Positions 1-64,000 are shown, counted from the stretch's first letter. The stretch: DNA of 64,000 nt from Pyrinomonadaceae bacterium (GCA_036389815.1 DASVWB010000086.1:7031-71030), one strand, 5' to 3'. A program made the numbers and translations. Notes: generated from the sequence alone by a model not told the origin.

Positions 1-1973
1 TTCCCCTCCGAAGGCGCCCAGCCGTCCTGCGCGAGCAGGCGCGGGTCGTCGAGGTCCACGGGCGCGTAGGGCCTGCCGCCGGCGTCCACGTCCTCGACGG
101 CGAGGTACTCGCCCACCGGCCCCTCACCCTCCAGGTTCTCCCAGCGTATCTTGAGCGCCACCTCGTTGACGCCCGCCGTGTCGAGCCGCGTCGAGAGGCT
201 GGGGTCTACGGCGTAGACGCGCACGCGCCTGTAGGGCGGGTTGCGGAGCGCGGGCGCGTCGTCGCAGGCCGAGAGCACTTCGGGGATGACCCGCTTCCCC
301 GCCCCCCTGCGCGGGGCCGAGCGCCCCGTCGCCACGGGGTAGCGCGTGGCGACGTGCTTGCGCAGCGCGAGCGACGCGCCCTCGTCCTCGATGATCGCCT
401 CCATGACGCGGCGCATCCTGTCGGCCGGAATCTTCGCCGCGGCGGCGGGGTCGGGCACCAGCTTTTGCAGCTCCTCGTTGAGCAGCCAGCGCTGCGCCAG
501 CTCCTGGTTGAACATCTCCTCGCGCGGCGGTATGCGCGCGATGCCGAGCCCGGTGACGACGCGGAAGATGGAGAACGAGTCGTCGGAGGGCGCGCTCTTC
601 GGCAGGCCGAGCGCGGGCTTCACGTCGAGCATCTTGAGCGCCTGCACGACGCCGTTGCCGAAGTGCGTCCGGTCGCCCCGCATCTTCGTCGAGGTGAAGA
701 GCGCGTTGCGCGCGGCCTCGACGCGCCGCCAGTCGCGCGGCGGCAGCTCGTTCTTGTGGCGCTCCAGCCACAGGGCGACGGCCGCCGCCACCTGCGGCGT
801 GGCAGCCGACGTGCCCTCGCCGTTGTGGCGGATGACGCCGTCGCACATGTAGCGCGCCCAGGGGATGTTCGGCGTGTAGGCGGCGACGGCCGCCCTCATC
901 GCCGAGTCGGGGCCGAAGCTCCCTTCGAGCGTGTTGAGCCCCTTGAGGCCGGCGTAAGGGCTCCCGTCGGCCATCACGCCGCAGACGGCGACGACGCGCG
1001 GGTAGCGCGCCGGGTAGACGAGCGTGCGGGGCGGCGTGAAGCCGACGTGGTTGCCAGCAGCCGCGCAGATACAGACGCCCGCCTCGTAAGCCCTGTCGAC
1101 CTCCTCGGCCCAAGAGCGCGTGGGCACGCCGCCCATGCTCAGCGTGATGACGTCGCAGCGCCGGTCGGTCGCGTAGCGGATGGCCTGCGCGAGCGCGCTC
1201 GTCCGCAGCAGCACCACGCGGTCGGCGACGCGCAGCGGGAGGACTTCGGCGTCGGGCGCGCCGCCGATGCGCACGCCGCCCTGCGCGGGCGCCTTGCCCG
1301 CGAGTATGCCGATGGTGCCGGTGCCGTGGCCGGAGTTGTCTATCAGGAAGACGTTGTTGTCGGGGTCTTCGGCGCTCTGCCGCCCCTCCTCGCCTTCGAC
1401 GAAGCTGCGTTCGAGCGAGCGCGCGACGTGCTCGGGCGCGGTGGCGTGCGCGCGGTAGTAGCCCGTGTCGAGGTGCCCGACGCGCGTGCGCGGCTCTTTG
1501 AAGCTCACGGCGTCGCGCGCCGACCCGAGCTGCGAGAAGGCGTCGCCGAGGTGCCAGAAGTCGCCGGGGCCGACCTTCTTCCCGCGCGTCCCGTCCTGCG
1601 GGTCGGCCACGCACCTGTCGGCGGCGGCGAGGCCCGGCGTCGGCTCGTCTTCGTTCGCGTCCTGGTAGAAGTTGTGGACGAGGTCGGGCTCGGCGAAGAG
1701 CACGTCGGACTCGGCGACGCCGAGCTGGCCGGCGACGCGCGCGTGCGCCAGGTCCCACGGCGTCGCCGCGCCGTCGGGCAGCTCGGCGAGGAACCAGCGC
1801 GGCGCCGCGTCGTCGAGCCCGAAGGCGCCCGCCTCCGCCTGCCGCCCCTGCGCGTCGTGGAGCGGCCTCAGCCTCGCGCGCGACTCGGCGGCCCTCAACG
1901 CGCTCGCGCTCGGGGTGCGGAGCTTGACCAGCACGCGGTTCGTCTCTAAAGGCTTCGGTGTTTCGTTCGGCAT
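1..1973 (-). CDS. S8 (subtilisin-like) serine peptidase with C-terminal extension; 3' end runs off the window start
   Basis: Absent from the supplied ORF track because no stop lies inside the window. Manual minus-strand translation from the ATG at 1973 gives MPNETPKPLETNRVLVKLRTPSAS... The frame stays open to base 1. Subtilase motifs are present: HLDTGYY (Asp), NSGHGTGTIGILAG (His), AAAGNH (oxyanion Asn) and GEGTSAATPQVAAAVALW (Ser). The listed ORFs 124..1758(-) and 354..1949(+) are off-frame or antisense artefacts of this gene. Confidence 0.8.
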   Translation of the reverse strand, partial: MPNETPKPLETNRVLVKLRTPSASALRAAESRARLRPLHDAQGRQAEAGAFGLDDAAPRWFLAELPDGAATPWDLAHARVAGQLGVAESDVLFAEPDLVHNFYQDANEDEPTPGLAAADRCVADPQDGTRGKKVGPGDFWHLGDAFSQLGSARDAVSFKEPRTRVGHLDTGYYRAHATAPEHVARSLERSFVEGEEGRQSAEDPDNNVFLIDNSGHGTGTIGILAGKAPAQGGVRIGGAPDAEVLPLRVADRVVLLRTSALAQAIRYATDRRCDVITLSMGGVPTRSWAEEVDRAYEAGVCICAAAGNHVGFTPPRTLVYPARYPRVVAVCGVMADGSPYAGLKGLNTLEGSFGPDSAMRAAVAAYTPNIPWARYMCDGVIRHNGEGTSAATPQVAAAVALWLERHKNELPPRDWRRVEAARNALFTSTKMRGDRTHFGNGVVQALKMLDVKPALGLPKSAPSDDSFSIFRVVTGLGIARIPPREEMFNQELAQRWLLNEELQKLVPDPAAAAKIPADRMRRVMEAIIEDEGASLALRKHVATRYPVATGRSAPRRGAGKRVIPEVLSACDDAPALRNPPYRRVRVYAVDPSLSTRLDTAGVNEVALKIRWENLEGEGPVGEYLAVEDVDAGGRPYAPVDLDDPRLLAQDGWAPSEG

Positions 1974-1996
1974 CTCTGTGGCCCCCGGCCGCGCGC

Positions 1997-3967
1997 TCAC
2001 CCCCGGTCGGCGGCGCCCGCGTCCTCGATGATGACGTCCGCGGCCTTCTCGCTGATCATGTAGATGGCCGTGACGATGAAGTAGCCCGGTATCTTCGGGA
2101 AGACCGACGCGTCTACGACGCGCAGGCCCTCGACCCCGCGCACGCGGAAGCGGCTGTCGAGCACGGCCAGCGGGTCGCCTTCGGGGCCGATGGGGCACGT
2201 GCAGGAGGCGTGGTGCCCCCACGCCTCGTCCCTGACGAACTGGCGCAGCTCGTCGTCGGTCTTCACGTCGGGGCCGGGCACCTGCTCCTGCTTGATGAGG
2301 CTCCGGCGGAGGAGCCAGAACCAGCGCGCGCGCGCGAGGCGGTCGTTCATCGAGCGGACGAACTTGACGCCGCCGACGACGGCGTCTAAGTCGGGGTCGG
2401 CGGCCGACTGGCCGTCGCCGAAATACTTGAAGTTGACCCGCGGGCGTTCCCAAGGGTCGGCCGAGGCGAGGCGCACCTCGCCCGTGTTGTTCGTGCGCGC
2501 CTTGAGCACGGCCCAGGTGAACCGGTTGTGCTTCGACTCGAAGACCTTCGAGTAGCCGGGCTTGTAGCCGCGGAAGAAGCCGGGCAGCCCGAAGATGTAG
2601 AGGTCTGGGTCTTTCAGCTCCGGGCGCGAGCGCTTGATGATGCCGATGAGCGCGCCGTTCGTGGCGTAGATGCCGCGGCCTCCCTTCGCCCACTCTTCGA
2701 GGAAGTTGTCGGACTTGCCGTCCTCGCCGGGCGGCTCGAAGCTCGCGCCTTCGAGCAGGACGAAGTCCTTCCTGAACTCAGTGACGACGCCGACCTCGTA
2801 GCGGTCTTGCAGGTTCAGGCCGACGCCGGGGCGGTCTGCGACGACCTCGATGCCCAGCCCGCGCAGGTGTTCGGCCGGGCCGACGCCGGAGAGCATGAGC
2901 AGTTGCGGCGTGTTGAAGGCGCCGCCCGCGAGGATGACCTCGCGCGCGGCGCGGACGCTCACGCGCGGCAGCGCCGAGGTGGAGGTGTCGGGCGTGAGCT
3001 TCGCGGCGTTGGGGTCGGCGCGGTAGACGTGCGCGCGGTCGATGTACTCGACGCCGACGGCCCGCCTGCCCTCGAAGAGGACGCGCGAGACGAGGGCGTT
3101 CATCTTGATGGTCAGGTTCGCGCCGTGCTTCTCGCTCGCCTTGACGCGCAAAAGGTAGTCGCGCGGCCCCACGCGCTTGCCCTTGTCCACGGCGAGCGGG
3201 GTGAAGGCGAGCCCTTCGGGGCTGTCGCCCGTGTTGCGGCTGTCGTTCGGGTCGAAGCGCGTCTCGACGCCGAGCAGCACGTCGCCGACGTGGTCGCGGA
3301 CGGCGGTCTTCGCGCCCTTGAGGAGGAGCTTGACCAGCTTCCTGTCCTTGAGGACGAGGAAGGGGTCCGCCTCGGAGGTCGGGAGCCAGCCGTCGAAGCC
3401 GTGCCCGTGCTTCCAGTCGAAGCTCGGCCGGCGCCCGCGGAAGAGCCCGACCGCCCACCAGAAGAGGGTCTTGAAGAACCACTTGGCGGTGCGCGAGCGC
3501 GGCACGTACTTGCAGTCTTCGAGCCGCTGGAAGTAAGGGCGCATCCGCTCGCCGCGCCAGGAGTCGTCGCCCGTCAGCTCCGCGATGTGGTCCCAGTCGC
3601 TGTCCTGCGGGACGACCGTGATCATCGCGTTGTGCGCCGTGCAGCCGCCGAGCGCGCCCGCGCGCGGATACCAGATGAAGGGCTCGCCGTCTATGTCAAC
3701 GCACTTCGAGTCGCGCCGCTGCCGTTCGGCCGAGGTGTAGTGGCGCACGAAGAAGTCCCACGCGCACTCCGGGTACTCGGTCGAGAGGCCGTGGAAGATC
3801 GGGACTTCGTACATGTAGCGACCGCGCCCGGTCTTGTCCTCGGTGCAGGGGTCGCCGCCCGCCTCCAGCAGCAGGACTCTGAAGCCGGCCCGCGCGAGGT
3901 TCGCCGCGAGCGGGCCGCCGCCCGCGCCGGACCCGACGACGATGTAGTCGTAGCTCTCGGTGCTCAT
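1997..3967 (-). CDS. GMC-family FAD-dependent oxidoreductase (choline dehydrogenase-like)
   Basis: 656 aa. The N-terminal Rossmann FAD motif is YDYIVVGSGAGGGPLAANLARAGFRVLLLEAGGD. Length and C-terminal region (HHASCTCPIG, VVDASVFP) are typical of GMC oxidoreductases. The gene lies 10 nt downstream of the preceding gene. Confidence 0.85.
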   Translation of the reverse strand: MSTESYDYIVVGSGAGGGPLAANLARAGFRVLLLEAGGDPCTEDKTGRGRYMYEVPIFHGLSTEYPECAWDFFVRHYTSAERQRRDSKCVDIDGEPFIWYPRAGALGGCTAHNAMITVVPQDSDWDHIAELTGDDSWRGERMRPYFQRLEDCKYVPRSRTAKWFFKTLFWWAVGLFRGRRPSFDWKHGHGFDGWLPTSEADPFLVLKDRKLVKLLLKGAKTAVRDHVGDVLLGVETRFDPNDSRNTGDSPEGLAFTPLAVDKGKRVGPRDYLLRVKASEKHGANLTIKMNALVSRVLFEGRRAVGVEYIDRAHVYRADPNAAKLTPDTSTSALPRVSVRAAREVILAGGAFNTPQLLMLSGVGPAEHLRGLGIEVVADRPGVGLNLQDRYEVGVVTEFRKDFVLLEGASFEPPGEDGKSDNFLEEWAKGGRGIYATNGALIGIIKRSRPELKDPDLYIFGLPGFFRGYKPGYSKVFESKHNRFTWAVLKARTNNTGEVRLASADPWERPRVNFKYFGDGQSAADPDLDAVVGGVKFVRSMNDRLARARWFWLLRRSLIKQEQVPGPDVKTDDELRQFVRDEAWGHHASCTCPIGPEGDPLAVLDSRFRVRGVEGLRVVDASVFPKIPGYFIVTAIYMISEKAADVIIEDAGAADRG

Positions 3968-3976
3968 GTTCGCCCT

Positions 3977-6514
3977 CTAGAAAGTCTTCAGGAGTTCTAT
4001 CAGCGCGCCCTTGTCGTCGTCGCTCAGGGCGGGCTCGCCGTCGAAGCCCGTGCCGAAGTAGTGGCCGCGGTTGACCACGTAGTCGGGGCACTTGCTCAGC
4101 GACACGAGCCTCGCGGCGAGCGGCCTGAAGACTTCCTGCGCGCGCCGGTTGTACTCCTCGTCGCTCCCGCCCGTCGGCGGCGGCCCCAGCTCGGCCATCT
4201 TCTTCTTGATGTCGAGGACGAGCCCGACCAGCTCGCGGTCGTGCCGGAGCCTGTCCCAGAGCCCCATCTCCTCGGGGAGGATCATCAGGTTCGTGAGCAG
4301 CCCGACGGGCGTGCCGCGCGGTATCGGCCCGATGTCTATGCCGTCCTGGCCGAAGATGTTCGGCAGCAGCCAAGGGCCCCAGCCCTTCAGCGCGTCGGGC
4401 ACGAAGCCGGGCGCGACGTGGATGGACGAGATGCGCGTCGTGCGGTCTATCGTCCCGTGCACCCTGTCGCCGAGCACCGAGTCCATCTCCCTGTCCTGCG
4501 GCCAGAGCAACTGGTGGATGGACTTCTCGAACGAGTCCATGCGGCCGGCGACCGAGGGGTCAGGGTTGAACGGGCCGAGGCTGTTGTTGAGCAGGAACGG
4601 CGCGGTAGACCAGACGCTGACGAGCGACGCCGGGCGCGTGAAGCCGCGGCCGCCGCCGGGCAGCTTGTAGGGGCGCGCCTCGCCCGTCACGGGGTCGTGG
4701 ACGGTGACGGTGCCGACCGACGGCAGGTCTTTGTAGGTCTCAGAGGTGAAGTTGTCCCAGATGTTTCCGCGGATGCCGTTGGTCGCCAGCGGGCTGCAGG
4801 CGTTCGTCTGCAGGAGCGTGACGGGCACGCGGAACTCCGTCGAGAGGTAGTTGCCGTCGAGGAAGTCCGGCGCCTTGACGATGGCCGTCATCTCCTGCTT
4901 GAACCCGTCCGTCTTCGACCAAGCCCAGTAGTCATCCCAGCACTTCATGTAGCCGGGGCCGGCGCAGTCGGGCTTCATGCGGTCTTCGGCGTGCGCGGGG
5001 AGCTTGCTCGAATGGCAGCGGGCGCAGTTCTCTGCGAAGACCTCCTTGCCGCGTTCGAGTTTCTGGTTGTAGGCGTCGTCGGCGGGCTGCCCGCCGTTGA
5101 GGTACTGCGCCGCGTCGGGCGCGTCCTTCAGGTAGTGCGGGGCGGTGGTCTTGAGGAAGAAGAGCGCCATGTCGGGCGTCTGCGCCTCGGTGGCCTCCCA
5201 GTAGGAGGAGTTCCTGCGCGCGTCTGCGATGAGGATGGGCGTGACGGGCTTGCCCCCGGCGAGCGGGTTGAAGTGGAGCAGCCACTCCTCGCTGAAGAGC
5301 CCGATGTTGAGGTAGACGCGGTTGAGCGCGCCCAGGCCCCCGACGGAGTCGGCCCCGTCCTTCAGCACGCGCGGCGACCAGACGGTCGTGGGCGGCTGGA
5401 AGAGGCCGTTCAGGGCGGCGGTCTGCGGGTAGTCGTTGAACTGCTTGTTGTCGCCGCTGCCGCCGCCGGCCGAGAGCGTCTCGCGGCCGAACTTCTGCGC
5501 CTGCGCGAGGCGCGGCCCGAGGTTGTAGAGCGCGTTCATCGTGCGCGGGTTGTTGATGTTGTCGGTCGAGACGAGCGAGGTGTCGAGCGTGCCCGGCCGC
5601 GAGGTGTGGAACATCTGCCAGATGTAGGTCGCCTCGTCGGCCTGCCAGTCGAAGATGCGGTCGATCCAGAAGTACTGCGCGCCGACGTTCGACGTGAGGT
5701 TCTCCCACTTCGGGTGCTCGGGGTCGGCGGGCGGCTTGACGGGGTTCGGCCCGACGTGGCAGAAGCCGCACGACATCCCGACGCGGTACGGCTTCACGAG
5801 GTTCTTGTCGAAGTAGTATTTGGGGTCGTTGTAGTAGCGCTCGGCGTCCCACCTCTTCGCGGCGGCCTCGTCGAAGTCCGGGTTCGGGAAGAGTCGCAGG
5901 CCGGCGACGCCGGTGGCGTAGCCGTAGAAGGAGCCGACGGGCATCTTCCCGCCGGCCGGGATGTCCCTGCCCGCGGGCAACTGCCTGCCGCGCGCGCCCG
6001 TGAGCACGCCCGGGTACTTGGCCTCGTTCTCGAACGGGTCGGGCGGGCACTCGGGCGACGAGACGCGCCGGTCGAGCCACAGCCCGAAGCGCTCCTTGTC
6101 GGGGCCGGTCGCCTGCTCGAAGCACGGCTCGTTGACGAGTCCGAGGTAGTACCAGCGGTTGTCGCGCCTGAACTTCAGCGAAGGGTGCGACGAGAGAGTC
6201 TTGAGCAGGTCGAGCGCGCCGAAGCTGTTGACCGAAATCTTGTCCCAGAAGCGGTCGTTGCCGCCCGTCCAGACGAGCCACGTGTTGCGCCCCCTGACCT
6301 CCGCGGGCGTGAGCGGGACGCCGCCGTCCATGTCGCGGAAGTAGTCCTCGTCCGCGGCCGGGAGCGAGGCGGGCGTGCGCCCCGCGGCGCGCGCCTCGTC
6401 GAGCACGGTGCCCGGCTTCGGGCCGCCGCCCAGCCACCTCGCGAGGAGGACGAGGCCGACGGCCGCGACGACGACGAGCAGGACGACTAGCTTGACCAGA
6501 TTTTTCCTCTTCAT
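3977..6514 (-). CDS. Membrane-anchored c-type cytochrome-like protein (two CxxCH haem motifs), family not recognised
   Basis: 845 aa. It has an N-terminal hydrophobic anchor (LVKLVVLLVVVAAVGLVLLA) and two haem-c attachment motifs (CGFCH and CARCH). Its composition is protein-like, unlike the 1320-aa antisense ORF. Confidence 0.6.
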   Translation of the reverse strand: MKRKNLVKLVVLLVVVAAVGLVLLARWLGGGPKPGTVLDEARAAGRTPASLPAADEDYFRDMDGGVPLTPAEVRGRNTWLVWTGGNDRFWDKISVNSFGALDLLKTLSSHPSLKFRRDNRWYYLGLVNEPCFEQATGPDKERFGLWLDRRVSSPECPPDPFENEAKYPGVLTGARGRQLPAGRDIPAGGKMPVGSFYGYATGVAGLRLFPNPDFDEAAAKRWDAERYYNDPKYYFDKNLVKPYRVGMSCGFCHVGPNPVKPPADPEHPKWENLTSNVGAQYFWIDRIFDWQADEATYIWQMFHTSRPGTLDTSLVSTDNINNPRTMNALYNLGPRLAQAQKFGRETLSAGGGSGDNKQFNDYPQTAALNGLFQPPTTVWSPRVLKDGADSVGGLGALNRVYLNIGLFSEEWLLHFNPLAGGKPVTPILIADARRNSSYWEATEAQTPDMALFFLKTTAPHYLKDAPDAAQYLNGGQPADDAYNQKLERGKEVFAENCARCHSSKLPAHAEDRMKPDCAGPGYMKCWDDYWAWSKTDGFKQEMTAIVKAPDFLDGNYLSTEFRVPVTLLQTNACSPLATNGIRGNIWDNFTSETYKDLPSVGTVTVHDPVTGEARPYKLPGGGRGFTRPASLVSVWSTAPFLLNNSLGPFNPDPSVAGRMDSFEKSIHQLLWPQDREMDSVLGDRVHGTIDRTTRISSIHVAPGFVPDALKGWGPWLLPNIFGQDGIDIGPIPRGTPVGLLTNLMILPEEMGLWDRLRHDRELVGLVLDIKKKMAELGPPPTGGSDEEYNRRAQEVFRPLAARLVSLSKCPDYVVNRGHYFGTGFDGEPALSDDDKGALIELLKTF

Positions 6515-6664
6515 GCGATAGGCTCCTCGGGGTCTTCCTCAAACCCGAAAGGTCTTGCGGGGGGCGCGGCGGCCTTCCATAGGCCGGGGCCTGTGCGGAC
6601 GTGGCGAGGCGACTTCAACCTTCAAAGACGGAAGTGGGCGACGGCGGGGCTTCTCGGCCGCGCC

Positions 6665-7846
6665 TCAGCGGTGTACGTGAAAACTGCCGTGGCGCGGGTT
6701 AATCTCGGCGGCCATGCGCGAATACTTTTCGGCCTCCGCCGCCTCGCCCGCGGCCCCGTAGACGGCCGCGGCCTTTGCGAAGAGGCGCGCCTCGCGGGCG
6801 CCGGACGCGAGCGACCTCTTCATCATCCCGCGCGCCTCCGCGAACTGCCCGTCGCGGTAGAGCGCCCACGCGAGCGCCGCCTGCGTCGAGAAATTCTCGC
6901 GAAGCTCCAGGTCGCGGCGCGCCCAGCGCACGGCCTCCGCTCCGTCCTCCCGAACGTCGGAGTAGAAGTCGGCGAGGTGGTGGTAGTAGTGGACGCCGCC
7001 GCGCCGCGCCGAGTCGAGGTATTCGCCGAGCGCGCGCTCGAACCAGGGCTCGGCCTCTGCGGGCCTGCCCGCGAACTCGTACAGCTCTCCGAGCGCCTGC
7101 ATGAACTCGGGGCGCGGCAGCCGCGACAAGACCTTTTCGTAAAGCGCCGCCGCCTCTTCGACGCGCCCCAGCGCCCCGAGCAGTTCGGCCGCGTGCTCTT
7201 CGACCATCCAGTAGCCCGAGTAGGCGCGGCCGGCGCGCTCGTAGTGCGTGCGCGCCTCCTCGAAGCGCCCGCGCGACACGTCCAGCTCGCCGAGCTGAAG
7301 CTCCAGCCAGCAGAAGTGGCGCATCTCCTTGGCGGTGAGTTCGTCCCCCGCCTCGGCGTACAGGCGCTCGGCCTCCGCGATGTCGCCGAGCTTCGCGCGC
7401 AGGTGCGCGAGGCGCGCCAGGTTGTCCCAGGTCGGCTCATCGCGCGCGAGGTCTTCGTAGCCGGCGCGCGCCTCCTCGTACCTGCCCTCCTGAAAGTCGA
7501 GGTCCGCGCGGAGCGCGCGCCCCTGCGGGCTGTCGCGCAGCCCGGGGCTCGCGTCGAGGCAACGCCTCACGCCGGGGAGCCGGTGGAGCTTGAAGTCGAG
7601 GCTCGCCTTCAGGAAGTAGAGGTCGGCGGGGTTCGCGGCGCGCGCGACGGCGCGCTCGATTGCTTCGCCCGCGCGCTCAAGCCCCGCGAGGTCTCCCTTG
7701 AGCGAGGCGCGCTGGTAGAGGCCGTAGACGTAGCGCGTCGCCCGCTCGGCGTCGAAGGCGCCGCCGGCCGTCGGGTCACAGTGGAACTCGGAGAGGGCGC
7801 CGTCTATGCGCCCGAGTTCCAGCTCGAAGTCGGTAGGGTCGGGCAT
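6665..7846 (-). CDS. Tetratricopeptide-repeat (TPR) protein
   Basis: 393 aa, all-helical, rich in Ala/Leu/Glu/Arg/Tyr, with a recurring TPR-like periodicity (e.g. GRYEEARAGYEDLA, GDIAEAERLYAEA, GRFEEARTHYERA, GRVEEAAALYEKV). It sits between the DUF4331-like gene and the cytochrome gene. Confidence 0.7.
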   Translation of the reverse strand: MPDPTDFELELGRIDGALSEFHCDPTAGGAFDAERATRYVYGLYQRASLKGDLAGLERAGEAIERAVARAANPADLYFLKASLDFKLHRLPGVRRCLDASPGLRDSPQGRALRADLDFQEGRYEEARAGYEDLARDEPTWDNLARLAHLRAKLGDIAEAERLYAEAGDELTAKEMRHFCWLELQLGELDVSRGRFEEARTHYERAGRAYSGYWMVEEHAAELLGALGRVEEAAALYEKVLSRLPRPEFMQALGELYEFAGRPAEAEPWFERALGEYLDSARRGGVHYYHHLADFYSDVREDGAEAVRWARRDLELRENFSTQAALAWALYRDGQFAEARGMMKRSLASGAREARLFAKAAAVYGAAGEAAEAEKYSRMAAEINPRHGSFHVHR

Positions 7847-7940
7847 GAGTCGGGCTCGTGCGTAAGGCCGCGTGGGGGCGGGGCGGCCCCGCCCGCGTCG
7901 CGTGTCGGCCGGCGGCGCGCGTCGCCGAAGTGGCGCGCGC

Positions 7941-9524
7941 TCACCAGGGCTCGGCGAGGTACGGGAAGTGGTCGAGAAACTCCTTGTCGTTCCTGAGCGG
8001 GTTCGGCGGGGTCTTCGGCTCCACCGGCGCCGCGTCCCAGAGCGACTGGTCGTTGAGCAGGTCGAGGTGATACTTCCGGCCGTTCCACTCGGCCTCCATG
8101 TCGAGGAAGAGTGAGAGGAAGCGCGTCGCCACCTGGTCTTCGAGCCGGCGGCCGAAGGGCCACGTCCCCGTCGTGTCCATGTCGATGGCGCAGACGTTGG
8201 GGATGAAGATTTCGAACGGCCGCCGGAGCGGGATGTCGAGCCCCTTCGGGTTCCAGGAGTCGTCCGGCATGTTCAGGCGCTGGAAGAGCACGCGCCGCAC
8301 GCGCGGGAAGGCCGCGGCGACGAGCGAGTAGGTCTTGTGCACCGAGACGGGCGAGTCGTCGTGGTCGAAAGCGCACTTCAGCCCGAGCGCGCTGATGGAA
8401 GGCCCGAAGCCCCAGCCGAGGTGCGCGAGCCGCCTGATGAAGTGGGGCGCGAGCCAGAAGTTGTTCGCGCCGAGCTGCCGGCCGTCCTCGCGCTCCGAGA
8501 GCCCCGCGTCGGCGAAGGGCTGGCCGTCGGTGTCGACGAGCTTGTAGCGCCGCAGCTCCTCGTCCTGCCGGAACGGGTCGAGCAGGGCGAACGGCTGCCC
8601 GTGCCAGAAGGGGTGGTCGGGGATGGTCTCGACCTTGTCGGCCGCCTTCAAAACCCAGCTCTCGCCCCAGACGTTGACGACGCGCTCCTCGCGCGGCGCG
8701 GGCGTGATGAAGGCGAGGGGGATTTCGAGGACGATGGCGTTGACGTTCTTGCCGTTCTGGCAGTCGAAGCCCGTGTAGACGAAGCGGTAGTTGCCGCGCT
8801 CGTCCTTCTTGTACCCGCGGCCGTTCCAGGTGTGGGGGCCCGGCGGCAGCTCCTTCTTGAAGCCGTCGCGGCCCTTGACGTGCTCGTAGCCCCAGTCGGG
8901 CTCGGCCGGGTTGAAGTTGAAGAGGTCGTTGCCTTCGAGTTCGAGGAGCGTCTTCGGTATCGGCAGCTCGCGCGCCCACTGCATCGTGTGCGGGACGTGG
9001 TAGAACTGCGGCGCGTAGTTGATGGAGCGGAAGAAGCCGGTCAGGTCGTTGAAGAAGGCGTCGTCGCGCCCGCCGATAAAGGTCTTGATGGAGTGGCCGC
9101 CGGGCGTGTCGATGTCGAGCACGCGGTTGAGGTCTACGACCGTCTGGAAGTCGCCGCCGGGGAAGTTGAAGAACTTGACGGTGGCGCGCTGGTCGCGGCC
9201 GACGGTGACGCGAATCTCGGAAGGGCGGAGGTTGCCGAAGTACCTGTCCTTGACCGCGTCGAAGTATTCGAGCAGCGCTTCGAGGGTGCGCTCCTTGACG
9301 GGGCTCACGGCGCGCGGCGAGGCGTGCATCCGGATGCGGTAGAGCATGTCCGTGTCGAAGACGCCCGCCTCCGGCACGGAGGCGAAGGTGAGCGCGACGA
9401 CGACCTTCTCGCCGCCCGCGCGGTCGTCGCCGGGGAAGCCGAAGAGGTCGTAGAGGTCGGCGGCGCTCACGTCGATGTCGGAGAAGATGGAGTTGACCGC
9501 GTTCGGGTCGTTGTGGTCGGCCAT
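7941..9524 (-). CDS. DUF4331-family protein
   Basis: 527 aa. Family hallmarks as I remember them: N-terminal ADHNDPNAV...AADLYDLFGF (compare SHREAP...TDVYAF), GGRDDAFFNDL, WPFGRRLEDQV, and a C-terminal FLDHFPYLAEPW (compare the conserved FPYL ending). No obvious signal peptide. Confidence 0.7.
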   Translation of the reverse strand: MADHNDPNAVNSIFSDIDVSAADLYDLFGFPGDDRAGGEKVVVALTFASVPEAGVFDTDMLYRIRMHASPRAVSPVKERTLEALLEYFDAVKDRYFGNLRPSEIRVTVGRDQRATVKFFNFPGGDFQTVVDLNRVLDIDTPGGHSIKTFIGGRDDAFFNDLTGFFRSINYAPQFYHVPHTMQWARELPIPKTLLELEGNDLFNFNPAEPDWGYEHVKGRDGFKKELPPGPHTWNGRGYKKDERGNYRFVYTGFDCQNGKNVNAIVLEIPLAFITPAPREERVVNVWGESWVLKAADKVETIPDHPFWHGQPFALLDPFRQDEELRRYKLVDTDGQPFADAGLSEREDGRQLGANNFWLAPHFIRRLAHLGWGFGPSISALGLKCAFDHDDSPVSVHKTYSLVAAAFPRVRRVLFQRLNMPDDSWNPKGLDIPLRRPFEIFIPNVCAIDMDTTGTWPFGRRLEDQVATRFLSLFLDMEAEWNGRKYHLDLLNDQSLWDAAPVEPKTPPNPLRNDKEFLDHFPYLAEPW

Positions 9525-9676
9525 GGGGTTTGCCTCGGGCTGAGAGCGCCTACTGCTGCTGAGGGCGGGGCAGGCGGCGTTAAGAGAGTTGAGAAACGTG
9601 AGCGAGTGCCGAGCTTCTCGCTCGAAGGTTGACGACCGCGGGTGAAAGTGTCGCGCCCCTGTTTGAACTTGGGCGC

Positions 9677-9705
9677 ATCATAGCCGCCTCGCCCAACCGC
9701 GTCAA
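9677..9705 (-). promoter_or_regulatory. Sigma70-like promoter (TTGACG-N17-TATGAT) for the DUF4331 operon
   Basis: On the minus strand: TTGACG (9705-9700), an exact 17-nt spacer, then TATGAT (9682-9677). An A/T-rich tract (AAAATCTTTTTA) lies just upstream. The predicted leader to the ATG at 9524 is about 145 nt. Confidence 0.5.
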
Positions 9706-9781
9706 TAAAAAGATTTTCTTCCGCGGGGGGGCGGGCCCGCGCCGCGCCCGGCTTATAAGGGGGACGCACGCGCGCGAAGCC

Positions 9782-10648
9782 TCAGTCTCCGACGAAGGCC
9801 GCGAGGCGTTCGCCGTAGAGTTCCGCGTCGCGCTCGCCGCGCTCTATGGTCGCCGCCAGCAGGTCGGGGCGCGTGAAGTCCCAGGTGCCGACCGCCAGCC
9901 CCTCGCTCGGCGAGACGTAGAGGCGGCGGGTCGCGTCGTGCTGCCGGCGCGCGCGCGGCGGGGCGGTCAGCAGGACGACCGAGCGCTCGACGCCGGGGTG
10001 TCCTTCGGCCAGGAAGGAGGGGGCCGGGCTGATGATGCCCCCGTCGAGCAGCCTCTCGCCGCGGACACGCCCGACCGGCGTGAAGGGGGGCGTGGCGGAG
10101 GTGGCGACGATGAGGTCGGCCAACTCGTCCGCCGTCTCGCAGCCGCGCGCGTCGAAGACGGCGGGGCTGAAGCCCGCGCGCCGTGCGAACGAAGGCACGC
10201 CCGGCGCGCGGCGGCGCCCGTGGTCGAGGGTGTACGCGCAAAGGCCGAGGGCGGCCGCGGCGAACGCCGGCATGCGCGCGTGGAAGGCGGCCGTGATGAC
10301 GAAGACGGGGAAGGGCTGCGCGCGTATCCGTTCGAGCCCGCCGTCGGCGAAGGCGTAAAGCAGTAGCTCGCGGTAGAGTTCGCCGTGCGGCGTCGGGCGC
10401 CGCCCGGAGAGGAGGCGGCCCCAGTCGAAGTTCCGCGTCAGGCCGCGGCAACGGCCCCGCCAGAACTCGCCGATCAGTTCCTCGCGCCCGCTCAGGAGGA
10501 GCGCGGCGACGCACGCGCCCGCGCTGCACGCGGCCACGGCGCGGACGCGCGGCAGTAGACGATCCCGCCAGCGCCGCATCAGCCCGAACTGGTAGAAAGA
10601 CTTGTTCCCGCCCCCTGCGAAAGTTATCCCTACGTCCCTCTCCCTCAT
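9782..10648 (-). CDS. Patatin-like phospholipase
   Basis: Motifs: GITFAGGGNKS (oxyanion Gly-rich), AACSAGA (GxSxG-type nucleophile elbow) and LLDGGIIS (catalytic Asp-Gly). The track ORF extends to 10840. I prefer the ATG at 10648 (MRERDVGITF...) because the longer form overlaps the divergent gene at 10775. Confidence 0.7.
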   Translation of the reverse strand: MRERDVGITFAGGGNKSFYQFGLMRRWRDRLLPRVRAVAACSAGACVAALLLSGREELIGEFWRGRCRGLTRNFDWGRLLSGRRPTPHGELYRELLLYAFADGGLERIRAQPFPVFVITAAFHARMPAFAAAALGLCAYTLDHGRRRAPGVPSFARRAGFSPAVFDARGCETADELADLIVATSATPPFTPVGRVRGERLLDGGIISPAPSFLAEGHPGVERSVVLLTAPPRARRQHDATRRLYVSPSEGLAVGTWDFTRPDLLAATIERGERDAELYGERLAAFVGD

Positions 10649-10774
10649 GTGCGCCCCGCCGGAATCATCAACCGCCCTCGTGCCGGCACGCCCGTGTGCC
10701 GGCGCCTCAGTTGCGGCTGACAGCTTGTCGCTTCGGCGCACTTCAGTCAACATACAACGCCCGGCGTCATACAT

Positions 10775-11356
10775 TTGGGGGGGAGCGTGAGAGGGCCCGC
10801 GATTTTCGTGATAGATATGCTCAACGACTCGTTCGGCCATCCCGAGCTAGACCGGGTGCGCGCGGCACTCTGTTCGTCCATCAATCAACTGACGGCCCTG
10901 GCGCGCGCAAAGGGCTTCCCCGTAATTTGGGTTCGGCAGGAGTTCGAGCCCGACCTGAGCGACGCCTTTCTGGACATGAAGAGGGAGAATATACGGATGT
11001 TCATCAGGGGCACTCCCGGCCCTCTTATTCTCGACGAGCTGGTGCGCGGCGGTTCCGACATCGAGGTGGTCAAAAAACGGTACAGCATGTTCTACGGCAC
11101 GGGTCTGGAGTCGTTACTCCGGGAGCTTGAGACGGACTCGCTCGTCCTCGCCGGCGTCAACACACACGCCTGCATACGGACGGCGGCAGTAGACGCTTAC
11201 CAAAGAGATTTTCAGGTCACCATCGCCCGCGAATGTGTGGCTTCGAAAGACCCGAGGCATCACGAGGTGACCCTCGATTACCTTGACGGCGGAATCGCCA
11301 CGCTGGTGACGCTCGGCGAACTCCTGAAGCGATTCGGCGCCGAAGACGCCGCGTAA
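10775..11356 (+). CDS. Isochorismatase-family cysteine hydrolase
   Basis: Motifs: AIFVIDMLNDSF, VVKKRYSMFYGTGLESLL and LVLAGVNTHACIRTAAVDAYQRDF (catalytic Cys context). The real start may be the GTG at 10787. Confidence 0.8.
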   Translation: MGGSVRGPAIFVIDMLNDSFGHPELDRVRAALCSSINQLTALARAKGFPVIWVRQEFEPDLSDAFLDMKRENIRMFIRGTPGPLILDELVRGGSDIEVVKKRYSMFYGTGLESLLRELETDSLVLAGVNTHACIRTAAVDAYQRDFQVTIARECVASKDPRHHEVTLDYLDGGIATLVTLGELLKRFGAEDAA

Positions 11357-11520
11357 CAATTCGCCGCGGCCGCCGCCCCGGAGGTTATGCGTCGGCCCTC
11401 AAACCATCCGTCTTGCCGGCCACTCCTCACCGTCCGATCTGTTGACCCCGGCGGCGGCGTCGTCGAAGCCCGTTCGCTATGTGAATTTGACCGTCACCCG
11501 GCGGGTAAGTATCTTGAGCC

Positions 11521-11907
11521 ATGGAAATCACACCCGTACGCACGCAGGAAGCGCCGACGCCGGCGGGGCACTACTCGCAGGCCGTCGTCTACAACGGGCT
11601 GGTCTTCGTCGCCGGGCAGCTCGCCGTTGACCCGCGCACCGGCGAAAAGAGGCTCGGCTCCATCGAGGAGCAGACGGAGCAGGCGCTCAGGAACGTGAGC
11701 GCCATCCTCAAGGCGGCCGGCAGCGACCTGAGCCGCGTGCTGAAGATGACGGTCTACGTCTCGGACATCCAACTGTGGGAACGTGTGAACGAAGTCTACG
11801 CGCGCGTGTTGGGCGAGCACCGGCCGGCGCGCGCCGTTATTCCGACGGGCGAGTTGCACCACGGGTTCCTGATCGAGATCGACGCCGTCGCCGCCACCTA
11901 CGCCTGA
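11521..11907 (+). CDS. RidA/YjgF/TdcF-family reactive-intermediate deaminase
   Basis: 128 aa. Family-typical sequences: APTPAGHYSQAVVYNGLVFVAGQLAVDPRTGE and ARAVIPTGELHHGFLIEIDAVA. Confidence 0.85.
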   Translation: MEITPVRTQEAPTPAGHYSQAVVYNGLVFVAGQLAVDPRTGEKRLGSIEEQTEQALRNVSAILKAAGSDLSRVLKMTVYVSDIQLWERVNEVYARVLGEHRPARAVIPTGELHHGFLIEIDAVAATYA

Positions 11908-11958
11908 CAACTGCACACACACGACGCCCCGCCGGCATGCCCCTCGCGCACGCCGAAC

Positions 11959-12597
11959 CTATTCCTGTTCGACATCCTCCGTAATCAGGCGCGAGAAATC
12001 GTCCGGGGTATCGACGTCCACCTCGCCGCCGGGGAAGGACAGGAAGTGCGCCGCCGCTGCGTGTCTCTTAATGACCTGCTTCGCGCCGGCCGCCCCTTCG
12101 AGCCGCGCCAACTCCGCGAAGAGCGCCCTGCCGAAAAGGGCCGGCACGCCGAAGCCCCCGCCGTACGCCGAGGCCACGACGGGACTCCCCGTGGCGCGGT
12201 ACGCCGCGACGAGCCCTTTGATGACTTCGGCGCTGACGTGCGGCTGGTCGCACAGCATCAGGACGGCCGCGGCCACCTCCGAGTCCGCGCCGACGAGGCC
12301 CTCGACGCCCGCGCGGACGGACGAGGCCATCCCGGTCTCCCAGAGGTCGTTCAACACCTCTACCACGTTCAGCCCGCGCAGCTCGCCTCTAAACTGCTCT
12401 GCGTGCGCGCCGGTCACCACGACCACGGGGCGGCACCCCGCGCCCAGCGCGGCGAGGGCGGCGCGCCTCAGCATGGTCTGGCCGCGGAACCGTAGGGTCT
12501 GCTTCGGGACGCCCATGCGGGAGGACGAGCCCGCGGCCAGGACGACGGCGCCGACTCTCTCATAGTCGCCTTCAACTACCAGAGGCTCATCAACCAC
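11959..12597 (-). CDS. MobA/MocA-like molybdenum-cofactor nucleotidyltransferase
   Basis: VGAVVLAAGSSSRMGVPKQTLRFRGQTML is the NTP-transferase signature of MocA/MobA-like proteins. The track start at 12636 overlaps xdhC by 26 nt. A GTG at 12597 behind a GAGG lies just after the xdhC stop, so I use it. The start remains uncertain. Confidence 0.7.
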   Translation of the reverse strand: MVDEPLVVEGDYERVGAVVLAAGSSSRMGVPKQTLRFRGQTMLRRAALAALGAGCRPVVVVTGAHAEQFRGELRGLNVVEVLNDLWETGMASSVRAGVEGLVGADSEVAAAVLMLCDQPHVSAEVIKGLVAAYRATGSPVVASAYGGGFGVPALFGRALFAELARLEGAAGAKQVIKRHAAAAHFLSFPGGEVDVDTPDDFSRLITEDVEQE

Positions 12598-12610
12598 GTT
12601 ACCTCGGCCC

Positions 12611-13822
12611 TCACGCCGCGGGCCGGTCGAGTTCATCCGTCAGCGGGACGCCCTCGCCGTCACTCGGACGGCCGTGGATTGAGCCACGGCGCTCGCGCAG
12701 CATCCGGCCGCGCCGCCCGTTTAAGACCGCGCGCATCTCGGCGATGATCGACAGGGCGACCTCGGCGGGCGAGTTCGCCCCGATGTCGAGGCCGGCCGGG
12801 GAGTAGAGGCGCTCCCTGTCCTCATCCCCGAGCCGGAACGCCTCGTCGCCCGCCGCCAGCTCACTCAGCATCCGCTCCGTCCGTTTGCGCGGCCCCATGA
12901 CCCCGACGTAGCGTGCGGGCGACGCGAGCAGGAACTTGAGCAGTTCGAGGTCGTGCGAGTAGTTGTGCGACATGAGCAGTGTCAGCGTCCGCGGCGTGAT
13001 GCTCACCCGCGCGCCGACATCTTCGGGGCGCGCGAGCGTGACCCGGTCGGCCGCGGCGAACCGGGAGAGGCTGGCGGCGCGCGCCTGCGGGTCTACGACC
13101 TCCGTCTGCCATCCCAGTCCGCGCGCCAGTTCGACGACCGGCAGCGCGTCGTGCCCCGCGCCGAAAACGACGAGCGGGACGGGCGGGAGGAGCGTTTCGA
13201 CGAAGACTTTCACGTCGCCGCCGCCCGCTTCGTAGAAGCACGTGCCGGGCGGCAACCTTCCGTGCGCGAGCTTCAGCAACTCAAGCTCAAGCGCCGCGGA
13301 CACGGGGGCGCTCAATTTCTCGACGCGCGCGTCCCCGCCCACGCCGTTGAGGAGGCGCGCCGCGTCCAGGGTGCGGGTCGGGGCCGGCGGCGAGCTAGAC
13401 GGGGTGCGCTGGTACACGGTCGCCACCTGTACGGGGGCGGCGTCCCCCTGCGCCTCGCACGACCGCCTCAGCGCCTCGACGTAGAGCGAGCCGGGCGCGA
13501 GCGGCTCGACCAGCACGCGCACGACGCCGTTGCAGCCGAGCCCTAAGCCCCAGGCCATCTCCTCGCCCGTCGAAGCCGTGTCGTACTCGACGAGCACGGC
13601 CTCGCCCGTCAGTATGACGCGCTTCGCGCGCTCGACAACGTCCGATTCGAGGCAGCCGGCGCTGACCGTGCCGGTGCTGCCTCCCCCTTCGCAGACGAGC
13701 ATCCGCGCGCCCGGCCGCCTGTACGAAGACCCTTCGACGCTCACCACGGTCGCCAGCGCGCAACGCTCGCCCCCGCGCGTAGCCGCGTCGAACGCCTCGA
13801 CCAAAGCTCTCACCTCGTTCAT
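12611..13822 (-). CDS. XdhC/CoxI-family molybdoenzyme maturation factor
   Basis: 403 aa with an N-terminal XdhC_CoxI-like region (ALATVVSVEGSSYRRPGARMLV) and a Rossmann-like C-terminal region (LVVFGAGHDALPVVELA). It lies directly downstream of the molybdopterin subunit. Confidence 0.8.
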   Translation of the reverse strand: MNEVRALVEAFDAATRGGERCALATVVSVEGSSYRRPGARMLVCEGGGSTGTVSAGCLESDVVERAKRVILTGEAVLVEYDTASTGEEMAWGLGLGCNGVVRVLVEPLAPGSLYVEALRRSCEAQGDAAPVQVATVYQRTPSSSPPAPTRTLDAARLLNGVGGDARVEKLSAPVSAALELELLKLAHGRLPPGTCFYEAGGGDVKVFVETLLPPVPLVVFGAGHDALPVVELARGLGWQTEVVDPQARAASLSRFAAADRVTLARPEDVGARVSITPRTLTLLMSHNYSHDLELLKFLLASPARYVGVMGPRKRTERMLSELAAGDEAFRLGDEDRERLYSPAGLDIGANSPAEVALSIIAEMRAVLNGRRGRMLRERRGSIHGRPSDGEGVPLTDELDRPAA

Positions 13823-13836
13823 GGCTCGGCGCCCCC

Positions 13837-16053
13837 CTACAGCAGCTTGTCGGGTGTGATGGGCAGGTCGCGCACGCGCCGGCCCGTGGCGTGGAAGACG
13901 GCGTTGGCGATGGCCGCCGGGATGCCGACCATCCCCAGCTCGCCCATGCCCTTGACGCCGAGCGGGTTCACGACCTTGTCGTCCTCCTCGACGAAGACCG
14001 TCTCGACCTCGTGCACGTCGGCGTTGACGGGGACGTGGTAGTGCTGGAGGTTCGGGTTCATGATGCGGCCGTAGCGGTGGTCGATCTCGGTCGCCTCCGT
14101 GAGCGCCATGCCGATGCCCCAGACCACGCCGCCGATCTCCTGACTGTGCGACGCCTTCGGGTTGATGATCTTGCCGCAGGCCGTGACCTCGATGGCGCGC
14201 GTGACGCGCACCTGCCCGAGGTCGGGGTCAACCTTGACCTCGACGAACTGCGCGCCGTGCGCCATCGTCGCGTACTTCTGGCGCTCCGGCGACGGCCTCG
14301 ACTCGAAGGTCTCCGTAACCTCCGTGAGGCTGTTACGCCGCATCACGTCGGGGATGCTGACGGACTTCGACGGGTCGCCCTTGAGCCGCAGCCGGCCGTC
14401 GAGCATCTCCACGTCGGCGGCCGCGGCCCCCTTCAGCGGCGAGGCGGCATCCTGGTTCGCGAGCGTCAGCAACTTGGCGGCGACGGCGAGCGCGGCGCCG
14501 TGCACGGCCGAGCCGACGCTCGACGTGGTCTGCGAGCCGCCCTGCGCCGGCGCGCGCGGGAAGTTCGTGTCGCCCAGCTCGAACCTCACCTGCTCGGGCC
14601 TGTTCCCGAGGTACTCGGCGGCGATCATGGTCATCACCGTGTAGGTGCCGGGGCCGATGTCGCTCGTCGCGCTGGTGACGTGCGCCGTGCCGTCGGCGCG
14701 GTACGTAATCCTGGCGCTGGCGCGACTCTGGAAGGCGCCCCAGACGCCGGTCGCCGTCCCCCACCCGACGAGGAGCCGCCCGTCGCGCATCGAGCGCGGC
14801 TCCATCCTGCGCGCCTTCCACCCGAACTTCTCGGCCCCGAGCCGGTAGCACTCCCTGAGCGCCTTGCTCGAAAAGGGCCGGCCGCTCTCGGGGTCTGTCT
14901 CGGCGTAGTTGATGAGCCGCAGCTCCAGCGGGTCGATCTTGAGCGCGTAGGCCAGCTCGTCCATCGCGCACTCCAGCGCGAACATGCCGGAGACGGCCCC
15001 GGGCGCGCGCATCCACGTCGGCGTCGGGAGGTCGGTCGGGACGATCAGCGTCGGCGCGAAGAGGTTCGGGCAGGCGTAGACCTGTCGCGTGAAGCCGGTC
15101 GTGTTGTCGTTGAACTCCTCGAAGGTCGAGGTGTTGTGCACGGCCGTGTGGATCATCGCCGTGAGCTTCCCCGACGCCTCGGCGCCGAGCGCGATCTTCT
15201 GGATGGTGTAGGGGCGGTGGCCGTGGCCCGTGAACATCTGCGTGCGCGTGTAGACGACCTTGACCGGGCGCCTCAACTCGCGCGCCGCCATCGCCGTCAG
15301 CGCCGGGTAGTAGTTCGGCCTGAGGGACGACCCGAAGGCGCCGCCGACGTAGGGCGAGACGACGTTCACGTCCGCCTCCGGCACGCCGAAGGTCGAGGCG
15401 AGGTGCGCGCGCACGCCGTAGACGTCCTGCGTCTTGTCGAAGATGGTGAGCTTGTCTCCGGCCCAGGCGGCGACGGCCGCGTGCGGCTCCATCGGGTTGT
15501 GGTGCTCGACGGGGATGCGGTACTCGGCCTCGACTTTGACGGGCGCGGCCTTCATCGCGGCCTCGGGGTTGCCGCGGGGCTTGGGCGGCGGCCCCTGCGA
15601 AGGCGCGCGCGCGCTCTCGCGCACGGCCTCCGTGTCGGTCGTGTGCCGCTCCGCGTCGTACGCGACCTTGACGAGACGCGAGGCGTAGCGCGCCTGCTCG
15701 TAGGTCTCGGCGACGACGAGCGCCACGGGCTGCGCGTTGAAGTAGATTCTGTCCGACTGGAGCGCGCGGAAAGACTTGTCCTGCTCCCTCGTGTTCCGCG
15801 GCGGCGCGTACTCCGTGGAAGCCTTCTGGCCGAGCTTCGGCGCGTTGAGGTGCGTGAAGACGCGGACGACGCCGGGCGCGCGCTCCGCCTCGCGCGCGTC
15901 GATGTCCCTGATTCTGCCCTTCGCCACCGCGCCCAGCACGACGAAGCCGTAGGCGAGGTTCGGCGCGCGGAACTCGGCCGCGTACTTCGCCCTGCCCGTC
16001 ACCTTCGCCACGCCGTCGACGCGGCTCATCTCTTTCCCGATATACCTTGGCAT
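13837..16053 (-). CDS. Xanthine-dehydrogenase-family molybdopterin-binding subunit (PaoC/YagR-like)
   Basis: 738 aa. The N-terminus is IGKEMSRVDGVAKVTGRAKYAAEF. Length and motifs (e.g. GGAFGS, GMGELG) are typical of aldehyde oxidase/xanthine dehydrogenase large subunits. Confidence 0.9.
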   Translation of the reverse strand: MPRYIGKEMSRVDGVAKVTGRAKYAAEFRAPNLAYGFVVLGAVAKGRIRDIDAREAERAPGVVRVFTHLNAPKLGQKASTEYAPPRNTREQDKSFRALQSDRIYFNAQPVALVVAETYEQARYASRLVKVAYDAERHTTDTEAVRESARAPSQGPPPKPRGNPEAAMKAAPVKVEAEYRIPVEHHNPMEPHAAVAAWAGDKLTIFDKTQDVYGVRAHLASTFGVPEADVNVVSPYVGGAFGSSLRPNYYPALTAMAARELRRPVKVVYTRTQMFTGHGHRPYTIQKIALGAEASGKLTAMIHTAVHNTSTFEEFNDNTTGFTRQVYACPNLFAPTLIVPTDLPTPTWMRAPGAVSGMFALECAMDELAYALKIDPLELRLINYAETDPESGRPFSSKALRECYRLGAEKFGWKARRMEPRSMRDGRLLVGWGTATGVWGAFQSRASARITYRADGTAHVTSATSDIGPGTYTVMTMIAAEYLGNRPEQVRFELGDTNFPRAPAQGGSQTTSSVGSAVHGAALAVAAKLLTLANQDAASPLKGAAAADVEMLDGRLRLKGDPSKSVSIPDVMRRNSLTEVTETFESRPSPERQKYATMAHGAQFVEVKVDPDLGQVRVTRAIEVTACGKIINPKASHSQEIGGVVWGIGMALTEATEIDHRYGRIMNPNLQHYHVPVNADVHEVETVFVEEDDKVVNPLGVKGMGELGMVGIPAAIANAVFHATGRRVRDLPITPDKLL

Positions 16054-16063
16054 ACTCTCCCCC

Positions 16064-17050
16064 TTAGACCAGACGGGCCGCGCGCATCAGCGCCCGCACG
16101 ACCGCGCGCTTCCCCAGCTCGACCTTGTAGGCGTTGTGCGCCAGCGGCTTCGCGCCCGCGAGCGCCGCGTCGGCGGCCCTTCGGAAGCTCTCCTCCGAGG
16201 CGGGCCTGCCCGCGAGCGCGGCTTCGGCCTCCGCGCTCCGCCACGGCTTGTGCGCCACGCCCCCGAGCACGACGCGCGCTTGCCGGATAGTGCTCCCGTT
16301 CATTTCGAGCGCGGCGGCCACGGCGACGAGCGCGAAGGCGTAGGAGGCGCGGTCGCGCACCTTCAGGTAGTAGGAGTTTTTAGCGAAGGGCGACTTCGGC
16401 AGCTCGACGGCGGTGATGAGTTCGCCGTGCTGGAGGTTGTTGTCCTTCTCGGGCGTGTCGCCCGGCAGGCGGTGGAAGTCGTTGACGGGTATCGTCCGCT
16501 CGCGCCCCTGCGCGCCGCGGACGCGCACGACGGCGTCGAGCGCGTAGAGCGCGTTCGCCATGTCGCCGGGGTAGGTGGCGACGCACTTGTCGCTCCAGCC
16601 GAAGATGGCGTGGATGCGGTTCAAGCCTTCCCTCGCGCCGCAGCCCGTGCCGGGCTCGCGCTTGTTGCACGGCATGGCCGTGTCGTAGAAGTACTGGCAG
16701 CGCGTCCGCTGCATGAGGTTCCCGCCGTTGGTCGCCATGTTGCGCAACTGCCCCGAGGCGCCCGCGACGATGGCCTGCGTCAGCAGAGGGTAGTCGCGGC
16801 GTATCAGCGGGTGGTTGGCCGTGTCCGAGTTCTTAGCCAGCGCGCCGACGGAGACGCCGCCGCCGGCGGCCCTGATCTCCGAGAGCTTCAGGCGGGAAAG
16901 GTCGACAAGCTCGTCCGGGCGTTCGACGTCCTCCTTCATCAGGTCAAGGAGGTTCGTCCCGCCCGCAAGGAACTTCGCGCGCGGGTTCAACGCGACCGCC
17001 TGCGCGGCCGCGCCCGCGTCGCTCGCGCGCGTGTACTTAAACGGTCTCAT
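16064..17050 (-). CDS. Xanthine-dehydrogenase-family FAD-binding subunit (PaoB/YagS-like)
   Basis: Motifs: MRPFKYTRAS..., FLAGGTNLLDLMK and CO-dehydrogenase-flavoprotein-like regions. I prefer the ATG at 17050, which overlaps the upstream stop by 14 nt, over the track start at 17095. Confidence 0.85.
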   Translation of the reverse strand: MRPFKYTRASDAGAAAQAVALNPRAKFLAGGTNLLDLMKEDVERPDELVDLSRLKLSEIRAAGGGVSVGALAKNSDTANHPLIRRDYPLLTQAIVAGASGQLRNMATNGGNLMQRTRCQYFYDTAMPCNKREPGTGCGAREGLNRIHAIFGWSDKCVATYPGDMANALYALDAVVRVRGAQGRERTIPVNDFHRLPGDTPEKDNNLQHGELITAVELPKSPFAKNSYYLKVRDRASYAFALVAVAAALEMNGSTIRQARVVLGGVAHKPWRSAEAEAALAGRPASEESFRRAADAALAGAKPLAHNAYKVELGKRAVVRALMRAARLV

Positions 17051-17864
17051 CGGCTTCCCACTCCTTCCTGACCCGCGCCAGCTCCTCCTCCTCAACGAAG
17101 TGCCACGTCCGCGCCGACTCCCGGCCCGAATGGACTTCCTGGATGGCCGCGACGATCTTCGGGTAGGCGCCGCAGCGGCAGATGTTGCCGCTCATCCGCT
17201 CGCGTATCTCGTCGTCCGAGAGCCGCCCGACCTTCGCCGTCACGTCCTCGGTGACGTGGCTCACGTCCCCGCGCCGCGCCTCTTCGAGCAGCCCGACGGC
17301 CGAGCAGATTTGGCCCGGCGTGCAGTAGCCGCACTGGAAGCCGTCGTACTTGATGAAGGCGGCCTGCACGGGGTGCAGCTCGTCGCCCTTCGCCAAGCCC
17401 TCGACGGTCGTTACCTCCCTGCCCTCGACCGTGGCGGCGAGCGTCAGGCACGACAGCACGCGGCGGCCGTCGACGATCACCGTGCACGCGCCGCACTGCC
17501 CCTGGTCGCAGCCCTTCTTCGTCCCCGTCAGCTCCAACCGCTCGCGCAGGGCGTCGAGCAGCACCATGCGCGAATCGACTTCGAGCGTCCGGGCCGCCCC
17601 GTTGACCTTCAGCGCGACCCTGACGGGGTTCTCCAGGGCCGGGGCCGGGGCGAACACCGCGCCGGGCTCCGTGCCGAGCGCGGCCAGCGCCTGCTCCTTC
17701 TCCAACAGCATCAGGGCGAACAGCCCCATCCCGCCCGCGAGCGTCTGCCCGAGGAACGTGCGCCGCGCCTGCCCGATGTCGATCAGCGCCGGCATCTCTT
17801 TCACGAGCGCCTCCTCGTCGGCCGTCAACTCGGGCCCCGAGCCTTCGTCGAATTCGTCACTCAT
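17037..17864 (-). CDS. Tat-signal (2Fe-2S)-binding subunit of a periplasmic molybdoenzyme (PaoA/YagT-like)
   Basis: A twin-arginine motif (ARRTFLGQTLAGGMGLFAL) is followed by two [2Fe-2S] cysteine clusters (CDQGQCGACTV; CGYCTPGQICS...CRCGAY). An extra ~35-aa C-terminal tail is present. Confidence 0.85.
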   Translation of the reverse strand: MSDEFDEGSGPELTADEEALVKEMPALIDIGQARRTFLGQTLAGGMGLFALMLLEKEQALAALGTEPGAVFAPAPALENPVRVALKVNGAARTLEVDSRMVLLDALRERLELTGTKKGCDQGQCGACTVIVDGRRVLSCLTLAATVEGREVTTVEGLAKGDELHPVQAAFIKYDGFQCGYCTPGQICSAVGLLEEARRGDVSHVTEDVTAKVGRLSDDEIRERMSGNICRCGAYPKIVAAIQEVHSGRESARTWHFVEEEELARVRKEWEADETV

Positions 17865-18086
17865 TTAAGGTTCACCCCCTGACTTGTCCAAAACGGTGAG
17901 CGCGTCCGCTTACCTGCCGGCGTGGCCTGTCCGGCCCGGCCGCCGAGCCCGTCATGATTTGATGGTTGCCGTCGTGTGCCCCGGATAATACCACTCGCCT
18001 TCCGGCGTTGAAATCCGGTGGGGGCTCGGAGGGGCTGCGCGCTCGCCCGAGAGGCGCGAACCGGGGCGGGGCGCGTGACGCGAAAC

Positions 18087-18108
18087 GGGCGGGCCCGGTG
18101 GCCCGCCC
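18087..18108 (-). terminator. GC-rich hairpin downstream of the 383-aa gene (weak U-tract)
   Basis: On the minus strand: GGGCGGGCC-ACCG-GGCCCGCCC followed by GTTTCG. The stem is perfect 9 bp. The T-run is short, so this is only a candidate intrinsic terminator. Confidence 0.35.
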
Positions 18109-18148
18109 GCTCCTCCGCGCCCGCCCGTTCTTCCGCTCCGGGGCCGCG

Positions 18149-19300
18149 TCAGAAGCTGACGCCGAGCAGCATGTGCAGCTCTTTGACCCCTCCCTTCTCG
18201 GTCTCGATTCTGAGCCCGATGTTTCCTATGAAGTCCCCGACCTTGAAGTTCTCCGCGGCGAAGGCGATGGTGGTCACCTTCGTCACCGCATCCTTCGAGA
18301 ACTCCCACGTCAGGGTGCCGTTGTCCTTGAGGATGAACTTGCCGCTCAGGACGAGCCGGTTCTCCTTCACGACCCCGTTGCTCTTCTTGTACGAGTAGCG
18401 GAAGGCGAGCTTGATCTGCGTGCCGCCGATGTCGTGCTCGAAGTTGCCGCCGATCACGAGACTGGTGCCCGGCGTGGCGCCGTCGTTCTTGAGCAGGACG
18501 AACTCCAAATCGCCGGTGCCCTTCTCCGTGCGGTAGGCCGCCTGGATGGTGATGGTGGTCGAGGTGACGAGGTCTTTGCCCGTCCCCGCCTGCTGCCGGT
18601 CGAGCTTGTAGGTGATGGTGCCCTTCGCCCCGAGCTTCAACTCGCCGGTGAACTGGAGCCTGCGCGTCTTCCCGTTCTTGTCGTAGTCGTAGACGAGCTG
18701 GTTCACCGAGCGGTCGAACATGACGCCTTCGGGCAGGGAGAAGTCGCCGCTCTTCTTCCCCGTGTAGTGGAAGGTCATGATCTGTTTGCCGTTGGAGTTG
18801 ACGCCCGACCAGCTCCCGGCGAAGGTGAGCGTGTAGAGTTCCACGTCGCCCGCCTTCGGCAGGAACTTGTAGTTGAAGCGGCTCCGGTTGTCCTCGACGT
18901 GCCCGTCGATGGTCGAGGTCACGGTGCCGAGCTTGATCGTCAGGTCGTGGCCGGGCGTCATGCCCCACTGGCCGTTGAGGTTGAAGCCGAAGGTCTTGGA
19001 GCGATCCGGCATCACGACCAGCGCGGCGTTATCGATCTTGTAGAGCGGGATGACGCCGGACACCGCGTGAAAGTTGACGAGGCGGTTGTTGCCGTCGAGC
19101 AGCTCAAGCTGGTTATTGCCGTTGAACTTCCACGTGACGGGGAAGGTCGTCTGCGCGCCCCCGTCTTCGACGACGACGAGCTTGTTCTCGTCGTCGTCGC
19201 TCGTCGTCCACTTGCCGATGCGGTTGCCGCCGCGGCTGACCTCGCCGCTGGTGTCGAAGTCGAACGCCTTGCCGCCTTTTGTCAGTGTAAACTTGGCCAT
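18149..19300 (-). CDS. Hypothetical beta-rich repeat protein without signal peptide; ends in an OMP-like ...LLGVSF
   Basis: 383 aa. A strong RBS (AAGGAG) lies 8 nt before the ATG. The sequence has alternating hydrophobic/polar beta-strand patterns and recurrent G-x-W/F modules (TFPVTWKFNGNNQLELL, TFGFNLNGQWGM, LTFAGSWSGVNSNGK, GTLTWEFSKD). The start lies 51 nt downstream of the Omp85-like gene. Confidence 0.75.
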   Translation of the reverse strand: MAKFTLTKGGKAFDFDTSGEVSRGGNRIGKWTTSDDDENKLVVVEDGGAQTTFPVTWKFNGNNQLELLDGNNRLVNFHAVSGVIPLYKIDNAALVVMPDRSKTFGFNLNGQWGMTPGHDLTIKLGTVTSTIDGHVEDNRSRFNYKFLPKAGDVELYTLTFAGSWSGVNSNGKQIMTFHYTGKKSGDFSLPEGVMFDRSVNQLVYDYDKNGKTRRLQFTGELKLGAKGTITYKLDRQQAGTGKDLVTSTTITIQAAYRTEKGTGDLEFVLLKNDGATPGTSLVIGGNFEHDIGGTQIKLAFRYSYKKSNGVVKENRLVLSGKFILKDNGTLTWEFSKDAVTKVTTIAFAAENFKVGDFIGNIGLRIETEKGGVKELHMLLGVSF

Positions 19301-19351
19301 GTATGGTCTCCTTAACCGATGTTTTAGAGCAACTCTTCCGCCCCCGCCTTG

Positions 19352-22309
19352 TCACCGGATGCGCCGGGGTATTTCGCGCGAGACGGAGAAGTAGAACCGG
19401 CCGCGCCCGCGCCCCGTGGAGGCGGCGTCGCCGATGCCGTAAGCCCAACTCAACCCCAGTTTCGCCCCGCCGTAATCCACTCTCAGCCCGGCCCCGGGGC
19501 CCAGCCTGACGCCGGGCGCCGAGCCGGTGGTTCTATAGATTCCGCCCACGTCCAGAAAGCCGGCGAGCTTCAGCGTCCGGATGATCCGGGCGACCCCCTC
19601 CGCGTCCGGCGAGGTGCCCGGCACGGGCACCTGCACCTCGGTCCTGAGCGCCCACTGCCTTAACCCGATGGCGTCGTCTGCGCGGAAGCCGCGCACCGTC
19701 TCTTCGGAGCCGAACGAGGGCTGTTCGAAGAGCGGCGTCCGGTCGCTGGCGGCGTCGGTGCGGCCGTCGAAGATCAGGTCGCGGTCGCCGGGCAGGTAGA
19801 AGTGCAGCAGGCCGCTCACGCTCAGCACGGCGAAGCCGGGCTGGCCGCCGAGTCCCGGCCCGAGGCGCAGCACGGGCTCGACCTGCCAGGCGGTGTTGAT
19901 GACGCCTTCGGTCGCGCCGGCGTACATCCCGCCGAAGCTGAGAGTCGTGAGGTTCTGCTTCAGGTCTACGGCCTCCCCGCGTTCGAGTTGCACCGTCTCG
20001 CGTTTGGCCTCCATGAAGAAGTTGAGGCGCGTCGGCTGCGTCTTCCAATCGGTCGAGATGCGGAAGGAGCCGCCCGTGCGCCGCTCGTCGAGCCGCACGC
20101 CGTTGAGGATGCGCTTGGCTAACGTGTCGGAGAAGCCCCGCACGCTGAACGGGAAGGTGTGATAGAAGCTGTTACGGAACAGGTCTTGGCTCTCGTACTC
20201 GCCGGAGACCAGCACGCCGGCGTCGCCGCCGAGTCGAACCCGGAAGTCGTCCTTCCCCGAGAGCTTGCGCGAATAGAGCCCGTAGGCGCGGACGCCCTGG
20301 CCGGGCCGGTAGACCAGCTCGCCCCCAATGAAGTTGTTCCTCGGCTTCGAGACCGGGGCTTTTCCCTTCTTGTTGCCTGCCCCTGCCTTCTTTTGGGGCC
20401 GGGGCTGTTCGGCCGGCGCGGTCGTGCCTGAGGCGGCCGCGCCCGGCGGCGGCGTGCCGCCCGGCGTGGCCTCGGGGCTCGGCGTCGGGGCGGCCGCGTC
20501 GCCTTCGGGCGGCGTCTCTTTCGCGTGCTCCTTGTCAATGTTCTTGATGAGCGATTCGTTGCCGGCGTCGCTCTTCACGACGATGATCTTGACGAACAGC
20601 GGGACGTTCTTCTCCCGCTCGTCCCCCTCGTCCTCGTCGGCCGCCTCGTCCTCGCCCTCGGCCTTCGGGGGCGACGGGTCGTAGGCTTCGACGGTGGACG
20701 CGAAACCACTGTCCTTCAGCCCGGCCGCCTGCAAGCGCCAGTTGATTAGATTCAGGTAGGGCAGTTTGTCCGCCCCGCCGCGCAGGTCCTGGTATTTGAG
20801 CTGCACGCACTCGACCTCGGGCTGGCGCTCCTCGGGGGTAGCCGAAGGTTGCGCCCCGCCGCCGCCGCCCGCCCCGGCGTTCTTCCCGGCCTGACCCGCC
20901 GGGGTGCCCTCACACTTGGTCATCAGCTTGGGGTTCCGGCGGTAAGCCCTCAGCTCTGCGTCGGTGAGGAGTTCCCGCAGGGCGACCCTGAAGTCCTTCT
21001 CCTCCATGTGGCCGAGAAACTCGATGCGGCCGACGTGCGGGACGTAGGGAATCCTTATCACCTTCGGCTCGTCGAAGGGCTCCTGCTTGCAGACCTCCAG
21101 CGGGTTGGTGGCTTCGGCCGTCCGCTCGTACCCGGAGCGCCCGCGGATGAAGTAGTCGTTGATGTAGGCTTCAAGCCTCTTGCACTCCCAGAGCTGGCCT
21201 TTCAGCGGGGAGAGGATTTTGACGACCCTCTTGTCCGAAGGGGTGATGAAGGCCGCGCCGGGCACGTCGCCGGCCGGCTCCGGGACGACGATTTTATAAT
21301 CGCCCGTCTTCGTCAGGTCGCCGATGGGGTCGGCGACGTGCAAGGAGATTCTGCCCCGCGCGTCGTCGGCCTCGTCGATTTCCAGGCCCTGAGGGTTGAA
21401 ACTGACGATGGCGGTGTTGATGAGCACCCTCCCGCCCAGCAACTGTGAGAGGTACGACTTCAGCGCCACGTGCGGCACGCCTTCCCGCTTCTGCTCGTCC
21501 GTCACCGCCCGCGAATCGTTCCAGTCGTTATAGACTTTGAGGAACCCGGCCCAGGTGCCGACCGCCTTCTTGTCCGCGCCCGGGTACCCGCTGACTGCCT
21601 TGCGCTGCTTCTCGTTGGCGGGCGGCGTCATGCGCGGCGGGTCGTCGAGGTTCTTGTCGCGCCGCTCCTCGCGCTCTTTCTTTTTGGCCAGCAACTGCTC
21701 TCTCTCCGCCTCGCTCACCCCCTGCAAAACCTTCTCCTGCTCCTCGTCGGGAAGGTACGCGAAGAAATCTCTCCTCTCCGCGGGAGTCAGGTCGCCGAGG
21801 ACTGTCTGTTGGAGCGCGCCCGTCATGTACGGGAAATATTTTTTCTTTAACTCCGCGGCCTTGGCCCCCGTCGTGTCGAGCGGCATCGTCCCGATGAGTT
21901 CGACGCGCTCGTCGGCGGGGAGTGAGGTCAACAGCTCCTCCTGCTCTTTGTCGAGCAGGGGCAGCAGGTAGAAGCGCGGCAGCGAGCGGAGCGCTTTGTC
22001 CAGGTTGTCGAGGAGGTGACTCTCCACCCTCCGCTGCTTCGGCCCGCCCTCGAAGCCGGCGAGGCACTTGAAGCGGTCGGACGGCGTGAACCCGCCCTGA
22101 CTCAATTTTTTGTCCACCGCGAGCCGCCCGCCCTCCACCTTGAGCACGGCTTTCAAGGTGCTCTGGTTCTTGTCGGCGCCGCACCTCGGGTCGGCCGACC
22201 CGGGCGCGGCCGCCACTTGCCGGCGCGCGTGCGCGCCCGCCGGGCCGAACAGCATCGCCAACGTGAACAGTACCGAGACCGCGCCTGCCGCGCGCTTGAA
22301 GAGAATCAT
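19352..22309 (-). CDS. Omp85-superfamily outer-membrane barrel protein with a long atypical N-terminal region
   Basis: The ATG at 22309 gives a signal peptide (MILFKRAAGAVSVLFTLAMLFGPAGAHA). The C-terminal ~330 aa has Omp85/bacterial-surface-antigen features, including the loop-6 motif VRGFRADD and terminal strands (LGLSWAYGIG...GRFYFSVS). The N-terminal ~650 aa contains charged and low-complexity segments rather than obvious POTRA repeats. Confidence 0.7.
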   Translation of the reverse strand: MILFKRAAGAVSVLFTLAMLFGPAGAHARRQVAAAPGSADPRCGADKNQSTLKAVLKVEGGRLAVDKKLSQGGFTPSDRFKCLAGFEGGPKQRRVESHLLDNLDKALRSLPRFYLLPLLDKEQEELLTSLPADERVELIGTMPLDTTGAKAAELKKKYFPYMTGALQQTVLGDLTPAERRDFFAYLPDEEQEKVLQGVSEAEREQLLAKKKEREERRDKNLDDPPRMTPPANEKQRKAVSGYPGADKKAVGTWAGFLKVYNDWNDSRAVTDEQKREGVPHVALKSYLSQLLGGRVLINTAIVSFNPQGLEIDEADDARGRISLHVADPIGDLTKTGDYKIVVPEPAGDVPGAAFITPSDKRVVKILSPLKGQLWECKRLEAYINDYFIRGRSGYERTAEATNPLEVCKQEPFDEPKVIRIPYVPHVGRIEFLGHMEEKDFRVALRELLTDAELRAYRRNPKLMTKCEGTPAGQAGKNAGAGGGGGAQPSATPEERQPEVECVQLKYQDLRGGADKLPYLNLINWRLQAAGLKDSGFASTVEAYDPSPPKAEGEDEAADEDEGDEREKNVPLFVKIIVVKSDAGNESLIKNIDKEHAKETPPEGDAAAPTPSPEATPGGTPPPGAAASGTTAPAEQPRPQKKAGAGNKKGKAPVSKPRNNFIGGELVYRPGQGVRAYGLYSRKLSGKDDFRVRLGGDAGVLVSGEYESQDLFRNSFYHTFPFSVRGFSDTLAKRILNGVRLDERRTGGSFRISTDWKTQPTRLNFFMEAKRETVQLERGEAVDLKQNLTTLSFGGMYAGATEGVINTAWQVEPVLRLGPGLGGQPGFAVLSVSGLLHFYLPGDRDLIFDGRTDAASDRTPLFEQPSFGSEETVRGFRADDAIGLRQWALRTEVQVPVPGTSPDAEGVARIIRTLKLAGFLDVGGIYRTTGSAPGVRLGPGAGLRVDYGGAKLGLSWAYGIGDAASTGRGRGRFYFSVSREIPRRIR

Positions 22310-22486
22310 GATGACACTTTTCCCTCGGCCGTTCGGCGGCCGGCGGTTAGGGGTAAAGGCGTGCACGACTCCGAGACCCTCCCGCAAGACGCCTCCGGCC
22401 TTTGCAGGTGGTTAGGCAACCGGGTCAGGAGTGCATTCGGAATTTGAAACGGCTGAGCGCCTGTCCGGCGCGCGGGGCCAGGGCCC

Positions 22487-22680
22487 TCAAGACGTGTGGC
22501 ACCCGGGAGACTCGCCCAGGGCATAGGGCGACGTGCGGAATACGGAGTGCGGGGGCGCCTCCGACCCGAAGTCTTTGTTATCGTTCCCCGCCGCCGCCAC
22601 CAGCAGCACGCCCCTGTTACCCGGCAGGCCGTCCTTAATCCTGTTGACCAGGGCCCGTGTAGACGGCCGAATAATTACGC
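22487..22680 (-). pseudogene. Fragment of an S8 peptidase gene (internal piece only)
   Basis: Manual minus-strand translation gives ...STRALVNRIKDGLPGNRGVLLVAAAGNDNKDFGSEAPPHSVFRTSPYALGES...*. The VLLVAAAGND segment is the subtilase oxyanion-Asn region. An in-frame TAA lies just upstream. There is no start codon and no His or Ser regions. Confidence 0.5.
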
Positions 22681-23069
22681 GGATTTAATGTAAAAACTGC
22701 TGCAATCGGAAGGACTGAGCGCCCGTTCCAACCCGCCTCACGTGATGGTGAATACGAGATTAGTTATAGAGCTTTCGTCAACTACTTCTCCCCCAACGTG
22801 AGAGGTAAGCTGACCGAGACCTTATCAAGGGTGGAGATTTTATGAAGCTAAGTCGGTGTAGATGAAACTTGAAGAACTGCGCCACTAACCACGACGTTGG
22901 AGGGGGCACTCTAGTATGTTTTAAATTGACCGTCAAGGGTCTGCGTCCCGACTCATGTGTCAGTTTCCAATCTGGTGTGCCCGTGTTCCGTGTCCGGCCT
23001 TCACAAGTACCCGTCCGAGCACTTCCAATCGTAAATGTGACTGTGCGTAAAAACATTTCACCAAATTTC

Positions 23070-23267
23070 GGCCCTGTTGCAACAATCAACTCCGGGCAAT
23101 AATCTTCTGTTGAGTTCGTCCACCATCTTTCCAGAAACATACTCCCGAAGCAGACTAAGTTCCCGTTCGAGTGGCAGCACTTCGAGCCGCCACTCGCCCT
23201 TTAATATGTCCGTTGGCGTTGCAGGTGTCGGCTCTCCTACCGTGACTTGAAAGAGATGACACGGGCC
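23070..23267 (+). mobile_element. IS6-family insertion-sequence remnant: left terminal repeat plus truncated, stop-interrupted transposase N-terminus
   Basis: GGCCCTGTTGCAAC at 23070-23083 matches the IS26-type terminal repeat GGCACTGTTGCAAA at 12 of 14 positions. About 70 nt downstream the frame reads ...KFPFEWQHFEPPLAL*YVRWRCRCRLSYRDLKEMT. Compare IS26 Tnp26, FKGRHFQRDIILWAVRWYCKYGISYRELQEML. There is an in-frame TAA at 23202-23204, no ATG, and the similarity ends near 23261. No DDE region or right end was seen. Confidence 0.6.
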
Positions 23268-23529
23268 TCCCCTAAGCCGAGAGGTAGTCCAGCAGCGCCT
23301 CCCTCACCTCCCTGCTCCGGTAGTCCGCGTCTTTCGCCCTGTACTCCAGCACAAGCGTCTCGCCGATTCCGGGTCTAACCGCCCAAGAGGGTGCCGGCGC
23401 CGCGCAGGCGACCCGCAAATCGCTCCGGGCGGGCACGAGGGCGGTTTATGGCTCTTTATCATCCATAAATCTACCATCGTCTTAAGGGCACACAACTAGC
23501 CCGTTTGTGTGTCCAACAGTCAAATCCGC

Positions 23530-23558
23530 TTGAATATTACTTATCCTAAATGTAGTAT
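23530..23558 (+). promoter_or_regulatory. Sigma70-like promoter candidate (TTGAAT-N17-TAGTAT) for the ParB-HTH-like gene
   Basis: TTGAAT at 23530-23535, a 17-nt spacer, then TAGTAT at 23553-23558 (followed by AA), all within an A+T-rich patch. Confidence 0.35.
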
Positions 23559-23604
23559 AAACGTCTGTGTAACATTATTCCTACAACGGAGTTGCTATCA
23601 GACG

Positions 23605-24405
23605 TTGAGAGCGACAAGACGCCGGCAACGTAAAGCTGACCCGCTGGCCTCGCCTGCGCTCGTCCGCTCGATAACCGAGGAGCTGCGCTCGTCGCTACCA
23701 GACCTCATCCCACAGAAAGATAAGGAGTTGGTGCGAATGCTCCGCGCCGCGCGCCACGCGCTACGCTACCCGGCCACACGTACTGATCGCGGGCGCCCCG
23801 GTAGATGGAAGCGCGAGGAACTACTCAAGGTCGCAGCGTGCCTGGGCGACATCCTCGACCGTGAAACATCCTCGCATACCTCCTTCGCTAGCTTCGTCGA
23901 TCACTACCTGCGGCTGCCCGACTTCCCTTCCGACGTGGTCGAGGCGCTTGAGAAGGGAGACATAAACCTTTTCGAGGCCGAGCAACTCGCCCGCGTCACC
24001 GCCAAACGCCTTGAGGTCACTTTTGGTCAGGCAAAGCGCACACGCGCCGAGCTGCTTTCCTCCCATCTGCAAACGAAAGCCTCGGGCGAGAAGCTCCGGC
24101 AGCGGGTGAATGAGCTGCTCCGCTCTTGGGCCGCCGAAACAGAAAAGAGCACGGGCGGCGAATTAAATGCTGAATTAAAGGATTTGGAGGATTTTGACCC
24201 TTACGACTCCACTCACCTGTTCTGGGAACAGCTCAAGCAACTGGGTTTTGCCTTTAGGGAGATACGAAGGGAGGACGTGACCGACGAGGAGGTCGAGGAG
24301 CTTTTGAAGGCCAGCGAGCCGATTCTGGCGATTCTGAGCAGAATTCAGCGACGTAAAGAGCAGTCGAAGGTCGTTAAAGTTCGGCTCAGAGAAACGCCCG
24401 TTTAG
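23605..24405 (+). CDS. ParB/KorB-HTH-like DNA-binding protein (no ParB N-terminal domain recognised)
   Basis: LPDFPSDVVEALEKGDINLFEAEQLARV resembles the ParB HTH segment (LPxxVxxALxxGxIsxGHAraL). The track ORF starts at 23509 inside the A+T-rich promoter-like DNA. High GC3 coding signal begins near the TTG at 23605, which I use. The start is uncertain. Confidence 0.45.
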   Translation: MRATRRRQRKADPLASPALVRSITEELRSSLPDLIPQKDKELVRMLRAARHALRYPATRTDRGRPGRWKREELLKVAACLGDILDRETSSHTSFASFVDHYLRLPDFPSDVVEALEKGDINLFEAEQLARVTAKRLEVTFGQAKRTRAELLSSHLQTKASGEKLRQRVNELLRSWAAETEKSTGGELNAELKDLEDFDPYDSTHLFWEQLKQLGFAFREIRREDVTDEEVEELLKASEPILAILSRIQRRKEQSKVVKVRLRETPV

Positions 24406-24417
24406 TAACGGCGAGCC

Positions 24418-24464
24418 ACCCCTGCATTCATAATTGCAGCCCCTGTAACGAAGATTGCAGGGGT
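24418..24464. repeat. Two dyad repeats (CCCCTGCA-N8-TGCAG / CCCCTG-N-TGCAGGGG) between convergent genes
   Basis: The sequence is ACCCCTGCATTCATAATTGCAGCCCCTGTAACGAAGATTGCAGGGGT. It uses the same motif as the array at 26172-26426. Confidence 0.8.
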
Positions 24465-24465
24465 G

Positions 24466-25086
24466 TCATTTACCTTCTTCACCCCCGATGTGATACCGGC
24501 GGTTGAGTCCGGCCGTCGGCGTCTGGGGCGTAAGAAAGAGGCGAAACACAGTTCCCTTCTTAGTCGGGGTGTTAAAGATTTCCGGCCGCTCGATAAAGCC
24601 CAGCATCTCTAACTGTGCTACCACGTTATAACACTGGCGCTCTTTCAACCCCGCCGCCGCCGCCAACTTGGGCATAGAAGTGAAACATTCCGTCCGACCC
24701 GCCCCGTACGTCACGTCAAAGAGCGCGCGACAGACGCTCATCTGCCCCGACCGCAGAATCGGTGCCCATCGCTTGGAGAATTCCCCGAACAAAGCCCCGG
24801 CATCACCTTCGGGGGTCGATGTTGCGGACGTGAACACCCCTGCAACATTCTGTGCAGGGGCGTCTTGAGCAGCGACATTTACGCGCCTTGCCACCCCTGC
24901 ACCTTTCTTTGCAGGGGTGTCTTGTGCCTGAAGGGGCGGCTCGACGAGGGCCTCCTCCTGGGCCTTGGCTTCGCGGAGAATCTCACGGAGCGGGTTGACC
25001 TCGACGACGCGCGGCGGGCGGTCGGGTAAGCGGAATTTGCTTCGGCCCGCCACTCTCCTCTCAGGTTTTGGTTTCGGCTCGGCCAT
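24466..25086 (-). CDS. Putative centromere-binding partner of ParA (winged-helix-like C-terminus)
   Basis: 206 aa. Its ATG overlaps the ParA stop (ATGA at 25086), implying translational coupling. The C-terminal half (MPKLAAAAGLKERQCYNVVAQLEMLGFIERPE...GTVFRL) looks like a wHTH. This position is normally occupied by ParB or ParG analogues. No family recognised. Confidence 0.45.
   Translation of the reverse strand: MAEPKPKPERRVAGRSKFRLPDRPPRVVEVNPLREILREAKAQEEALVEPPLQAQDTPAKKGAGVARRVNVAAQDAPAQNVAGVFTSATSTPEGDAGALFGEFSKRWAPILRSGQMSVCRALFDVTYGAGRTECFTSMPKLAAAAGLKERQCYNVVAQLEMLGFIERPEIFNTPTKKGTVFRLFLTPQTPTAGLNRRYHIGGEEGK
24835..24919. repeat. Two copies of the CCCCTGCA-N8-TGCAGGGG dyad embedded in the 206-aa CDS
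   Basis: ACCCCTGCAACATTCTGTGCAGGGG lies at 24835-24860 and ACCCCTGCACCTTTCTTTGCAGGGGTG at 24893-24919. On the coding strand they translate to the repeated peptides APAQNVAGV and TPAKKGAGV. Confidence 0.8.
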
Positions 25087-25901
25087 CAGGCACGCGTCTC
25101 CTCAACCGCCAGTTTGAGCTTGCCCTTGCTCTTGCGGGCGCCGAGCCGCTTCAGGACCTCGTCCGTCAACTCGCCGTAGAGCACCGCGCCGCGCGAGCCC
25201 GGCGCATAAAGCTGCACGGGCTGGTGGAATGCCGGCGACTCCTCCAGCTTGACGTTGCGGTGAATGATCGTCTCGAACACCTTCTGGCCGTAGCGTTCCT
25301 TCAGGCTGCGATAGGATTCGGCCGAGACCGACGTACGACCGTCGAAAAGGGTGCAGACCATACCGAGAAGTTCGAGTTCCGGGTTGGTGCTTCTCACCTC
25401 CTCGAATGTGCTCATCAGGTCGTCGAGTCCGTCTTGTGCTAGCGGCGAAGCGGCCACGGGCACCAGCATGTGAGTGGAGGCCAGGAGCGGCGTAGTCAGG
25501 ATCTGGCCCAAGGTCGGCGGCGTGTCGATGATTACGAAGTCGTACGTCGACGACAGCGGGGTCAGCTTCGACCGGAGGCGGTTGATGGCGATGGCCGGCT
25601 CCTTCTCGAAACGGGCGAAGCGCAGCTTCGACGGTACGAGGTCCAGGTGCTCCATCTCCGTGGTAACGATGGCCGCTTCCAGCGGTAGCTTCTCGCGCTG
25701 CTCTGACTCGATCAACACGTCGGCGATGGAAAGGTCGACCTGGTCGGGCGCCAGGAAATGTGAGGTGACGTTAGCTTGAGGGTCACCGTCAACGAGCAGC
25801 GTCTCGTAGCCGCGCATCGCGAGCTCCGTCGCCACGCAGGCCGCGGTGGTGCTTTTGCCCACGCCGCCTTTCTGGTTTGCGATGGCGATCGTCTTCATCA
25901 C
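25086..25901 (-). CDS. parA: ParA/Soj-family partition ATPase
   Basis: A deviant Walker A motif (IANQKGGVGKSTTA) is followed by LLVDGDPQANVT and IIDTPPTLG. The length of 271 aa fits. The start is the GTG at 25901 or the ATG at 25898. Confidence 0.9.
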   Translation of the reverse strand: MMKTIAIANQKGGVGKSTTAACVATELAMRGYETLLVDGDPQANVTSHFLAPDQVDLSIADVLIESEQREKLPLEAAIVTTEMEHLDLVPSKLRFARFEKEPAIAINRLRSKLTPLSSTYDFVIIDTPPTLGQILTTPLLASTHMLVPVAASPLAQDGLDDLMSTFEEVRSTNPELELLGMVCTLFDGRTSVSAESYRSLKERYGQKVFETIIHRNVKLEESPAFHQPVQLYAPGSRGAVLYGELTDEVLKRLGARKSKGKLKLAVEETRA

Positions 25902-25902
25902 T

Positions 25903-26091
25903 CTACGCGGCCTTCCTCTCCGTCACGAGCATCTCAAGAAGCTTGAGCAGCTTCTGCACCGGGGGCGAAGGGCTCAGTTCCTCGCGCTCGTAACGCGCGA
26001 TAGTGTTCGCCGTGACGCCGACCTCTTCGGCGAGTCTCGCCTGCGTGTATCCCAGCGCCTTGCGTAGCCTCTTTATCTGTTCACCCGTCAT
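25903..26091 (-). CDS. XRE-family helix-turn-helix protein
   Basis: 62 aa. IKRLRKALGYTQARLAEEVGVTANTIARYEREE is a classic Cro/C1-type HTH. It is the first gene of the par operon and its stop abuts the parA start. Confidence 0.8.
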   Translation of the reverse strand: MTGEQIKRLRKALGYTQARLAEEVGVTANTIARYEREELSPSPPVQKLLKLLEMLVTERKAA

Positions 26092-26171
26092 ACAAGGATG
26101 CCCCTTTTATAAAGCCGCTCCACATTACTATACGAAGCGTATATACGTCACGAATATTTAGTGGCGCAAGA

Positions 26172-26216
26172 CCCCTGCAACATCGGCCGCAGCCCCTGCA
26201 TTATCCGTTGCAGGGG
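26172..26216. repeat. Two adjacent dyad repeats upstream of the par operon promoter region
   Basis: The sequence is CCCCTGCAACATCGGCCGCAG followed by CCCCTGCATTATCCGTTGCAGGGG. It lies next to the A+T-rich stretch 26100-26165, which holds candidate -10 boxes (TATATA, TATAGT on the minus strand) and the palindrome CGTATATACG (26138-26147). Confidence 0.8.
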
Positions 26217-26265
26217 TGTCAGTTTAAAATTCCCGCTTGAGAGTCAGCCTCAATATCCGACTACA

Positions 26266-26426
26266 CCCCTGCAATTTTCGTTACAGGGGTTGCAATTATG
26301 AATGCAGGGGTGTGGACACCACTGCAACGAGTAGTGCAGGGGGTGTAACGAAAATTGCAGGGGCTGCAAGAATCGTTACAGCCGCTGCACTAATCGTCGC
26401 AGGGGGTGCAATGAAGAATGCAGGGG
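26266..26426. repeat. Iteron-like array: seven tandem ~21-22-bp units, consensus (C)TGCAA-N7-8-T(G/A)CAGGGG
   Basis: Units read directly from the sequence: CCCCTGCAATTTTCGTTACAGGGG, TTGCAATTATGAATGCAGGGG, (TGTGGACACCA)CTGCAACGAGTAGTGCAGGGGG, TGTAACGAAAATTGCAGGGG, CTGCAAGAATCGTTACAGCCG, CTGCACTAATCGTCGCAGGGGG, TGCAATGAAGAATGCAGGGG. The units are contiguous with no spacers, so this is not a CRISPR array. Confidence 0.85.
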
Positions 26427-26647
26427 AATTTACAGACTTAACTTAATAGGGTAGGTATTAACGCCGATCAGGGAGGCGCCGCGAGCGCGTCTCAAAAAGA
26501 AATGAGCCGGAGCGCGACACCGTTCTGAGACCGTGCCGCTCCGGCTCAAGTCAATTACTCGCCGCGACGGTGAGCCGGTGTTCGTGTGTCAATGCGTAAG
26601 AGCACACGCCGGCGTTACCGGGAACTTCGAGTCCGAAGAGGGGAATT

Positions 26648-27757
26648 ATGGCGGGACAGGCTTTGGAGGCCCGGAGGTTCGTTCGCAGGACTCAGCTCGG
26701 GCCCGGCGAATACCGCAAGAACTTCCGCCAGGTTGACGCCGACGTCATCGCGGCCGTGACCTCGCGGGAGGCCGACCGGGTCACGCCGCTGATGAGCAAG
26801 ATTTACCTGCGGCTCGTCAGCGCTCCCGCGCAGTACTGGGAGCGTGAAGGCGTGCTGCGCTTCGAGGCCGAACTGCGCGACGAGGCATGCGTGAGGGCGT
26901 GGGACGCACTGTGCGAAGTGCTCGGGGTGGCATCGGCCACGGCCAGCAAGGCGCTGCGTTGGATGCACGAGCAGGGAATCGTCGGCTACTTCGCGGGCAA
27001 GAACGGCGTGGGCATCCGCGTCTTCCTCAACCGGGCAGCGTCTTCCATCGGCACGCGCGCGGCGGGCAAAAAAATTTTGGAGTTTACCCGTGCTTCATCC
27101 CCCGAGCCTCGTGCTTCACGGGATGAAGCAGCCTTTAGTGACAGCTACGCTGATTCAGAAGTTTTAGACACAGATTTAATTCCGCGCGCGCCGAAAAGCG
27201 GCGCGGAACAATCCGGGTCGGTTAAGAGTTCATTCCGCGTGCGAAGCTCCGAACCCTCCGCGCTTCAGCCTTCAGGCACTCAGGCCGTCAGCGCAACTGT
27301 AGAGCCGGCGGCCGCCGCCGAACTGACCGAGATGCTGCTCGGCAGGCTTGAGCCGGCCGTGCGCGCTGCGGCGGCGCAGGCGGCGGCGCGCGAGCACGAG
27401 CGGACGCGGGAGTGGCTGGAGAGCAGGGGACTGCCGAAGGCGGCCCGCGTCGCACAGCGCGAGGCTTACGAGGTGCTCCGCCGGCACGGGCTGGTCGGCG
27501 CCGCGCCGGGGGGCACGCGCGGGGCGCAGGGCGTGGGGCGACAAGAGTGCGCGCCGCCGCAGGCGCGGCCGCTGACGCCGGACGAGGTGAGGGAACTGGC
27601 CGAGGCGTGCGCCGCGATGCTTGAGGTGCAGGGCCGGCCGATTGAGGCGACGCTCGCGGAGTTGAGCGCGGAGGCCGGCGGTTTCCTGCCGGCCGCGGAG
27701 GCCGCGAGAGTGCGCGAACTCGCCGAGGCGATGGCCCGCGGCGGGGGCGAAGGGTAG
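26648..27757 (+). CDS. Putative replication initiator / wHTH DNA-binding protein
   Basis: 369 aa. A GAGGGG RBS precedes the ATG. It is the first gene downstream of the iteron-like array. A wHTH-like segment (ATASKALRWMHEQGIVGYFAGKNGVGIRVFLNRA) is followed by an Ala/Arg/Glu-rich helical tail. The Rep assignment rests on position only. No family recognised. Confidence 0.4.
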   Translation: MAGQALEARRFVRRTQLGPGEYRKNFRQVDADVIAAVTSREADRVTPLMSKIYLRLVSAPAQYWEREGVLRFEAELRDEACVRAWDALCEVLGVASATASKALRWMHEQGIVGYFAGKNGVGIRVFLNRAASSIGTRAAGKKILEFTRASSPEPRASRDEAAFSDSYADSEVLDTDLIPRAPKSGAEQSGSVKSSFRVRSSEPSALQPSGTQAVSATVEPAAAAELTEMLLGRLEPAVRAAAAQAAAREHERTREWLESRGLPKAARVAQREAYEVLRRHGLVGAAPGGTRGAQGVGRQECAPPQARPLTPDEVRELAEACAAMLEVQGRPIEATLAELSAEAGGFLPAAEAARVRELAEAMARGGGEG

Positions 27758-27923
27758 CGGCCCTATGTCGGCCGAACCGGCGGAGGCCGCGGCTGCGGGA
27801 CGCCCGCGTACCGACCGTAACGCCGCTCGTACTCGGCCCTCCACTCCTGCCCGCTCGGGGCGGCTCGCCTTCGGGTTCTGAGGTAATCGACGCGGCGTCG
27901 CGCCACTGACACACGGCTCTCAC

Positions 27924-27942
27924 GCACGTTTGCTAAACGTGC
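27924..27942. promoter_or_regulatory. Perfect 8-bp inverted repeat GCACGTTT-GCT-AAACGTGC upstream of the DUF2760/Hsp70 operon
   Basis: Read directly from the sequence. It lies about 75 nt before the first start codon at 28016 and just upstream of an A+T-rich patch (TTTAGCATATTCGTTTATTTTG). This is an operator candidate. Confidence 0.4.
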
Positions 27943-28015
27943 CCGCGGCCTTTAGCATATTCGTTTATTTTGTCGGGCGGGATAGCCGCCTGTAGTCCGC
28001 AGGCATGGAGAAAAC

Positions 28016-28588
28016 GTGATGATGGGATTCGGCAAGCGAGTATCTTACGCCGCCCGCTGCTTCTTCGCGGTGCTTTCGCGCGGCGAGGTGCCCGAGGACA
28101 TCGCCCCGGAAGTGGTGAGGGGCGCGGCGTCGCCCGCGCCCGCGCGAGAGCCCGAGGCGGCCCCGGCGCCCGCAGAAGCCGCCGGGGCGGGGGCGGCAGA
28201 GGAGTCGCCCGACCGCGCCGTGCAACTGCTCGCGCTGCTCCAGCGCGACGGGCGGCTCGTAGACTTCTTCGGCGAGGACATCGCGCCCTACCAGGACGCG
28301 CAGATCGGCGCGGCCGTGCGCGAGCTGCACGAGAACTGCCGCCGGGCGCTCGCACAATACGTCACGCTGGAGCCGGTCATCGACGGCGAAGAGGACCGGC
28401 CCGTCACGGTCGAAGAAGGCTTCGACCCGGCCGCCGTCAAGCTCGTCGGCAACGTGACGGGGCGGCCGCCCCTGCGCGGGCTGCTCCGTCACCGCGGCTG
28501 GCGCGTGGCGCAAATCAACCTGCCGACGCTGCCCCCGCCGGGGGGCGGCCGCACGGTGGTCGCGCCGGCCGAGGTGGAAATTCAGTAA
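28016..28588 (+). CDS. DUF2760-like protein
   Basis: 190 aa. It has an N-terminal hydrophobic/amphipathic segment (VSYAARCFFAVLS), an Ala/Pro/Glu-rich linker, and a C-terminal block (QLLALLQRDGRLVDFFGEDIAPYQDAQIGAAVRELHENCRRALAQYVTLEPVI) that matches my memory of the DUF2760 signature. A GGAG RBS lies 5-8 nt before the GTG/ATG cluster. Confidence 0.65.
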   Translation: MMMGFGKRVSYAARCFFAVLSRGEVPEDIAPEVVRGAASPAPAREPEAAPAPAEAAGAGAAEESPDRAVQLLALLQRDGRLVDFFGEDIAPYQDAQIGAAVRELHENCRRALAQYVTLEPVIDGEEDRPVTVEEGFDPAAVKLVGNVTGRPPLRGLLRHRGWRVAQINLPTLPPPGGGRTVVAPAEVEIQ

Positions 28589-28610
28589 GCGGGTCTTGAG
28601 GTGAACTCTT

Positions 28611-30461
28611 TTGGAAACACGTTTCGTCGTCGGCATTGACCTGGGCACGACCAACACGGCGCTGGCCCGTTTCGACACGGCCGCGCCCGAAGAGGCGGCC
28701 GGCATCAGCGTCGAGGCCGTCCCGCAGTTGACCAACCCGAACGAGGTCGAGGAGCGGACGCTGCTGCCCTCTTTCCTCTACGTGCCGGGCGAGCTCGACT
28801 TCCCGAAGGGGGCGCTGGCGCTCCCCTGGGAGCGCGAGCCGCAGGTCTTCGCCGGCGAGCTGGCGCGCAGGCGCGGCGCCGAGAACCCGACGCGCCTCGT
28901 CGCGTCCGCCAAGTCCTGGCTCTCCTACGCGGCCGTTGATCGCTCGTCCGCCATCCTGCCCTGGGGCGCGCCCGAGGAGGTGCGCAAGCTCTCGCCGGTC
29001 GAGGCGTCGGCCGAGTACCTGCGCCACCTCCGCCAGTCCTGGGACGCGCGCGTGAACGCGAAGAAGAACCCGGAGCTGGCGCTGGGCGCGCAGCAGTTGA
29101 TGCTCACCGTGCCGGCCTCCTTCGACGAGGAGGCGCGCGAGCTGACCCTGCGCGCGGCCGAGTCGGCCGGCCTAAAAAACGTGACGCTGCTCGAAGAGCC
29201 GCAGGCGGCCTTCTACGCGTGGATAGACGCGCAGGGCGACGGGTGGCGCAAGCGCGTGAAAGTCGGCGACCTCGTCCTCGTCTGCGACGTGGGCGGCGGC
29301 ACGACCGACTTCAGCCTCATCGCGGTCTCGGAGGAGGGCGGCGAACTCTCGCTCAAGCGCGTGGCCGTCGGCGAGCACATCCTGCTCGGCGGCGACAACA
29401 TGGATTTGGCGCTCGCGCGCCTGCTGCAACAGCGCCTCGAAGAGGAGGGGCACCGCGTAGACACGTGGCAGTTGCAGGGGCTCTGGCACCAGTGCCGCCT
29501 GGCGAAGGAGAGGCTCTTCGCAGACCCGAAGAGCCAGAAGCAGCCCGTGACGCTTTTGGGCAAGGGCTCGAAGCTCGTCGGCGGCACGGTCAAGACGGAG
29601 CTGCGCCGCGAAGACCTTGAGCGCGTCCTCGCCGAAGGCTTCTTCCCCGCCGTCGGCCGCGACGAGATGCCGGCACGCCAGCGGCGCATCGGCTTTCAGG
29701 AGCTGGGGCTGCCTTACGCCGCCGACCCGGCCGTCACCAAGCACCTCGCGCGCTTCCTCGCGCAGCAGGCGGCGGGCGGCCCCGACGCGGACAGCATACG
29801 CCGCGGCCCAAGCGGCTTCGCCTGCCCGACGCACGTCCTCTTCAACGGCGGCGTGATGAAGGCCGGCGTGCTGCGCGAGCGCGTCGTCGCGGTGCTCGAC
29901 TCCTGGCTCCGCGCCGAAGGGTTCGAGCCGCTCGGCGAGCGCGGCGTGCTCGAAGCGCCCGACCTCGACCACGCCGTCGCGCGCGGCGCGGCCTACTACG
30001 GCAGGGCGAAGCGCGGGCGCGGCGTCCGCATCCGCAGCGGCGCCCCGCGCACATACTACATCGGCGTCGAAAGCTCGATGCCGGCCGTGCCCGGAATGCC
30101 CGCGCCGCTCAAGGCTCTGTGCGTCGTGCCGTTCGGCATGGAGGAGGGGACGGAGGCCGCCATCCCTTCGCGCGAGTTTGGCCTCGTGGTCGGCGAGCCG
30201 GCCGAGTTCCGCTTCCTCAGCTCCACCGTGCGCAGGGGCGACGAGATTGGCTCCATCGTCGAAGACTGGGGCGACGAGATAGAGGAGTCGAGCCCGCTCG
30301 AAGTCACGCTCAAGGTCGAGGGCAAGGAGGACACCGTCATGCCCGTCCGCCTTGAGACGCGCGTGACCGAGGTCGGCACGCTCGAAGTCTGGTGCGTCTC
30401 GCGCGACGGCTCGCGGCGCTGGAAGCTGGAGTTCAACATCAGGGAGCAGGACGAGAGTTAA
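28611..30461 (+). CDS. Non-canonical Hsp70-family ATPase (616 aa, no lid or EEVD)
   Basis: TTG is the only in-frame start after a TGA. A GAGGTG RBS lies 7 nt upstream. Actin/Hsp70 NBD motifs are present: VVGIDLGTTNTALA, LVLVCDVGGGTTDFSLI, LLGGDNMDLALA and VLFNGGVMK. The C-terminus is a beta-sandwich-like segment ending TEVGTLEVWCVSRDGSRRWKLEFNI. Confidence 0.85.
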   Translation: METRFVVGIDLGTTNTALARFDTAAPEEAAGISVEAVPQLTNPNEVEERTLLPSFLYVPGELDFPKGALALPWEREPQVFAGELARRRGAENPTRLVASAKSWLSYAAVDRSSAILPWGAPEEVRKLSPVEASAEYLRHLRQSWDARVNAKKNPELALGAQQLMLTVPASFDEEARELTLRAAESAGLKNVTLLEEPQAAFYAWIDAQGDGWRKRVKVGDLVLVCDVGGGTTDFSLIAVSEEGGELSLKRVAVGEHILLGGDNMDLALARLLQQRLEEEGHRVDTWQLQGLWHQCRLAKERLFADPKSQKQPVTLLGKGSKLVGGTVKTELRREDLERVLAEGFFPAVGRDEMPARQRRIGFQELGLPYAADPAVTKHLARFLAQQAAGGPDADSIRRGPSGFACPTHVLFNGGVMKAGVLRERVVAVLDSWLRAEGFEPLGERGVLEAPDLDHAVARGAAYYGRAKRGRGVRIRSGAPRTYYIGVESSMPAVPGMPAPLKALCVVPFGMEEGTEAAIPSREFGLVVGEPAEFRFLSSTVRRGDEIGSIVEDWGDEIEESSPLEVTLKVEGKEDTVMPVRLETRVTEVGTLEVWCVSRDGSRRWKLEFNIREQDES

Positions 30462-30464
30462 TTT

Positions 30465-30492
30465 GAAATTTCAAATCAGAAATTTCAAATCA
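30465..30492 (+). repeat. Tandem 14-nt A/T-rich repeat (GAAATTTCAAATCA x2, partial third copy over the ATG) between the two Hsp70-like genes
   Basis: Read directly: TAA-TTT-GAAATTTCAAATCA-GAAATTTCAAATCA-TGAAATGG. Each copy contains the palindrome GAAATTTC. No Shine-Dalgarno sequence precedes the ATG at 30497. Confidence 0.8.
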
Positions 30493-30496
30493 TGAA

Positions 30497-33379
30497 ATGG
30501 AAGCCTCAAGCCGTTTCCTGATCGGCGTAGACCTCGGGACGACGAACTCGGCCGTGGCCTACGTGGACGCGGACGAGAGGCCGGCGCGCGGGGCGCCTCC
30601 CCCCGTCCGCGTCTTCGAGGTGCCCCAGCTCGTCGCCGAGGGCGAGGTGCGCGCCCTCCCTTCGCTCCCCTCATTTATCTACTTCCCGGACGAGGCGGAG
30701 GACGCGGCGCCCGGCCTCCGCCTGCCGTGGGAGGAGCAGACGGACGGGGCTTTGGTCGGCGTGCTCGCACGCGAGCGCGGCGCGCTGGCGCCGGGCCGGC
30801 AGGTCTCCTCGGCCAAGTCGTGGCTCTGCCTCTCGTCCGTGGATCGCACGGACGCCTTCCTCCCGTGGGACGCCGAAGGCGGCGACAAGGTCTGCTCGCC
30901 CGTCGCGGCCTCGGCCCGCTACCTCACACACCTGCGCGACGCGTGGAACCATTCGACGGCGCGGGGCGAAGACGGTACGCTCGACGACGCGCTGCGGTTC
31001 GAGCGTCAACAGGTTGTGCTCACCGTGCCCGCCTCGTTCGACGAGGAGGCGCGCGAGCTGACGGTCGCGGCCGCGCTTGAGGCCGGGATTGAAAACCTGA
31101 CGCTGCTGGAAGAACCGCTCGCGGCCTTCTACGCGTGGGTCGCGGCGCAGAAGGGCGGGCTCAGGCGGCAGCTCAGGGACGGGCAGCTCGTCCTCGTCTG
31201 CGACGTGGGCGGCGGCACGACCGACTTCAGCCTCATCCGCGTCGGCGTCGAAGGCGGCGAGCTGCGCCTCGTGCGGACGGCCATCGGCGAGCACCTCCTG
31301 CTCGGCGGCGACAACGTAGACCTCGCGCTCGCGCGCCTCGTCGAGGAGAAGCTCGGCCGCCCGCGCCTCTCGCTCAGGCAGCAGAACGCGTTGCGGCGGC
31401 AGTGCTGCGCGGCCAAGGAGCGTCTGCTCGGCGAAGGCGCGCCCGAAAGCGTGCCCGTCACCGTCCTCGGCGGCGGTCGCTCGGTCGTGGGCGGCGCACT
31501 CTCGACGGAGCTGACGCGCGCGGAGGTCGAAGGGCTGCTGGCGGACGGCTTCCTCCCCGCGACCGCGCCCGACGACCTGCCCGCCTCCGAACGGCGCGCG
31601 GGGCTGCGCGAACTCGGGCTGCCTTACGCGGGCGAGCCCGCGATAACGAAGCACCTCGCCGCGTTCCTCACGCAGGCGGCGCGCGCGATGCGTGCCGGCG
31701 GCGTGGGGCCGGCCGACGCCGAAGGGCCGGACGTGATGGCGCGGCCCGACGCCGTACTCTTCAACGGCGGCTTCTTCCTCCCCGACCTCACGCGCCGGCG
31801 CGTAATCGAGACCGTCGCCGGCTGGTTCCCGCAGTCGGGGAGGCGCTGGCGGCCCAAAGTCCTCCACAACGAGTCGCCCGAGACGGGCGTCGCGGTCGGC
31901 GCGGCCTACTACGCGCGCGTGCGCCGCATGGGCGGCGTCCGCGTGAGCGGCGGGAGCGCGCGCGGCTACTACATCGGCGTCCAGCAGGCGGGGCACGCCG
32001 CCCCGGGTCAGGATGTGCGGACGGCCGTGTGCGTCCTGCCGCGCGGGACCGAGGAGGGCACGCGGCTCGAACTCGGCGGGAGGGAGTTCGCGGCCCTGAC
32101 GAACCGCCCCGTCTCCTTCACCCTCTACAGCACGACCACGCGACAGGACGGGCAGGGCGAGGTCGTCCGCTTCGGCGTGGGTGAGTTGCACCGGCACGCG
32201 CCGCTCGTCACCGTGCTGCGCTACGGCAAGCGCTCGCGCCACATCGAACTCGACGTGCGGCTGACCGCGCACTTCACCGAAGTCGGGACGCTCGAACTGT
32301 GGTGCGAGTCGCCGAAGACCGGCCACCGCTGGAGGCTCCAGTTCCAGCTCAGGGGCGCGGAAGCTCTGGAAGAGGAGGCGGCCGGGGACGAAGAGCCGGA
32401 GGCGCACGAAGAAGCGCCACAGGTCGTCGTCACGGACGAGGCGGTGGCGGAGGCGGAGAGGCTGCTCCGCGCGGTCTTCGGCGGCCCGCGCGACGCGCCG
32501 GGCGGAGAAAGCCCGTCGCCGGAGTCGCTGCCGGGGAGGCTGGAAGCCGCGCTGGGCTACCGCAAGGACGCGTGGCGCACGGACACCATACGCAAACTCT
32601 GCGACGTGCTGGCCGAACTCCCGGCCGGCCGCCGCAAGGGTCGCAACTACGAGGCGCGCTGGCTCAACCTGTTCGGCTTCTGCCTGCGCCCGGGCTTCGG
32701 CGCGGTGCTCGACGACTGGCGCGTGGCGCGCGCCCGCAAGGTCTACCACGAAGGTCTCTGCTTCGAGAGGGACGTGCAGTGCCAGGTCGAGTGGATGATA
32801 CTCTGGCAGCGCGTCTCGGGCGGACTCAACGCCGGCCAGCAGCTCGAAATCTACGAGCGCCACAAGGGGCTGCTGGGCGTCGGCGGCAGGAGAGTCAAGG
32901 GGAGGCTCAACCGGCAGGTCGAGCGCGAGGGGCTGCTCCTGTTAGCGAGCCTCGAACACCTGCCGCCCGCCCTCCGCGTGGAACTCGGCGAGGAGATTCT
33001 CGCGCGCGTTGGGGAGGAGCCCGGCAACAAGAGTTTCACATGGGCGCTCGGGCGCCTGGGCGCGCGCGTCCCCTTCTACGGCCCGCTCAACTGCGTCGTG
33101 CCCGCCGGGGCGGCGGCGCGTTGGGCGGCCGCCCTGCTCGCCCTGCCCGAGTTGACGCCGCACGTCGCCACCGCCGTCTCGCAACTGGCGGCGCGGACGG
33201 ACGACCCGCTACGCGACGTAGAGCCCGAGTTCAGGCAGGAAGCGATCCGGCGGTTGCAGGGGGCCGGCGTGGCCGACGAGCTAATCGAGAGCCTGCGCGC
33301 TTACGTGCCCCGGGGCCGGGCCGCCGCCGTGCGCATCTTCGGCGAATCTCTGCCGGAAGGCTTACGCCTCGCGGGCTGA
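30497..33379 (+). CDS. Non-canonical Hsp70-family ATPase with ~330-aa helical C-terminal extension (960 aa)
   Basis: Motifs: LIGVDLGTTNSAVAY, LVLVCDVGGGTTDFSLI, LLGGDNVDLALA, VLFNGGFF and a beta-sandwich-like region ending TEVGTLELWCESPKTGHRWRLQFQL. These are followed by an acidic linker (EEEAAGDEEPEAHEE) and an unassigned helical domain (…ARWLNLFGFCLRPGFG…EWMILWQRVSGG…). Confidence 0.85.
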   Translation: MEASSRFLIGVDLGTTNSAVAYVDADERPARGAPPPVRVFEVPQLVAEGEVRALPSLPSFIYFPDEAEDAAPGLRLPWEEQTDGALVGVLARERGALAPGRQVSSAKSWLCLSSVDRTDAFLPWDAEGGDKVCSPVAASARYLTHLRDAWNHSTARGEDGTLDDALRFERQQVVLTVPASFDEEARELTVAAALEAGIENLTLLEEPLAAFYAWVAAQKGGLRRQLRDGQLVLVCDVGGGTTDFSLIRVGVEGGELRLVRTAIGEHLLLGGDNVDLALARLVEEKLGRPRLSLRQQNALRRQCCAAKERLLGEGAPESVPVTVLGGGRSVVGGALSTELTRAEVEGLLADGFLPATAPDDLPASERRAGLRELGLPYAGEPAITKHLAAFLTQAARAMRAGGVGPADAEGPDVMARPDAVLFNGGFFLPDLTRRRVIETVAGWFPQSGRRWRPKVLHNESPETGVAVGAAYYARVRRMGGVRVSGGSARGYYIGVQQAGHAAPGQDVRTAVCVLPRGTEEGTRLELGGREFAALTNRPVSFTLYSTTTRQDGQGEVVRFGVGELHRHAPLVTVLRYGKRSRHIELDVRLTAHFTEVGTLELWCESPKTGHRWRLQFQLRGAEALEEEAAGDEEPEAHEEAPQVVVTDEAVAEAERLLRAVFGGPRDAPGGESPSPESLPGRLEAALGYRKDAWRTDTIRKLCDVLAELPAGRRKGRNYEARWLNLFGFCLRPGFGAVLDDWRVARARKVYHEGLCFERDVQCQVEWMILWQRVSGGLNAGQQLEIYERHKGLLGVGGRRVKGRLNRQVEREGLLLLASLEHLPPALRVELGEEILARVGEEPGNKSFTWALGRLGARVPFYGPLNCVVPAGAAARWAAALLALPELTPHVATAVSQLAARTDDPLRDVEPEFRQEAIRRLQGAGVADELIESLRAYVPRGRAAAVRIFGESLPEGLRLAG

Positions 33380-33530
33380 GATGGCCGTTAGACTCCCTTG
33401 CGAATTACCTTCTTCTCGCAACGAAGTTGCAACCAAGCCGTCCCGCCCGGAGGTTACTATCCGTCTCGCCTAACGGGCGTTCCTTCTGAGAGTGAGTGAA
33501 GCTTTGGGGCTGGCCGCGAGAGCGGCCGTA

Positions 33531-33569
33531 GGCGTCGGGGGTGGGGGCCCCCGACGCCTTTTCTTTTCT
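33531..33569 (+). terminator. Rho-independent terminator closing the DUF2760/Hsp70 operon
   Basis: The sequence is GGCGTCGGGGG-TGGGGG-CCCCCGACGCC followed by TTTTCTTTTCT. The stem is perfect 11 bp. Confidence 0.75.
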
Positions 33570-33769
33570 CCACGCGGACGGCGGGCGCCTCGGGGCTACT
33601 TGCCTGCACGCAACCCGCCCCGATTTTTACAGGACAGGGTCTTACCGTTCGGCCATCTACCTGAACCCCCGGCCTCACCCGCCGCGAGCACGACGCCGTT
33701 ACGGCCGAGTTCACGACAGGAGACCTGCTGATTCGCCGTCGGGTTGAATGACTCGCCGGGGCGCGGACA

Positions 33770-35431
33770 TCACGGAGCGTTTTTCTCCACATCGATGTAG
33801 AAGTTGCGGTCGACTTCGAATGTTTTGATCTCTTCGGGGGAGACGAAGGTCTGTACCGCCTCGGTCGGCGTGATTGTGACTACCTTGCCGTTAACAGCTA
33901 CGCGGAGCGGCATCGCAAACCCTTTGACCACCCTCTCGTAGCTGAACGTCAGCGTCTTCCCGTTCACCTTGTATTTTAATAGCGGGATTTCCGTCGTCCG
34001 CAGGTATTGGTCGAAAACCTTGCCGAGGTCAACGCCGGCCTTCTTACTGATGTAAGCTTCGACCTGCCCCGTCGAAACGGTCTGGTGCCAAAAATCGGCG
34101 TTGAGCCCGCGCAGGATGGAGAGCCATTTGGCGTCGTCGTTGATGACGTGGCGGATGGTGTGCAGCATGTTCCCGCCCTTGGGGTACATGTCGCCCGACC
34201 CTTCTCTGTTCGCGCCGTAAGTGCCGATGATCGGCCTGTCGTTTCTGATGAGGCGGCGGTTGCCGACCATGTAATCTTCCGCCTCTTTCCTGCCGAAGTG
34301 GTACTCGACGAAAAGGCTCTCCGAATAATTCGCGAAGCCCTCGTGAATCCACATGTCCGCCGCGTCTTTCATCGAGACGTTGTTGCCGAACCACTCGTGG
34401 CCGGATTCGTGGACGATGATGAAGTCGAATTTAAAACCGACTCCGGTGCCGCTGCCGTCCCGCTGGAGATAGCCGTTCCTGAACCAGTTGCCGTAGGTGA
34501 CCGAGCTTTGGTGCTCCATGCCGGGGTATGAGACCGCGACGAGTTTGTAGCCGTCTTCGTAAAAGGGGTACTTGCCGAACCAGTGCTCGAAGGCTTCCAT
34601 CATGCGGGGGGCTTCTTTGAAGTGCCTGACGGCAACGTCCTTCTGGTGGGCCAGCACCCAGTAGTCCATGTCCAGCACCCCGCCTTTGCCGCGGTATTTT
34701 TCGGAAAAGTTCACGTAGTTGCCGATGTTAACGTTGACCCCGTAGTTGTTGATCGGATTCACGACTTCCCAGTGAAAGGTTTTTGTCTTGCCGGCGATGT
34801 CGTGGTCTGTTTTTCTCAAACGACCGTTTGAGACGGCCGTCAGATTCTCCGGCACGGTCACGCTGATTCTCATCCCGCGGTCGGGCTCGTCGGCCCCGTG
34901 GTCTTTATTCGGCCACCAGATGCTCGCCCCGATTCCCTGACAGGTGGTGACGATGAAATGCTCCCCGAGGTCGTCTCTGCCCCACGTCACCCCGCCGACC
35001 CATGGGGGGTTCTTACTCGCCACGGGGACGCCTTCGTAAAATATCTCGACCTTATCTTCTACGCCCTTCGGAATGTCCTTCTCGAAAGTCACCCAGTAGA
35101 CATTCCCCTCGCGCTCGAATTTGAGCTGAGACTCGCCGTGGGTGACCTTCGTGACCGCGAGCGGCGGCTGCAAATCGATCTGCATTTTGTTCCCCGCTTT
35201 CAGAGTTTTGAAAGTGATCGCGTTCGACCCTTTCAGCCTCCTGGTCTCAGGGAAAAACTCGACCTTCAGGTGATAATGCAGCACGTCCCACCACTCGCGT
35301 TCGGGTGTTACCGAGCCCCGGAGCATCTCCTGGCGGGTGATGCTCTCTGTCTGGGCAGAGAGGGAGCCGGGGGCGCCCTGCACCTGTAGGAGGAGTCCGA
35401 TTGTAAGTGCTATTAATTTACGCGTGGTCAT
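33770..35431 (-). CDS. Secreted M1-family zinc aminopeptidase
   Basis: Signal peptide MTTRKLIALTIGLLLQVQGAPG. A GxMEN-type exopeptidase motif (YPGMEHQS), the zinc motif HESGHEWFGN and the downstream WIHEGFANYSE are present. G+C is visibly lower than in the neighbouring genes. Confidence 0.85.
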   Translation of the reverse strand: MTTRKLIALTIGLLLQVQGAPGSLSAQTESITRQEMLRGSVTPEREWWDVLHYHLKVEFFPETRRLKGSNAITFKTLKAGNKMQIDLQPPLAVTKVTHGESQLKFEREGNVYWVTFEKDIPKGVEDKVEIFYEGVPVASKNPPWVGGVTWGRDDLGEHFIVTTCQGIGASIWWPNKDHGADEPDRGMRISVTVPENLTAVSNGRLRKTDHDIAGKTKTFHWEVVNPINNYGVNVNIGNYVNFSEKYRGKGGVLDMDYWVLAHQKDVAVRHFKEAPRMMEAFEHWFGKYPFYEDGYKLVAVSYPGMEHQSSVTYGNWFRNGYLQRDGSGTGVGFKFDFIIVHESGHEWFGNNVSMKDAADMWIHEGFANYSESLFVEYHFGRKEAEDYMVGNRRLIRNDRPIIGTYGANREGSGDMYPKGGNMLHTIRHVINDDAKWLSILRGLNADFWHQTVSTGQVEAYISKKAGVDLGKVFDQYLRTTEIPLLKYKVNGKTLTFSYERVVKGFAMPLRVAVNGKVVTITPTEAVQTFVSPEEIKTFEVDRNFYIDVEKNAP

Positions 35432-35810
35432 TCACCGCCTCCCGAGTTTTATCGGCCCGACGCCCGGCAATGTATGTTGACTCAAGCGCGGGGAAGCCAC
35501 AAGCTTTCGCCGGACTTGAGGCGCCCGGCGGAAGGCCGGCCGGTTCACCGTCACTCTCGGCCGACGCGAGCGGCGAGACCATTCCAGCGCGTCAAGTCGG
35601 AGCCCGCGCGGCCGTGCCGAAGCGGACGGAAGATTCCCTGAAGTGGGGAGCACGTTCCCGCGCCAGACGTGAGAACCTCCACGCCGGCGGGCAGCCGTTG
35701 CCCGCCCCGGGGCGCTCACGGGCTTCGCACGCCGTAAGAATCCAGTAGTTTTAGCGCCTTCCGAGCTGATGACGGCCCGGAATCCAGCCCCGGACGAAAG
35801 GGAAGGGCGG

Positions 35811-35826
35811 TGGCACGGATACTGCT
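35811..35826 (+). promoter_or_regulatory. Sigma54-type -24/-12 promoter candidate (TGGCACGGATACTGCT)
   Basis: It matches the consensus TGGCACG-N4-TTGCW except for one position (C for T before the GC). A GAATCCAG direct repeat lies at 35738-35745 and 35780-35787, just upstream. An NtrC-type activator is encoded in the downstream operon. Confidence 0.45.
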
Positions 35827-36373
35827 AAGCCATAGGTCAGCTTCTTTGAAAGGGGGGCTTATCAAATGCGAGTCAAAGGGTCAATACAATCTTCCGACAG
35901 GGCATTCTATGCCTGTTTGACGGAGAGGCGCCGCGGGGTCGGGGCGGCCTGCGCTTCCTCCCGGCTTGTTCGGAAATACTCGTCGAGCGACTACCGCGCG
36001 CGGCTGGGGTTCGTCCCGTGCCGGAACGCCTTGAGGAATAGGTCTTTGGCGGCGGCGTCGCCGGAGAGCAGCGAAATAACCTCCGACCTGCCCGGAGTGT
36101 GCGCGCGCGGTCAGGGTCGGCGGGCGGCCTTCGCCGAAGGCGAGACGCTCGTAAGTTCTGGGAGCCGGCATCACGTCCGGGGGCGAGCGAGGGGGAAGCA
36201 CGCGGGCATCGTCGGAGTCGTCGAGCGCCGCGAGCCGTCCCCCGGGCGTGATTCTTCGGCCCGCGCCCGGCCTCCAGGCGCGGCGGCAACTTAAAGCGGC
36301 CTCGGCCCACAACAGTACCGGCACGGTCAGTGGCCCGCCCGGCGGACGGGGCGGGGTGACCGGGAGCAAACGT

Positions 36374-39300
36374 ATGAACAGCTACGCAGCCTTCATCTAC
36401 GGCGCCCTCACATCGCCGAGCGGCGACAACGCCGCCGACGGCCGTGCTCTCGCGCGCCAGTGCATCACGCAGTTGGAAGAGGTCGGAGACCGGGAGCGTT
36501 TCCCGCCGCGCCTGCTCATCCTGCTTACCTCGCCGGCCTACCTTGAAATGCTGGCGGCCAGGCAACTGCTGTCGGGCATCGAGCAGGAGTTCAGGAAGGA
36601 GAACCTCGCCGACGGCGTCGCGCTCGTCGGGAGTTCGGCGGCCGCCGTGTTCTTCGATAACCGTATCCACGAGGAGGGCGCGCTGCTGATCTGCCTCTCG
36701 TCGCTGCTGCTGGAGACGAAGGCCGGCGTCGGCAGGCACGCCAGCCGCGACCCGGAGGCCGCCACCGAGGAGCTTTTAAAAAGCCTCGGGATGGGCGACC
36801 GGAATAAGGATTTGAACCCGCTGTCGAACCGGATGCTGCTGACCTTCTTCCCCGACATCAACAGGGGGGCGAGCGGCCCCGTCGTCTACAGGAGCGACGA
36901 ACTGCACCGGACGCTGTGGAAAAAAACTCACTGCCGCATCCCCATCGCGGGCGGCATCTCCGCGGCCGGCACCCCGCGCGAGACCGGCCCGACGCAGGCG
37001 CTCCAGTACTGCAACTGGGAGGTCTACAGCGACGCCGTCGTCGCCGCGCAGGTTGATTCGGGCGTGCCGCTGGGCGTGAGCCTCTGCCGCGGCCTGGAGA
37101 CCGTCCGCGACGACAACGCCATCGTCCGGCGGCGCGTGAAGGACCTCTCGGAGGACGGGCTCTACGTCGACGCATTCTTCGAGGGGTCGCTCGACGGGTA
37201 TGCGAACGGCGGCGACGGCCTCCTGCTGCTCGGCGAGGACTCGAAGGAGCGCGACTTCATCATGGCCCTCCACGAGCCGGCCGCGGGCGGCCGGTTCCGC
37301 GTGATGGACAAGCTGGAGAGGGGCGAGACGCTGCGGGTCCTGAGGCCGCACCCAGAGCAGTTGCTCAGGATGGCCGGCGACATCGTGCGGCGCTCGACCG
37401 AGCGCGTGCGCGTGCGCCACCCGCTCGGCTGCCTCTCGTTCATCTGCTCGGCGCACCTGCGCCGCCGCCGCCAGCACGTCTCGCTCTACATCGAGCAGGC
37501 CATCAAGAGCATCGGTGACGCCTTCGGCGGCGTGCCCTGCGTGGGCGGGTTCGTCGACGGCGAGGCGGGGGTGGACGAGACGGGCCGCTCCCAGTTCGGC
37601 AACTGGAGCATGGTCGGGCTCATCCTCGGCGACGAGATGCGCGACCGCACGCCGCTCTACCGCGGCTTCAAGGCGCTGGCGAAGTACAACCACGGCCTCA
37701 CGGCTGAGACCGACATCGGGGCGGCCATCGGGCGGTCGCTGGAGCTGGTCTACGAGACGGACTTCCCCGGCGTCATGATCTCGACGCTGCTCCCCGACCA
37801 GGAGGACGACCACGTCATCGTGCAGGGGGCGAAGGGGAAGGCGTTCGCCGGCTCGGCGCCGGGCACGCGCATCCCGATCACGGTCGGCGACCCGCTGCAC
37901 AGCGTCATCGCGGACAAGAGGCCGCTCTTCATGAAGGCCGAGGCGGGCGGCGCGTGCACGGGGCAGTACATCGTCCCGCTCAAAGACCTGCTCGACGACA
38001 TCATCGCGGTCATGCACGTGGACCTAGGACGCGTCAGCCCCGACAGTTGCGACGTGACGCCCGTCGAGCGCGAGGTGCTGACCTCCCTCGGCGCGGCCAT
38101 CTCGGCCGGCGTCAACGACATCCTGAACTGGCGCGCCAGCGAGATAACGCGCGAGCTGGACAGGGGGCTCAAGGAGAGCATCTCGGCCGCGACCATGAAG
38201 GACGGCCTCAACGTCTTCGTCAGGGCGGCCGTCGCGGCCTTCGGCGCGGACATGGGGCACGTGAGGCTCTCGCCCGGCAGGGGCGGGCCGCTGGAGCTGA
38301 AGGCCGGCGTCGGCGATTACTACGAGGTCGCGCGGCGCTACCGCGCCGCCATCCGGCTCGACGACGTGTCGCCGACCTGCGAGACCTTCTACAGCGGCGG
38401 GACGACCGTCGTTAACGACGCCTGGAACAACGCCGCCCACAACCGCCTGCGCGAGACCGTGCCGGACGACCCCGTCAGGGAGGCCCTGCGCGAGGTGCGC
38501 TCCTACGCGAACACCGCCTTCAAGAACGCCGAGGGCGAGACCCTCGGCACCATCAACCTGCTCTCGAAGAGCCCGTGGTTCTTCACCCAGATGCACCGGC
38601 AGACGCTGGGGGCGCTCGCCGAGCGCGTCGAGTTCCTCGTCCAGCACCTCGAGCAGAAGGAGCAGAAGGAGCAGATCAACAGGGGCATCAAGTTCCTGCG
38701 CAACGCGACGCCGCAGCTCTCGCAGGTCAACGTCAACGACATGCCGGGCGCGCTCCGCGAGGCGACGCAGCGCTTCTGCGAGGCCGCGGGCGCCGAGGTC
38801 GCCTCGCTCTACCTCTTCGACAAAGACCTCAACAAGTACGTGCTCCGGGCGCAGCACAACTGGGCCGACGGCCGCTGGGTCAACGTCGCGCGGTACGAGC
38901 GCGACGGCGGCTGGCTCTGGAACGTCGCGCGCCAGCCCACGCCCGAGCCGCAAATTTTCCGCGATCGCGACCCCGCCGGCCTGCTCTACTCCGCGGAGAT
39001 GTTCGGCGGCGGCCTCGGCCCGGACGTCGTGGCGTCGGCGGCCGGGCTGCCGCTGACGCTCGGCGACGAGAACCTGGGACTGCTCGTCCTCTACGTCAGG
39101 CACCCCGCGGGAGAGGTCGCCGAGTTCGCCACCATCGACACGAAGGATTTACAGGAGGCCGCCAGTTCGATGGCGGCCTTGGTTCGTATACTCTTCTTTA
39201 GTCAGGAGAAGATTTTCGGCGAGAAGATGCAGAGGCAGTTCAAAAAACTCTCCGACATCTTCCTGCAGGAGAAGCCGCGCGAGGTCATAGAGGCGGACCT

Positions 39301-40543
39301 CTGCGAGAACCTGGTCGGCATGTTCCAGGCGCACACCGCCGACTTCTACTTCTACCCGCCGGGCGGCGCGCAGGAGTTGTTGTGGATCGCCGGGCACCCG
39401 CGGCCGGACGCGCGCGGGGCGCGACCCGCGCCGGACGCGACCGTCCGCCGGGTCGGTTCGAGCGGGGTGCCGATAGTCTTCCGTCACGGGGCGCGCAGCA
39501 CGGAGGAGCATAAGAGGTTCGAGTCGGCCGCGGTCGACGGGCTCGTCACGCGCATCTGCATCCCCGTCGGCGTCAGGCTCGCGCGCGAGGGCGCCGACGC
39601 CCGGCCGCGCACCGGCGTGCTCGACGTGGTCTGGGACGGGCCGCGCCGCGTCCCGGGCTGGGAGGCCGTCCACCACTCCGAGAGGCAGCTCCAGATCATG
39701 GGCTCGGTCATCGGGTCGTCCTACAGCAAGTACCGGCTCACCGTCGAGAGGGAGGAGGACCGGCGGAGGCGGGCGGAGGAGGACGAGCGCAACGACGAGA
39801 TGAAGCGGCTGGTGAACAACATGCGCTCGCAGGCTTCGCACGTCACCAAGAGTATCCTCCAGGCGATCAAGGGCGTCCCCAACTTCATACGCGCCGACAA
39901 CCCGCGGGAGAGGCGCGAGTCTTACGCCCGAAAACTCGCCAAGGTGATCGACGACGGCAGCGACATGATCAAGGAGATTCTCGACTCGGCGCGGGCCATG
40001 ACCGATTTCAAGCCCCGTCCGTGCCGCCTGAAGCTCATCCTCGAAGAGGCCGTGGAGCGTGTGACGACGACCCTGTACAGTCTGGACGACGGGCAGGAGA
40101 TAGAGATGTCCATCGAGGCGCCCGACTCGATAGAGGTCTACGTCGACGACCGTTACACGAAGCAGGCCTTCTACAACCTCATCAACAACGCCATCGAAGC
40201 CACCACGAAGAAGCACGGCTCGGCCGCCTCGTTCCCGCCGCACGTCGCCGCCTCCGTCGCCGCGAACGAGGCGGAGGTGCTCATCATCGACAGGGGCACC
40301 GGCCTGACGCAGGAGCAGATCAAGGCGGCCAAGACGGGCGACCTGAAGACCGAGGGGAAGACCGGCACCGGCATCTTCTTCTCCCGGGGCTTCATCATCA
40401 ATCAAAAGGGGACACACGACATGTTCCCCAACGAATACGGCGGCATCACCGTCCGCGTGACACTACCGCTTAACCCGAAGGAGGAGTTGGATGGAAACTA
40501 TAGCGCAGGCGATAAGGCCCAAAGTTCTGGTCGTGGAAGATAA
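36374..40543 (+). CDS. Large cytoplasmic multi-sensor histidine kinase (FIST-like N-terminus, GAF-like regions, HisKA-like helix, HATPase_c)
   Basis: I use the ATG at 36374 (MNSYAAF...), which has GGGAG 7 nt upstream. The track start at 36248 is less likely. The FIST-like pattern is LLILLTSPAYLEML...VALVGSSAAAVFFDNRIHEEGALLICLSS. The candidate H-box is NMRSQASHVTKSILQAI. The ATP-lid boxes are FYNLINNAIEAT, IIDRGTGLT and GTGIFFSRGF. No transmembrane segment is evident. The sensor-domain assignments are tentative. Confidence 0.75.
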   Translation: MNSYAAFIYGALTSPSGDNAADGRALARQCITQLEEVGDRERFPPRLLILLTSPAYLEMLAARQLLSGIEQEFRKENLADGVALVGSSAAAVFFDNRIHEEGALLICLSSLLLETKAGVGRHASRDPEAATEELLKSLGMGDRNKDLNPLSNRMLLTFFPDINRGASGPVVYRSDELHRTLWKKTHCRIPIAGGISAAGTPRETGPTQALQYCNWEVYSDAVVAAQVDSGVPLGVSLCRGLETVRDDNAIVRRRVKDLSEDGLYVDAFFEGSLDGYANGGDGLLLLGEDSKERDFIMALHEPAAGGRFRVMDKLERGETLRVLRPHPEQLLRMAGDIVRRSTERVRVRHPLGCLSFICSAHLRRRRQHVSLYIEQAIKSIGDAFGGVPCVGGFVDGEAGVDETGRSQFGNWSMVGLILGDEMRDRTPLYRGFKALAKYNHGLTAETDIGAAIGRSLELVYETDFPGVMISTLLPDQEDDHVIVQGAKGKAFAGSAPGTRIPITVGDPLHSVIADKRPLFMKAEAGGACTGQYIVPLKDLLDDIIAVMHVDLGRVSPDSCDVTPVEREVLTSLGAAISAGVNDILNWRASEITRELDRGLKESISAATMKDGLNVFVRAAVAAFGADMGHVRLSPGRGGPLELKAGVGDYYEVARRYRAAIRLDDVSPTCETFYSGGTTVVNDAWNNAAHNRLRETVPDDPVREALREVRSYANTAFKNAEGETLGTINLLSKSPWFFTQMHRQTLGALAERVEFLVQHLEQKEQKEQINRGIKFLRNATPQLSQVNVNDMPGALREATQRFCEAAGAEVASLYLFDKDLNKYVLRAQHNWADGRWVNVARYERDGGWLWNVARQPTPEPQIFRDRDPAGLLYSAEMFGGGLGPDVVASAAGLPLTLGDENLGLLVLYVRHPAGEVAEFATIDTKDLQEAASSMAALVRILFFSQEKIFGEKMQRQFKKLSDIFLQEKPREVIEADLCENLVGMFQAHTADFYFYPPGGAQELLWIAGHPRPDARGARPAPDATVRRVGSSGVPIVFRHGARSTEEHKRFESAAVDGLVTRICIPVGVRLAREGADARPRTGVLDVVWDGPRRVPGWEAVHHSERQLQIMGSVIGSSYSKYRLTVEREEDRRRRAEEDERNDEMKRLVNNMRSQASHVTKSILQAIKGVPNFIRADNPRERRESYARKLAKVIDDGSDMIKEILDSARAMTDFKPRPCRLKLILEEAVERVTTTLYSLDDGQEIEMSIEAPDSIEVYVDDRYTKQAFYNLINNAIEATTKKHGSAASFPPHVAASVAANEAEVLIIDRGTGLTQEQIKAAKTGDLKTEGKTGTGIFFSRGFIINQKGTHDMFPNEYGGITVRVTLPLNPKEELDGNYSAGDKAQSSGRGR

Positions 40544-41735
40544 GGAGATACCGCTCGACGACATCGTGACCCTCATCGAGACGATGGACGAACTGGAGCT
40601 TAAGCGCCGCCGTATCAAGGAGAAGGTCGTCCCCGCCACCGCGATGTGGTTCTCACAGGCGAAGGCGCTGCTGCGCGAGGCCGCGGACGCCGGCGACCCC
40701 TTCGACATCGTCATCATGGACCTCTACCTGCCGGTCGAAAGGCCCCACCCCGACGAGCCGACGGTGGTCGACAAACAGGCCGGGCTGAAGCTCATCGAAT
40801 ACGCCACCGAGAAGGGCGCGGCCCGGCAGATCATCGTCTACACCGCCCACGCGGAGTACGAGTACGTGCGCTCGGCGTTCCTCAACGGGGCGGTCGATAT
40901 CGTGAGCAAGGGCGAGAAGGACAGCGAAAGCCTGCTCGTCAAGTCGATACTGGCGGCCTGGGACCGCCTCATCGCCGACGAGAGCGCGCACGTGCTCGCC
41001 GAGAGGTTCAAGGCCCTCGTGCCCTACGCGCAGAAGGGGCTGGCCCACTGGTTCAGCGGCTCCTTCTCGCGCCTCATCCAGTCGGTGTCGCAGGAGTTGG
41101 ACGGGCTGCGGGCCAACGTGGGTGAGCGGCTCGGCCTCGACGTCGAGCGCGACCGGCACGACCCCTTCGTCTGGCGCCTGGTCTCGATTCAGAAGTCGCT
41201 GAAGGAGGCGACCGAGGAGTGGTCGGCGCTGCACGCCACCATCGCCGACGATGCCGAGGGGCCGAACGAGGTCGTGGTGGAGGAGAAGCTGCGTGACATC
41301 GTCCACGAAGTCCTCCCCTGCCTGACGCTCAAGCGCACCGAGGCCCAGACCCCCCTCGGCGGGCGGACGCGCGTCCTCTCCTTCTCCGACGACGTGGGCG
41401 CCATCCTCCGCGAAATCATCGTGGGCGGCGTCAGCGAGGTGCGTGACAGGGGCAGACGTAGCGAAGACAGCTACCTTGCGCATACAATAACCGTGACGGT
41501 GAGCGAGAGGGCAGAGAAGGCAGAGGTGCGCTTCGAAGACAACCTCCCGCCGGTCAGCCCGGAAGACGCCGAGAAGATCAACAAGGGGTACGCCGTCGCC
41601 CTGGACAAAAACTTCGGCCGCGCCTGGGGGCTCTCCGTCGCCCAGCACGCGGCGCTGAGGGGCGGGGGAAGGCTGAAGGTCGGGGCCTCCAACGGGGGCA
41701 ACGTCATCAGCTACTTCATCCCGATAGCCAACTGA
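40491..41735 (+). CDS. Response-regulator receiver domain fused to a GHKL-ATPase-like C-terminal domain
   Basis: A strong RBS (AAGGAGGAG) precedes the ATG. REC features: KVLVVEDKE, FDIVIMDLYLP, IIVYTAHAE and DIVSKGE. The C-terminus has HATPase_c-like features (FEDNLPP..., GRAWGLSVAQHAALRGGGRLKV). The gene starts 53 nt inside the kinase ORF. Confidence 0.7.
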   Translation: METIAQAIRPKVLVVEDKEIPLDDIVTLIETMDELELKRRRIKEKVVPATAMWFSQAKALLREAADAGDPFDIVIMDLYLPVERPHPDEPTVVDKQAGLKLIEYATEKGAARQIIVYTAHAEYEYVRSAFLNGAVDIVSKGEKDSESLLVKSILAAWDRLIADESAHVLAERFKALVPYAQKGLAHWFSGSFSRLIQSVSQELDGLRANVGERLGLDVERDRHDPFVWRLVSIQKSLKEATEEWSALHATIADDAEGPNEVVVEEKLRDIVHEVLPCLTLKRTEAQTPLGGRTRVLSFSDDVGAILREIIVGGVSEVRDRGRRSEDSYLAHTITVTVSERAEKAEVRFEDNLPPVSPEDAEKINKGYAVALDKNFGRAWGLSVAQHAALRGGGRLKVGASNGGNVISYFIPIAN

Positions 41736-43198
41736 TGAGTACCGTACTCGTCGTAGACCACTCCCGGCGCGAGGTAGAGCGGATCGAGGCCATCGTCCGG
41801 GCCGAGGGGCTGGAGGCCGTCGCCTGCTCTCACGGGGCCGAGGCGGAGAGGCTCATCGAGTCGGGCGCCGACAGGTTCGCCGCCGCGATGATCCTCTGGG
41901 ACGTGCCCGGCCCGCCGTTCGGCCTTGAGCTGCTGACGCGCTGCCGTCAGTTGCGCCCGCCGCTGCCCACCGTCGTCATGAGCGGGACGCTCGACGCCGC
42001 CTTGGCGGCGCGCGCCTTCGCGCTCGGCGCGCGCGACTTCCTCGAAAAGCCGCTCGACTCGGAGCGCGTGAAGTCGTGCCTCCGGTCGCTGCTCGCCGCG
42101 CAGGACCCGCTCTCGCCCCTCGTCGCCTCGATGCGCGAGACGATGGTGGGCGAGTCGCCGGCCTTCCTCTCGGCCCTCAAGCAGGTCGCGCGGGTGATCC
42201 CGCACCCGGACATGACCGTCCTGCTGACGGGGGAGTCCGGGACGGGCAAGGAGCTGATCGCGCGCTCCATCCACCGGCTCGGGCCGCGGGCCGGTCAGCC
42301 CTGGGCCGCCGTCAACGTCGGCGAAATCCCGGCGACCCTCATCGAGAGCGCCCTCTTCGGCCACGAGCGCGGGGCCTACACCGGCGCGGTCGGCAGGCAC
42401 GTCGGCTACCTGGAGGAGGCCGGGCGCGGGACGCTCTTCCTCGACGAGATCGGCGACCTCGAACTGTCGCTCCAGGGGACGCTCCTGCGCGCCATCCAGG
42501 AGCGGGAGTTCCGCAGGCTGAACGGGCACAAGCCCCTGCCCTTCGAGGCGCGCATCGTCAGCGCGACCAACCGCGACCTGGCCGCGGCGGTCCGGGGGGG
42601 CGCGTTCCGGCGCGACCTCTACCACCGCCTGGCGGGCGTGACGATCCACGTGCCGCCGCTGCGCGAGCGCGAGGGCGACCTCGACCTGCTGCTGAAGCAC
42701 TTCCTGCGGGTTCACGCGGGGGGCGACGAGGCGCGCTTCGCGCGCGAGACGCTGACCATCCTCAGAAGCTACCCCTTCCCCGGCAACGTGCGAGAGCTGG
42801 ACAACCTCGTGAGGGTGGCCGTGCTCGGCAGGGACGGCGAAGATGTGCTCCCGCGCCACCTGCCGCTGCGCAGCATGGGGGCGTTCCTCGGTCTGGGAGG
42901 GGAGGCCGCGCCGCCCGAGGCGGGGGCCCGGGCGCCCGACGACGCGGCGCCCTCCGAGCTGACGGCCGAGGTCGAGAGCGCCATGCCCGACGGCTGGCAG
43001 CGGATGCCTTACCGCGAGGCGATGCTGCACTACGAAAGGGCCTTCGACCGCGTCTACCTGCTGCGCCTGATGGAGCGCTGCCGCTACAACCTTACGCGCG
43101 CGGCGGCCGAGGCGGGCATCGACGCGAAGACCTTCCGCAAGCGTTGGAAGGAGTCCGGACTCAGGCCCCTCGGGGCGGGGGAGAACTCCGATGGCTGA
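41735..43198 (+). CDS. Sigma54-dependent (NtrC-family) response regulator
   Basis: REC features (VLVVDHSRRE..., MILWDVPGP) precede an AAA+ domain with Walker A (GESGTGKELIARSIH), a GAFTGA-like loop (ERGAYTGA), LFLDEIGDL and FRRDLYHRL. A Fis-type HTH lies at the C-terminus (YNLTRAAAEAGIDAKTFRKRWKE). The start overlaps the upstream stop (TGATG). Confidence 0.85.
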   Translation: MSTVLVVDHSRREVERIEAIVRAEGLEAVACSHGAEAERLIESGADRFAAAMILWDVPGPPFGLELLTRCRQLRPPLPTVVMSGTLDAALAARAFALGARDFLEKPLDSERVKSCLRSLLAAQDPLSPLVASMRETMVGESPAFLSALKQVARVIPHPDMTVLLTGESGTGKELIARSIHRLGPRAGQPWAAVNVGEIPATLIESALFGHERGAYTGAVGRHVGYLEEAGRGTLFLDEIGDLELSLQGTLLRAIQEREFRRLNGHKPLPFEARIVSATNRDLAAAVRGGAFRRDLYHRLAGVTIHVPPLREREGDLDLLLKHFLRVHAGGDEARFARETLTILRSYPFPGNVRELDNLVRVAVLGRDGEDVLPRHLPLRSMGAFLGLGGEAAPPEAGARAPDDAAPSELTAEVESAMPDGWQRMPYREAMLHYERAFDRVYLLRLMERCRYNLTRAAAEAGIDAKTFRKRWKESGLRPLGAGENSDG

Positions 43199-45002
43199 CT
43201 CGCGCGGCTGGGCCCTCATCTGCGACTCGAACCCGGAGCGGTTCGCGCTCCTGCAAGGCGTCCTCGAAGACGAGTTCCTCACCACGGCGGAGAACGTCGA
43301 GAACTTCGAGGAACTCCAGGCGGAGTTCGGCAAACGGCCGTGGCGCCTCATCCTCGTCGCACACGACTTCCCGCTGTCGCCCTCCCGGCGGAGTTCCATC
43401 CTTGCGCAGTACTTCTACTACCTCAACGTCCACGCCATCGAGGTCCCGAAGGCGTTCGTCATCCCCGCCGACGAGCCGGAAGACCTTCAACTGCTGACGC
43501 CGCGGCCGCAGACAATCCACGCCGAGTCCGCGGCCCCCGCGCCCGGGCGGCGCAAGCAGCTCGCGACGGAGATCGGCACCCTCATCCCGCGCGCCTCGCG
43601 GCTGCCCGAGGTCGTGCTGGCCGACTCGCCCTCGCTCCGCGAGCAGGTCCGCCGCCTCAACGAGCGGCGCGACCTGGAGGGCGGGAGGCACGTGCTCTCG
43701 CACCTGCTGCGGGACCTCTTCGATTGGGGCGTGGCCGAGGTCGGGCGCCTCGGGCAGGGCGCGTCCGGGGCCAAGGTCTTTCGCGTCCGCCCGTCGGGCG
43801 CGGGCGACGGGGCCAAGGAGTACTTCCTCAAGCTGAGCCCCTCCGCGGATTTCTGGAAAATCAGGCTGGAGGTCGAGAAGCACGCCGCGGCCAGGCAGAG
43901 GCTGGGCGTCGAGGACTACAGCATCCATTTCGTGAAGCTGGTGGCGCCGCGCGTCAAGAACGAGTCGCCGGAGCACGGCCTGGAGGAGGTGGTCTCTTAC
44001 GGCAACTGGCACGCCGTCTGTTACGACTTCCTGGGCGAGAGCGAGTTCGGCAAATTCATCGACCTCGAGACGGCCATCGTCGCGCCGGCCGGGGACCTCG
44101 CGGCGAGGACGCGGGGGACAAGGTACGAGGCCGACCCGCCCGACGCGACCGCCGTCCTGGCGCTCCGCCACCGGCTGTTCGAGACCGCGCTGGAGTGGCT
44201 GACGCGGAATTGGTACGCGAAGGAGGGCGTCTGGCGCCGCGAGACGCGCGCCCTCTGGGAGACGGTAGACACGCCGGACAGCACGTACCCCGTCATGCCG
44301 CCGTACCAGCTCGCGGGGAAGAGTAAAGCCTTCGTGCTGAGCTTCCTCGACAGCAACTCGGCGAAGTTGGGCGAGAGGTTCTTCGACGGCTGGGCGGAGT
44401 ACAGGCGCTCGGTCTGGGGGCTGGTTGAGCGCGGCCGCGGGGCGACCGGGGCCCCGCTCCTCGACCGCGAGCTGTCCGTCGTGCTCTCGCCGGCGCACGG
44501 CGACATGAACGCCAACAACCTGCTCCTCTGGCTCGACAGGCCCGAACACCCTTTCCTGATCGACTTCCCCTTCTTCCAGGAGGCCGGGCACGCCCTACAG
44601 GACTTCGCGCGGCTGGAGGTCGAGATCAAGCTCGCGCTGATGGACAGGCAGGCGGACAGCCCCCCGGGCGAGCTTCAGGCCCTCGACTACACGTACACGC
44701 AGGTGGCGCTCTGGAAGGAGATGGAAGATCACCTGCTGTCTCCCGACTGGCAGCGGGACAAGACCGACTGGGCGGCGGGCGCCTACACGGCGAACGTGAA
44801 CTTCTGCCTCGGGCTCGTGCGGGGCTTGCGGGTGAAGGCCCTGGAAGTGCAGAGGCAAGGCGGCGCCGCCGCCCCGGACTTCTTAGCCGAGTACCTGCCG
44901 GCGCTCCTCTACCACACCGTCAGGGCCGTCGGCTACGACACGCTTTCCATCTTCAAACGCCTTCTGTCCGTTTACAGCGCCGGCCGAATACTCCGGGGTT
45001 AA
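43191..45002 (+). CDS. REC-like N-terminal domain fused to a protein-kinase-like (APH/ePK-fold) domain
   Basis: It overlaps the preceding gene by 8 nt (ATGGCTGA). The N-terminus is receiver-like (WALICDSNPERF..., WRLILVAHDFPL). Kinase-fold motifs: Gly-rich loop LGQGASGAKVFRV, Lys in EYFLKLS, catalytic loop SPAHGDMNANNLLLW and a DFG-equivalent (FLIDFPFF). Confidence 0.65.
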   Translation: MADSRGWALICDSNPERFALLQGVLEDEFLTTAENVENFEELQAEFGKRPWRLILVAHDFPLSPSRRSSILAQYFYYLNVHAIEVPKAFVIPADEPEDLQLLTPRPQTIHAESAAPAPGRRKQLATEIGTLIPRASRLPEVVLADSPSLREQVRRLNERRDLEGGRHVLSHLLRDLFDWGVAEVGRLGQGASGAKVFRVRPSGAGDGAKEYFLKLSPSADFWKIRLEVEKHAAARQRLGVEDYSIHFVKLVAPRVKNESPEHGLEEVVSYGNWHAVCYDFLGESEFGKFIDLETAIVAPAGDLAARTRGTRYEADPPDATAVLALRHRLFETALEWLTRNWYAKEGVWRRETRALWETVDTPDSTYPVMPPYQLAGKSKAFVLSFLDSNSAKLGERFFDGWAEYRRSVWGLVERGRGATGAPLLDRELSVVLSPAHGDMNANNLLLWLDRPEHPFLIDFPFFQEAGHALQDFARLEVEIKLALMDRQADSPPGELQALDYTYTQVALWKEMEDHLLSPDWQRDKTDWAAGAYTANVNFCLGLVRGLRVKALEVQRQGGAAAPDFLAEYLPALLYHTVRAVGYDTLSIFKRLLSVYSAGRILRG

Positions 45003-45020
45003 ATCATCCCTCCCGCGCGC

Positions 45021-45776
45021 TCAGACGCCCGGCTTATGCTGCGCCTTCAGTTCTCGGGCCAGGTTCCCGAGGTCGGGGAACAGGTCGGAGAGACCCACCC
45101 CGAGATGGTCGAGTTCCTCGGCGATCAGCGGCACCGCATCCTCGGGAATAACCAGGCGCCGAAGCCAGGTCTCCGCCCCCTCGACCTGATCTAAGCAGGC
45201 CGTGCCGGCGTGGATAGTGAAGGCCCCGCGTTGCGTCACCATGCGCATGTCGGATTCGATAGGCATGGCTGCCACGACATTCTCGTGACTCCGGGGGCCG
45301 CGGAATGCCGGCCGCAGGAGGTCTCGGAGTTTGTTTCCGCTGAGCGGGTACAGGAGCGGCTCGTACCCTTGCGACTCGTTCAGCACGCCGGGGGCGAGGG
45401 CCCAGATGCACGCTTCACCCGCACCGCCCGGGCCCGCGTGGGGCATAGCCGGCTCCGTCGCAAAGAATGCGGCGATGAGCGGCGACCTCGACCAGTCGAG
45501 CAGGCGGGTCGGCAGGCCGTAGTGCTGCATGAGGCTGAGCCAGCCGGCGTAGTCGTCATACGGCGGGACACGCACATGACGCAGCCCCGCGCGCATGCGA
45601 AACTCCTGCGACATGTACTGTTCCTGCTGGGCCGAGTACCCGCGGTGAATCCCGGGGCGCAACTCCCAACTCATCGAGGCGTGGCCGCGAAACCACCAGC
45701 GTAACCGCGTCTCGCGTTTCAGGTGCCTCACGACCTCGGCGAGTTCTCCGATTGAGCGAATAGGTATCGAGAGCAT
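45021..45776 (-). CDS. FRG-domain protein
   Basis: 251 aa. WWFRGHASMSWELRPGIHR and LMQHYGLPTRLLDWSRSPLIAAFFA are the FRG-domain signature as I remember it. It is convergent with the kinase-fold gene, with 18 nt between the two stops. Confidence 0.75.
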   Translation of the reverse strand: MLSIPIRSIGELAEVVRHLKRETRLRWWFRGHASMSWELRPGIHRGYSAQQEQYMSQEFRMRAGLRHVRVPPYDDYAGWLSLMQHYGLPTRLLDWSRSPLIAAFFATEPAMPHAGPGGAGEACIWALAPGVLNESQGYEPLLYPLSGNKLRDLLRPAFRGPRSHENVVAAMPIESDMRMVTQRGAFTIHAGTACLDQVEGAETWLRRLVIPEDAVPLIAEELDHLGVGLSDLFPDLGNLARELKAQHKPGV

Positions 45777-46018
45777 ACGTGGATTCCGAGTCTGCTGCCG
45801 TCGGGCCGCCCGCTAAAGGGTGTTGACGGAGCGGGCGCCGCAGGCTCGATAGGGGTGCCCGCTTCGTCACGTGAGAACCGGCAAGGTTCCCGGAGGTGCT
45901 GAACTAACGGAAGGGCAGATTATAGCTTAGGGATTATTGTTGGAACAGCACCGAAAGCCCCGCTTATGCGTCGAAGCCACTAATATCGTTTACGTCACGT
46001 TGCCGGGAGGCGGGGGTT

Positions 46019-46714
46019 TTACTCACGCTGAAAAGAAGCCGCCGAACTGAGCCCGAACACTTCAGTCACCCGCCCGGCGAGATCGTCCTCTGTCATCGCG
46101 CCGTCCACGTCAACGGCGGGCAACCCCAGACGCGCCGTCTCCTCGCGGAGGGCGTCCGTAAACATTCGGTCGCGTTCGAGCAGGTTGCGCAAGGCTCTCT
46201 CCGGGTCGCCGGTTCTGGCGAGAAACCCCCACGCCGCTCCGCCCCGGCTCTCGACCACCTCCCGGCGGAAGGCGGGCGTCGGCAGGAGCCAGACCGCCCG
46301 GGCAGGTTCGGAGAGGAGGGGCTCGACGAGGCGCGGCAGCAGCCGGAACCCCTCGGCGATGATGCCGGGCTCGCGCGGGAGGCTCAGGAGGTCTTCGATA
46401 ATCAGTTGGAAGCCCTCGCCTCGGAACCAGTGGAACGTCTCGAACATCGTGCCCGGGGGGCGGGTCACCCAGCGCTCGTCCGCGCACATGGCCATGAACC
46501 TGTGTAGCAGCGGCGAGTCTTCGCGTGTGCTGCGGCGGGCGTGCTCCGCCATCACGTCGTCGGTCGCGTAAAGACGCAGACCGTGCCGGGCCGCCACGCG
46601 GCGGGCGACGGTAGACTTGCCGGCGCCGCTCCCGCCGCCTATCCAGCAGACGTGCCGGAGCCGTTCCCGCAGCGTCGCGCCGTCGGCAGTCTCTTCGCGC
46701 CGTCCAGAGGTCAT
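46019..46714 (-). CDS. P-loop NTPase / nucleotide-kinase-like protein
   Basis: I prefer the ATG at 46714 (MTSGRRE...) over the track start at 46837. The Walker A motif is IGGGSGAGKSTVA, followed by LYATDD. The size of ~231 aa is typical of small AAA/kinase-fold proteins. Confidence 0.65.
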   Translation of the reverse strand: MTSGRREETADGATLRERLRHVCWIGGGSGAGKSTVARRVAARHGLRLYATDDVMAEHARRSTREDSPLLHRFMAMCADERWVTRPPGTMFETFHWFRGEGFQLIIEDLLSLPREPGIIAEGFRLLPRLVEPLLSEPARAVWLLPTPAFRREVVESRGGAAWGFLARTGDPERALRNLLERDRMFTDALREETARLGLPAVDVDGAMTEDDLAGRVTEVFGLSSAASFQRE

Positions 46715-46990
46715 ACACAGGCTCCGGCCTCGGGCCTTAACACAGACATTCTGCTTCGGCCGCGACTGCGTTAAGTGCGCTTGCGGCAGACCGGGATGAC
46801 ACTCGGGCTCGCGGCGGTGGGCGGCTCTTCGTCCCAACCTCTGTGGCCGGGGTTTACCCTCGCGTGTTCGATACTACCCGCGGTAGCGGGTGGGGTGATC
46901 ATAACAGGCGCGCGGCCCTGTCTCGACGCCCCACACGCCACCGCGGGTGGTACTGACGCGCTATCGACGCCGACGCCGCCGGCCGTCGCG

Positions 46991-48463
46991 TCAAAGCTTA
47001 GCCGCGTCGAGAATCATTTGAGCGGCCTGCTCGACGACCGGCGTGATGATGTCTTCGCCCACAGACCTGGCCTTGGACTTGAACTGGCGCGCGGCGGCCG
47101 GCGCGGCGCCTCCGGGCGCCTGCACCTTCACGTCGAGCGTCAGCTCGTCCTTCTGCTTGACGTTGGCCGACATCGTGCCGGCGCTGACGACGGCCTGCGT
47201 CGCCACCTGACCCGCGACGTTCCCGGCCGTGCTGCCCGTGTGGCCGATGCCGACCTGCCCGACGGCCGGCGCCACGACCTTGCCGAACATGCCGCCGAAC
47301 CCGCCCCCACCGCCCTTCTTGTGCGAGACGCCCGCGTAGACTACGAAGTCGCACTCCTTCTGTCTGGCCTCGGCCTCGACCTGCGACGGCAGCTTCGCTT
47401 CGAGCCGGACGACCTCGACCGCGGGGCTCTTCAGGTACTCGTTAAGCGTGTTCTGAACCGCCGCCGCCAGCTCCGAAGCGTTCAGGCCCTCCCCGACGCT
47501 GCCCGGCTTCACAGCGGCGACGCCGAGCCGCACGACGCCCGCCTTCCTGGGGCCGGGCTCGCCGGCCGTCCGGGGCGTCGGCGCGTCGGCCGCGTCCCTG
47601 ACGCCGGCGCTCGGCCCGGGGTCGGCGGCCTGCGCCGCGGAGGGCTCGTCCGCGTCACCGCCCGGCGCGGCGGCGGACGCCGCTAACGAAGCCGCGGAGA
47701 AGTCTTTGACCTCGCGGTAGTCCGCGGGCGGGTCGAAGAGCGACTGTTCGAGCGTCGCCTGCGAAAGCTCGACGACCTCGTTGAGGGTCGAGAAGCTCTC
47801 GCGCCCGTCCTCGCCGAACATGGTCATCTTCTCCCACACGGGGTAGCCGCGCCGTGCGGCCCCGGCCTGCTTCGTCTCGTAGCGATCCTGGCAGCCGCCC
47901 GCCTGCCGCGGCGCCTGGTAGGCGGCGGCCCGCTCGGTCGCGCAGTCGAGGGCGAACGCGGCGTCGATGTACCAGCCGTCCATCTCCATCCTGCTGTTCG
48001 TCGGCGAGCATGAGTCGGGCGAGGACTTCGTCTCGATGGTGGTGACGACGTGGCGGGCGGTGTAGCCGAACATCTGCCTGCGCTCGCCGGTGTCCTTCGT
48101 CGTGACGGTCGAGGTGACGAGGCCGCCGCCCGTCCGCTCGGCGGTCTGCCGCGTGTCGGAGGCGGGGCGCGCCGCCGCGGCGTCCGCCGACTCGTACGGC
48201 CGCACGGTGTACGCGCGCATCTGCGGCATGATCTGGATGTCGCGGCGCAGGTCGCACTGCTGGATGGTGACCATCTGCCCGCCCATCTGCTCGCTGCGCT
48301 GCCGCTTGCCCTTGATGTAGGTCGTGTTCTCGTAAGACTGCCCCCCGGCCGTCTGCTTCGACTTAATCTTGACGTCGGCGCGCGCTACCGCCGCGGCGGA
48401 CGCCACGCACAGCAGCAGGAGTGCGAACCGGCCGGCACCCGTTAGTTTCCTCATGACTTTCAC
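46991..48463 (-). CDS. Secreted hypothetical protein
   Basis: 490 aa. Signal peptide (LTGAGRFALLLLCVASAAAVARA). The N-terminal half is protein-like, followed by an Ala/Pro-rich linker, a Gly-rich stretch (KKGGGGGFGGMFG) and a C-terminal region. No family recognised. Confidence 0.6.
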   Translation of the reverse strand: MKVMRKLTGAGRFALLLLCVASAAAVARADVKIKSKQTAGGQSYENTTYIKGKRQRSEQMGGQMVTIQQCDLRRDIQIMPQMRAYTVRPYESADAAAARPASDTRQTAERTGGGLVTSTVTTKDTGERRQMFGYTARHVVTTIETKSSPDSCSPTNSRMEMDGWYIDAAFALDCATERAAAYQAPRQAGGCQDRYETKQAGAARRGYPVWEKMTMFGEDGRESFSTLNEVVELSQATLEQSLFDPPADYREVKDFSAASLAASAAAPGGDADEPSAAQAADPGPSAGVRDAADAPTPRTAGEPGPRKAGVVRLGVAAVKPGSVGEGLNASELAAAVQNTLNEYLKSPAVEVVRLEAKLPSQVEAEARQKECDFVVYAGVSHKKGGGGGFGGMFGKVVAPAVGQVGIGHTGSTAGNVAGQVATQAVVSAGTMSANVKQKDELTLDVKVQAPGGAAPAAARQFKSKARSVGEDIITPVVEQAAQMILDAAKL

Positions 48464-48731
48464 CCGTTCCTTTTCCCCTGTGACAAATGAATGATTAAAA
48501 CCCGGCGCCGGCTCGCCGACTGCCGCACGGAGTCGTTCGGCTCCGTACAGCTAACGCGCGGCGCGGGGCTGAAAGGTATCAGCGCGGCGCGCCGCCGGGC
48601 GGGGGTCGTCGCAAGGGCGGAGGCGCGCCGGAGGCGGAGGGATATTTAGTTTGATACGCGCGGCGCGCTTTTCGCGCGTTAGCCGGTGGGCAGACTTCCC
48701 GGAGATTCTTCTTAACAAAGGGTGACGGACG

Positions 48732-51062
48732 ATGTTTATTAGCGCGGCGTTGTCGGGATGGACGAGGCGGGCGGGCGGCCTCCTGGTGTTGGCGTGTGTG
48801 TTGGCGGGCGCGCTGCCCGCCGGGGCGCAGACGCGTAGGGGCGCGGCGGCGGGCGCACAGGCGAAGAAGGCCGCGGCGTGTTCGGCCGCATGGACCGGCG
48901 TCGTCAAATACGCGCGCACGCAGAGCGACCGGAGCAGCAAGACCGTGCCTCGCGTCTCAGCGCGCGGCGAGGACACGACCGAGTGGCAGATGAACTACGA
49001 CTACAAGGCCGCGGTCGTCGTCACTGAGAGTCCGCAAAAGGACGGCTCCAGCGTCGCGCGCGCCAGCGTCACGCACAACTTCTCCTCGACCGAGACGACC
49101 GTGGCGAAGGAGAAGAACTCCTGCGACCGCGGGAAGACGTGGCGCGAGATGTCGGGCACGTTCACCTCGCAGACGGCGACGAACGGCAACGCCGGCGGCC
49201 TTGAGGCGAACGTCTCCGTCGGCGTAAACTCCGACGGCACCTATTCGGTCGGCGTCGGCGTGCCGCCGATACAGGGCAAGACTACGGGGAGGCAGACCTC
49301 GGCCTTCAGCGGTCAGTGCACGCCGAAGGAGGGGAAGAACCTCAGCCTCCCCCCGACCGAGACGCAGGTCGAAGGCAACTCGCTCTCGTCCGACGGGAGC
49401 AGCCGCCTCGACCCCGACGACCCGAACCGCCTGAGCGGCAGCTACTCGCACTCCTTCCAGAACGTGACGGAGACCATCACCTGGAACCTGCAAAAGTGCG
49501 GCGCGCCCCTGCGCCTCGCAGACATCAGGTTCGAGCACCCGAAGTACCCGAACTTCGACGACTGGCGCGAGGTCGCCGAGCAGGCGGGCACCGTGGACGG
49601 CAACATGGTCAGAATCAAGGCGGAGGTTTTGAACCTCTCGGGCGAGACGAAGTACGCGGACGTGAGGTTCAAGGAGACTTACAAGGGCGACAAGTGGGAC
49701 GGCGCGCGCCCCGACGCACCGCTCTCGGACAACGTCGTCTCGGTGCGCGTCGAGCCGGGCGAGCTGCGCGAGGTGGAGACCGTGTGGGACTCGTCCGGCT
49801 ACGCGTGGTTCGACGACGGGAGGCCGCGGCTCGTGCAGCGCATCAAGGCCGAGCTGGAGGAGAACGGGAAGAAGACGGACGAGCTGACGAAGAACCTGAA
49901 GGTCGCGCCGAAGCCGCTCGTCTTAGTCCACGGGCTTTGGAGCAACTGGCGCGCGTGGGAGTCCTGGCAGAACATCCTGACGACCTCGCACAGCTACGAC
50001 TGGAAGGCGTTCCCCGTAGGCCAACGGCCGGAGAAGGGGTTGATGAACACGGGCGGGGAGTTCCTCTCTACGAGCCCGACGAACGGCATCTTCGAGAACT
50101 CGCAGCAGGTGGGGCGCTACATACGCTACGCGCAGGAGGAGCGCAACGCGTGGCACGTCGACGTCGTCGCGCACTCGATGGGCGGGCTCATCACGCGCCA
50201 CTACGTACACAACTTCATGCCGCCCTCGCCCGACGGCCGCCCGCAGGTGTCGCACCTCGTCATGCTCGGCACGCCGAACATGGGCAGCCCGTGCGCCGAC
50301 GTGATGAACTTCACCTTCGAGATGCTCGGCAAATCGGTCGAGGCCGTGCGCCAGCTCCGCCCCTCGGTCGTCGCGGAGTTCAACCGCGTGACGACGAACC
50401 GCAAGGGGGTGAAGTTCTCCGTGCTGGCCGGCAACCCTTTGCCCGTGATGTGCAAGACCGTGACGCCGAACGACGGCGTCGTGCCGGTCGAGTCGGCCTT
50501 CTGGACGATCAGGGACCGCGCCCTCTCCGGCAACGTCCACACGGAGCTGACCGGCGCGGCCGACTTTTCGGGCTTCGTCAAGCCGAGGCTGGCCGTCGGC
50601 CCCCGCGGCAACCACAACCCCGAGGCGCCCGAGTCGGGGCGGCTGCACGGCGGGCGTCTGCCGGACGCGGCGGCCTTCTTCAACGCGGCGTACGAGCCGC
50701 CCGCCGCGGCCTTCTACGCGGGCGCGGGGGCGGACGACGCGCGACCCGACTTCGCGAAGGAGTTGACGCTCGCGCCGGGGCAGTCGGTCGAGGTCGAGAT
50801 TCCCGTCGGGGCGGCGGCCGAGAGCTTCGGCGTGACGTTCATGGCGGGCGCGCTCGTCTCGGCCACGCTCGCGGACGAGAAGGGAACCGTCAGGGGGAAG
50901 AATCCGGCGGGCGCGGCCGAGTCCGCCGGATTCTTCCGAACCATCTTCGTCGAGCGCGGCGTGGCGGCCGGCGCGTGGAAGCTGAGGCTGGAGAACACGG
51001 GGAAGGCCGACGCGCCCGCCGTCGTCGCCGCGTGGAGCAACGCCCCTTCAAAGAAGTTTTGA
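48732..51062 (+). CDS. Secreted multidomain protein with alpha/beta-hydrolase (lipase/PGAP1-like) domain
   Basis: Signal peptide (LLVLACVLAGALPAGAQT). An N-terminal beta-rich region of ~400 aa is followed by a hydrolase core (LVLVHGLWSNWRAW, nucleophile elbow VVAHSMGGLI, GTPNMGSP, NDGVVPVESA) and a C-terminal beta-sandwich-like tail. Confidence 0.7.
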   Translation: MFISAALSGWTRRAGGLLVLACVLAGALPAGAQTRRGAAAGAQAKKAAACSAAWTGVVKYARTQSDRSSKTVPRVSARGEDTTEWQMNYDYKAAVVVTESPQKDGSSVARASVTHNFSSTETTVAKEKNSCDRGKTWREMSGTFTSQTATNGNAGGLEANVSVGVNSDGTYSVGVGVPPIQGKTTGRQTSAFSGQCTPKEGKNLSLPPTETQVEGNSLSSDGSSRLDPDDPNRLSGSYSHSFQNVTETITWNLQKCGAPLRLADIRFEHPKYPNFDDWREVAEQAGTVDGNMVRIKAEVLNLSGETKYADVRFKETYKGDKWDGARPDAPLSDNVVSVRVEPGELREVETVWDSSGYAWFDDGRPRLVQRIKAELEENGKKTDELTKNLKVAPKPLVLVHGLWSNWRAWESWQNILTTSHSYDWKAFPVGQRPEKGLMNTGGEFLSTSPTNGIFENSQQVGRYIRYAQEERNAWHVDVVAHSMGGLITRHYVHNFMPPSPDGRPQVSHLVMLGTPNMGSPCADVMNFTFEMLGKSVEAVRQLRPSVVAEFNRVTTNRKGVKFSVLAGNPLPVMCKTVTPNDGVVPVESAFWTIRDRALSGNVHTELTGAADFSGFVKPRLAVGPRGNHNPEAPESGRLHGGRLPDAAAFFNAAYEPPAAAFYAGAGADDARPDFAKELTLAPGQSVEVEIPVGAAAESFGVTFMAGALVSATLADEKGTVRGKNPAGAAESAGFFRTIFVERGVAAGAWKLRLENTGKADAPAVVAAWSNAPSKKF

Positions 51063-51072
51063 GGGGCCGCTG

Positions 51073-53709
51073 TCACTCGTACCTGAGCGCGGTCAGCGGG
51101 TCGACCTTCGTCGCGCGGCGCGCGGGGACGTAGCAGGCGAGGAGCGCCACGGCCGCGAGCAGCGCCGTGATGCCGCCGTAGATGAAGGGGTCGGTCGCGC
51201 TCACCTGGTAGAGCATCCCCGACATCAGCCGCGTGAGCGCGCCCGCCGCCGCCAGCCCCACGGCCACGCCGACGAGCGTCAGCCATAAGCCGTGCCGCAC
51301 GACCATCGAGAGGATGTCGCGCGGCTGCGCGCCGAGCGCCAGGCGGATGCCTATCTCGTGCGAGCGCTGCGCGACGAGGGAACTCATCACGGAGAAGATG
51401 CCGACGGCCGAGAGCAGCATGGCGAGCACGGCGAAGACGCCAATGAGCGCCATGCTGAAGCGCTGCCTCGCCACGGAGCGCGCGAGCAGGGCGTCCATCG
51501 TGCGCACGTCGTAGAGCGGCTGATCCTTGTCCATCTCGGAGACGACCTGTCGCAGCGCGGGCGCCACGGACGCCGGGTCGACCGTCGTGCGGACGACGAG
51601 GGTCACGTCGGTAAAGGCGGCGACCGCTTCGGGGACGTAGTACTCGGGCGCGGGCGTCGTCGCAAGACTCCCGCCGCGTATGTCCCCGACCACGCCGACG
51701 ACCTCGCCCTCGATGTTGTTGACGCCCAGACTCAGGCGCTGGCCTAAGGGCTCCACGCCGGGTAGGTAGCGGCGCGCGAACGCCTCGTTGACGATGATGG
51801 CGCCGGGCGCGCCCGCCTTGTCCTGCTCCGTGAAGGCGCGCCCGGCGCGCAGCGGGATGCGCTGCGCGCGGAAGTAGTCGGGGGTGACGAAGCGCGCCGA
51901 GGCCGACTGACGCTGGCCGGGCGGGAGCGGCGGCTGCCCGGCCACGGTGAAGGAGAAGGAGTAGTTGTTGCCGCTTAAGGGGAGCGGCGTGACCGCGCCG
52001 ACCGACTCGACGCCGGGAAGCTGACGCACGCGCTCGACGAGGAGGCGGAAGAAGTCTGCGATCTTCTCGTCCGTGTCGTAGCGGACGGAGGCGAGCGAGA
52101 GCGAGGCCGTCAGGGTGTTGGACGCGTCGAACCCGGGGTCTGTGTTGCGCAGCTTGGCGAAGCTCTTTATCAGGAGCCCCGCGCCGACGAGCAGGACGAG
52201 CGAGAGCGCGACCTCCGTGACGATGAGGAGGCCGCGGACGCGCGTACGCCCGCGCCCCTCCGTGCCGCCGCGGCCGCCCTCCTTGAGCGCCTCGTTGAAG
52301 TCGAAGCGGGAGGACTGGAGCGCCGGCGCGATGCCGAAGAGGAGCCCCGTCAGGACGGAGGCCGCGAGCGTGAACCCGAGCACGCGCAAATCCATGCTCG
52401 TCTCGCCGAAGCGCGGCACGTTCTCGGGGACGAAGGCGGAGAGGAGCTTCACGCCCCACACGGCGAAGAGCAGCCCGAGCAGCCCGCCCGCGAACGCGAG
52501 CAGCACGCTCTCCGTCAGGAGCTGCCGCACGATGCGCCCGCGCCGCGCGCCGAGCGCAGAGCGCACGGCGATCTCCCTGTGGCGCCCCGCGGAGCGCGCG
52601 AGCAGGAGGTTGGCGACGTTGGCGCACGCGATCAAGAGCACGAAGCCGACCGCGCCGAGCAGCACGAGCAGCGTCGGCCGCACGTCGCCGACCAGCTCCT
52701 CCTGCGCCGGCGCGAGGCGGACGCCTACGCCAGTGTTCGAGTCCTGGTACTGCTGTTCGAGCCGCGACGAGACGACGCCCAAGTCCGCGCCCGCCTCCCC
52801 GACCGAGACGCCGGGCTTGAGTCGGCCGATGGCTTCGAGGAAGATCGCGCCGCGCTGCTGGAACGCGCTCGCCGTCGGGTCTATCGGCATCCAGAAGTCC
52901 GCCGCGCCCGTGACGAACTCGAAGCTGAAGTCCGCGGGCGTGACGCCGACGACCTCGCGCTCGCGCCCGTCGAGCCTGATGGTGCGGCCGACGACCTGCG
53001 GGTCGCCGCCGTAGCGCCGCCGCCACAGTCCGTGGCTGATGACGACCGCGGGCGAGCCGCCCGGCCTCTCGTCTTCGCGTGTGAGCAGCCGCCCCAGCAG
53101 CGGCCTCACCCTGAGCACGCGGAAGATGTCGCCCGAGGCAATGACGCCGGGAATCTGCTCCGGGGCGTCGGCGCCGCTGAGCGCCGCGGTCGCGCCCGTG
53201 TAGGCGGCCATCGACTCGAACGTCCGGCTCTGGTCGCGCAGGTCGGAGAAGTTCAGGAACGAGTGCGGCCGCGAGAAGTTGCCGCGCCGCGCGCTCGTGC
53301 CGAAGACCCTCACGAGCTGCTCGGGCTGGTCGAAGGGGAGCGGCCTGAGCAGCACCGCGTTGACGACCGAGAAGATGGCCGTGTTCGCGCCGATGCCGAG
53401 CGCCAGCGTCAGGACGGCGACCAGCGTGAAGCCGGGGCTCTTGCGGAGCTTGCGCGCGCCGTAGCGCAGGTCCTGCCAAACGTCTTGAATCATCCACACC
53501 CCCCTCGCCTCGCGGCAAAGCTCTCTCGCCTGCTCGACGCCGCCGAAGGCCCTCAGGGCGGCGCGGCGTGCTTCCCCCGGTGTCATCCCGTCGCGGAGGT
53601 TCTGCTCGGTCTGGCGCTCAAGGTGGTAGCGCAGCTCCTCCTCAAGCTCGCGATCCATCTCGCCCCTGCGCAGCAGCGCGCGCAGGCGCCCCCAAAGCCT
53701 GCCCAGCAT
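51073..53709 (-). CDS. MacB/FtsX-type duplicated permease (ADOP-like)
   Basis: I prefer the ATG at 53709 (MLGRLWGRLRALLRRGEMDRELEEELRYHLE...), which has GGGAGG upstream, over the track start at 53862. The N-terminal helix motif is conserved. There are two FtsX-like transmembrane modules, each preceded by a large periplasmic domain. It lies 17 nt downstream of a PadR gene. Confidence 0.85.
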   Translation of the reverse strand: MLGRLWGRLRALLRRGEMDRELEEELRYHLERQTEQNLRDGMTPGEARRAALRAFGGVEQARELCREARGVWMIQDVWQDLRYGARKLRKSPGFTLVAVLTLALGIGANTAIFSVVNAVLLRPLPFDQPEQLVRVFGTSARRGNFSRPHSFLNFSDLRDQSRTFESMAAYTGATAALSGADAPEQIPGVIASGDIFRVLRVRPLLGRLLTREDERPGGSPAVVISHGLWRRRYGGDPQVVGRTIRLDGREREVVGVTPADFSFEFVTGAADFWMPIDPTASAFQQRGAIFLEAIGRLKPGVSVGEAGADLGVVSSRLEQQYQDSNTGVGVRLAPAQEELVGDVRPTLLVLLGAVGFVLLIACANVANLLLARSAGRHREIAVRSALGARRGRIVRQLLTESVLLAFAGGLLGLLFAVWGVKLLSAFVPENVPRFGETSMDLRVLGFTLAASVLTGLLFGIAPALQSSRFDFNEALKEGGRGGTEGRGRTRVRGLLIVTEVALSLVLLVGAGLLIKSFAKLRNTDPGFDASNTLTASLSLASVRYDTDEKIADFFRLLVERVRQLPGVESVGAVTPLPLSGNNYSFSFTVAGQPPLPPGQRQSASARFVTPDYFRAQRIPLRAGRAFTEQDKAGAPGAIIVNEAFARRYLPGVEPLGQRLSLGVNNIEGEVVGVVGDIRGGSLATTPAPEYYVPEAVAAFTDVTLVVRTTVDPASVAPALRQVVSEMDKDQPLYDVRTMDALLARSVARQRFSMALIGVFAVLAMLLSAVGIFSVMSSLVAQRSHEIGIRLALGAQPRDILSMVVRHGLWLTLVGVAVGLAAAGALTRLMSGMLYQVSATDPFIYGGITALLAAVALLACYVPARRATKVDPLTALRYE

Positions 53710-53726
53710 CACGCCCCCCCTCCCGC

Positions 53727-54065
53727 TTACGCGTCGCGGAGGATCGCGGCGACGGCGCCGGCGAAGCGTTCCCACGTCTCGCGCTCGGCTTCGAGCTGCT
53801 TCCGCCCCGCGGGGGTCAGCCCGTAGAACTTGGCCCGCCGGTTGTTCTCCGAAGCGCCCCACACAGCCGAGATGAGCCGCCGCTCTTCGAGCCGGTGCAG
53901 CGCCGGGTAAAGCGCCCCCGGCGTGACGCTCAGCACCTCGCCGGAGACCAACTGGATGCGCTGCATGATGTCCCAGCCGTTCAAAGGCCCGGGGCGCAGC
54001 AGGCGCAGGATCAGCAGTTCGAGCGTGCCCTGCTTTAACAGGTCGGACTTCTTCTGCGGTGACAT
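53727..54065 (-). CDS. PadR-family transcriptional regulator
   Basis: 112 aa. Motifs: [37 protein letters not shown] and [16 protein letters not shown]. Confidence 0.9.
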
Positions 54066-54072
54066 GAGCCTC

Positions 54073-54133
54073 CTATCTACGGGTGATAGGAGCGGAGTGT
54101 AAAAGGATTTCTATCGGCTGTCAATAGGAGCGG
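54073..54133. promoter_or_regulatory. Direct repeat of a CTATC-N-(G)ATAGGAGCGG element in the divergent PadR intergenic region
   Basis: CTATCTACGGGTGATAGGAGCGG lies at 54073-54095 and CTATCGGCTGTCAATAGGAGCGG at 54111-54133. Each contains inverted CTAT(C)/(G)ATAG arms. These are operator candidates. Confidence 0.4.
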
Positions 54134-54219
54134 CGGGGGGCGCGGTGGCGGCCTTCACGTACACGGACGTGGGCCCGGCCAACCTCCTTGACAGTCTAGG
54201 GCTTTTCTGTCATCTTGCG

Positions 54220-54234
54220 CCTAGATTATCTAGG
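54220..54234. promoter_or_regulatory. 15-bp palindrome CCTAGATTATCTAGG overlapping the RBS of the plus-strand PadR gene
   Basis: Read directly. It has 7-bp perfect arms around one central base and ends 8 nt before the ATG at 54243, overlapping AGGAGG. Confidence 0.4.
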
Positions 54235-54242
54235 AGGCTCGG

Positions 54243-54575
54243 ATGCCGAAGCAGGACGCGAAACTTCTCCAGGGCACGCTCGACATGCTCATCCTCAAGG
54301 CGCTCTCGTTGGGCGCGCTCCACGGCTTCGGCGTCGGGCAGCGCATCATGCAGATGTCGGCCGACGCGCTGCGCGTCGAGGAGGGCTCGCTCTACCCGGC
54401 GCTCTACCGCATCGAGCAGCAGGGCTGGATCACGTCCGAATGGGGCGTGTCGGACAACAACCAGCGGGCCAAGTTCTACAGTCTGACGCGCGCCGGGCGC
54501 AGGCAGCTCCAGGTCGAGGAAGAGAACTGGGAGCGGCTGGCGGCGGCCGTCTTCAAGGTCATGCAGACGACCTGA
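54243..54575 (+). CDS. PadR-family transcriptional regulator
   Basis: 110 aa. Motifs: GTLDMLILKALSLGALHGFGV, GSLYPALYRIEQQGWI and RAKFYSLTRAGRRQLQ. Confidence 0.9.
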   Translation: MPKQDAKLLQGTLDMLILKALSLGALHGFGVGQRIMQMSADALRVEEGSLYPALYRIEQQGWITSEWGVSDNNQRAKFYSLTRAGRRQLQVEEENWERLAAAVFKVMQTT

Positions 54576-54590
54576 AAGGGGGCGCCGCGG

Positions 54591-57254
54591 ATGTACTGGC
54601 TCAGGCTCACGCGCACGCGCCTGCGCGGGCTGCTGCGCAAAAAGAGCGTCGAGCGCGAGATGGAGGAGGAGCTGCGCTTCCACCTCAGGATGCGCGCCGA
54701 GGAGAACGTCAGGCGCGGGATGACGCCGGACGAGGCCGAGCGCGCGGCGCTCAGGAGTTTCGGGCAGTGGGCGCGGGTCAAGGAGAACTGCCGCGACTTC
54801 AAAGGGGGTGGTTTGGTGGAGGTACTGCTACAGGACGTTAAGTTCGGCGCGCGAACTTTGAGGAAGAACCCCGGCTTTACGCTGGTCGCCGTCCTCACGC
54901 TCGCCCTCGGCATCGGCGCCAACACCGCCATCTTCTCGGTCGTCGAGGCGGTGCTGCTGCGCGCTCTGCCTTACCGCGACGCCGAACGGGTCGTGGTCTT
55001 GTGGGAGAACAACCGCCTGCGCGGCCGCCCACACAACGTCGTCAACCAGGGGAACTTTCTCGACTGGCGCGCGCAGGCGGCGTCCTTCGAGGGGATGGCG
55101 GCCTTCGCCGACCAGCGGTACGGACTCACGGGGGGCGGCGCGCCCGAAGAGGTCGCCGCGCAGGCGGCCACGCCGAACCTTTTCGAGGTGCTCGGCGCGT
55201 CCCCGCTCCTCGGGCGCACGCTGCTGCCGAGCGACGGGGAGGCCGGTCGCGAGGAGGTCGCCGTCATCGGCTACGACCTGTGGCGGCGCCGCTTCGGCGG
55301 CGCGCCCGACGTCGTCGGGAAGGTCGTGACCCTCGACGGCAGGGGCGTGACGGTCGTCGGCGTCATGCCGCCCGACTTCAAATGGTTCGTCAAGGAGAAC
55401 TCGCTCAGCGGCAAGCCCGCGGAGGTCTGGGTGCCCCTGTCGCTCGCGGAGCAGCAGGGCGCGGCGCGGCGCGGGCGCTACCTGTCGGCGGTCGCGCGCC
55501 TCAAGCCCGGCGTCTCGGTCGAGCAGGCGCAGGTCGAGATGAACACGGTCGCGTCGCGCATCGAGGCCGAATACCCCGACTGGGCAAAGAACTGGGGCGT
55601 CGTCGTCGTGCCGTTGCGCGACCAGCTCGCGGGCGAGATTCGGCCTGCGCTCCTCGTCATCCTGGGGGCGGTCGGGTTCGTGCTCCTCATCGCGTGCGTG
55701 AACGTCGCCAACCTGCTGATGGCGCGCTCCGCCGGCAGGCGCAAGGAGATGGCGCTCCGCGCCGCGCTCGGCGCGGGACGCATGCGCATCGTCCGCCAAC
55801 TGCTGACCGAGAGTCTGCTGCTCGCCGTCGTCGGCGGCGCGCTCGGCCTGCTGCTGTCCCACTGGCTCACGGGGGCGCTCGTGGCGCTCAGCCCGCCGAA
55901 CCTGATCGGCGCGGGCGAGGCCGGCGTCAACCCGACGGTGCTCCTGTTCACGCTCGCCGTCTCGCTTTTGACGGGAGTGGCGTTCGGCGTGGCGCCGGCC
56001 GTCGAGACTTCGCGTCTGAGCCTGGGCGAGTCGCTTAAGGAGTCGAGCCGCGGCAACGTCGGCGGCGGGCGCGCCGGTCGCGTGCGGGGCGCGCTCGTCG
56101 TGGCCGAGATAGGGCTCGCGCTCGTGCTGCTGGTCGGCGCGGGGCTGATGGTCAGGAGCTTCCTGCGGCTGCAAGCCGTCAACCCGGGCTTCGACGCGAG
56201 CAACCTGCTCACTTTGCGCGTGATGCTGCCGCAGACGAAATACCCGGAGGCCGCGAGGCAGATAGAGTTCTTCCGGCAGGCGACCGCGCGCATCGGCGCG
56301 CTGCCCGGCGTGCACACGGCCAGCGCCGTCAGCGCCCTCCCCTTCGCGGACCTCGGCTCCGCCACCAGCTTCACGGTAGAGGGCCGCCCCCCGCTGCCCG
56401 CGGGCGACAAGCTGACCACGGACGTGCGCGTGGTGGACGAGAACTATTTCCGCGCCATGAACATCCCCGTCGTCGCCGGCCGCACGTTCACGGAGCGTGA
56501 GGCGGTCGAAGACCGGAAGGTGGCCGTGGTCAACGAGACGATGGCGCGCAGACACTTCCCCGGCGAAGACCCCCTCGGCAAGCGCATCCTCGTCAACATG
56601 TCCGGCGAGCCGACCCCGACCGAGATCGTCGGCGTCGTCGGCGACGCCAGATACGACAAGCTCGAAGGCGAGCTGAGGCCGATGGTCTACTGGACGCCGC
56701 CGCGGCTCACGTACCCCTCGATGACGCTCGTCGTGCGCACGGCCGGCGACCCGGGGGCGCTGGGCCCGGCCGCCGTCCGCGAGATACAGGCGGTGGACAG
56801 AGACCAGCCCGTGTCGGACGTGAGGACGATGGATAGTTGGCTGGCGGATTCGACGGCGCGGACGAGGTTCGGGACGCTGCTGCTCGGCGCCTTCGCGTGC
56901 GCGGCGCTCCTGCTGGCGGCCGTGGGCATCTACGGGGTCATCTCCTACTCGGTGGCGCAGCGCAGGAACGAGATCGGCCTCCGCATGGCGCTGGGGGCGC
57001 AGGCGCGCGACGTTCTGAAGCTCGTGGTCGGTCAGGGGATGAGGTTGGTGCTGGCCGGGGTCGGGCTCGGGCTTGTGGGCGCGTTCGCGCTGACGCGCCT
57101 GATGTCGGGCCTGCTCTACGGCGTGGGCGCCGCAGACCCGCCCACGTTCGCCGCCAACGCGCTGCTGCTCACGGCAGTGTCATTAGCGGCCTGTTACATC
57201 CCGGCTCGACGCGCCACGCGCGTAGACCCTTTGACTGCCCTGAGGTCAGAATAG
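54591..57254 (+). CDS. MacB/FtsX-type duplicated permease (ADOP-like)
   Basis: 887 aa. The N-terminus is [38 protein letters not shown]. It has two FtsX-type modules and ends ...[14 protein letters not shown], like its paralog at 51073. Confidence 0.9.
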
Positions 57255-57357
57255 AGTCCGGCCCGCGCGAACCCCTGTCACATCGCGGTAGTCCGATAAT
57301 AGGGATTATGTTGCGGAATTGAGCAGGGGGGCTACATCCGGGCGGCGAGATAAATGA

Positions 57358-57399
57358 GAGCGCAGGAGGGGGACGCTGCCTGTTCCTCCCCCTGCGCTC
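57358..57399 (-). terminator. 16-bp hairpin between convergent genes; candidate terminator for the NusG-like gene
   Basis: The sequence is GAGCGCAGGAGGGGGA-CGCTGCCTGT-TCCTCCCCCTGCGCTC, with one mismatch and one G-U pair. On the minus strand it is followed by ATTTATCT. It starts 7 nt after the stop at 57406. Confidence 0.4.
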
Positions 57400-57405
57400 G
57401 GGTGC

Positions 57406-57936
57406 TTATGGCAACTGTTTCTTGAGCCAATCTTTGGCGACCGTGACGTGAATCTGGGAGCTGATCGCGAGCAGAAGTATCCTGACGCGCTCGGCTTCTT
57501 TAACGTTCCCGTCTAAAACCCCGACGAAGTTTTTGAAGGGGCCTTCCTGAATAATCACCCTGTCGCCGGGCTTGAACTCCTCGTCCAGCTTAACGGTGCC
57601 GTCGTCGCCGACGCGCGTCTGCAAGAGGTTAATTATCTCGTCTTCGACCGGCGTCGGTGCGCCGCCGAAGCTGACCACGCTCTGCACGCCGCGCGTGAAG
57701 ACGATCTTGTGTAAGAGGGCATCCGGGTCGAAACGCGCGAAAAGATAGCCGGGGAACAGAGGTTTAATTATGGGCGTCGAACGATCCCCCGAAAAATTGC
57801 GGCGCCGGTCTTTTATCTTGGGGAAGAAGGTCTCCACGCGCCAGGCCCTGAGGTTGTATTCGGCGCGGGACTCCTGTTTCGGCTTCGTATAGAGGGCGTA
57901 CCAACCTTTGGCACTCCTCTCAGTTCCGACATTCAT
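57406..57936 (-). CDS. NusG-family paralog (RfaH/UpxY/LoaP-like specialised antiterminator)
   Basis: 176 aa. The NGN domain has WYALYTKPKQESRAEYNL and PLFPGYLFARF. The KOW motif is GDRVIIQEGPFKNFVGVL. No ribosomal or secE context is present, so it is not the housekeeping nusG. Confidence 0.8.
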   Translation of the reverse strand: MNVGTERSAKGWYALYTKPKQESRAEYNLRAWRVETFFPKIKDRRRNFSGDRSTPIIKPLFPGYLFARFDPDALLHKIVFTRGVQSVVSFGGAPTPVEDEIINLLQTRVGDDGTVKLDEEFKPGDRVIIQEGPFKNFVGVLDGNVKEAERVRILLLAISSQIHVTVAKDWLKKQLP

Positions 57937-58126
57937 CGGCCACTCTCCTGATTCGGCTGGGCGTTATGTCCAGGTATGTGTGTGAGACGGGGACAAGTCT
58001 TCAGGCGTGCCGCTTCCCTTACAGGCCACAGGGGCCTGCACCAAAGCCGTGCCAGATTAACGCTTTGATTGCGCGAAGAGGGGGGAAGAAAGGACATAGC
58101 GCAAGGGAACGGCGTAGTGAGAAACC

Positions 58127-58158
58127 AATTACAAACTATTGTGAAATAGTTTGTAATT
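58127..58158. promoter_or_regulatory. Perfect 13-bp inverted repeat AATTACAAACTAT-TGTGAA-ATAGTTTGTAATT
   Basis: Read directly. It is extremely A+T-rich for this genome and lies about 190-220 nt upstream of the NusG-paralog start. Confidence 0.5.
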
Positions 58159-58527
58159 GAACAATCCGCTGCCTATGCGCTAAGATTCACGTTGCCTGGC
58201 GATGCATCTCTGCGCGAGCAGCAGGTGTGTTGTCGGAGGGTTCCTTCGCCGCCGGCCAGCGGTGGAGGAACCTTTATCGTTTAGGCCATAAACCTTTCCG
58301 GAGAAAGGGGAATCAAGTGTTAATTCAGGGAGACGGCGTAAGATTAGGTTGAGGTTTCCGAGACTTGCAGTGGAACGGCAGCTAGGGTCATTTCAAATGT
58401 ATCTGCAAATGAGGGGAAACCTTTTAGGGCTCGGGCAATTCAAATCGGAGCCCCCCTATTCTATAAATTAAAGTGAAACTGTCAACCCCTATATGAAAAG
58501 TTTTTTGCATATAAATATATCACAGAC

Positions 58528-58559
58528 AAAAAAGTGCCCGAGTTGTTTAACTCGGGCAC
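58528..58559 (-). terminator. Rho-independent terminator after the thioesterase gene
   Basis: On the minus strand: GTGCCCGAG-TTAAACAA-CTCGGGCAC followed by TTTTTT. A second small hairpin (GCGCTCAA-N7-TTGAGCGC) sits immediately after the stop at 58605. Confidence 0.7.
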
Positions 58560-58604
58560 TTTCGGGGTCGTGGCGAAGCGCTCAAAAAGGTCTTGAGCGC
58601 TTCA

Positions 58605-59366
58605 TTAGGAGATGAACGGCGAAATGTCTTCGGCGATTGAGCGGAGCAAAGGCTGCCGCCCTTCGTCCAGAAAAAAGTGGTTGCCGGGCATCATCCTCAA
58701 CTTGAAACGTCCGGTCGTCTGCTCCTTCCAGCCCTCCAGTTCTTCACGCCCGACCTCTTCGTCCTGCAAACCGCCGAAAGCCGAGACGGGGCAGTCAAGG
58801 GGCGGGCCGGGGGCGTAGGCGTACGTCTCGGCGAGCGAGAAGTCTGCGCGCAGCAGCGGGCTCAACAACTGCATCAACTCGGGGTGCTCAAGGACTTCGG
58901 GCGGGGTGCCCTGGAGCCTGCGCAGCTCCTCGACGAACTCGGGCTCGGGCAGGTCGTGAATCACGCGCTGGGTACTCGGTAGCTGCGGCGCGCGTCGCCC
59001 CGAGACGAAAAGGTGCACGGGCTGAGGGGCTCCGCGCTCGCGCAGGTGCCGCGCCAGCTCGAAGCAGATGAGTGCCCCCATGCTGTGGCCGAAGAACGCG
59101 AAGGGCCTGTCCAGATCGTTTTCGAGCGCGTCGGCGAGCGCCCGCACCAGCGCGCCGAGGTCAGAGACGGCCGGCTCCCTCATGCGCGTCCCGCGCCCCG
59201 GCAGTTGCGCCGCGCAGACCTCGACGGGCTTCGGGAGAATACCGCCCCAACTCCTGTAAATCGCCGCCCCGCCGCCCGCGTACGGAAAGCAGAACAGGCG
59301 GACGGCGGGCGGCGCTCCCGTCTTCTGGCAGTTGAACCAAGTGGCGAAAGAAGGCTTCATAGTCAT
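58605..59366 (-). CDS. Type II thioesterase (alpha/beta hydrolase)
   Basis: 253 aa. Motifs: RLFCFPYAGGGAAIYRSW and GHSMGALICFELA, plus a C-terminal GNHFFL. These are typical of editing thioesterases in NRPS/PKS systems. Confidence 0.85.
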   Translation of the reverse strand: MTMKPSFATWFNCQKTGAPPAVRLFCFPYAGGGAAIYRSWGGILPKPVEVCAAQLPGRGTRMREPAVSDLGALVRALADALENDLDRPFAFFGHSMGALICFELARHLRERGAPQPVHLFVSGRRAPQLPSTQRVIHDLPEPEFVEELRRLQGTPPEVLEHPELMQLLSPLLRADFSLAETYAYAPGPPLDCPVSAFGGLQDEEVGREELEGWKEQTTGRFKLRMMPGNHFFLDEGRQPLLRSIAEDISPFIS

Positions 59367-59414
59367 GCCCGGCGCTTCGGGCGCGTGGCGCCGCGCCCGA
59401 AGCGGGAGGTCGAT

Positions 59415-61769
59415 TCAGAAGGTAAAGGACTTGCTGACGATGGTCACGTCGCTGTAGGGCGTGGGCGCGGGCACGAGGTAGTCCGGCCGGGGCCGGAAGG
59501 CCGCGCCTTCGACCCGCGGCAGCCCGTAGCTCCGCGCGTCGACGCGCAGCTTGACGGGCCCGGAGCCCTTCACGTCGAGACTCAGTTCGGCGCCCTCCGC
59601 GGGCGGGGCGTAGTAGACGGCGCCCCAGCGTCCCGGCCCGACGCGCCCCTCGGGCCCTCCCGCCTTAATCGCCTTCCCGTTCAGCGCGGCCCCGACGACT
59701 TCCGTCTTCGGGTCTGCGGAGATGACGAGCACGCCGGCGCCGCCCTTCGGCGTGATGCGCAGGCGCAGCCTTCGCACGCCGTTCTCCGCGCCGTCGGCGA
59801 GCAGCGACGCTTCCGGCGCCTGCAGGGCCGCGGCCGGCGCCTCGCCCGTCAGGAACATTCTGACGTTGGCGAACGGGAAGAGGTCTGACAGCGGCTCGAC
59901 CTTACTGCCCTGTTTGAAGAACTGCGAAGTCCACTCGTCCGCCCCCCTGTCGGCGGTGGCCCACATCCCACGGCCCGAGTCCGCCTCAAGCACGTAGAAA
60001 ACGCTGTCCACCTTGGGCCGGTTGCGGTCGTAGCGCGCCGTGAGCAGCGCCGCGGCGACGAGGCAGAACGCGGCGAGCGTCGCGAGCGCTGGCAAGGCCC
60101 AACTCCTACGGGGCGTGTACAGGCCGAGCGCGGGGATGATGAGCCCTAACAGGAGCGCCACCAGCACGGCCACGACCCCCGCGGCCGGGAGCGACAAAGC
60201 TTCGTAGAGGTTGTAGACGACCGGGGAGAGCAGGAGCACGGCCGGGACGCAGAAGAGCGCGACCACGGCCCAACGCTTGAGCGCACCCTCGCCTCCGACG
60301 GCGAACGCGACGAGCAGTGCCGCCAGCGAGAAGAGCAGCGGCCACGCGAAAAGGTAGCTGCCGCCCGGCGCCAGAAGGCTCAAGGCCAACGTCAGCACCA
60401 GCCACAACAGCAGGCAGCCGACGGCGAGGCTGTGCGCGTCGGCCCAGCGGCGCGAAATGTTATAGAGCGCCGCGACGACGGCGAGCGTGAGGAGCGCGAA
60501 GGCGAGCACGTAGAAGCCCGCGTCGTAGGCGTCGCCCCAGGGGACGAGCTGGTAGTCTCTGCGCAGGACTGTGATCAGTCTCCACCCGAGCGCCGACACC
60601 GCCGCGGAGGCGACAACCCCGAGCAGCAGCGCGACGAACCCGAGGCCGATGCCGCCCGCGCCCAGCAGTCTCCGCTTGAAGCCGAGCACGACGACGGCCG
60701 CGAAGAGGAGCGCGCACAGGCACGTCAGGAGGAGCGCGAACGCCTGCGGGTAGTGGACGAAGGCGGTGCCGAGGACGTTGAAGTAAGTGTCGTCGCCCGC
60801 CCCCCTGCCCCAGCCTTCGAGGTTGCCGAAGTGCTTCGCCAGCGCGAGCGCGGAGTCGCCGTGATGTTGGAGGCTGCGCCCGTCGAGGTTCCCGACGCTG
60901 TCGAGGGCGGTGTGGTAGTGGTTCAGGCCGCCGATGTATGCGAAGTTCATCCCCTCCAGCCCGGCGCGCTTGAAGACGGTCAGGTCGGTGTCGTTGGGCA
61001 GGCGCCTGTAGACCTCGTAGGAGAACGAGCTGGCCACGGGGCGCGGGGCCGCCCTGGCGAACTCGTCAATCAGCCGGCCGTTGTTCGGGCTCGTCTCGAA
61101 CATCATGGCCGGGCCGCTGTTGCCGCGCGCCTCGAAGTTGAGGACGACGCCGACGTTCTTCGCCAGCGGGTGCTCGGCCGCGAACGCCTCCGCGCCGAGC
61201 AGCCCGACCTCCTCCCCGTCGGAGAAGAGAAAGACCACGTCGTTCCTGAGCGGCGGCCCGGCCTTCAAGGCCCGCGCCGTCTCAAGCAGCGCGGCCACGC
61301 CTGCCCCGTCGTCGCTCGCGCCCGGCCCCGTCGGCACCGAGTCGTAGTGCGCCACGAGGAGCACGGACTTTTGGCCGCCCGACCCCTGTATGCGCCCGAC
61401 GACGTTGCTCACGGTGCCGACGCGGTAGGGGGCCGCGCGCTGCGGGCCGGCCGCCGTCGCGGTCTGGACTTCGGCGGCGACGCCCTGCGCCGCCAGCTCG
61501 CGCAGGATGTAGTCCCTCGCCGCCGCGTGTTCGGCCGAGCCGATGGGGCGCGGCGACTGCGCGACGGCGCGCAGGTGCTTCATCGCGCGCCCCGCGGAGA
61601 ACTCCGTCGCGGGCGCCGTCTCCGGCGCGACGGCGCCCGGCCTTTGCAGGTAGACGGCGGCGAACGCGAGCAGCGCCAGAAGGGGCAGCGCTATCAGGCC
61701 GAGGGCGCCGCCGAACCTCTTCGGCCGCTCGGCCGCGACGACGTCGGCGGGGGAATGAACGCTTTCCAT
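59415..61769 (-). CDS. Membrane-bound M28-family metallopeptidase
   Basis: I prefer the ATG at 61769 (MESVHS...), which has GAGGAGG 5 nt upstream. The track TTG at 61784 lies inside that RBS. M28 motifs: LLVAHYDSVPTGPGASDDGAGVAALLE and FLFSDGEEVGLLGAEAF. These are followed by about 8 hydrophobic segments and a C-terminal soluble domain. Confidence 0.85.
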   Translation of the reverse strand: MESVHSPADVVAAERPKRFGGALGLIALPLLALLAFAAVYLQRPGAVAPETAPATEFSAGRAMKHLRAVAQSPRPIGSAEHAAARDYILRELAAQGVAAEVQTATAAGPQRAAPYRVGTVSNVVGRIQGSGGQKSVLLVAHYDSVPTGPGASDDGAGVAALLETARALKAGPPLRNDVVFLFSDGEEVGLLGAEAFAAEHPLAKNVGVVLNFEARGNSGPAMMFETSPNNGRLIDEFARAAPRPVASSFSYEVYRRLPNDTDLTVFKRAGLEGMNFAYIGGLNHYHTALDSVGNLDGRSLQHHGDSALALAKHFGNLEGWGRGAGDDTYFNVLGTAFVHYPQAFALLLTCLCALLFAAVVVLGFKRRLLGAGGIGLGFVALLLGVVASAAVSALGWRLITVLRRDYQLVPWGDAYDAGFYVLAFALLTLAVVAALYNISRRWADAHSLAVGCLLLWLVLTLALSLLAPGGSYLFAWPLLFSLAALLVAFAVGGEGALKRWAVVALFCVPAVLLLSPVVYNLYEALSLPAAGVVAVLVALLLGLIIPALGLYTPRRSWALPALATLAAFCLVAAALLTARYDRNRPKVDSVFYVLEADSGRGMWATADRGADEWTSQFFKQGSKVEPLSDLFPFANVRMFLTGEAPAAALQAPEASLLADGAENGVRRLRLRITPKGGAGVLVISADPKTEVVGAALNGKAIKAGGPEGRVGPGRWGAVYYAPPAEGAELSLDVKGSGPVKLRVDARSYGLPRVEGAAFRPRPDYLVPAPTPYSDVTIVSKSFTF

Positions 61770-62009
61770 AAAAAGCCTCCTCAAATCGGTTTGAGTGGTC
61801 GGTGGAGCGTGTGTCGAAACACCCGGCCGGGGGCGGGTGAAAAAGGCGCGCGGAGATGGGCTCGAAATGAGGAAGGACGACTGAACCGCCGTGCGTTCGG
61901 GAAGGCGCGGGACGTGAAGGGTCGGGCCGCAGGGGCGCGGCCCGCCGAGCTAAAGCTCCGGGCCGCGCCCCTGTGCCCCCGCCGTGAACTTCCCTTCCCG
62001 CGCGCCCGG

Positions 62010-64000
62010 CTACTCGTAGCGGAGCGCGTTGATCGGGTCTATGCGGACGGCGCGGCGCGCGGGGAAGTAGCAGGCCAGCACCGCCACCAGCGCGAGCACC
62101 CCGGAGACGCCGGCGAAGGTCAGCGGGTCGGTCGCGCTCAGCCCGTAGAGCAGGCTGGCGATGTAGCGCGTCAGCGCGAACGCGCCGGCGAGCCCGATGA
62201 CGATGCCGACGAGGGCGAGCGTCATCCCCTCCCTGAAGACCAGGCGGAGGATGTCGCCGACCTGCGCGCCGAGCGCCATGCGGATGCCGAACTCCTGCGT
62301 GCGCTGCGTCACCGAGTAGGAGATGACGCCGTAGACGCCCACCGCGGCCAGCACCAGGGCGACCCCGGCGAAGATGGTCAGCAGCAGGAAGTTGAAGCGC
62401 GGCCGCGCCAGCGATGTCGAGAGGAGCTGCGACATCGTGCGGACGTTCGAGACGGGCTGATCCTTATCTATGTTATAGGTCTCGCGGCTGATGGCGCCGG
62501 CCAGTTGCGTGGGGTCGGAGGCGGTGCGCAGGACGAGCGTCATGTCGCGGTTGGGCGACTGGAGGTAGGGCACGTAAGCCTCGGGCTCGGGCTGCTCGCC
62601 GAGGCCGGCGTGCCTGACGTCCGCCACCACGCCGACGACCTCCCGCCACGCGCCGTTGAGGTCGAACTTCCCGCCCTGGTACGCCTCGGTGCTGAGCGCG
62701 AGCCGCCTCCCGACGGGGTCTTCGTCGGGCCAGTACTTGCGCGCCATCGCCTCGTTGATGACGACGACGGGCGGCGCGCCCTGGCGGTCGCGCGCCGTGA
62801 ACTCGCGCCCCTTGCGCACGCCGACGTTGAGCGTGCGGAAGTAGTTGGGGCTCACCTTGCGGTGGTGGAGCAGCGGCTTCTGCCCCGACTGCGGCGCCGG
62901 CTTGCCCTCGACGTAGAAGTCCGTCAGCTCGTCGTTGTTGCTGAGCGGCAGCGCCGTCACGGCGCCGACGCTCTTGACGCCCGGCAGCGCCTCGACCTTC
63001 TCAAGCAGCCGCTCGTAGAAGGAGGCGACCTGCTGCTCCTGCGGGTACTTGCTGCGCGGGAGCCCGATGTCGAGCGAGAGGACGTTCTCGGGGTCGAAGC
63101 CGGGGTCGACCTGTTGCAGGCGCAGGAAGCTCTTGATCATCAGCCCGGCGCCGATGAGCAGCACCACCGAGAGCGCCACCTCGGTCACCACCAGCAGGCC
63201 GCGCATGTTGCGCAGGCGCGCGCTCCCGCCGCCCTTCGTGCCGCCCTCCTTGATGGTGTGGTACTGGTCGACCTTCGACGCCTGGAGCGACGGGACGAGC
63301 CCGAAGATGGGGCCCGTCAGCAGCGAGACGAGGACGGTGAAGCCGAGTACGCGCCCGTCGAGCCCGACCTGGTCGCCCGTGACGCTGAAGGGGACGAACA
63401 TGCTCGGGCTGTTGTAAGGGATGAGCGCGAGCGAGCGGATGCCCCAGAAGGCCAGCAGCAGCCCGGCGAGGCCGCCGAGGACGGAGAGCAGCAGGCTCTC
63501 GGCGAGCAGCTGCTGGACGAGGCGGCGGCGGCTCGCGCCGAGCGCCGCGCGGACGGCCATCTCCCTCTGCCGGCTGACGGCGCGCGCGAGCAGGAGGTTG
63601 GCGACGTTGGCGCACGCTATCAAGAGCACGAAGCCGACGGCCGCCGTCAGCACCTGCAGCGCCGGGCGGATGTCGCCCACCACCTGCTTCTCCAGCGCGA
63701 TGACCTTCGCGCCGAGGTTCTTGTTCTCGGGGTACTCGTCGGCGAGCGTCCGCGCGACGTTCGACATGTTCGCCTGCGCCTGCTCGGGGCTGACACCGGG
63801 CTTGAGCCGCCCGACGACGCTCAGGAAGAGTATGGAGCGGACGTAGCGGCGGTGCTGCGACGGGTCGAGGCCGAGCGGCACCCACACGTCGGCCTCCTTC
63901 GGGAAGCTGACGAAGCGGAAGTCGCGCGGCAGCACCCCGACGACCGTGTAGGTGTTGCCGTCGAGCGTGATGGACTTGCCGGCGAAGTCCGGGTCGGAGC
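62010..64000 (-). CDS. MacB/FtsX-type permease (ADOP-like), 5' end beyond the window
   Basis: The frame stays open upstream of the track start (…ITLDGNTYTVVGVLPRDFRF…) to base 64000. It has FtsX-type modules and ends ...RRAVRIDPINALRYE, like the two other paralogs. Confidence 0.85.
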   Translation of the reverse strand, partial: SDPDFAGKSITLDGNTYTVVGVLPRDFRFVSFPKEADVWVPLGLDPSQHRRYVRSILFLSVVGRLKPGVSPEQAQANMSNVARTLADEYPENKNLGAKVIALEKQVVGDIRPALQVLTAAVGFVLLIACANVANLLLARAVSRQREMAVRAALGASRRRLVQQLLAESLLLSVLGGLAGLLLAFWGIRSLALIPYNSPSMFVPFSVTGDQVGLDGRVLGFTVLVSLLTGPIFGLVPSLQASKVDQYHTIKEGGTKGGGSARLRNMRGLLVVTEVALSVVLLIGAGLMIKSFLRLQQVDPGFDPENVLSLDIGLPRSKYPQEQQVASFYERLLEKVEALPGVKSVGAVTALPLSNNDELTDFYVEGKPAPQSGQKPLLHHRKVSPNYFRTLNVGVRKGREFTARDRQGAPPVVVINEAMARKYWPDEDPVGRRLALSTEAYQGGKFDLNGAWREVVGVVADVRHAGLGEQPEPEAYVPYLQSPNRDMTLVLRTASDPTQLAGAISRETYNIDKDQPVSNVRTMSQLLSTSLARPRFNFLLLTIFAGVALVLAAVGVYGVISYSVTQRTQEFGIRMALGAQVGDILRLVFREGMTLALVGIVIGLAGAFALTRYIASLLYGLSATDPLTFAGVSGVLALVAVLACYFPARRAVRIDPINALRYE

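Follow-up and report, generated by a model that had tools for sequence, protein, structure and literature searches.

The window, a 64,000-nt stretch of DNA from a Pyrinomonadaceae bacterium (GCA_036389815.1 DASVWB010000086.1:7031-71030), contains three open reading frames on the plus strand that encode a DUF2760 protein, a short Hsp70 paralogue and a long Hsp70 paralogue, referred to here as the triad (Table 1). A preliminary description of this sequence had proposed that they form an operon, and both the gene coordinates and the intergenic gaps of 22 and 35 nt were confirmed. The operon ends, as had been claimed, in a strong intrinsic terminator, in which a 13-bp stem (33530-33559) with 10 G-C pairs and a 4-nt loop is followed by TTTTCTTTTCT. 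The hairpin has a folding energy of -29.4 kcal/mol (z = -2.7 against shuffles) and is not conserved among relatives, whose downstream flanks are unrelated.

Upstream of gene 1, positions 27930-27958 are the first conserved DNA reached in seven Pyrinomonadaceae loci that otherwise have unrelated genes at their flanks. We infer a promoter role for this segment, and an operator role for the inverted repeat that overlaps it. The sigma-70 scan did not call the putative promoter, as it matches at only 8 of 12 positions. The repeat is present as a single copy in the window, where chance expectation is 0, and recurs at the equivalent position in loci L001-L003 and L086-L090 and in none of the other 82 loci. 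Neither a CIRCE nor a HAIR operator was found in the window, in agreement with the preliminary description. The leader contains a candidate stem-loop that is paired in 35 of 35 cells over seven sequences, with a variable loop and covariation at one pair (A-U in four sequences, G-C in three). It has no Rfam match, and the single-sequence minimum free energy structure of the window leader favors another fold; evidence for a conserved stem-loop is modest and comes from the one covarying pair. The Shine-Dalgarno sequence precedes the candidate start codons of gene 1 by 5-11 nt, the start itself being ambiguous (GTG 28016, ATG 28019 or ATG 28022; the deposited protein has 188 aa).

Table 1. Annotated features of the triad operon, with nucleotide positions counted from the first base of the window.
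Feature	Position (nt)	Strand	Residues	Remarks
Putative promoter	27930-27958	+		-35 TTGCTA (27930-27935), 17-nt spacer, -10 TAGCAT (27953-27958)
Inverted repeat	27931-27957			TGCTAAA-N13-TTTAGCA; overlaps putative promoter
Candidate leader stem-loop	27976-27990	+		GGCGG-GAUAG-CCGCC, 5-bp stem; conserved in 7 sequences
Shine-Dalgarno sequence, gene 1	28007-28010	+		GGAG; 'ATGGAG' unchanging in 7/7 aligned leaders
Gene 1, DUF2760 protein	28016-28588	+	190 aa	
Gene 1 amphipathic helix			~4-22	aromatic
Gene 1 linker			~30-62	Ala/Pro/Glu
Gene 1 DUF2760 domain			65-188	C-terminal tail ...APAEVEIQ
Gene 2, short Hsp70 paralogue	28611-30461	+	616 aa	NBD + SBD-beta
Gene 3, long Hsp70 paralogue	30497-33379	+	960 aa	
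Gene 3 NBD	30497-31936		1-480	AF2 model
Gene 3 SBD-beta sandwich	31964-32338		490-614	AF2 model
Gene 3 acidic disordered linker	32354-32419		620-641	AF2 model
Gene 3 DUF3731 all-alpha solenoid (predicted)	32435-33346		647-950	AF2 model + Pfam
Intrinsic terminator	33530-33569	+		hairpin + T-rich tail

Domains of the three proteins

A profile search places gene 1 in DUF2760, the family named in the preliminary description (Pfam PF10816, E=1.4e-47, 161.1 bits against a cutoff of 25), with residues 65-188 matching profile positions 2-124 of 124. This family holds at least 3,800 clusters at 90% identity; a sequence search with gene 1 against solved structures gave no significant match. The N-terminus had been described as hydrophobic or amphipathic. 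In the window it is amphipathic and does not qualify as a transmembrane helix (maximum KD19 = 0.87), while among 39 diverse homologues it is transmembrane-like (KD19 >= 1.6) in 15 and forms an amphipathic helix of the FFxRxxLAFxxFF type in the remainder. Hydropathy thus suggests that DUF2760 proteins are anchored to the membrane by their N-termini. Beyond this anchor the proteins have a floppy linker and a conserved globular domain. In the alignment of the 39 homologues, residues Q76, R80, D83, D94, G98, R102, G145, G155, H159, G161 and W162 are unchanging and the PAEVE(L/I) C-terminus is conserved, the tail being retained in loci that pair DUF2760 with only the short or only the long paralogue.

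Gene 2 aligns along its entire length of 616 residues with residues 1-619 of gene 3, at 47% identity. Both genes match PF00012 (HSP70) at 66.8 bits against a gathering threshold of 20.6 (E=1.5e-18 for gene 2), a match that covers the central part of the nucleotide-binding domain (NBD) only. The catalytic motifs D-L-G-T, K, EEP, DxGGGTxD and GGDNxD are at least 95% conserved in both paralogues across 47 orthologues or triads; in gene 2 these positions are D10, G12, T13, K101, E195/E196, D226, G228-T231, D233 and G260-D265. With NBD motifs and a beta-sandwich substrate-binding domain (SBD-beta) present, both proteins belong to the Hsp70 superfamily. Orthology to DnaK was rejected (TIGR02350, 59-65 bits against a cutoff of 822), as was orthology to HscA (TIGR01991, 77-82 bits against 708; HscA-family cutoffs 620-709).

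The claim that these are paralogous, lid-less Hsp70-type ATPases distinct from DnaK and HscA therefore stands, with NCBIfam scores of 65-82 bits against cutoffs of 620-820. Both paralogues lack SBD-alpha and the DnaK-type C-terminal tail. Gene 2 ends five residues past the aligned beta-sandwich. In the AlphaFold (AF2) model of gene 3 (pLDDT 86, pTM 0.89), the chain runs from the sandwich into a disordered linker and then an unrelated solenoid, and the model superposes on the NBD and SBD-beta of DnaK/BiP (Foldseek TM 0.71, rmsd ~5.5 A, 520-residue BiP chains), so that the term 'lid-less' is correct. Weak Pfam and NCBIfam matches to MreB raise the idea that the paralogues are not chaperones but actin/MreB-like cytoskeletal or filament-forming ATPases. 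The scores lie at or below cutoff and reflect only the shared ASKHA core. Against this idea, which we regard as barely credible, stand the Hsp70-specific motifs, the catalytic Lys and an SBD-beta whose docking resembles that in DnaK/BiP.

The helical C-terminal domain of gene 3, which the preliminary description had left unassigned, belongs to Pfam DUF3731 (PF12531, 'DNA-K related protein'), matched by residues 717-958 at 233.9 bits (cutoff 25 bits; E=3.5e-69). Across 1,437 representative clusters at 50% identity, this domain invariably occupies the C-terminus of a protein of ~900-1000 aa. A domain-only model (pLDDT 92) found designed armadillo-repeat proteins and importin-alpha as its top PDB matches in Foldseek (E=2e-3 to 4e-2, TM ~0.5), and sequence-level hints of armadillo similarity are weak. 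These matches point, weakly, to an armadillo/HEAT-like solenoid, in which R699, R731-P732-G733, G735, D739, R742, R772, E820 and R857 are unchanging.

Distribution and genomic setting

The arrangement is widely conserved, as the preliminary description had suggested. The order DUF2760, short Hsp70, long Hsp70 on one strand was found at ~51 of 72 evaluable loci in at least 11 phyla, counting 50 intact triads and one that ends at a contig edge; carriers include Vibrio, Burkholderia and Myxococcus. Among the ~72 loci, DUF2760 is joined by the long gene only in five and by the short gene only in four. The long gene stands alone in ~11 loci, mostly from PVC bacteria, so linkage is not obligatory. 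Spacing is tight, with median distances of 32 and 50 nt from a stop codon to the DLGTT motif of the next gene and lower-quartile distances that imply overlapping stop and start codons. No fourth gene recurs beside triad loci. The absence of a J-protein or GrpE gene from the window, claimed previously, was upheld by tblastn with approximate J-domain and GrpE probes, which gave no match in the window and one weak J-like match in 90 loci (1.7 Mb). Additionally, a Pfam census of 129 upstream neighbours found no DnaJ or GrpE families. The triad Hsp70s are accordingly not linked to a canonical J-protein or GrpE partner; they may use unlinked ones.

In the window the triad lies between an M1 peptidase gene on one side and a ParA module on the other, with ParA, an HTH protein, a weakly Rep-like wHTH protein and iteron-like dyads directly upstream. 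Of the 'rep/par' neighbours reported earlier, the ParA gene and the iteron-like dyads are real, and the 'rep' label is weakly supported. One possible explanation for this setting is that the triad is plasmid-borne cargo of the adjoining partition/replication module, serving for example plasmid maintenance or host adaptation. The same module abuts the triad in two of seven close relatives, in L086 on the opposite side, and a Bradyrhizobium conjugative plasmid has a complete triad. However, the other five relatives have no par module within 10 kb of the triad; the GC content of the triad (0.716) is near the window average (~0.68), with the module at 0.59-0.64; and nucleotide identity among relatives is lower for the module (~71-75%) than for the triad (78-85%). 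Homologues occur on only 11 of 72,556 plasmid records (PLSDB), seven of them non-mobilizable and mostly chromids or megaplasmids of 0.5-3.5 Mb, and are otherwise found on chromosomes and contigs of up to 5.6 Mb; phage records gave no homologue. The triad family is mostly chromosomal. The earlier label of 'accessory cargo' is thus correct for the local adjacency of the par module and does not extend to the family, and we judge a cargo role to be very unlikely.

The flanks of the triad differ in all seven close relatives, which indicates that it relocates as a cassette. Conflict systems, too, are typically sporadic in distribution and move in a cassette-like way, which counts against a chaperone function.

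A conflict or anti-phage system had been put forward before. In such a system the Hsp70 pair would sense foreign protein or RNA, and the death or arrest of the cell would follow, brought about for example by a membrane-active DUF2760 N-terminus. The sporadic occurrence across phyla and the changing setting in each relative are in keeping with such a role. Likewise, a DUF2760 and Hsp70 pair on a Thiodictyon megaplasmid lies among DISARM-like, PLD and TIR genes, a single anecdotal case, and a search of PADLOC-DB 2.0 returned one weak match, the candidate PDC-M61B (E=6e-6 and 8e-5), with no match for gene 1. That match, however, spans ~90 residues of the shared ATPase core, and the neighbour census gives the proposal no support: by raw count, on the upstream side only, ~3-4 of 129 neighbours match any defence model, and the 199 Pfam families among these neighbours are mostly metabolic or regulatory. 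The triad has no nuclease, TIR, protease or pore-forming effector domain, DUF3731 being a predicted armadillo-like binder. Many strains and species of Myxococcus carry an almost identical long gene; defence genes, by contrast, usually differ from strain to strain. The published phenotypes of its M. xanthus member, MXAN_5323, are abiotic. An anti-phage function is in our view distinctly unlikely.

A proposed membrane-associated chaperone machine

Among the roles considered for the triad, plasmid cargo and anti-phage defence are less likely than a chaperone machine that is self-contained and serves in stress. Specifically, we propose an ATP-driven Hsp70 machine that would rely on non-canonical co-chaperones and act in stress proteostasis at the cytoplasmic face of the inner membrane, at a probability of roughly 0.45. 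The short and long paralogues would pair through their NBDs in the manner of Hsp70-Hsp110, each driving nucleotide exchange in the other and making GrpE unnecessary. The DUF2760 protein would take the J-protein or adaptor role, tethering the Hsp70 pair to the membrane and gating its ATPase or substrate site. Its C-terminal tail probably contacts a surface common to both paralogues, since it is kept whether the partner is short or long. Like armadillo repeats, the Arg/Trp-rich DUF3731 solenoid could bind a client or partner through an extended peptide, and the lid-less SBDs would favor rapid, low-affinity binding of polypeptides that are membrane-proximal, unfolded or damaged.

In a bolder form of this proposal, which we hold only tentatively, the Hsp70 motor is autonomous and dispenses with J-protein and GrpE alike. 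The paralogues would cycle each other's nucleotide as an NBD-NBD heterodimer, a bacterial counterpart of Hsp70-Hsp110 with an independent evolutionary origin. DUF2760, as a membrane-anchored activator or adaptor, and DUF3731, as a built-in client or partner binder, would then be new classes of Hsp70 co-chaperone.

Family members have been studied without the triad being recognized, and only generic phenotypes or expression changes have been published for them. MXAN_5323 (925 aa, M. xanthus DK1622) clusters at 90% identity with the long Hsp70-DUF3731 protein of a full Myxococcus triad (L030), and its orthologues in Myxococcus and Pyxidicoccus species are >=90% identical. It is non-essential; its deletion lowers sporulation and survival of H2O2, heat and H2O2 induce it along with DnaK, and it does not rescue E. 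coli dnaK (PMC8265645). These phenotypes fit a specialised stress helper and not a general DnaK. They are also mild and common to four other Hsp70 deletions (PMC8265645), and therefore point to no specific client or site. In V. cholerae, VC1373-1375 appears in the literature as an operon of three genes labelled 'DnaK-related protein'; from this annotation, and from other Vibrio species with the triad, it is probably a triad. The preliminary statement that no function had been experimentally assigned is accurate as regards mechanism, the literature holding none for the DUF2760 and twin-Hsp70 architecture, and has to be amended for the non-specific stress and sporulation phenotypes of MXAN_5323. 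The DUF2760 and DUF3731 families are already catalogued.

An alternative is that one or both paralogues act in trans on the housekeeping DnaK, either exchanging its nucleotide in the manner of Hsp110 or enhancing disaggregation. A 2026 review, which describes bacterial DnaK derivates as unexplored 'dark matter', proposes such a role for them generally, having independently arrived at an Hsp110-like NBD-NBD interaction, and reports that derivates are found only in genomes that also hold a bona fide DnaK (PMC13580251). The co-induction of MXAN_5323 with DnaK is compatible with this. Against it, the paralogues and DUF2760 are co-inherited as a tight unit, which suggests that they are each other's primary partners; both paralogues keep an SBD-beta, needless for a pure exchange factor; and dnaK, dnaJ and grpE are not linked to the triad. 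We consider action on DnaK unlikely, and retain the self-contained machine as the preferred reading.

Hsp70 function is generally held to need J-domain proteins and nucleotide exchange factors. The triad packs two Hsp70s, predicted to be catalytically intact, together with two partner domains that are uncharacterised, and includes neither a J-protein nor GrpE; solving its mechanism would test whether the Hsp70 cycle can run on a different co-chaperone logic. It could also provide a bacterial model for Hsp70-Hsp110-type pairing and functions for two DUF families, and is experimentally tractable in M. xanthus and in V. cholerae (probably VC1373-1375).

Comparison with known Hsp70 systems

The triad shares with DnaK-DnaJ-GrpE the NBD fold, the catalytic residues, an SBD-beta docked as in ATP-state DnaK/BiP and the three-gene operon logic of KJE operons. 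It differs in having no lid, C-terminal tail or J-domain/GrpE partner, and in comprising two Hsp70 paralogues and a putatively membrane-anchored DUF2760 partner; its M. xanthus member, moreover, does not complement dnaK. E. coli HscC (with DjlB/DjlC) and HscA-HscB are likewise specialised, non-essential Hsp70s with shortened lids and dedicated partners encoded alongside. Those partners, however, are J-domain proteins, which the triad lacks, and these systems have no second paralogue and neither DUF2760 nor DUF3731.

The domain order of gene 3, Hsp70 NBD/SBD followed by an alpha-solenoid, is also that of CnuD from the CoCoNuT restriction systems, for which an Hsp70-like NBD/SBD and HEAT-like repeats are predicted (Bell et al., eLife 2024, PMC11090510), and this likeness, drawn from the description of CnuD, speaks for the anti-phage alternative. 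By the same description, CnuD has degenerate ATPase motifs and always occurs with McrB/McrC-type GTPase and nuclease genes (McrC = DUF2357), whereas both ATPase sites of the triad are intact and McrBC is not adjacent, which sets gene 3 apart.

The preferred reading draws on eukaryotic Hsp70-Hsp110 pairs. In Ssa1-Sse1, the two proteins form an NBD-NBD heterodimer in which the larger paralogue is the nucleotide exchange factor. The triad similarly has two diverged paralogues, one of them C-terminally enlarged, with the heterodimer here being a proposal. Unlike Ssa1-Sse1, the triad pair is an independent bacterial duplication, and where Hsp110 keeps its lid and has insertions inside the SBD, the long paralogue of the triad carries a separate, armadillo-like domain on a disordered linker.

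Operon layout and the paired Hsp70 genes

The triad comprises a DUF2760 gene (gene 1), a short Hsp70 gene (gene 2) and a long Hsp70-DUF3731 gene (gene 3). All three lie on one strand, with coordinates and short gaps exactly as placed in the preliminary description, and their products are 100% identical to the deposited proteins HEX8719927.1, HEX8719928.1 and HEX8719929.1. The closing terminator described earlier is likewise present, as a hairpin of 13 bp with 10 G-C pairs (-29.4 kcal/mol) followed by a T-rich tail. Upstream of gene 1, the conserved leader carries an inverted repeat that occurs once in the window and is otherwise found in all Pyrinomonadaceae loci and only there. The sequence TTGCTA-N17-TAGCAT, which overlaps this repeat, is a plausible promoter. 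The heat-shock operators CIRCE and HAIR, of which none had been noted upstream, are absent or occur at chance level, and a search of the operon and leader against Rfam returned a sub-threshold match on the terminator only.

Coordinates of features in the window and of domains in the gene 3 product
Feature	Position	Strand	Description
Omp85-type protein gene	19352-22387	-	1011 aa
Partition/replication-like cassette	24417-27757		upstream of the triad
Cassette ParA-like ATPase			PHROG E=5e-60
Cassette HTH_3 protein			HTH_3 family
Cassette 206-aa protein			weak replication-initiator wHTH similarity
Strict dyads	24441-24462, 24838-24859, 24895-24916, 26194-26215, 26267-26288		degenerate copies to 26426
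Leader inverted repeat	27931-27957	+	TGCTAAA-N13-TTTAGCA, conserved
Leader stem-loop	27976-27990	+	5 bp, 3′ of the inverted repeat; one covarying pair
GGAG		+	3′ of the leader stem-loop
Gene 1 (DUF2760)	28016-28588	+	ORF
Gene 2 (short Hsp70)	28611-30461	+	ORF; gap to gene 1, 22 nt
Gene 3 (long Hsp70)	30497-33379	+	ORF; gap to gene 2, 35 nt
Terminator hairpin	33530-33559		T-rich tail follows
M1-family peptidase gene	33770-35431	-	just past the terminator
Histidine kinase and hybrid	36248-41735	+	2.7 kb downstream of the triad
NBD	gene 3 residues 1-480		AlphaFold model
Beta-sandwich	gene 3 residues 490-614		AlphaFold model
Disordered acidic linker	gene 3 residues 620-641		AlphaFold model
Helical domain	gene 3 residues 647-950		AlphaFold model; ~17 helices

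Genes 2 and 3 both exceed the HSP70 gathering score, over the nucleotide-binding domain (NBD) core only. With the NCBIfam DnaK and HscA models they score 59-82 bits against cutoffs of 620-1019, so that none of the named bacterial Hsp70s is their orthologue. They are 47% identical to each other along the whole of gene 2, which ends five residues past the aligned region. In an AlphaFold model of gene 3 built with 56 diverse homologues (pLDDT 86, pTM 0.89), Foldseek aligns the first ~615 residues with two-domain DnaK/BiP, and the closest superpositions are with domain-docked states (TM 0.71, rmsd ~5.5 A). Given this model and superposition, the earlier designation of lid-less Hsp70 is correct, and it extends to a real substrate-binding beta-sandwich (SBD-beta). 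Across 47 triads, 70 positions are at least 95% conserved in both paralogues, among them D-L-G-T, the catalytic Lys, EEP, DxGGGTxD and GGDNxD. Since every catalytic motif is conserved, both paralogues should, as predicted from sequence, hydrolyse ATP. A cytoskeletal role for the triad proteins, set beside this DnaK/BiP-like fold, is scarcely credible. Hsp70 genes broken into two ORFs occur in some MAGs (L047 9998-12962, L008 8926-13392, L010 8818-10765), and in L047 the terminal part of DUF3731 forms a separate 123-aa ORF; these splits are either frameshifts/pseudogenes or assembly errors.

The DUF3731 domain and the DUF2760 protein

The C-terminal region of gene 3 had been described as a ~330-aa helical domain that could not be assigned; it is helical, and it now has an assignment as Pfam DUF3731 ('DNA-K related protein', E=3.5e-69). 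Modelled alone, the domain reaches a pLDDT of 92, and its best structural matches in the PDB are designed armadillo-repeat proteins, importin-alpha and SPAG6, all of them weak (E=2e-3 to 4e-2, TM 0.45-0.55). A DUF3731 profile search against PDB sequences gave nothing significant, the hints being OR366, an engineered repeat protein (E=0.17), and SPAG6 (E=2.1). When 46 DUF3731 domains were put through a relaxed Pfam scan, only DUF3731 came back, bar a HEAT_EZ hint in one. Judged by its predicted structure, DUF3731 is an ARM/HEAT-like alpha-solenoid that does not resemble enzyme or toxin folds. Its invariant residues are mostly Arg, together with Asp, Glu and several Trp, and a conserved R-P-G-x-G loop is poorly ordered in the full-length gene 3 model. 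An exhaustive search recovered 1,437 representative clusters at 50% identity, and in full-length proteins (~900-1000 aa) the domain is always C-terminal.

Gene 1 belongs to DUF2760, as first recognized by eye, with a profile match spanning the full domain (E=1.4e-47). A DUF2760 profile search against PDB sequences gave nothing significant, hence no solved structure related by sequence. Aligning 39 diverse homologues shows Q, R, D, D, G, R, G, G, H, G and W to be invariant, and the proteins end in a strikingly conserved motif, APAEVE(L/I). In 15 of the 39, including proteins from Vibrio, Photobacterium, Methylococcales, Chloroflexota and a Bradyrhizobium plasmid, the N-terminal segment is TM-like (KD19 >= 1.6); the remainder, the window's protein included, have there an aromatic amphipathic helix with the pattern FFxRxxLAFxxFF. 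The linker that comes next is variable and of low complexity. Because the N-terminal segment is TM-like or aromatic and amphipathic, we infer that the DUF2760 protein is membrane-associated. The PAEVE tail is retained in both the short-Hsp70-only and the long-Hsp70-only variants of the locus, and therefore probably contacts a feature common to both paralogues.

Distribution, mobility and genomic context

A scan of one genome per species yielded 80 loci from at least 11 phyla. Carriers occur in Acidobacteriota, Myxococcota, Desulfobacterota, Binatia, Chloroflexota, Fibrobacterota and Bacillota, in the PVC phyla Planctomycetota, Verrucomicrobiota, Lentisphaerota and Chlamydiota, and in Beta- and Gammaproteobacteria including Burkholderia, Paraburkholderia, Nitrosomonas, Vibrio, Photobacterium and Methylomonas. 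When plasmid-derived and close-relative loci are counted with those of the scan, the intact triad is present in 50 loci with constant order and strand, which bears out the earlier statement that DUF2760 genes recur beside Hsp70 pairs. Gene spacing in the triad is tight, and lower-quartile values imply overlap of stop and start codons. Gene 1 stands with the long gene only in 5 loci and with the short gene only in 5, one of the latter being a truncated triad; a lone long gene is seen in ~11 loci, mostly of PVC bacteria, despite ample flanking sequence, and the rest end at contig edges. Planctomycetota have both lone long genes and DUF2760-short Hsp70 pairs, which suggests a split system.

No fourth gene recurs with the triad. 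When 948 neighbouring ORFs were clustered all-against-all, the best cluster was found in 9 loci at variable positions, and a Pfam census of 129 upstream neighbours gave 199 families, each in 4 proteins at most, and neither DnaJ nor GrpE was among them. The preliminary description had seen no J-domain or GrpE gene in the window, and tblastn with J-domain and GrpE probes agrees; the same kind of search over 1.7 Mb of loci gave one weak J-like match. An alternative partner for the lone long genes was sought and rejected, their neighbours being heterogeneous (SecA-like, AlaDH, MinD-like and others). In one Planctomycetota MAG (L020 5025-12877), a truncated SecA-like ATPase gene (644 aa) lies 30 nt upstream of a lone long gene on the same strand, with an outer-membrane efflux (OEP) protein farther upstream; this single case may hint at a secretion or membrane link.

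The suggestion of a conflict system acting against phages or plasmids gains little support: only ~3-4 of the 129 upstream neighbours match any PADLOC model, and the triad itself gives a weak match to the candidate PDC-M61B, on the Hsp70 ATPase core only. Phage records contain no triad, only a distant HscA-like match. We consider a conflict role quite unlikely. The sole defence-island-like context encountered was on the Thiodictyon syntrophicum megaplasmid pTs485 (L004 1-13735), where a two-gene variant of DUF2760 and short Hsp70 lies among DISARM-like genes and is flanked by a DUF1156-PLD 'anti-phage' gene pair, a VapC toxin gene and a TIR-domain gene.

The triad had also been taken for accessory cargo. 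For the family this fails, as only 11 of 72,556 plasmid records gave matches, and most of these are chromids or megaplasmids of Burkholderia and Caballeronia; locally it has some basis, in that a partition cassette adjoins the triad. A complete triad is nevertheless found on a conjugative Bradyrhizobium plasmid of 110 kb. Overall, plasmid cargo is an improbable description of the system. The triad nonetheless moves: in seven Pyrinomonadaceae genomes where the long Hsp70 shares 83-86% identity with that of the window, it is intact, yet both flanks differ in each. Conservation, compared over the window, L001 and L086-L090, starts abruptly ~85-90 nt before gene 1 and stops with the termination codon of gene 3. 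With unrelated flanks around an intact triad, the three-gene unit thus relocates as a cassette, carrying only a ~112-nt leader (about 115 nt upstream of gene 1). No recognisable recombinase was seen beside it in the seven loci, and no att-like direct repeats bracket the partition cassette and triad, the repeat scan giving short low-identity pairs that are probably due to chance. In contrast to the Pyrinomonadaceae, the Myxococcus long gene looks vertically inherited, being at least 90% identical across many strains and species.

The adjoining 'rep/par module' is real as a partition-type cassette with a ParA, while its replication part amounts to one weak wHTH match (E=1.5e-4); a 369-aa protein encoded in it has no match anywhere. 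The iteron-like dyad CCCTGCA-N8-TRCAGGG has at least five strict copies, all within 24.4-26.3 kb, against a chance expectation of zero. This cassette recurs downstream of the triad in a related locus (L086 13290-17031), where it has the same dyads and internal order, and is absent from the other 89 loci. Compared with the triad it is less conserved and lower in GC (0.59-0.64 versus 0.716); our reading is that it is a separate element, mobile or episomal, which in part of the clade is linked to the triad. Low-GC patches (0.59-0.64; window mean ~0.68) at 22000-28000 and 34000-36000 cover this cassette and the M1-family peptidase gene respectively, each a possible stretch of foreign DNA beside the triad. 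Bordering the low-GC cassette is a gene whose product pairs a C-terminal domain of Omp85 type with a weak match to MgtE_N, an unusual combination. Downstream of the triad comes a gene for a very large FIST-GAF-GAF histidine kinase of 1431 aa and then one for a receiver-HATPase hybrid; no link between the kinase and the triad was seen in relatives.

A possible chaperone machine and its relation to known systems

Literature searches on DUF2760, DUF3731, PF10816 and PF12531 found no papers. The Vibrio cholerae genes VC1373-1375 ('DnaK-related protein') appear in expression screens only. A survey of Myxococcus xanthus Hsp70s includes MXAN_5323, of 925 aa, and leaves its operon partners unmentioned (PMC8265645). 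Matched by strain and unusual length, MXAN_5323 is a member of the triad family, since the 925-aa DK1622 protein ABF92794.1 falls in the 90%-identity cluster of a Myxococcus long Hsp70-DUF3731 protein that is encoded in a full triad. The gene is non-essential and is one of few M. xanthus hsp70 genes induced by heat, with induction also by H2O2 and in development; deletion mutants sporulate less and survive H2O2 less well (PMC8265645). The earlier statement that no function had been assigned experimentally therefore stands for mechanism, but not for phenotype. MXAN_5323 does not rescue E. coli dnaK (PMC8265645). A separate reading, in which the triad acts as a co-chaperone of DnaK, is unlikely.

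With the anatomy, conservation and synteny of the triad established, we propose as the best-supported model, at a probability of about 0.45, that it forms a self-contained two-Hsp70 chaperone machine, probably membrane-tethered, with its interactions, membrane location and clients inferred. In such a machine the DUF2760 protein would be an adaptor or activator of the Hsp70 pair, the armadillo-like DUF3731 could be a peptide-binding module, and the paralogues might plausibly act as mutual exchange factors, on the Hsp70-Hsp110 pattern.

The triad is not a new entity, because its component families already have DUF entries and a knockout of one member exists. A 2026 review regards bacterial DnaK derivates as 'dark matter' still to be explored, and proposes that they act in an Hsp110-like manner, NBD on NBD (PMC13580251). 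The Myxococcus stk locus was considered as the same system and rejected, StkA being a 540-aa Hsp70 followed by SCP2-like and small PhaE-like proteins. CnuD of the CoCoNuT systems combines a predicted Hsp70 NBD/SBD with a HEAT-like region, but has degenerate ATPase motifs and obligatory McrBC partners (PMC11090510), neither of which is true of the triad. With two lid-less Hsp70s predicted to be active, an ARM-like domain, a putatively membrane-anchored DUF2760 protein and no J-protein or GrpE encoded beside them, the triad departs clearly from known Hsp70 systems.
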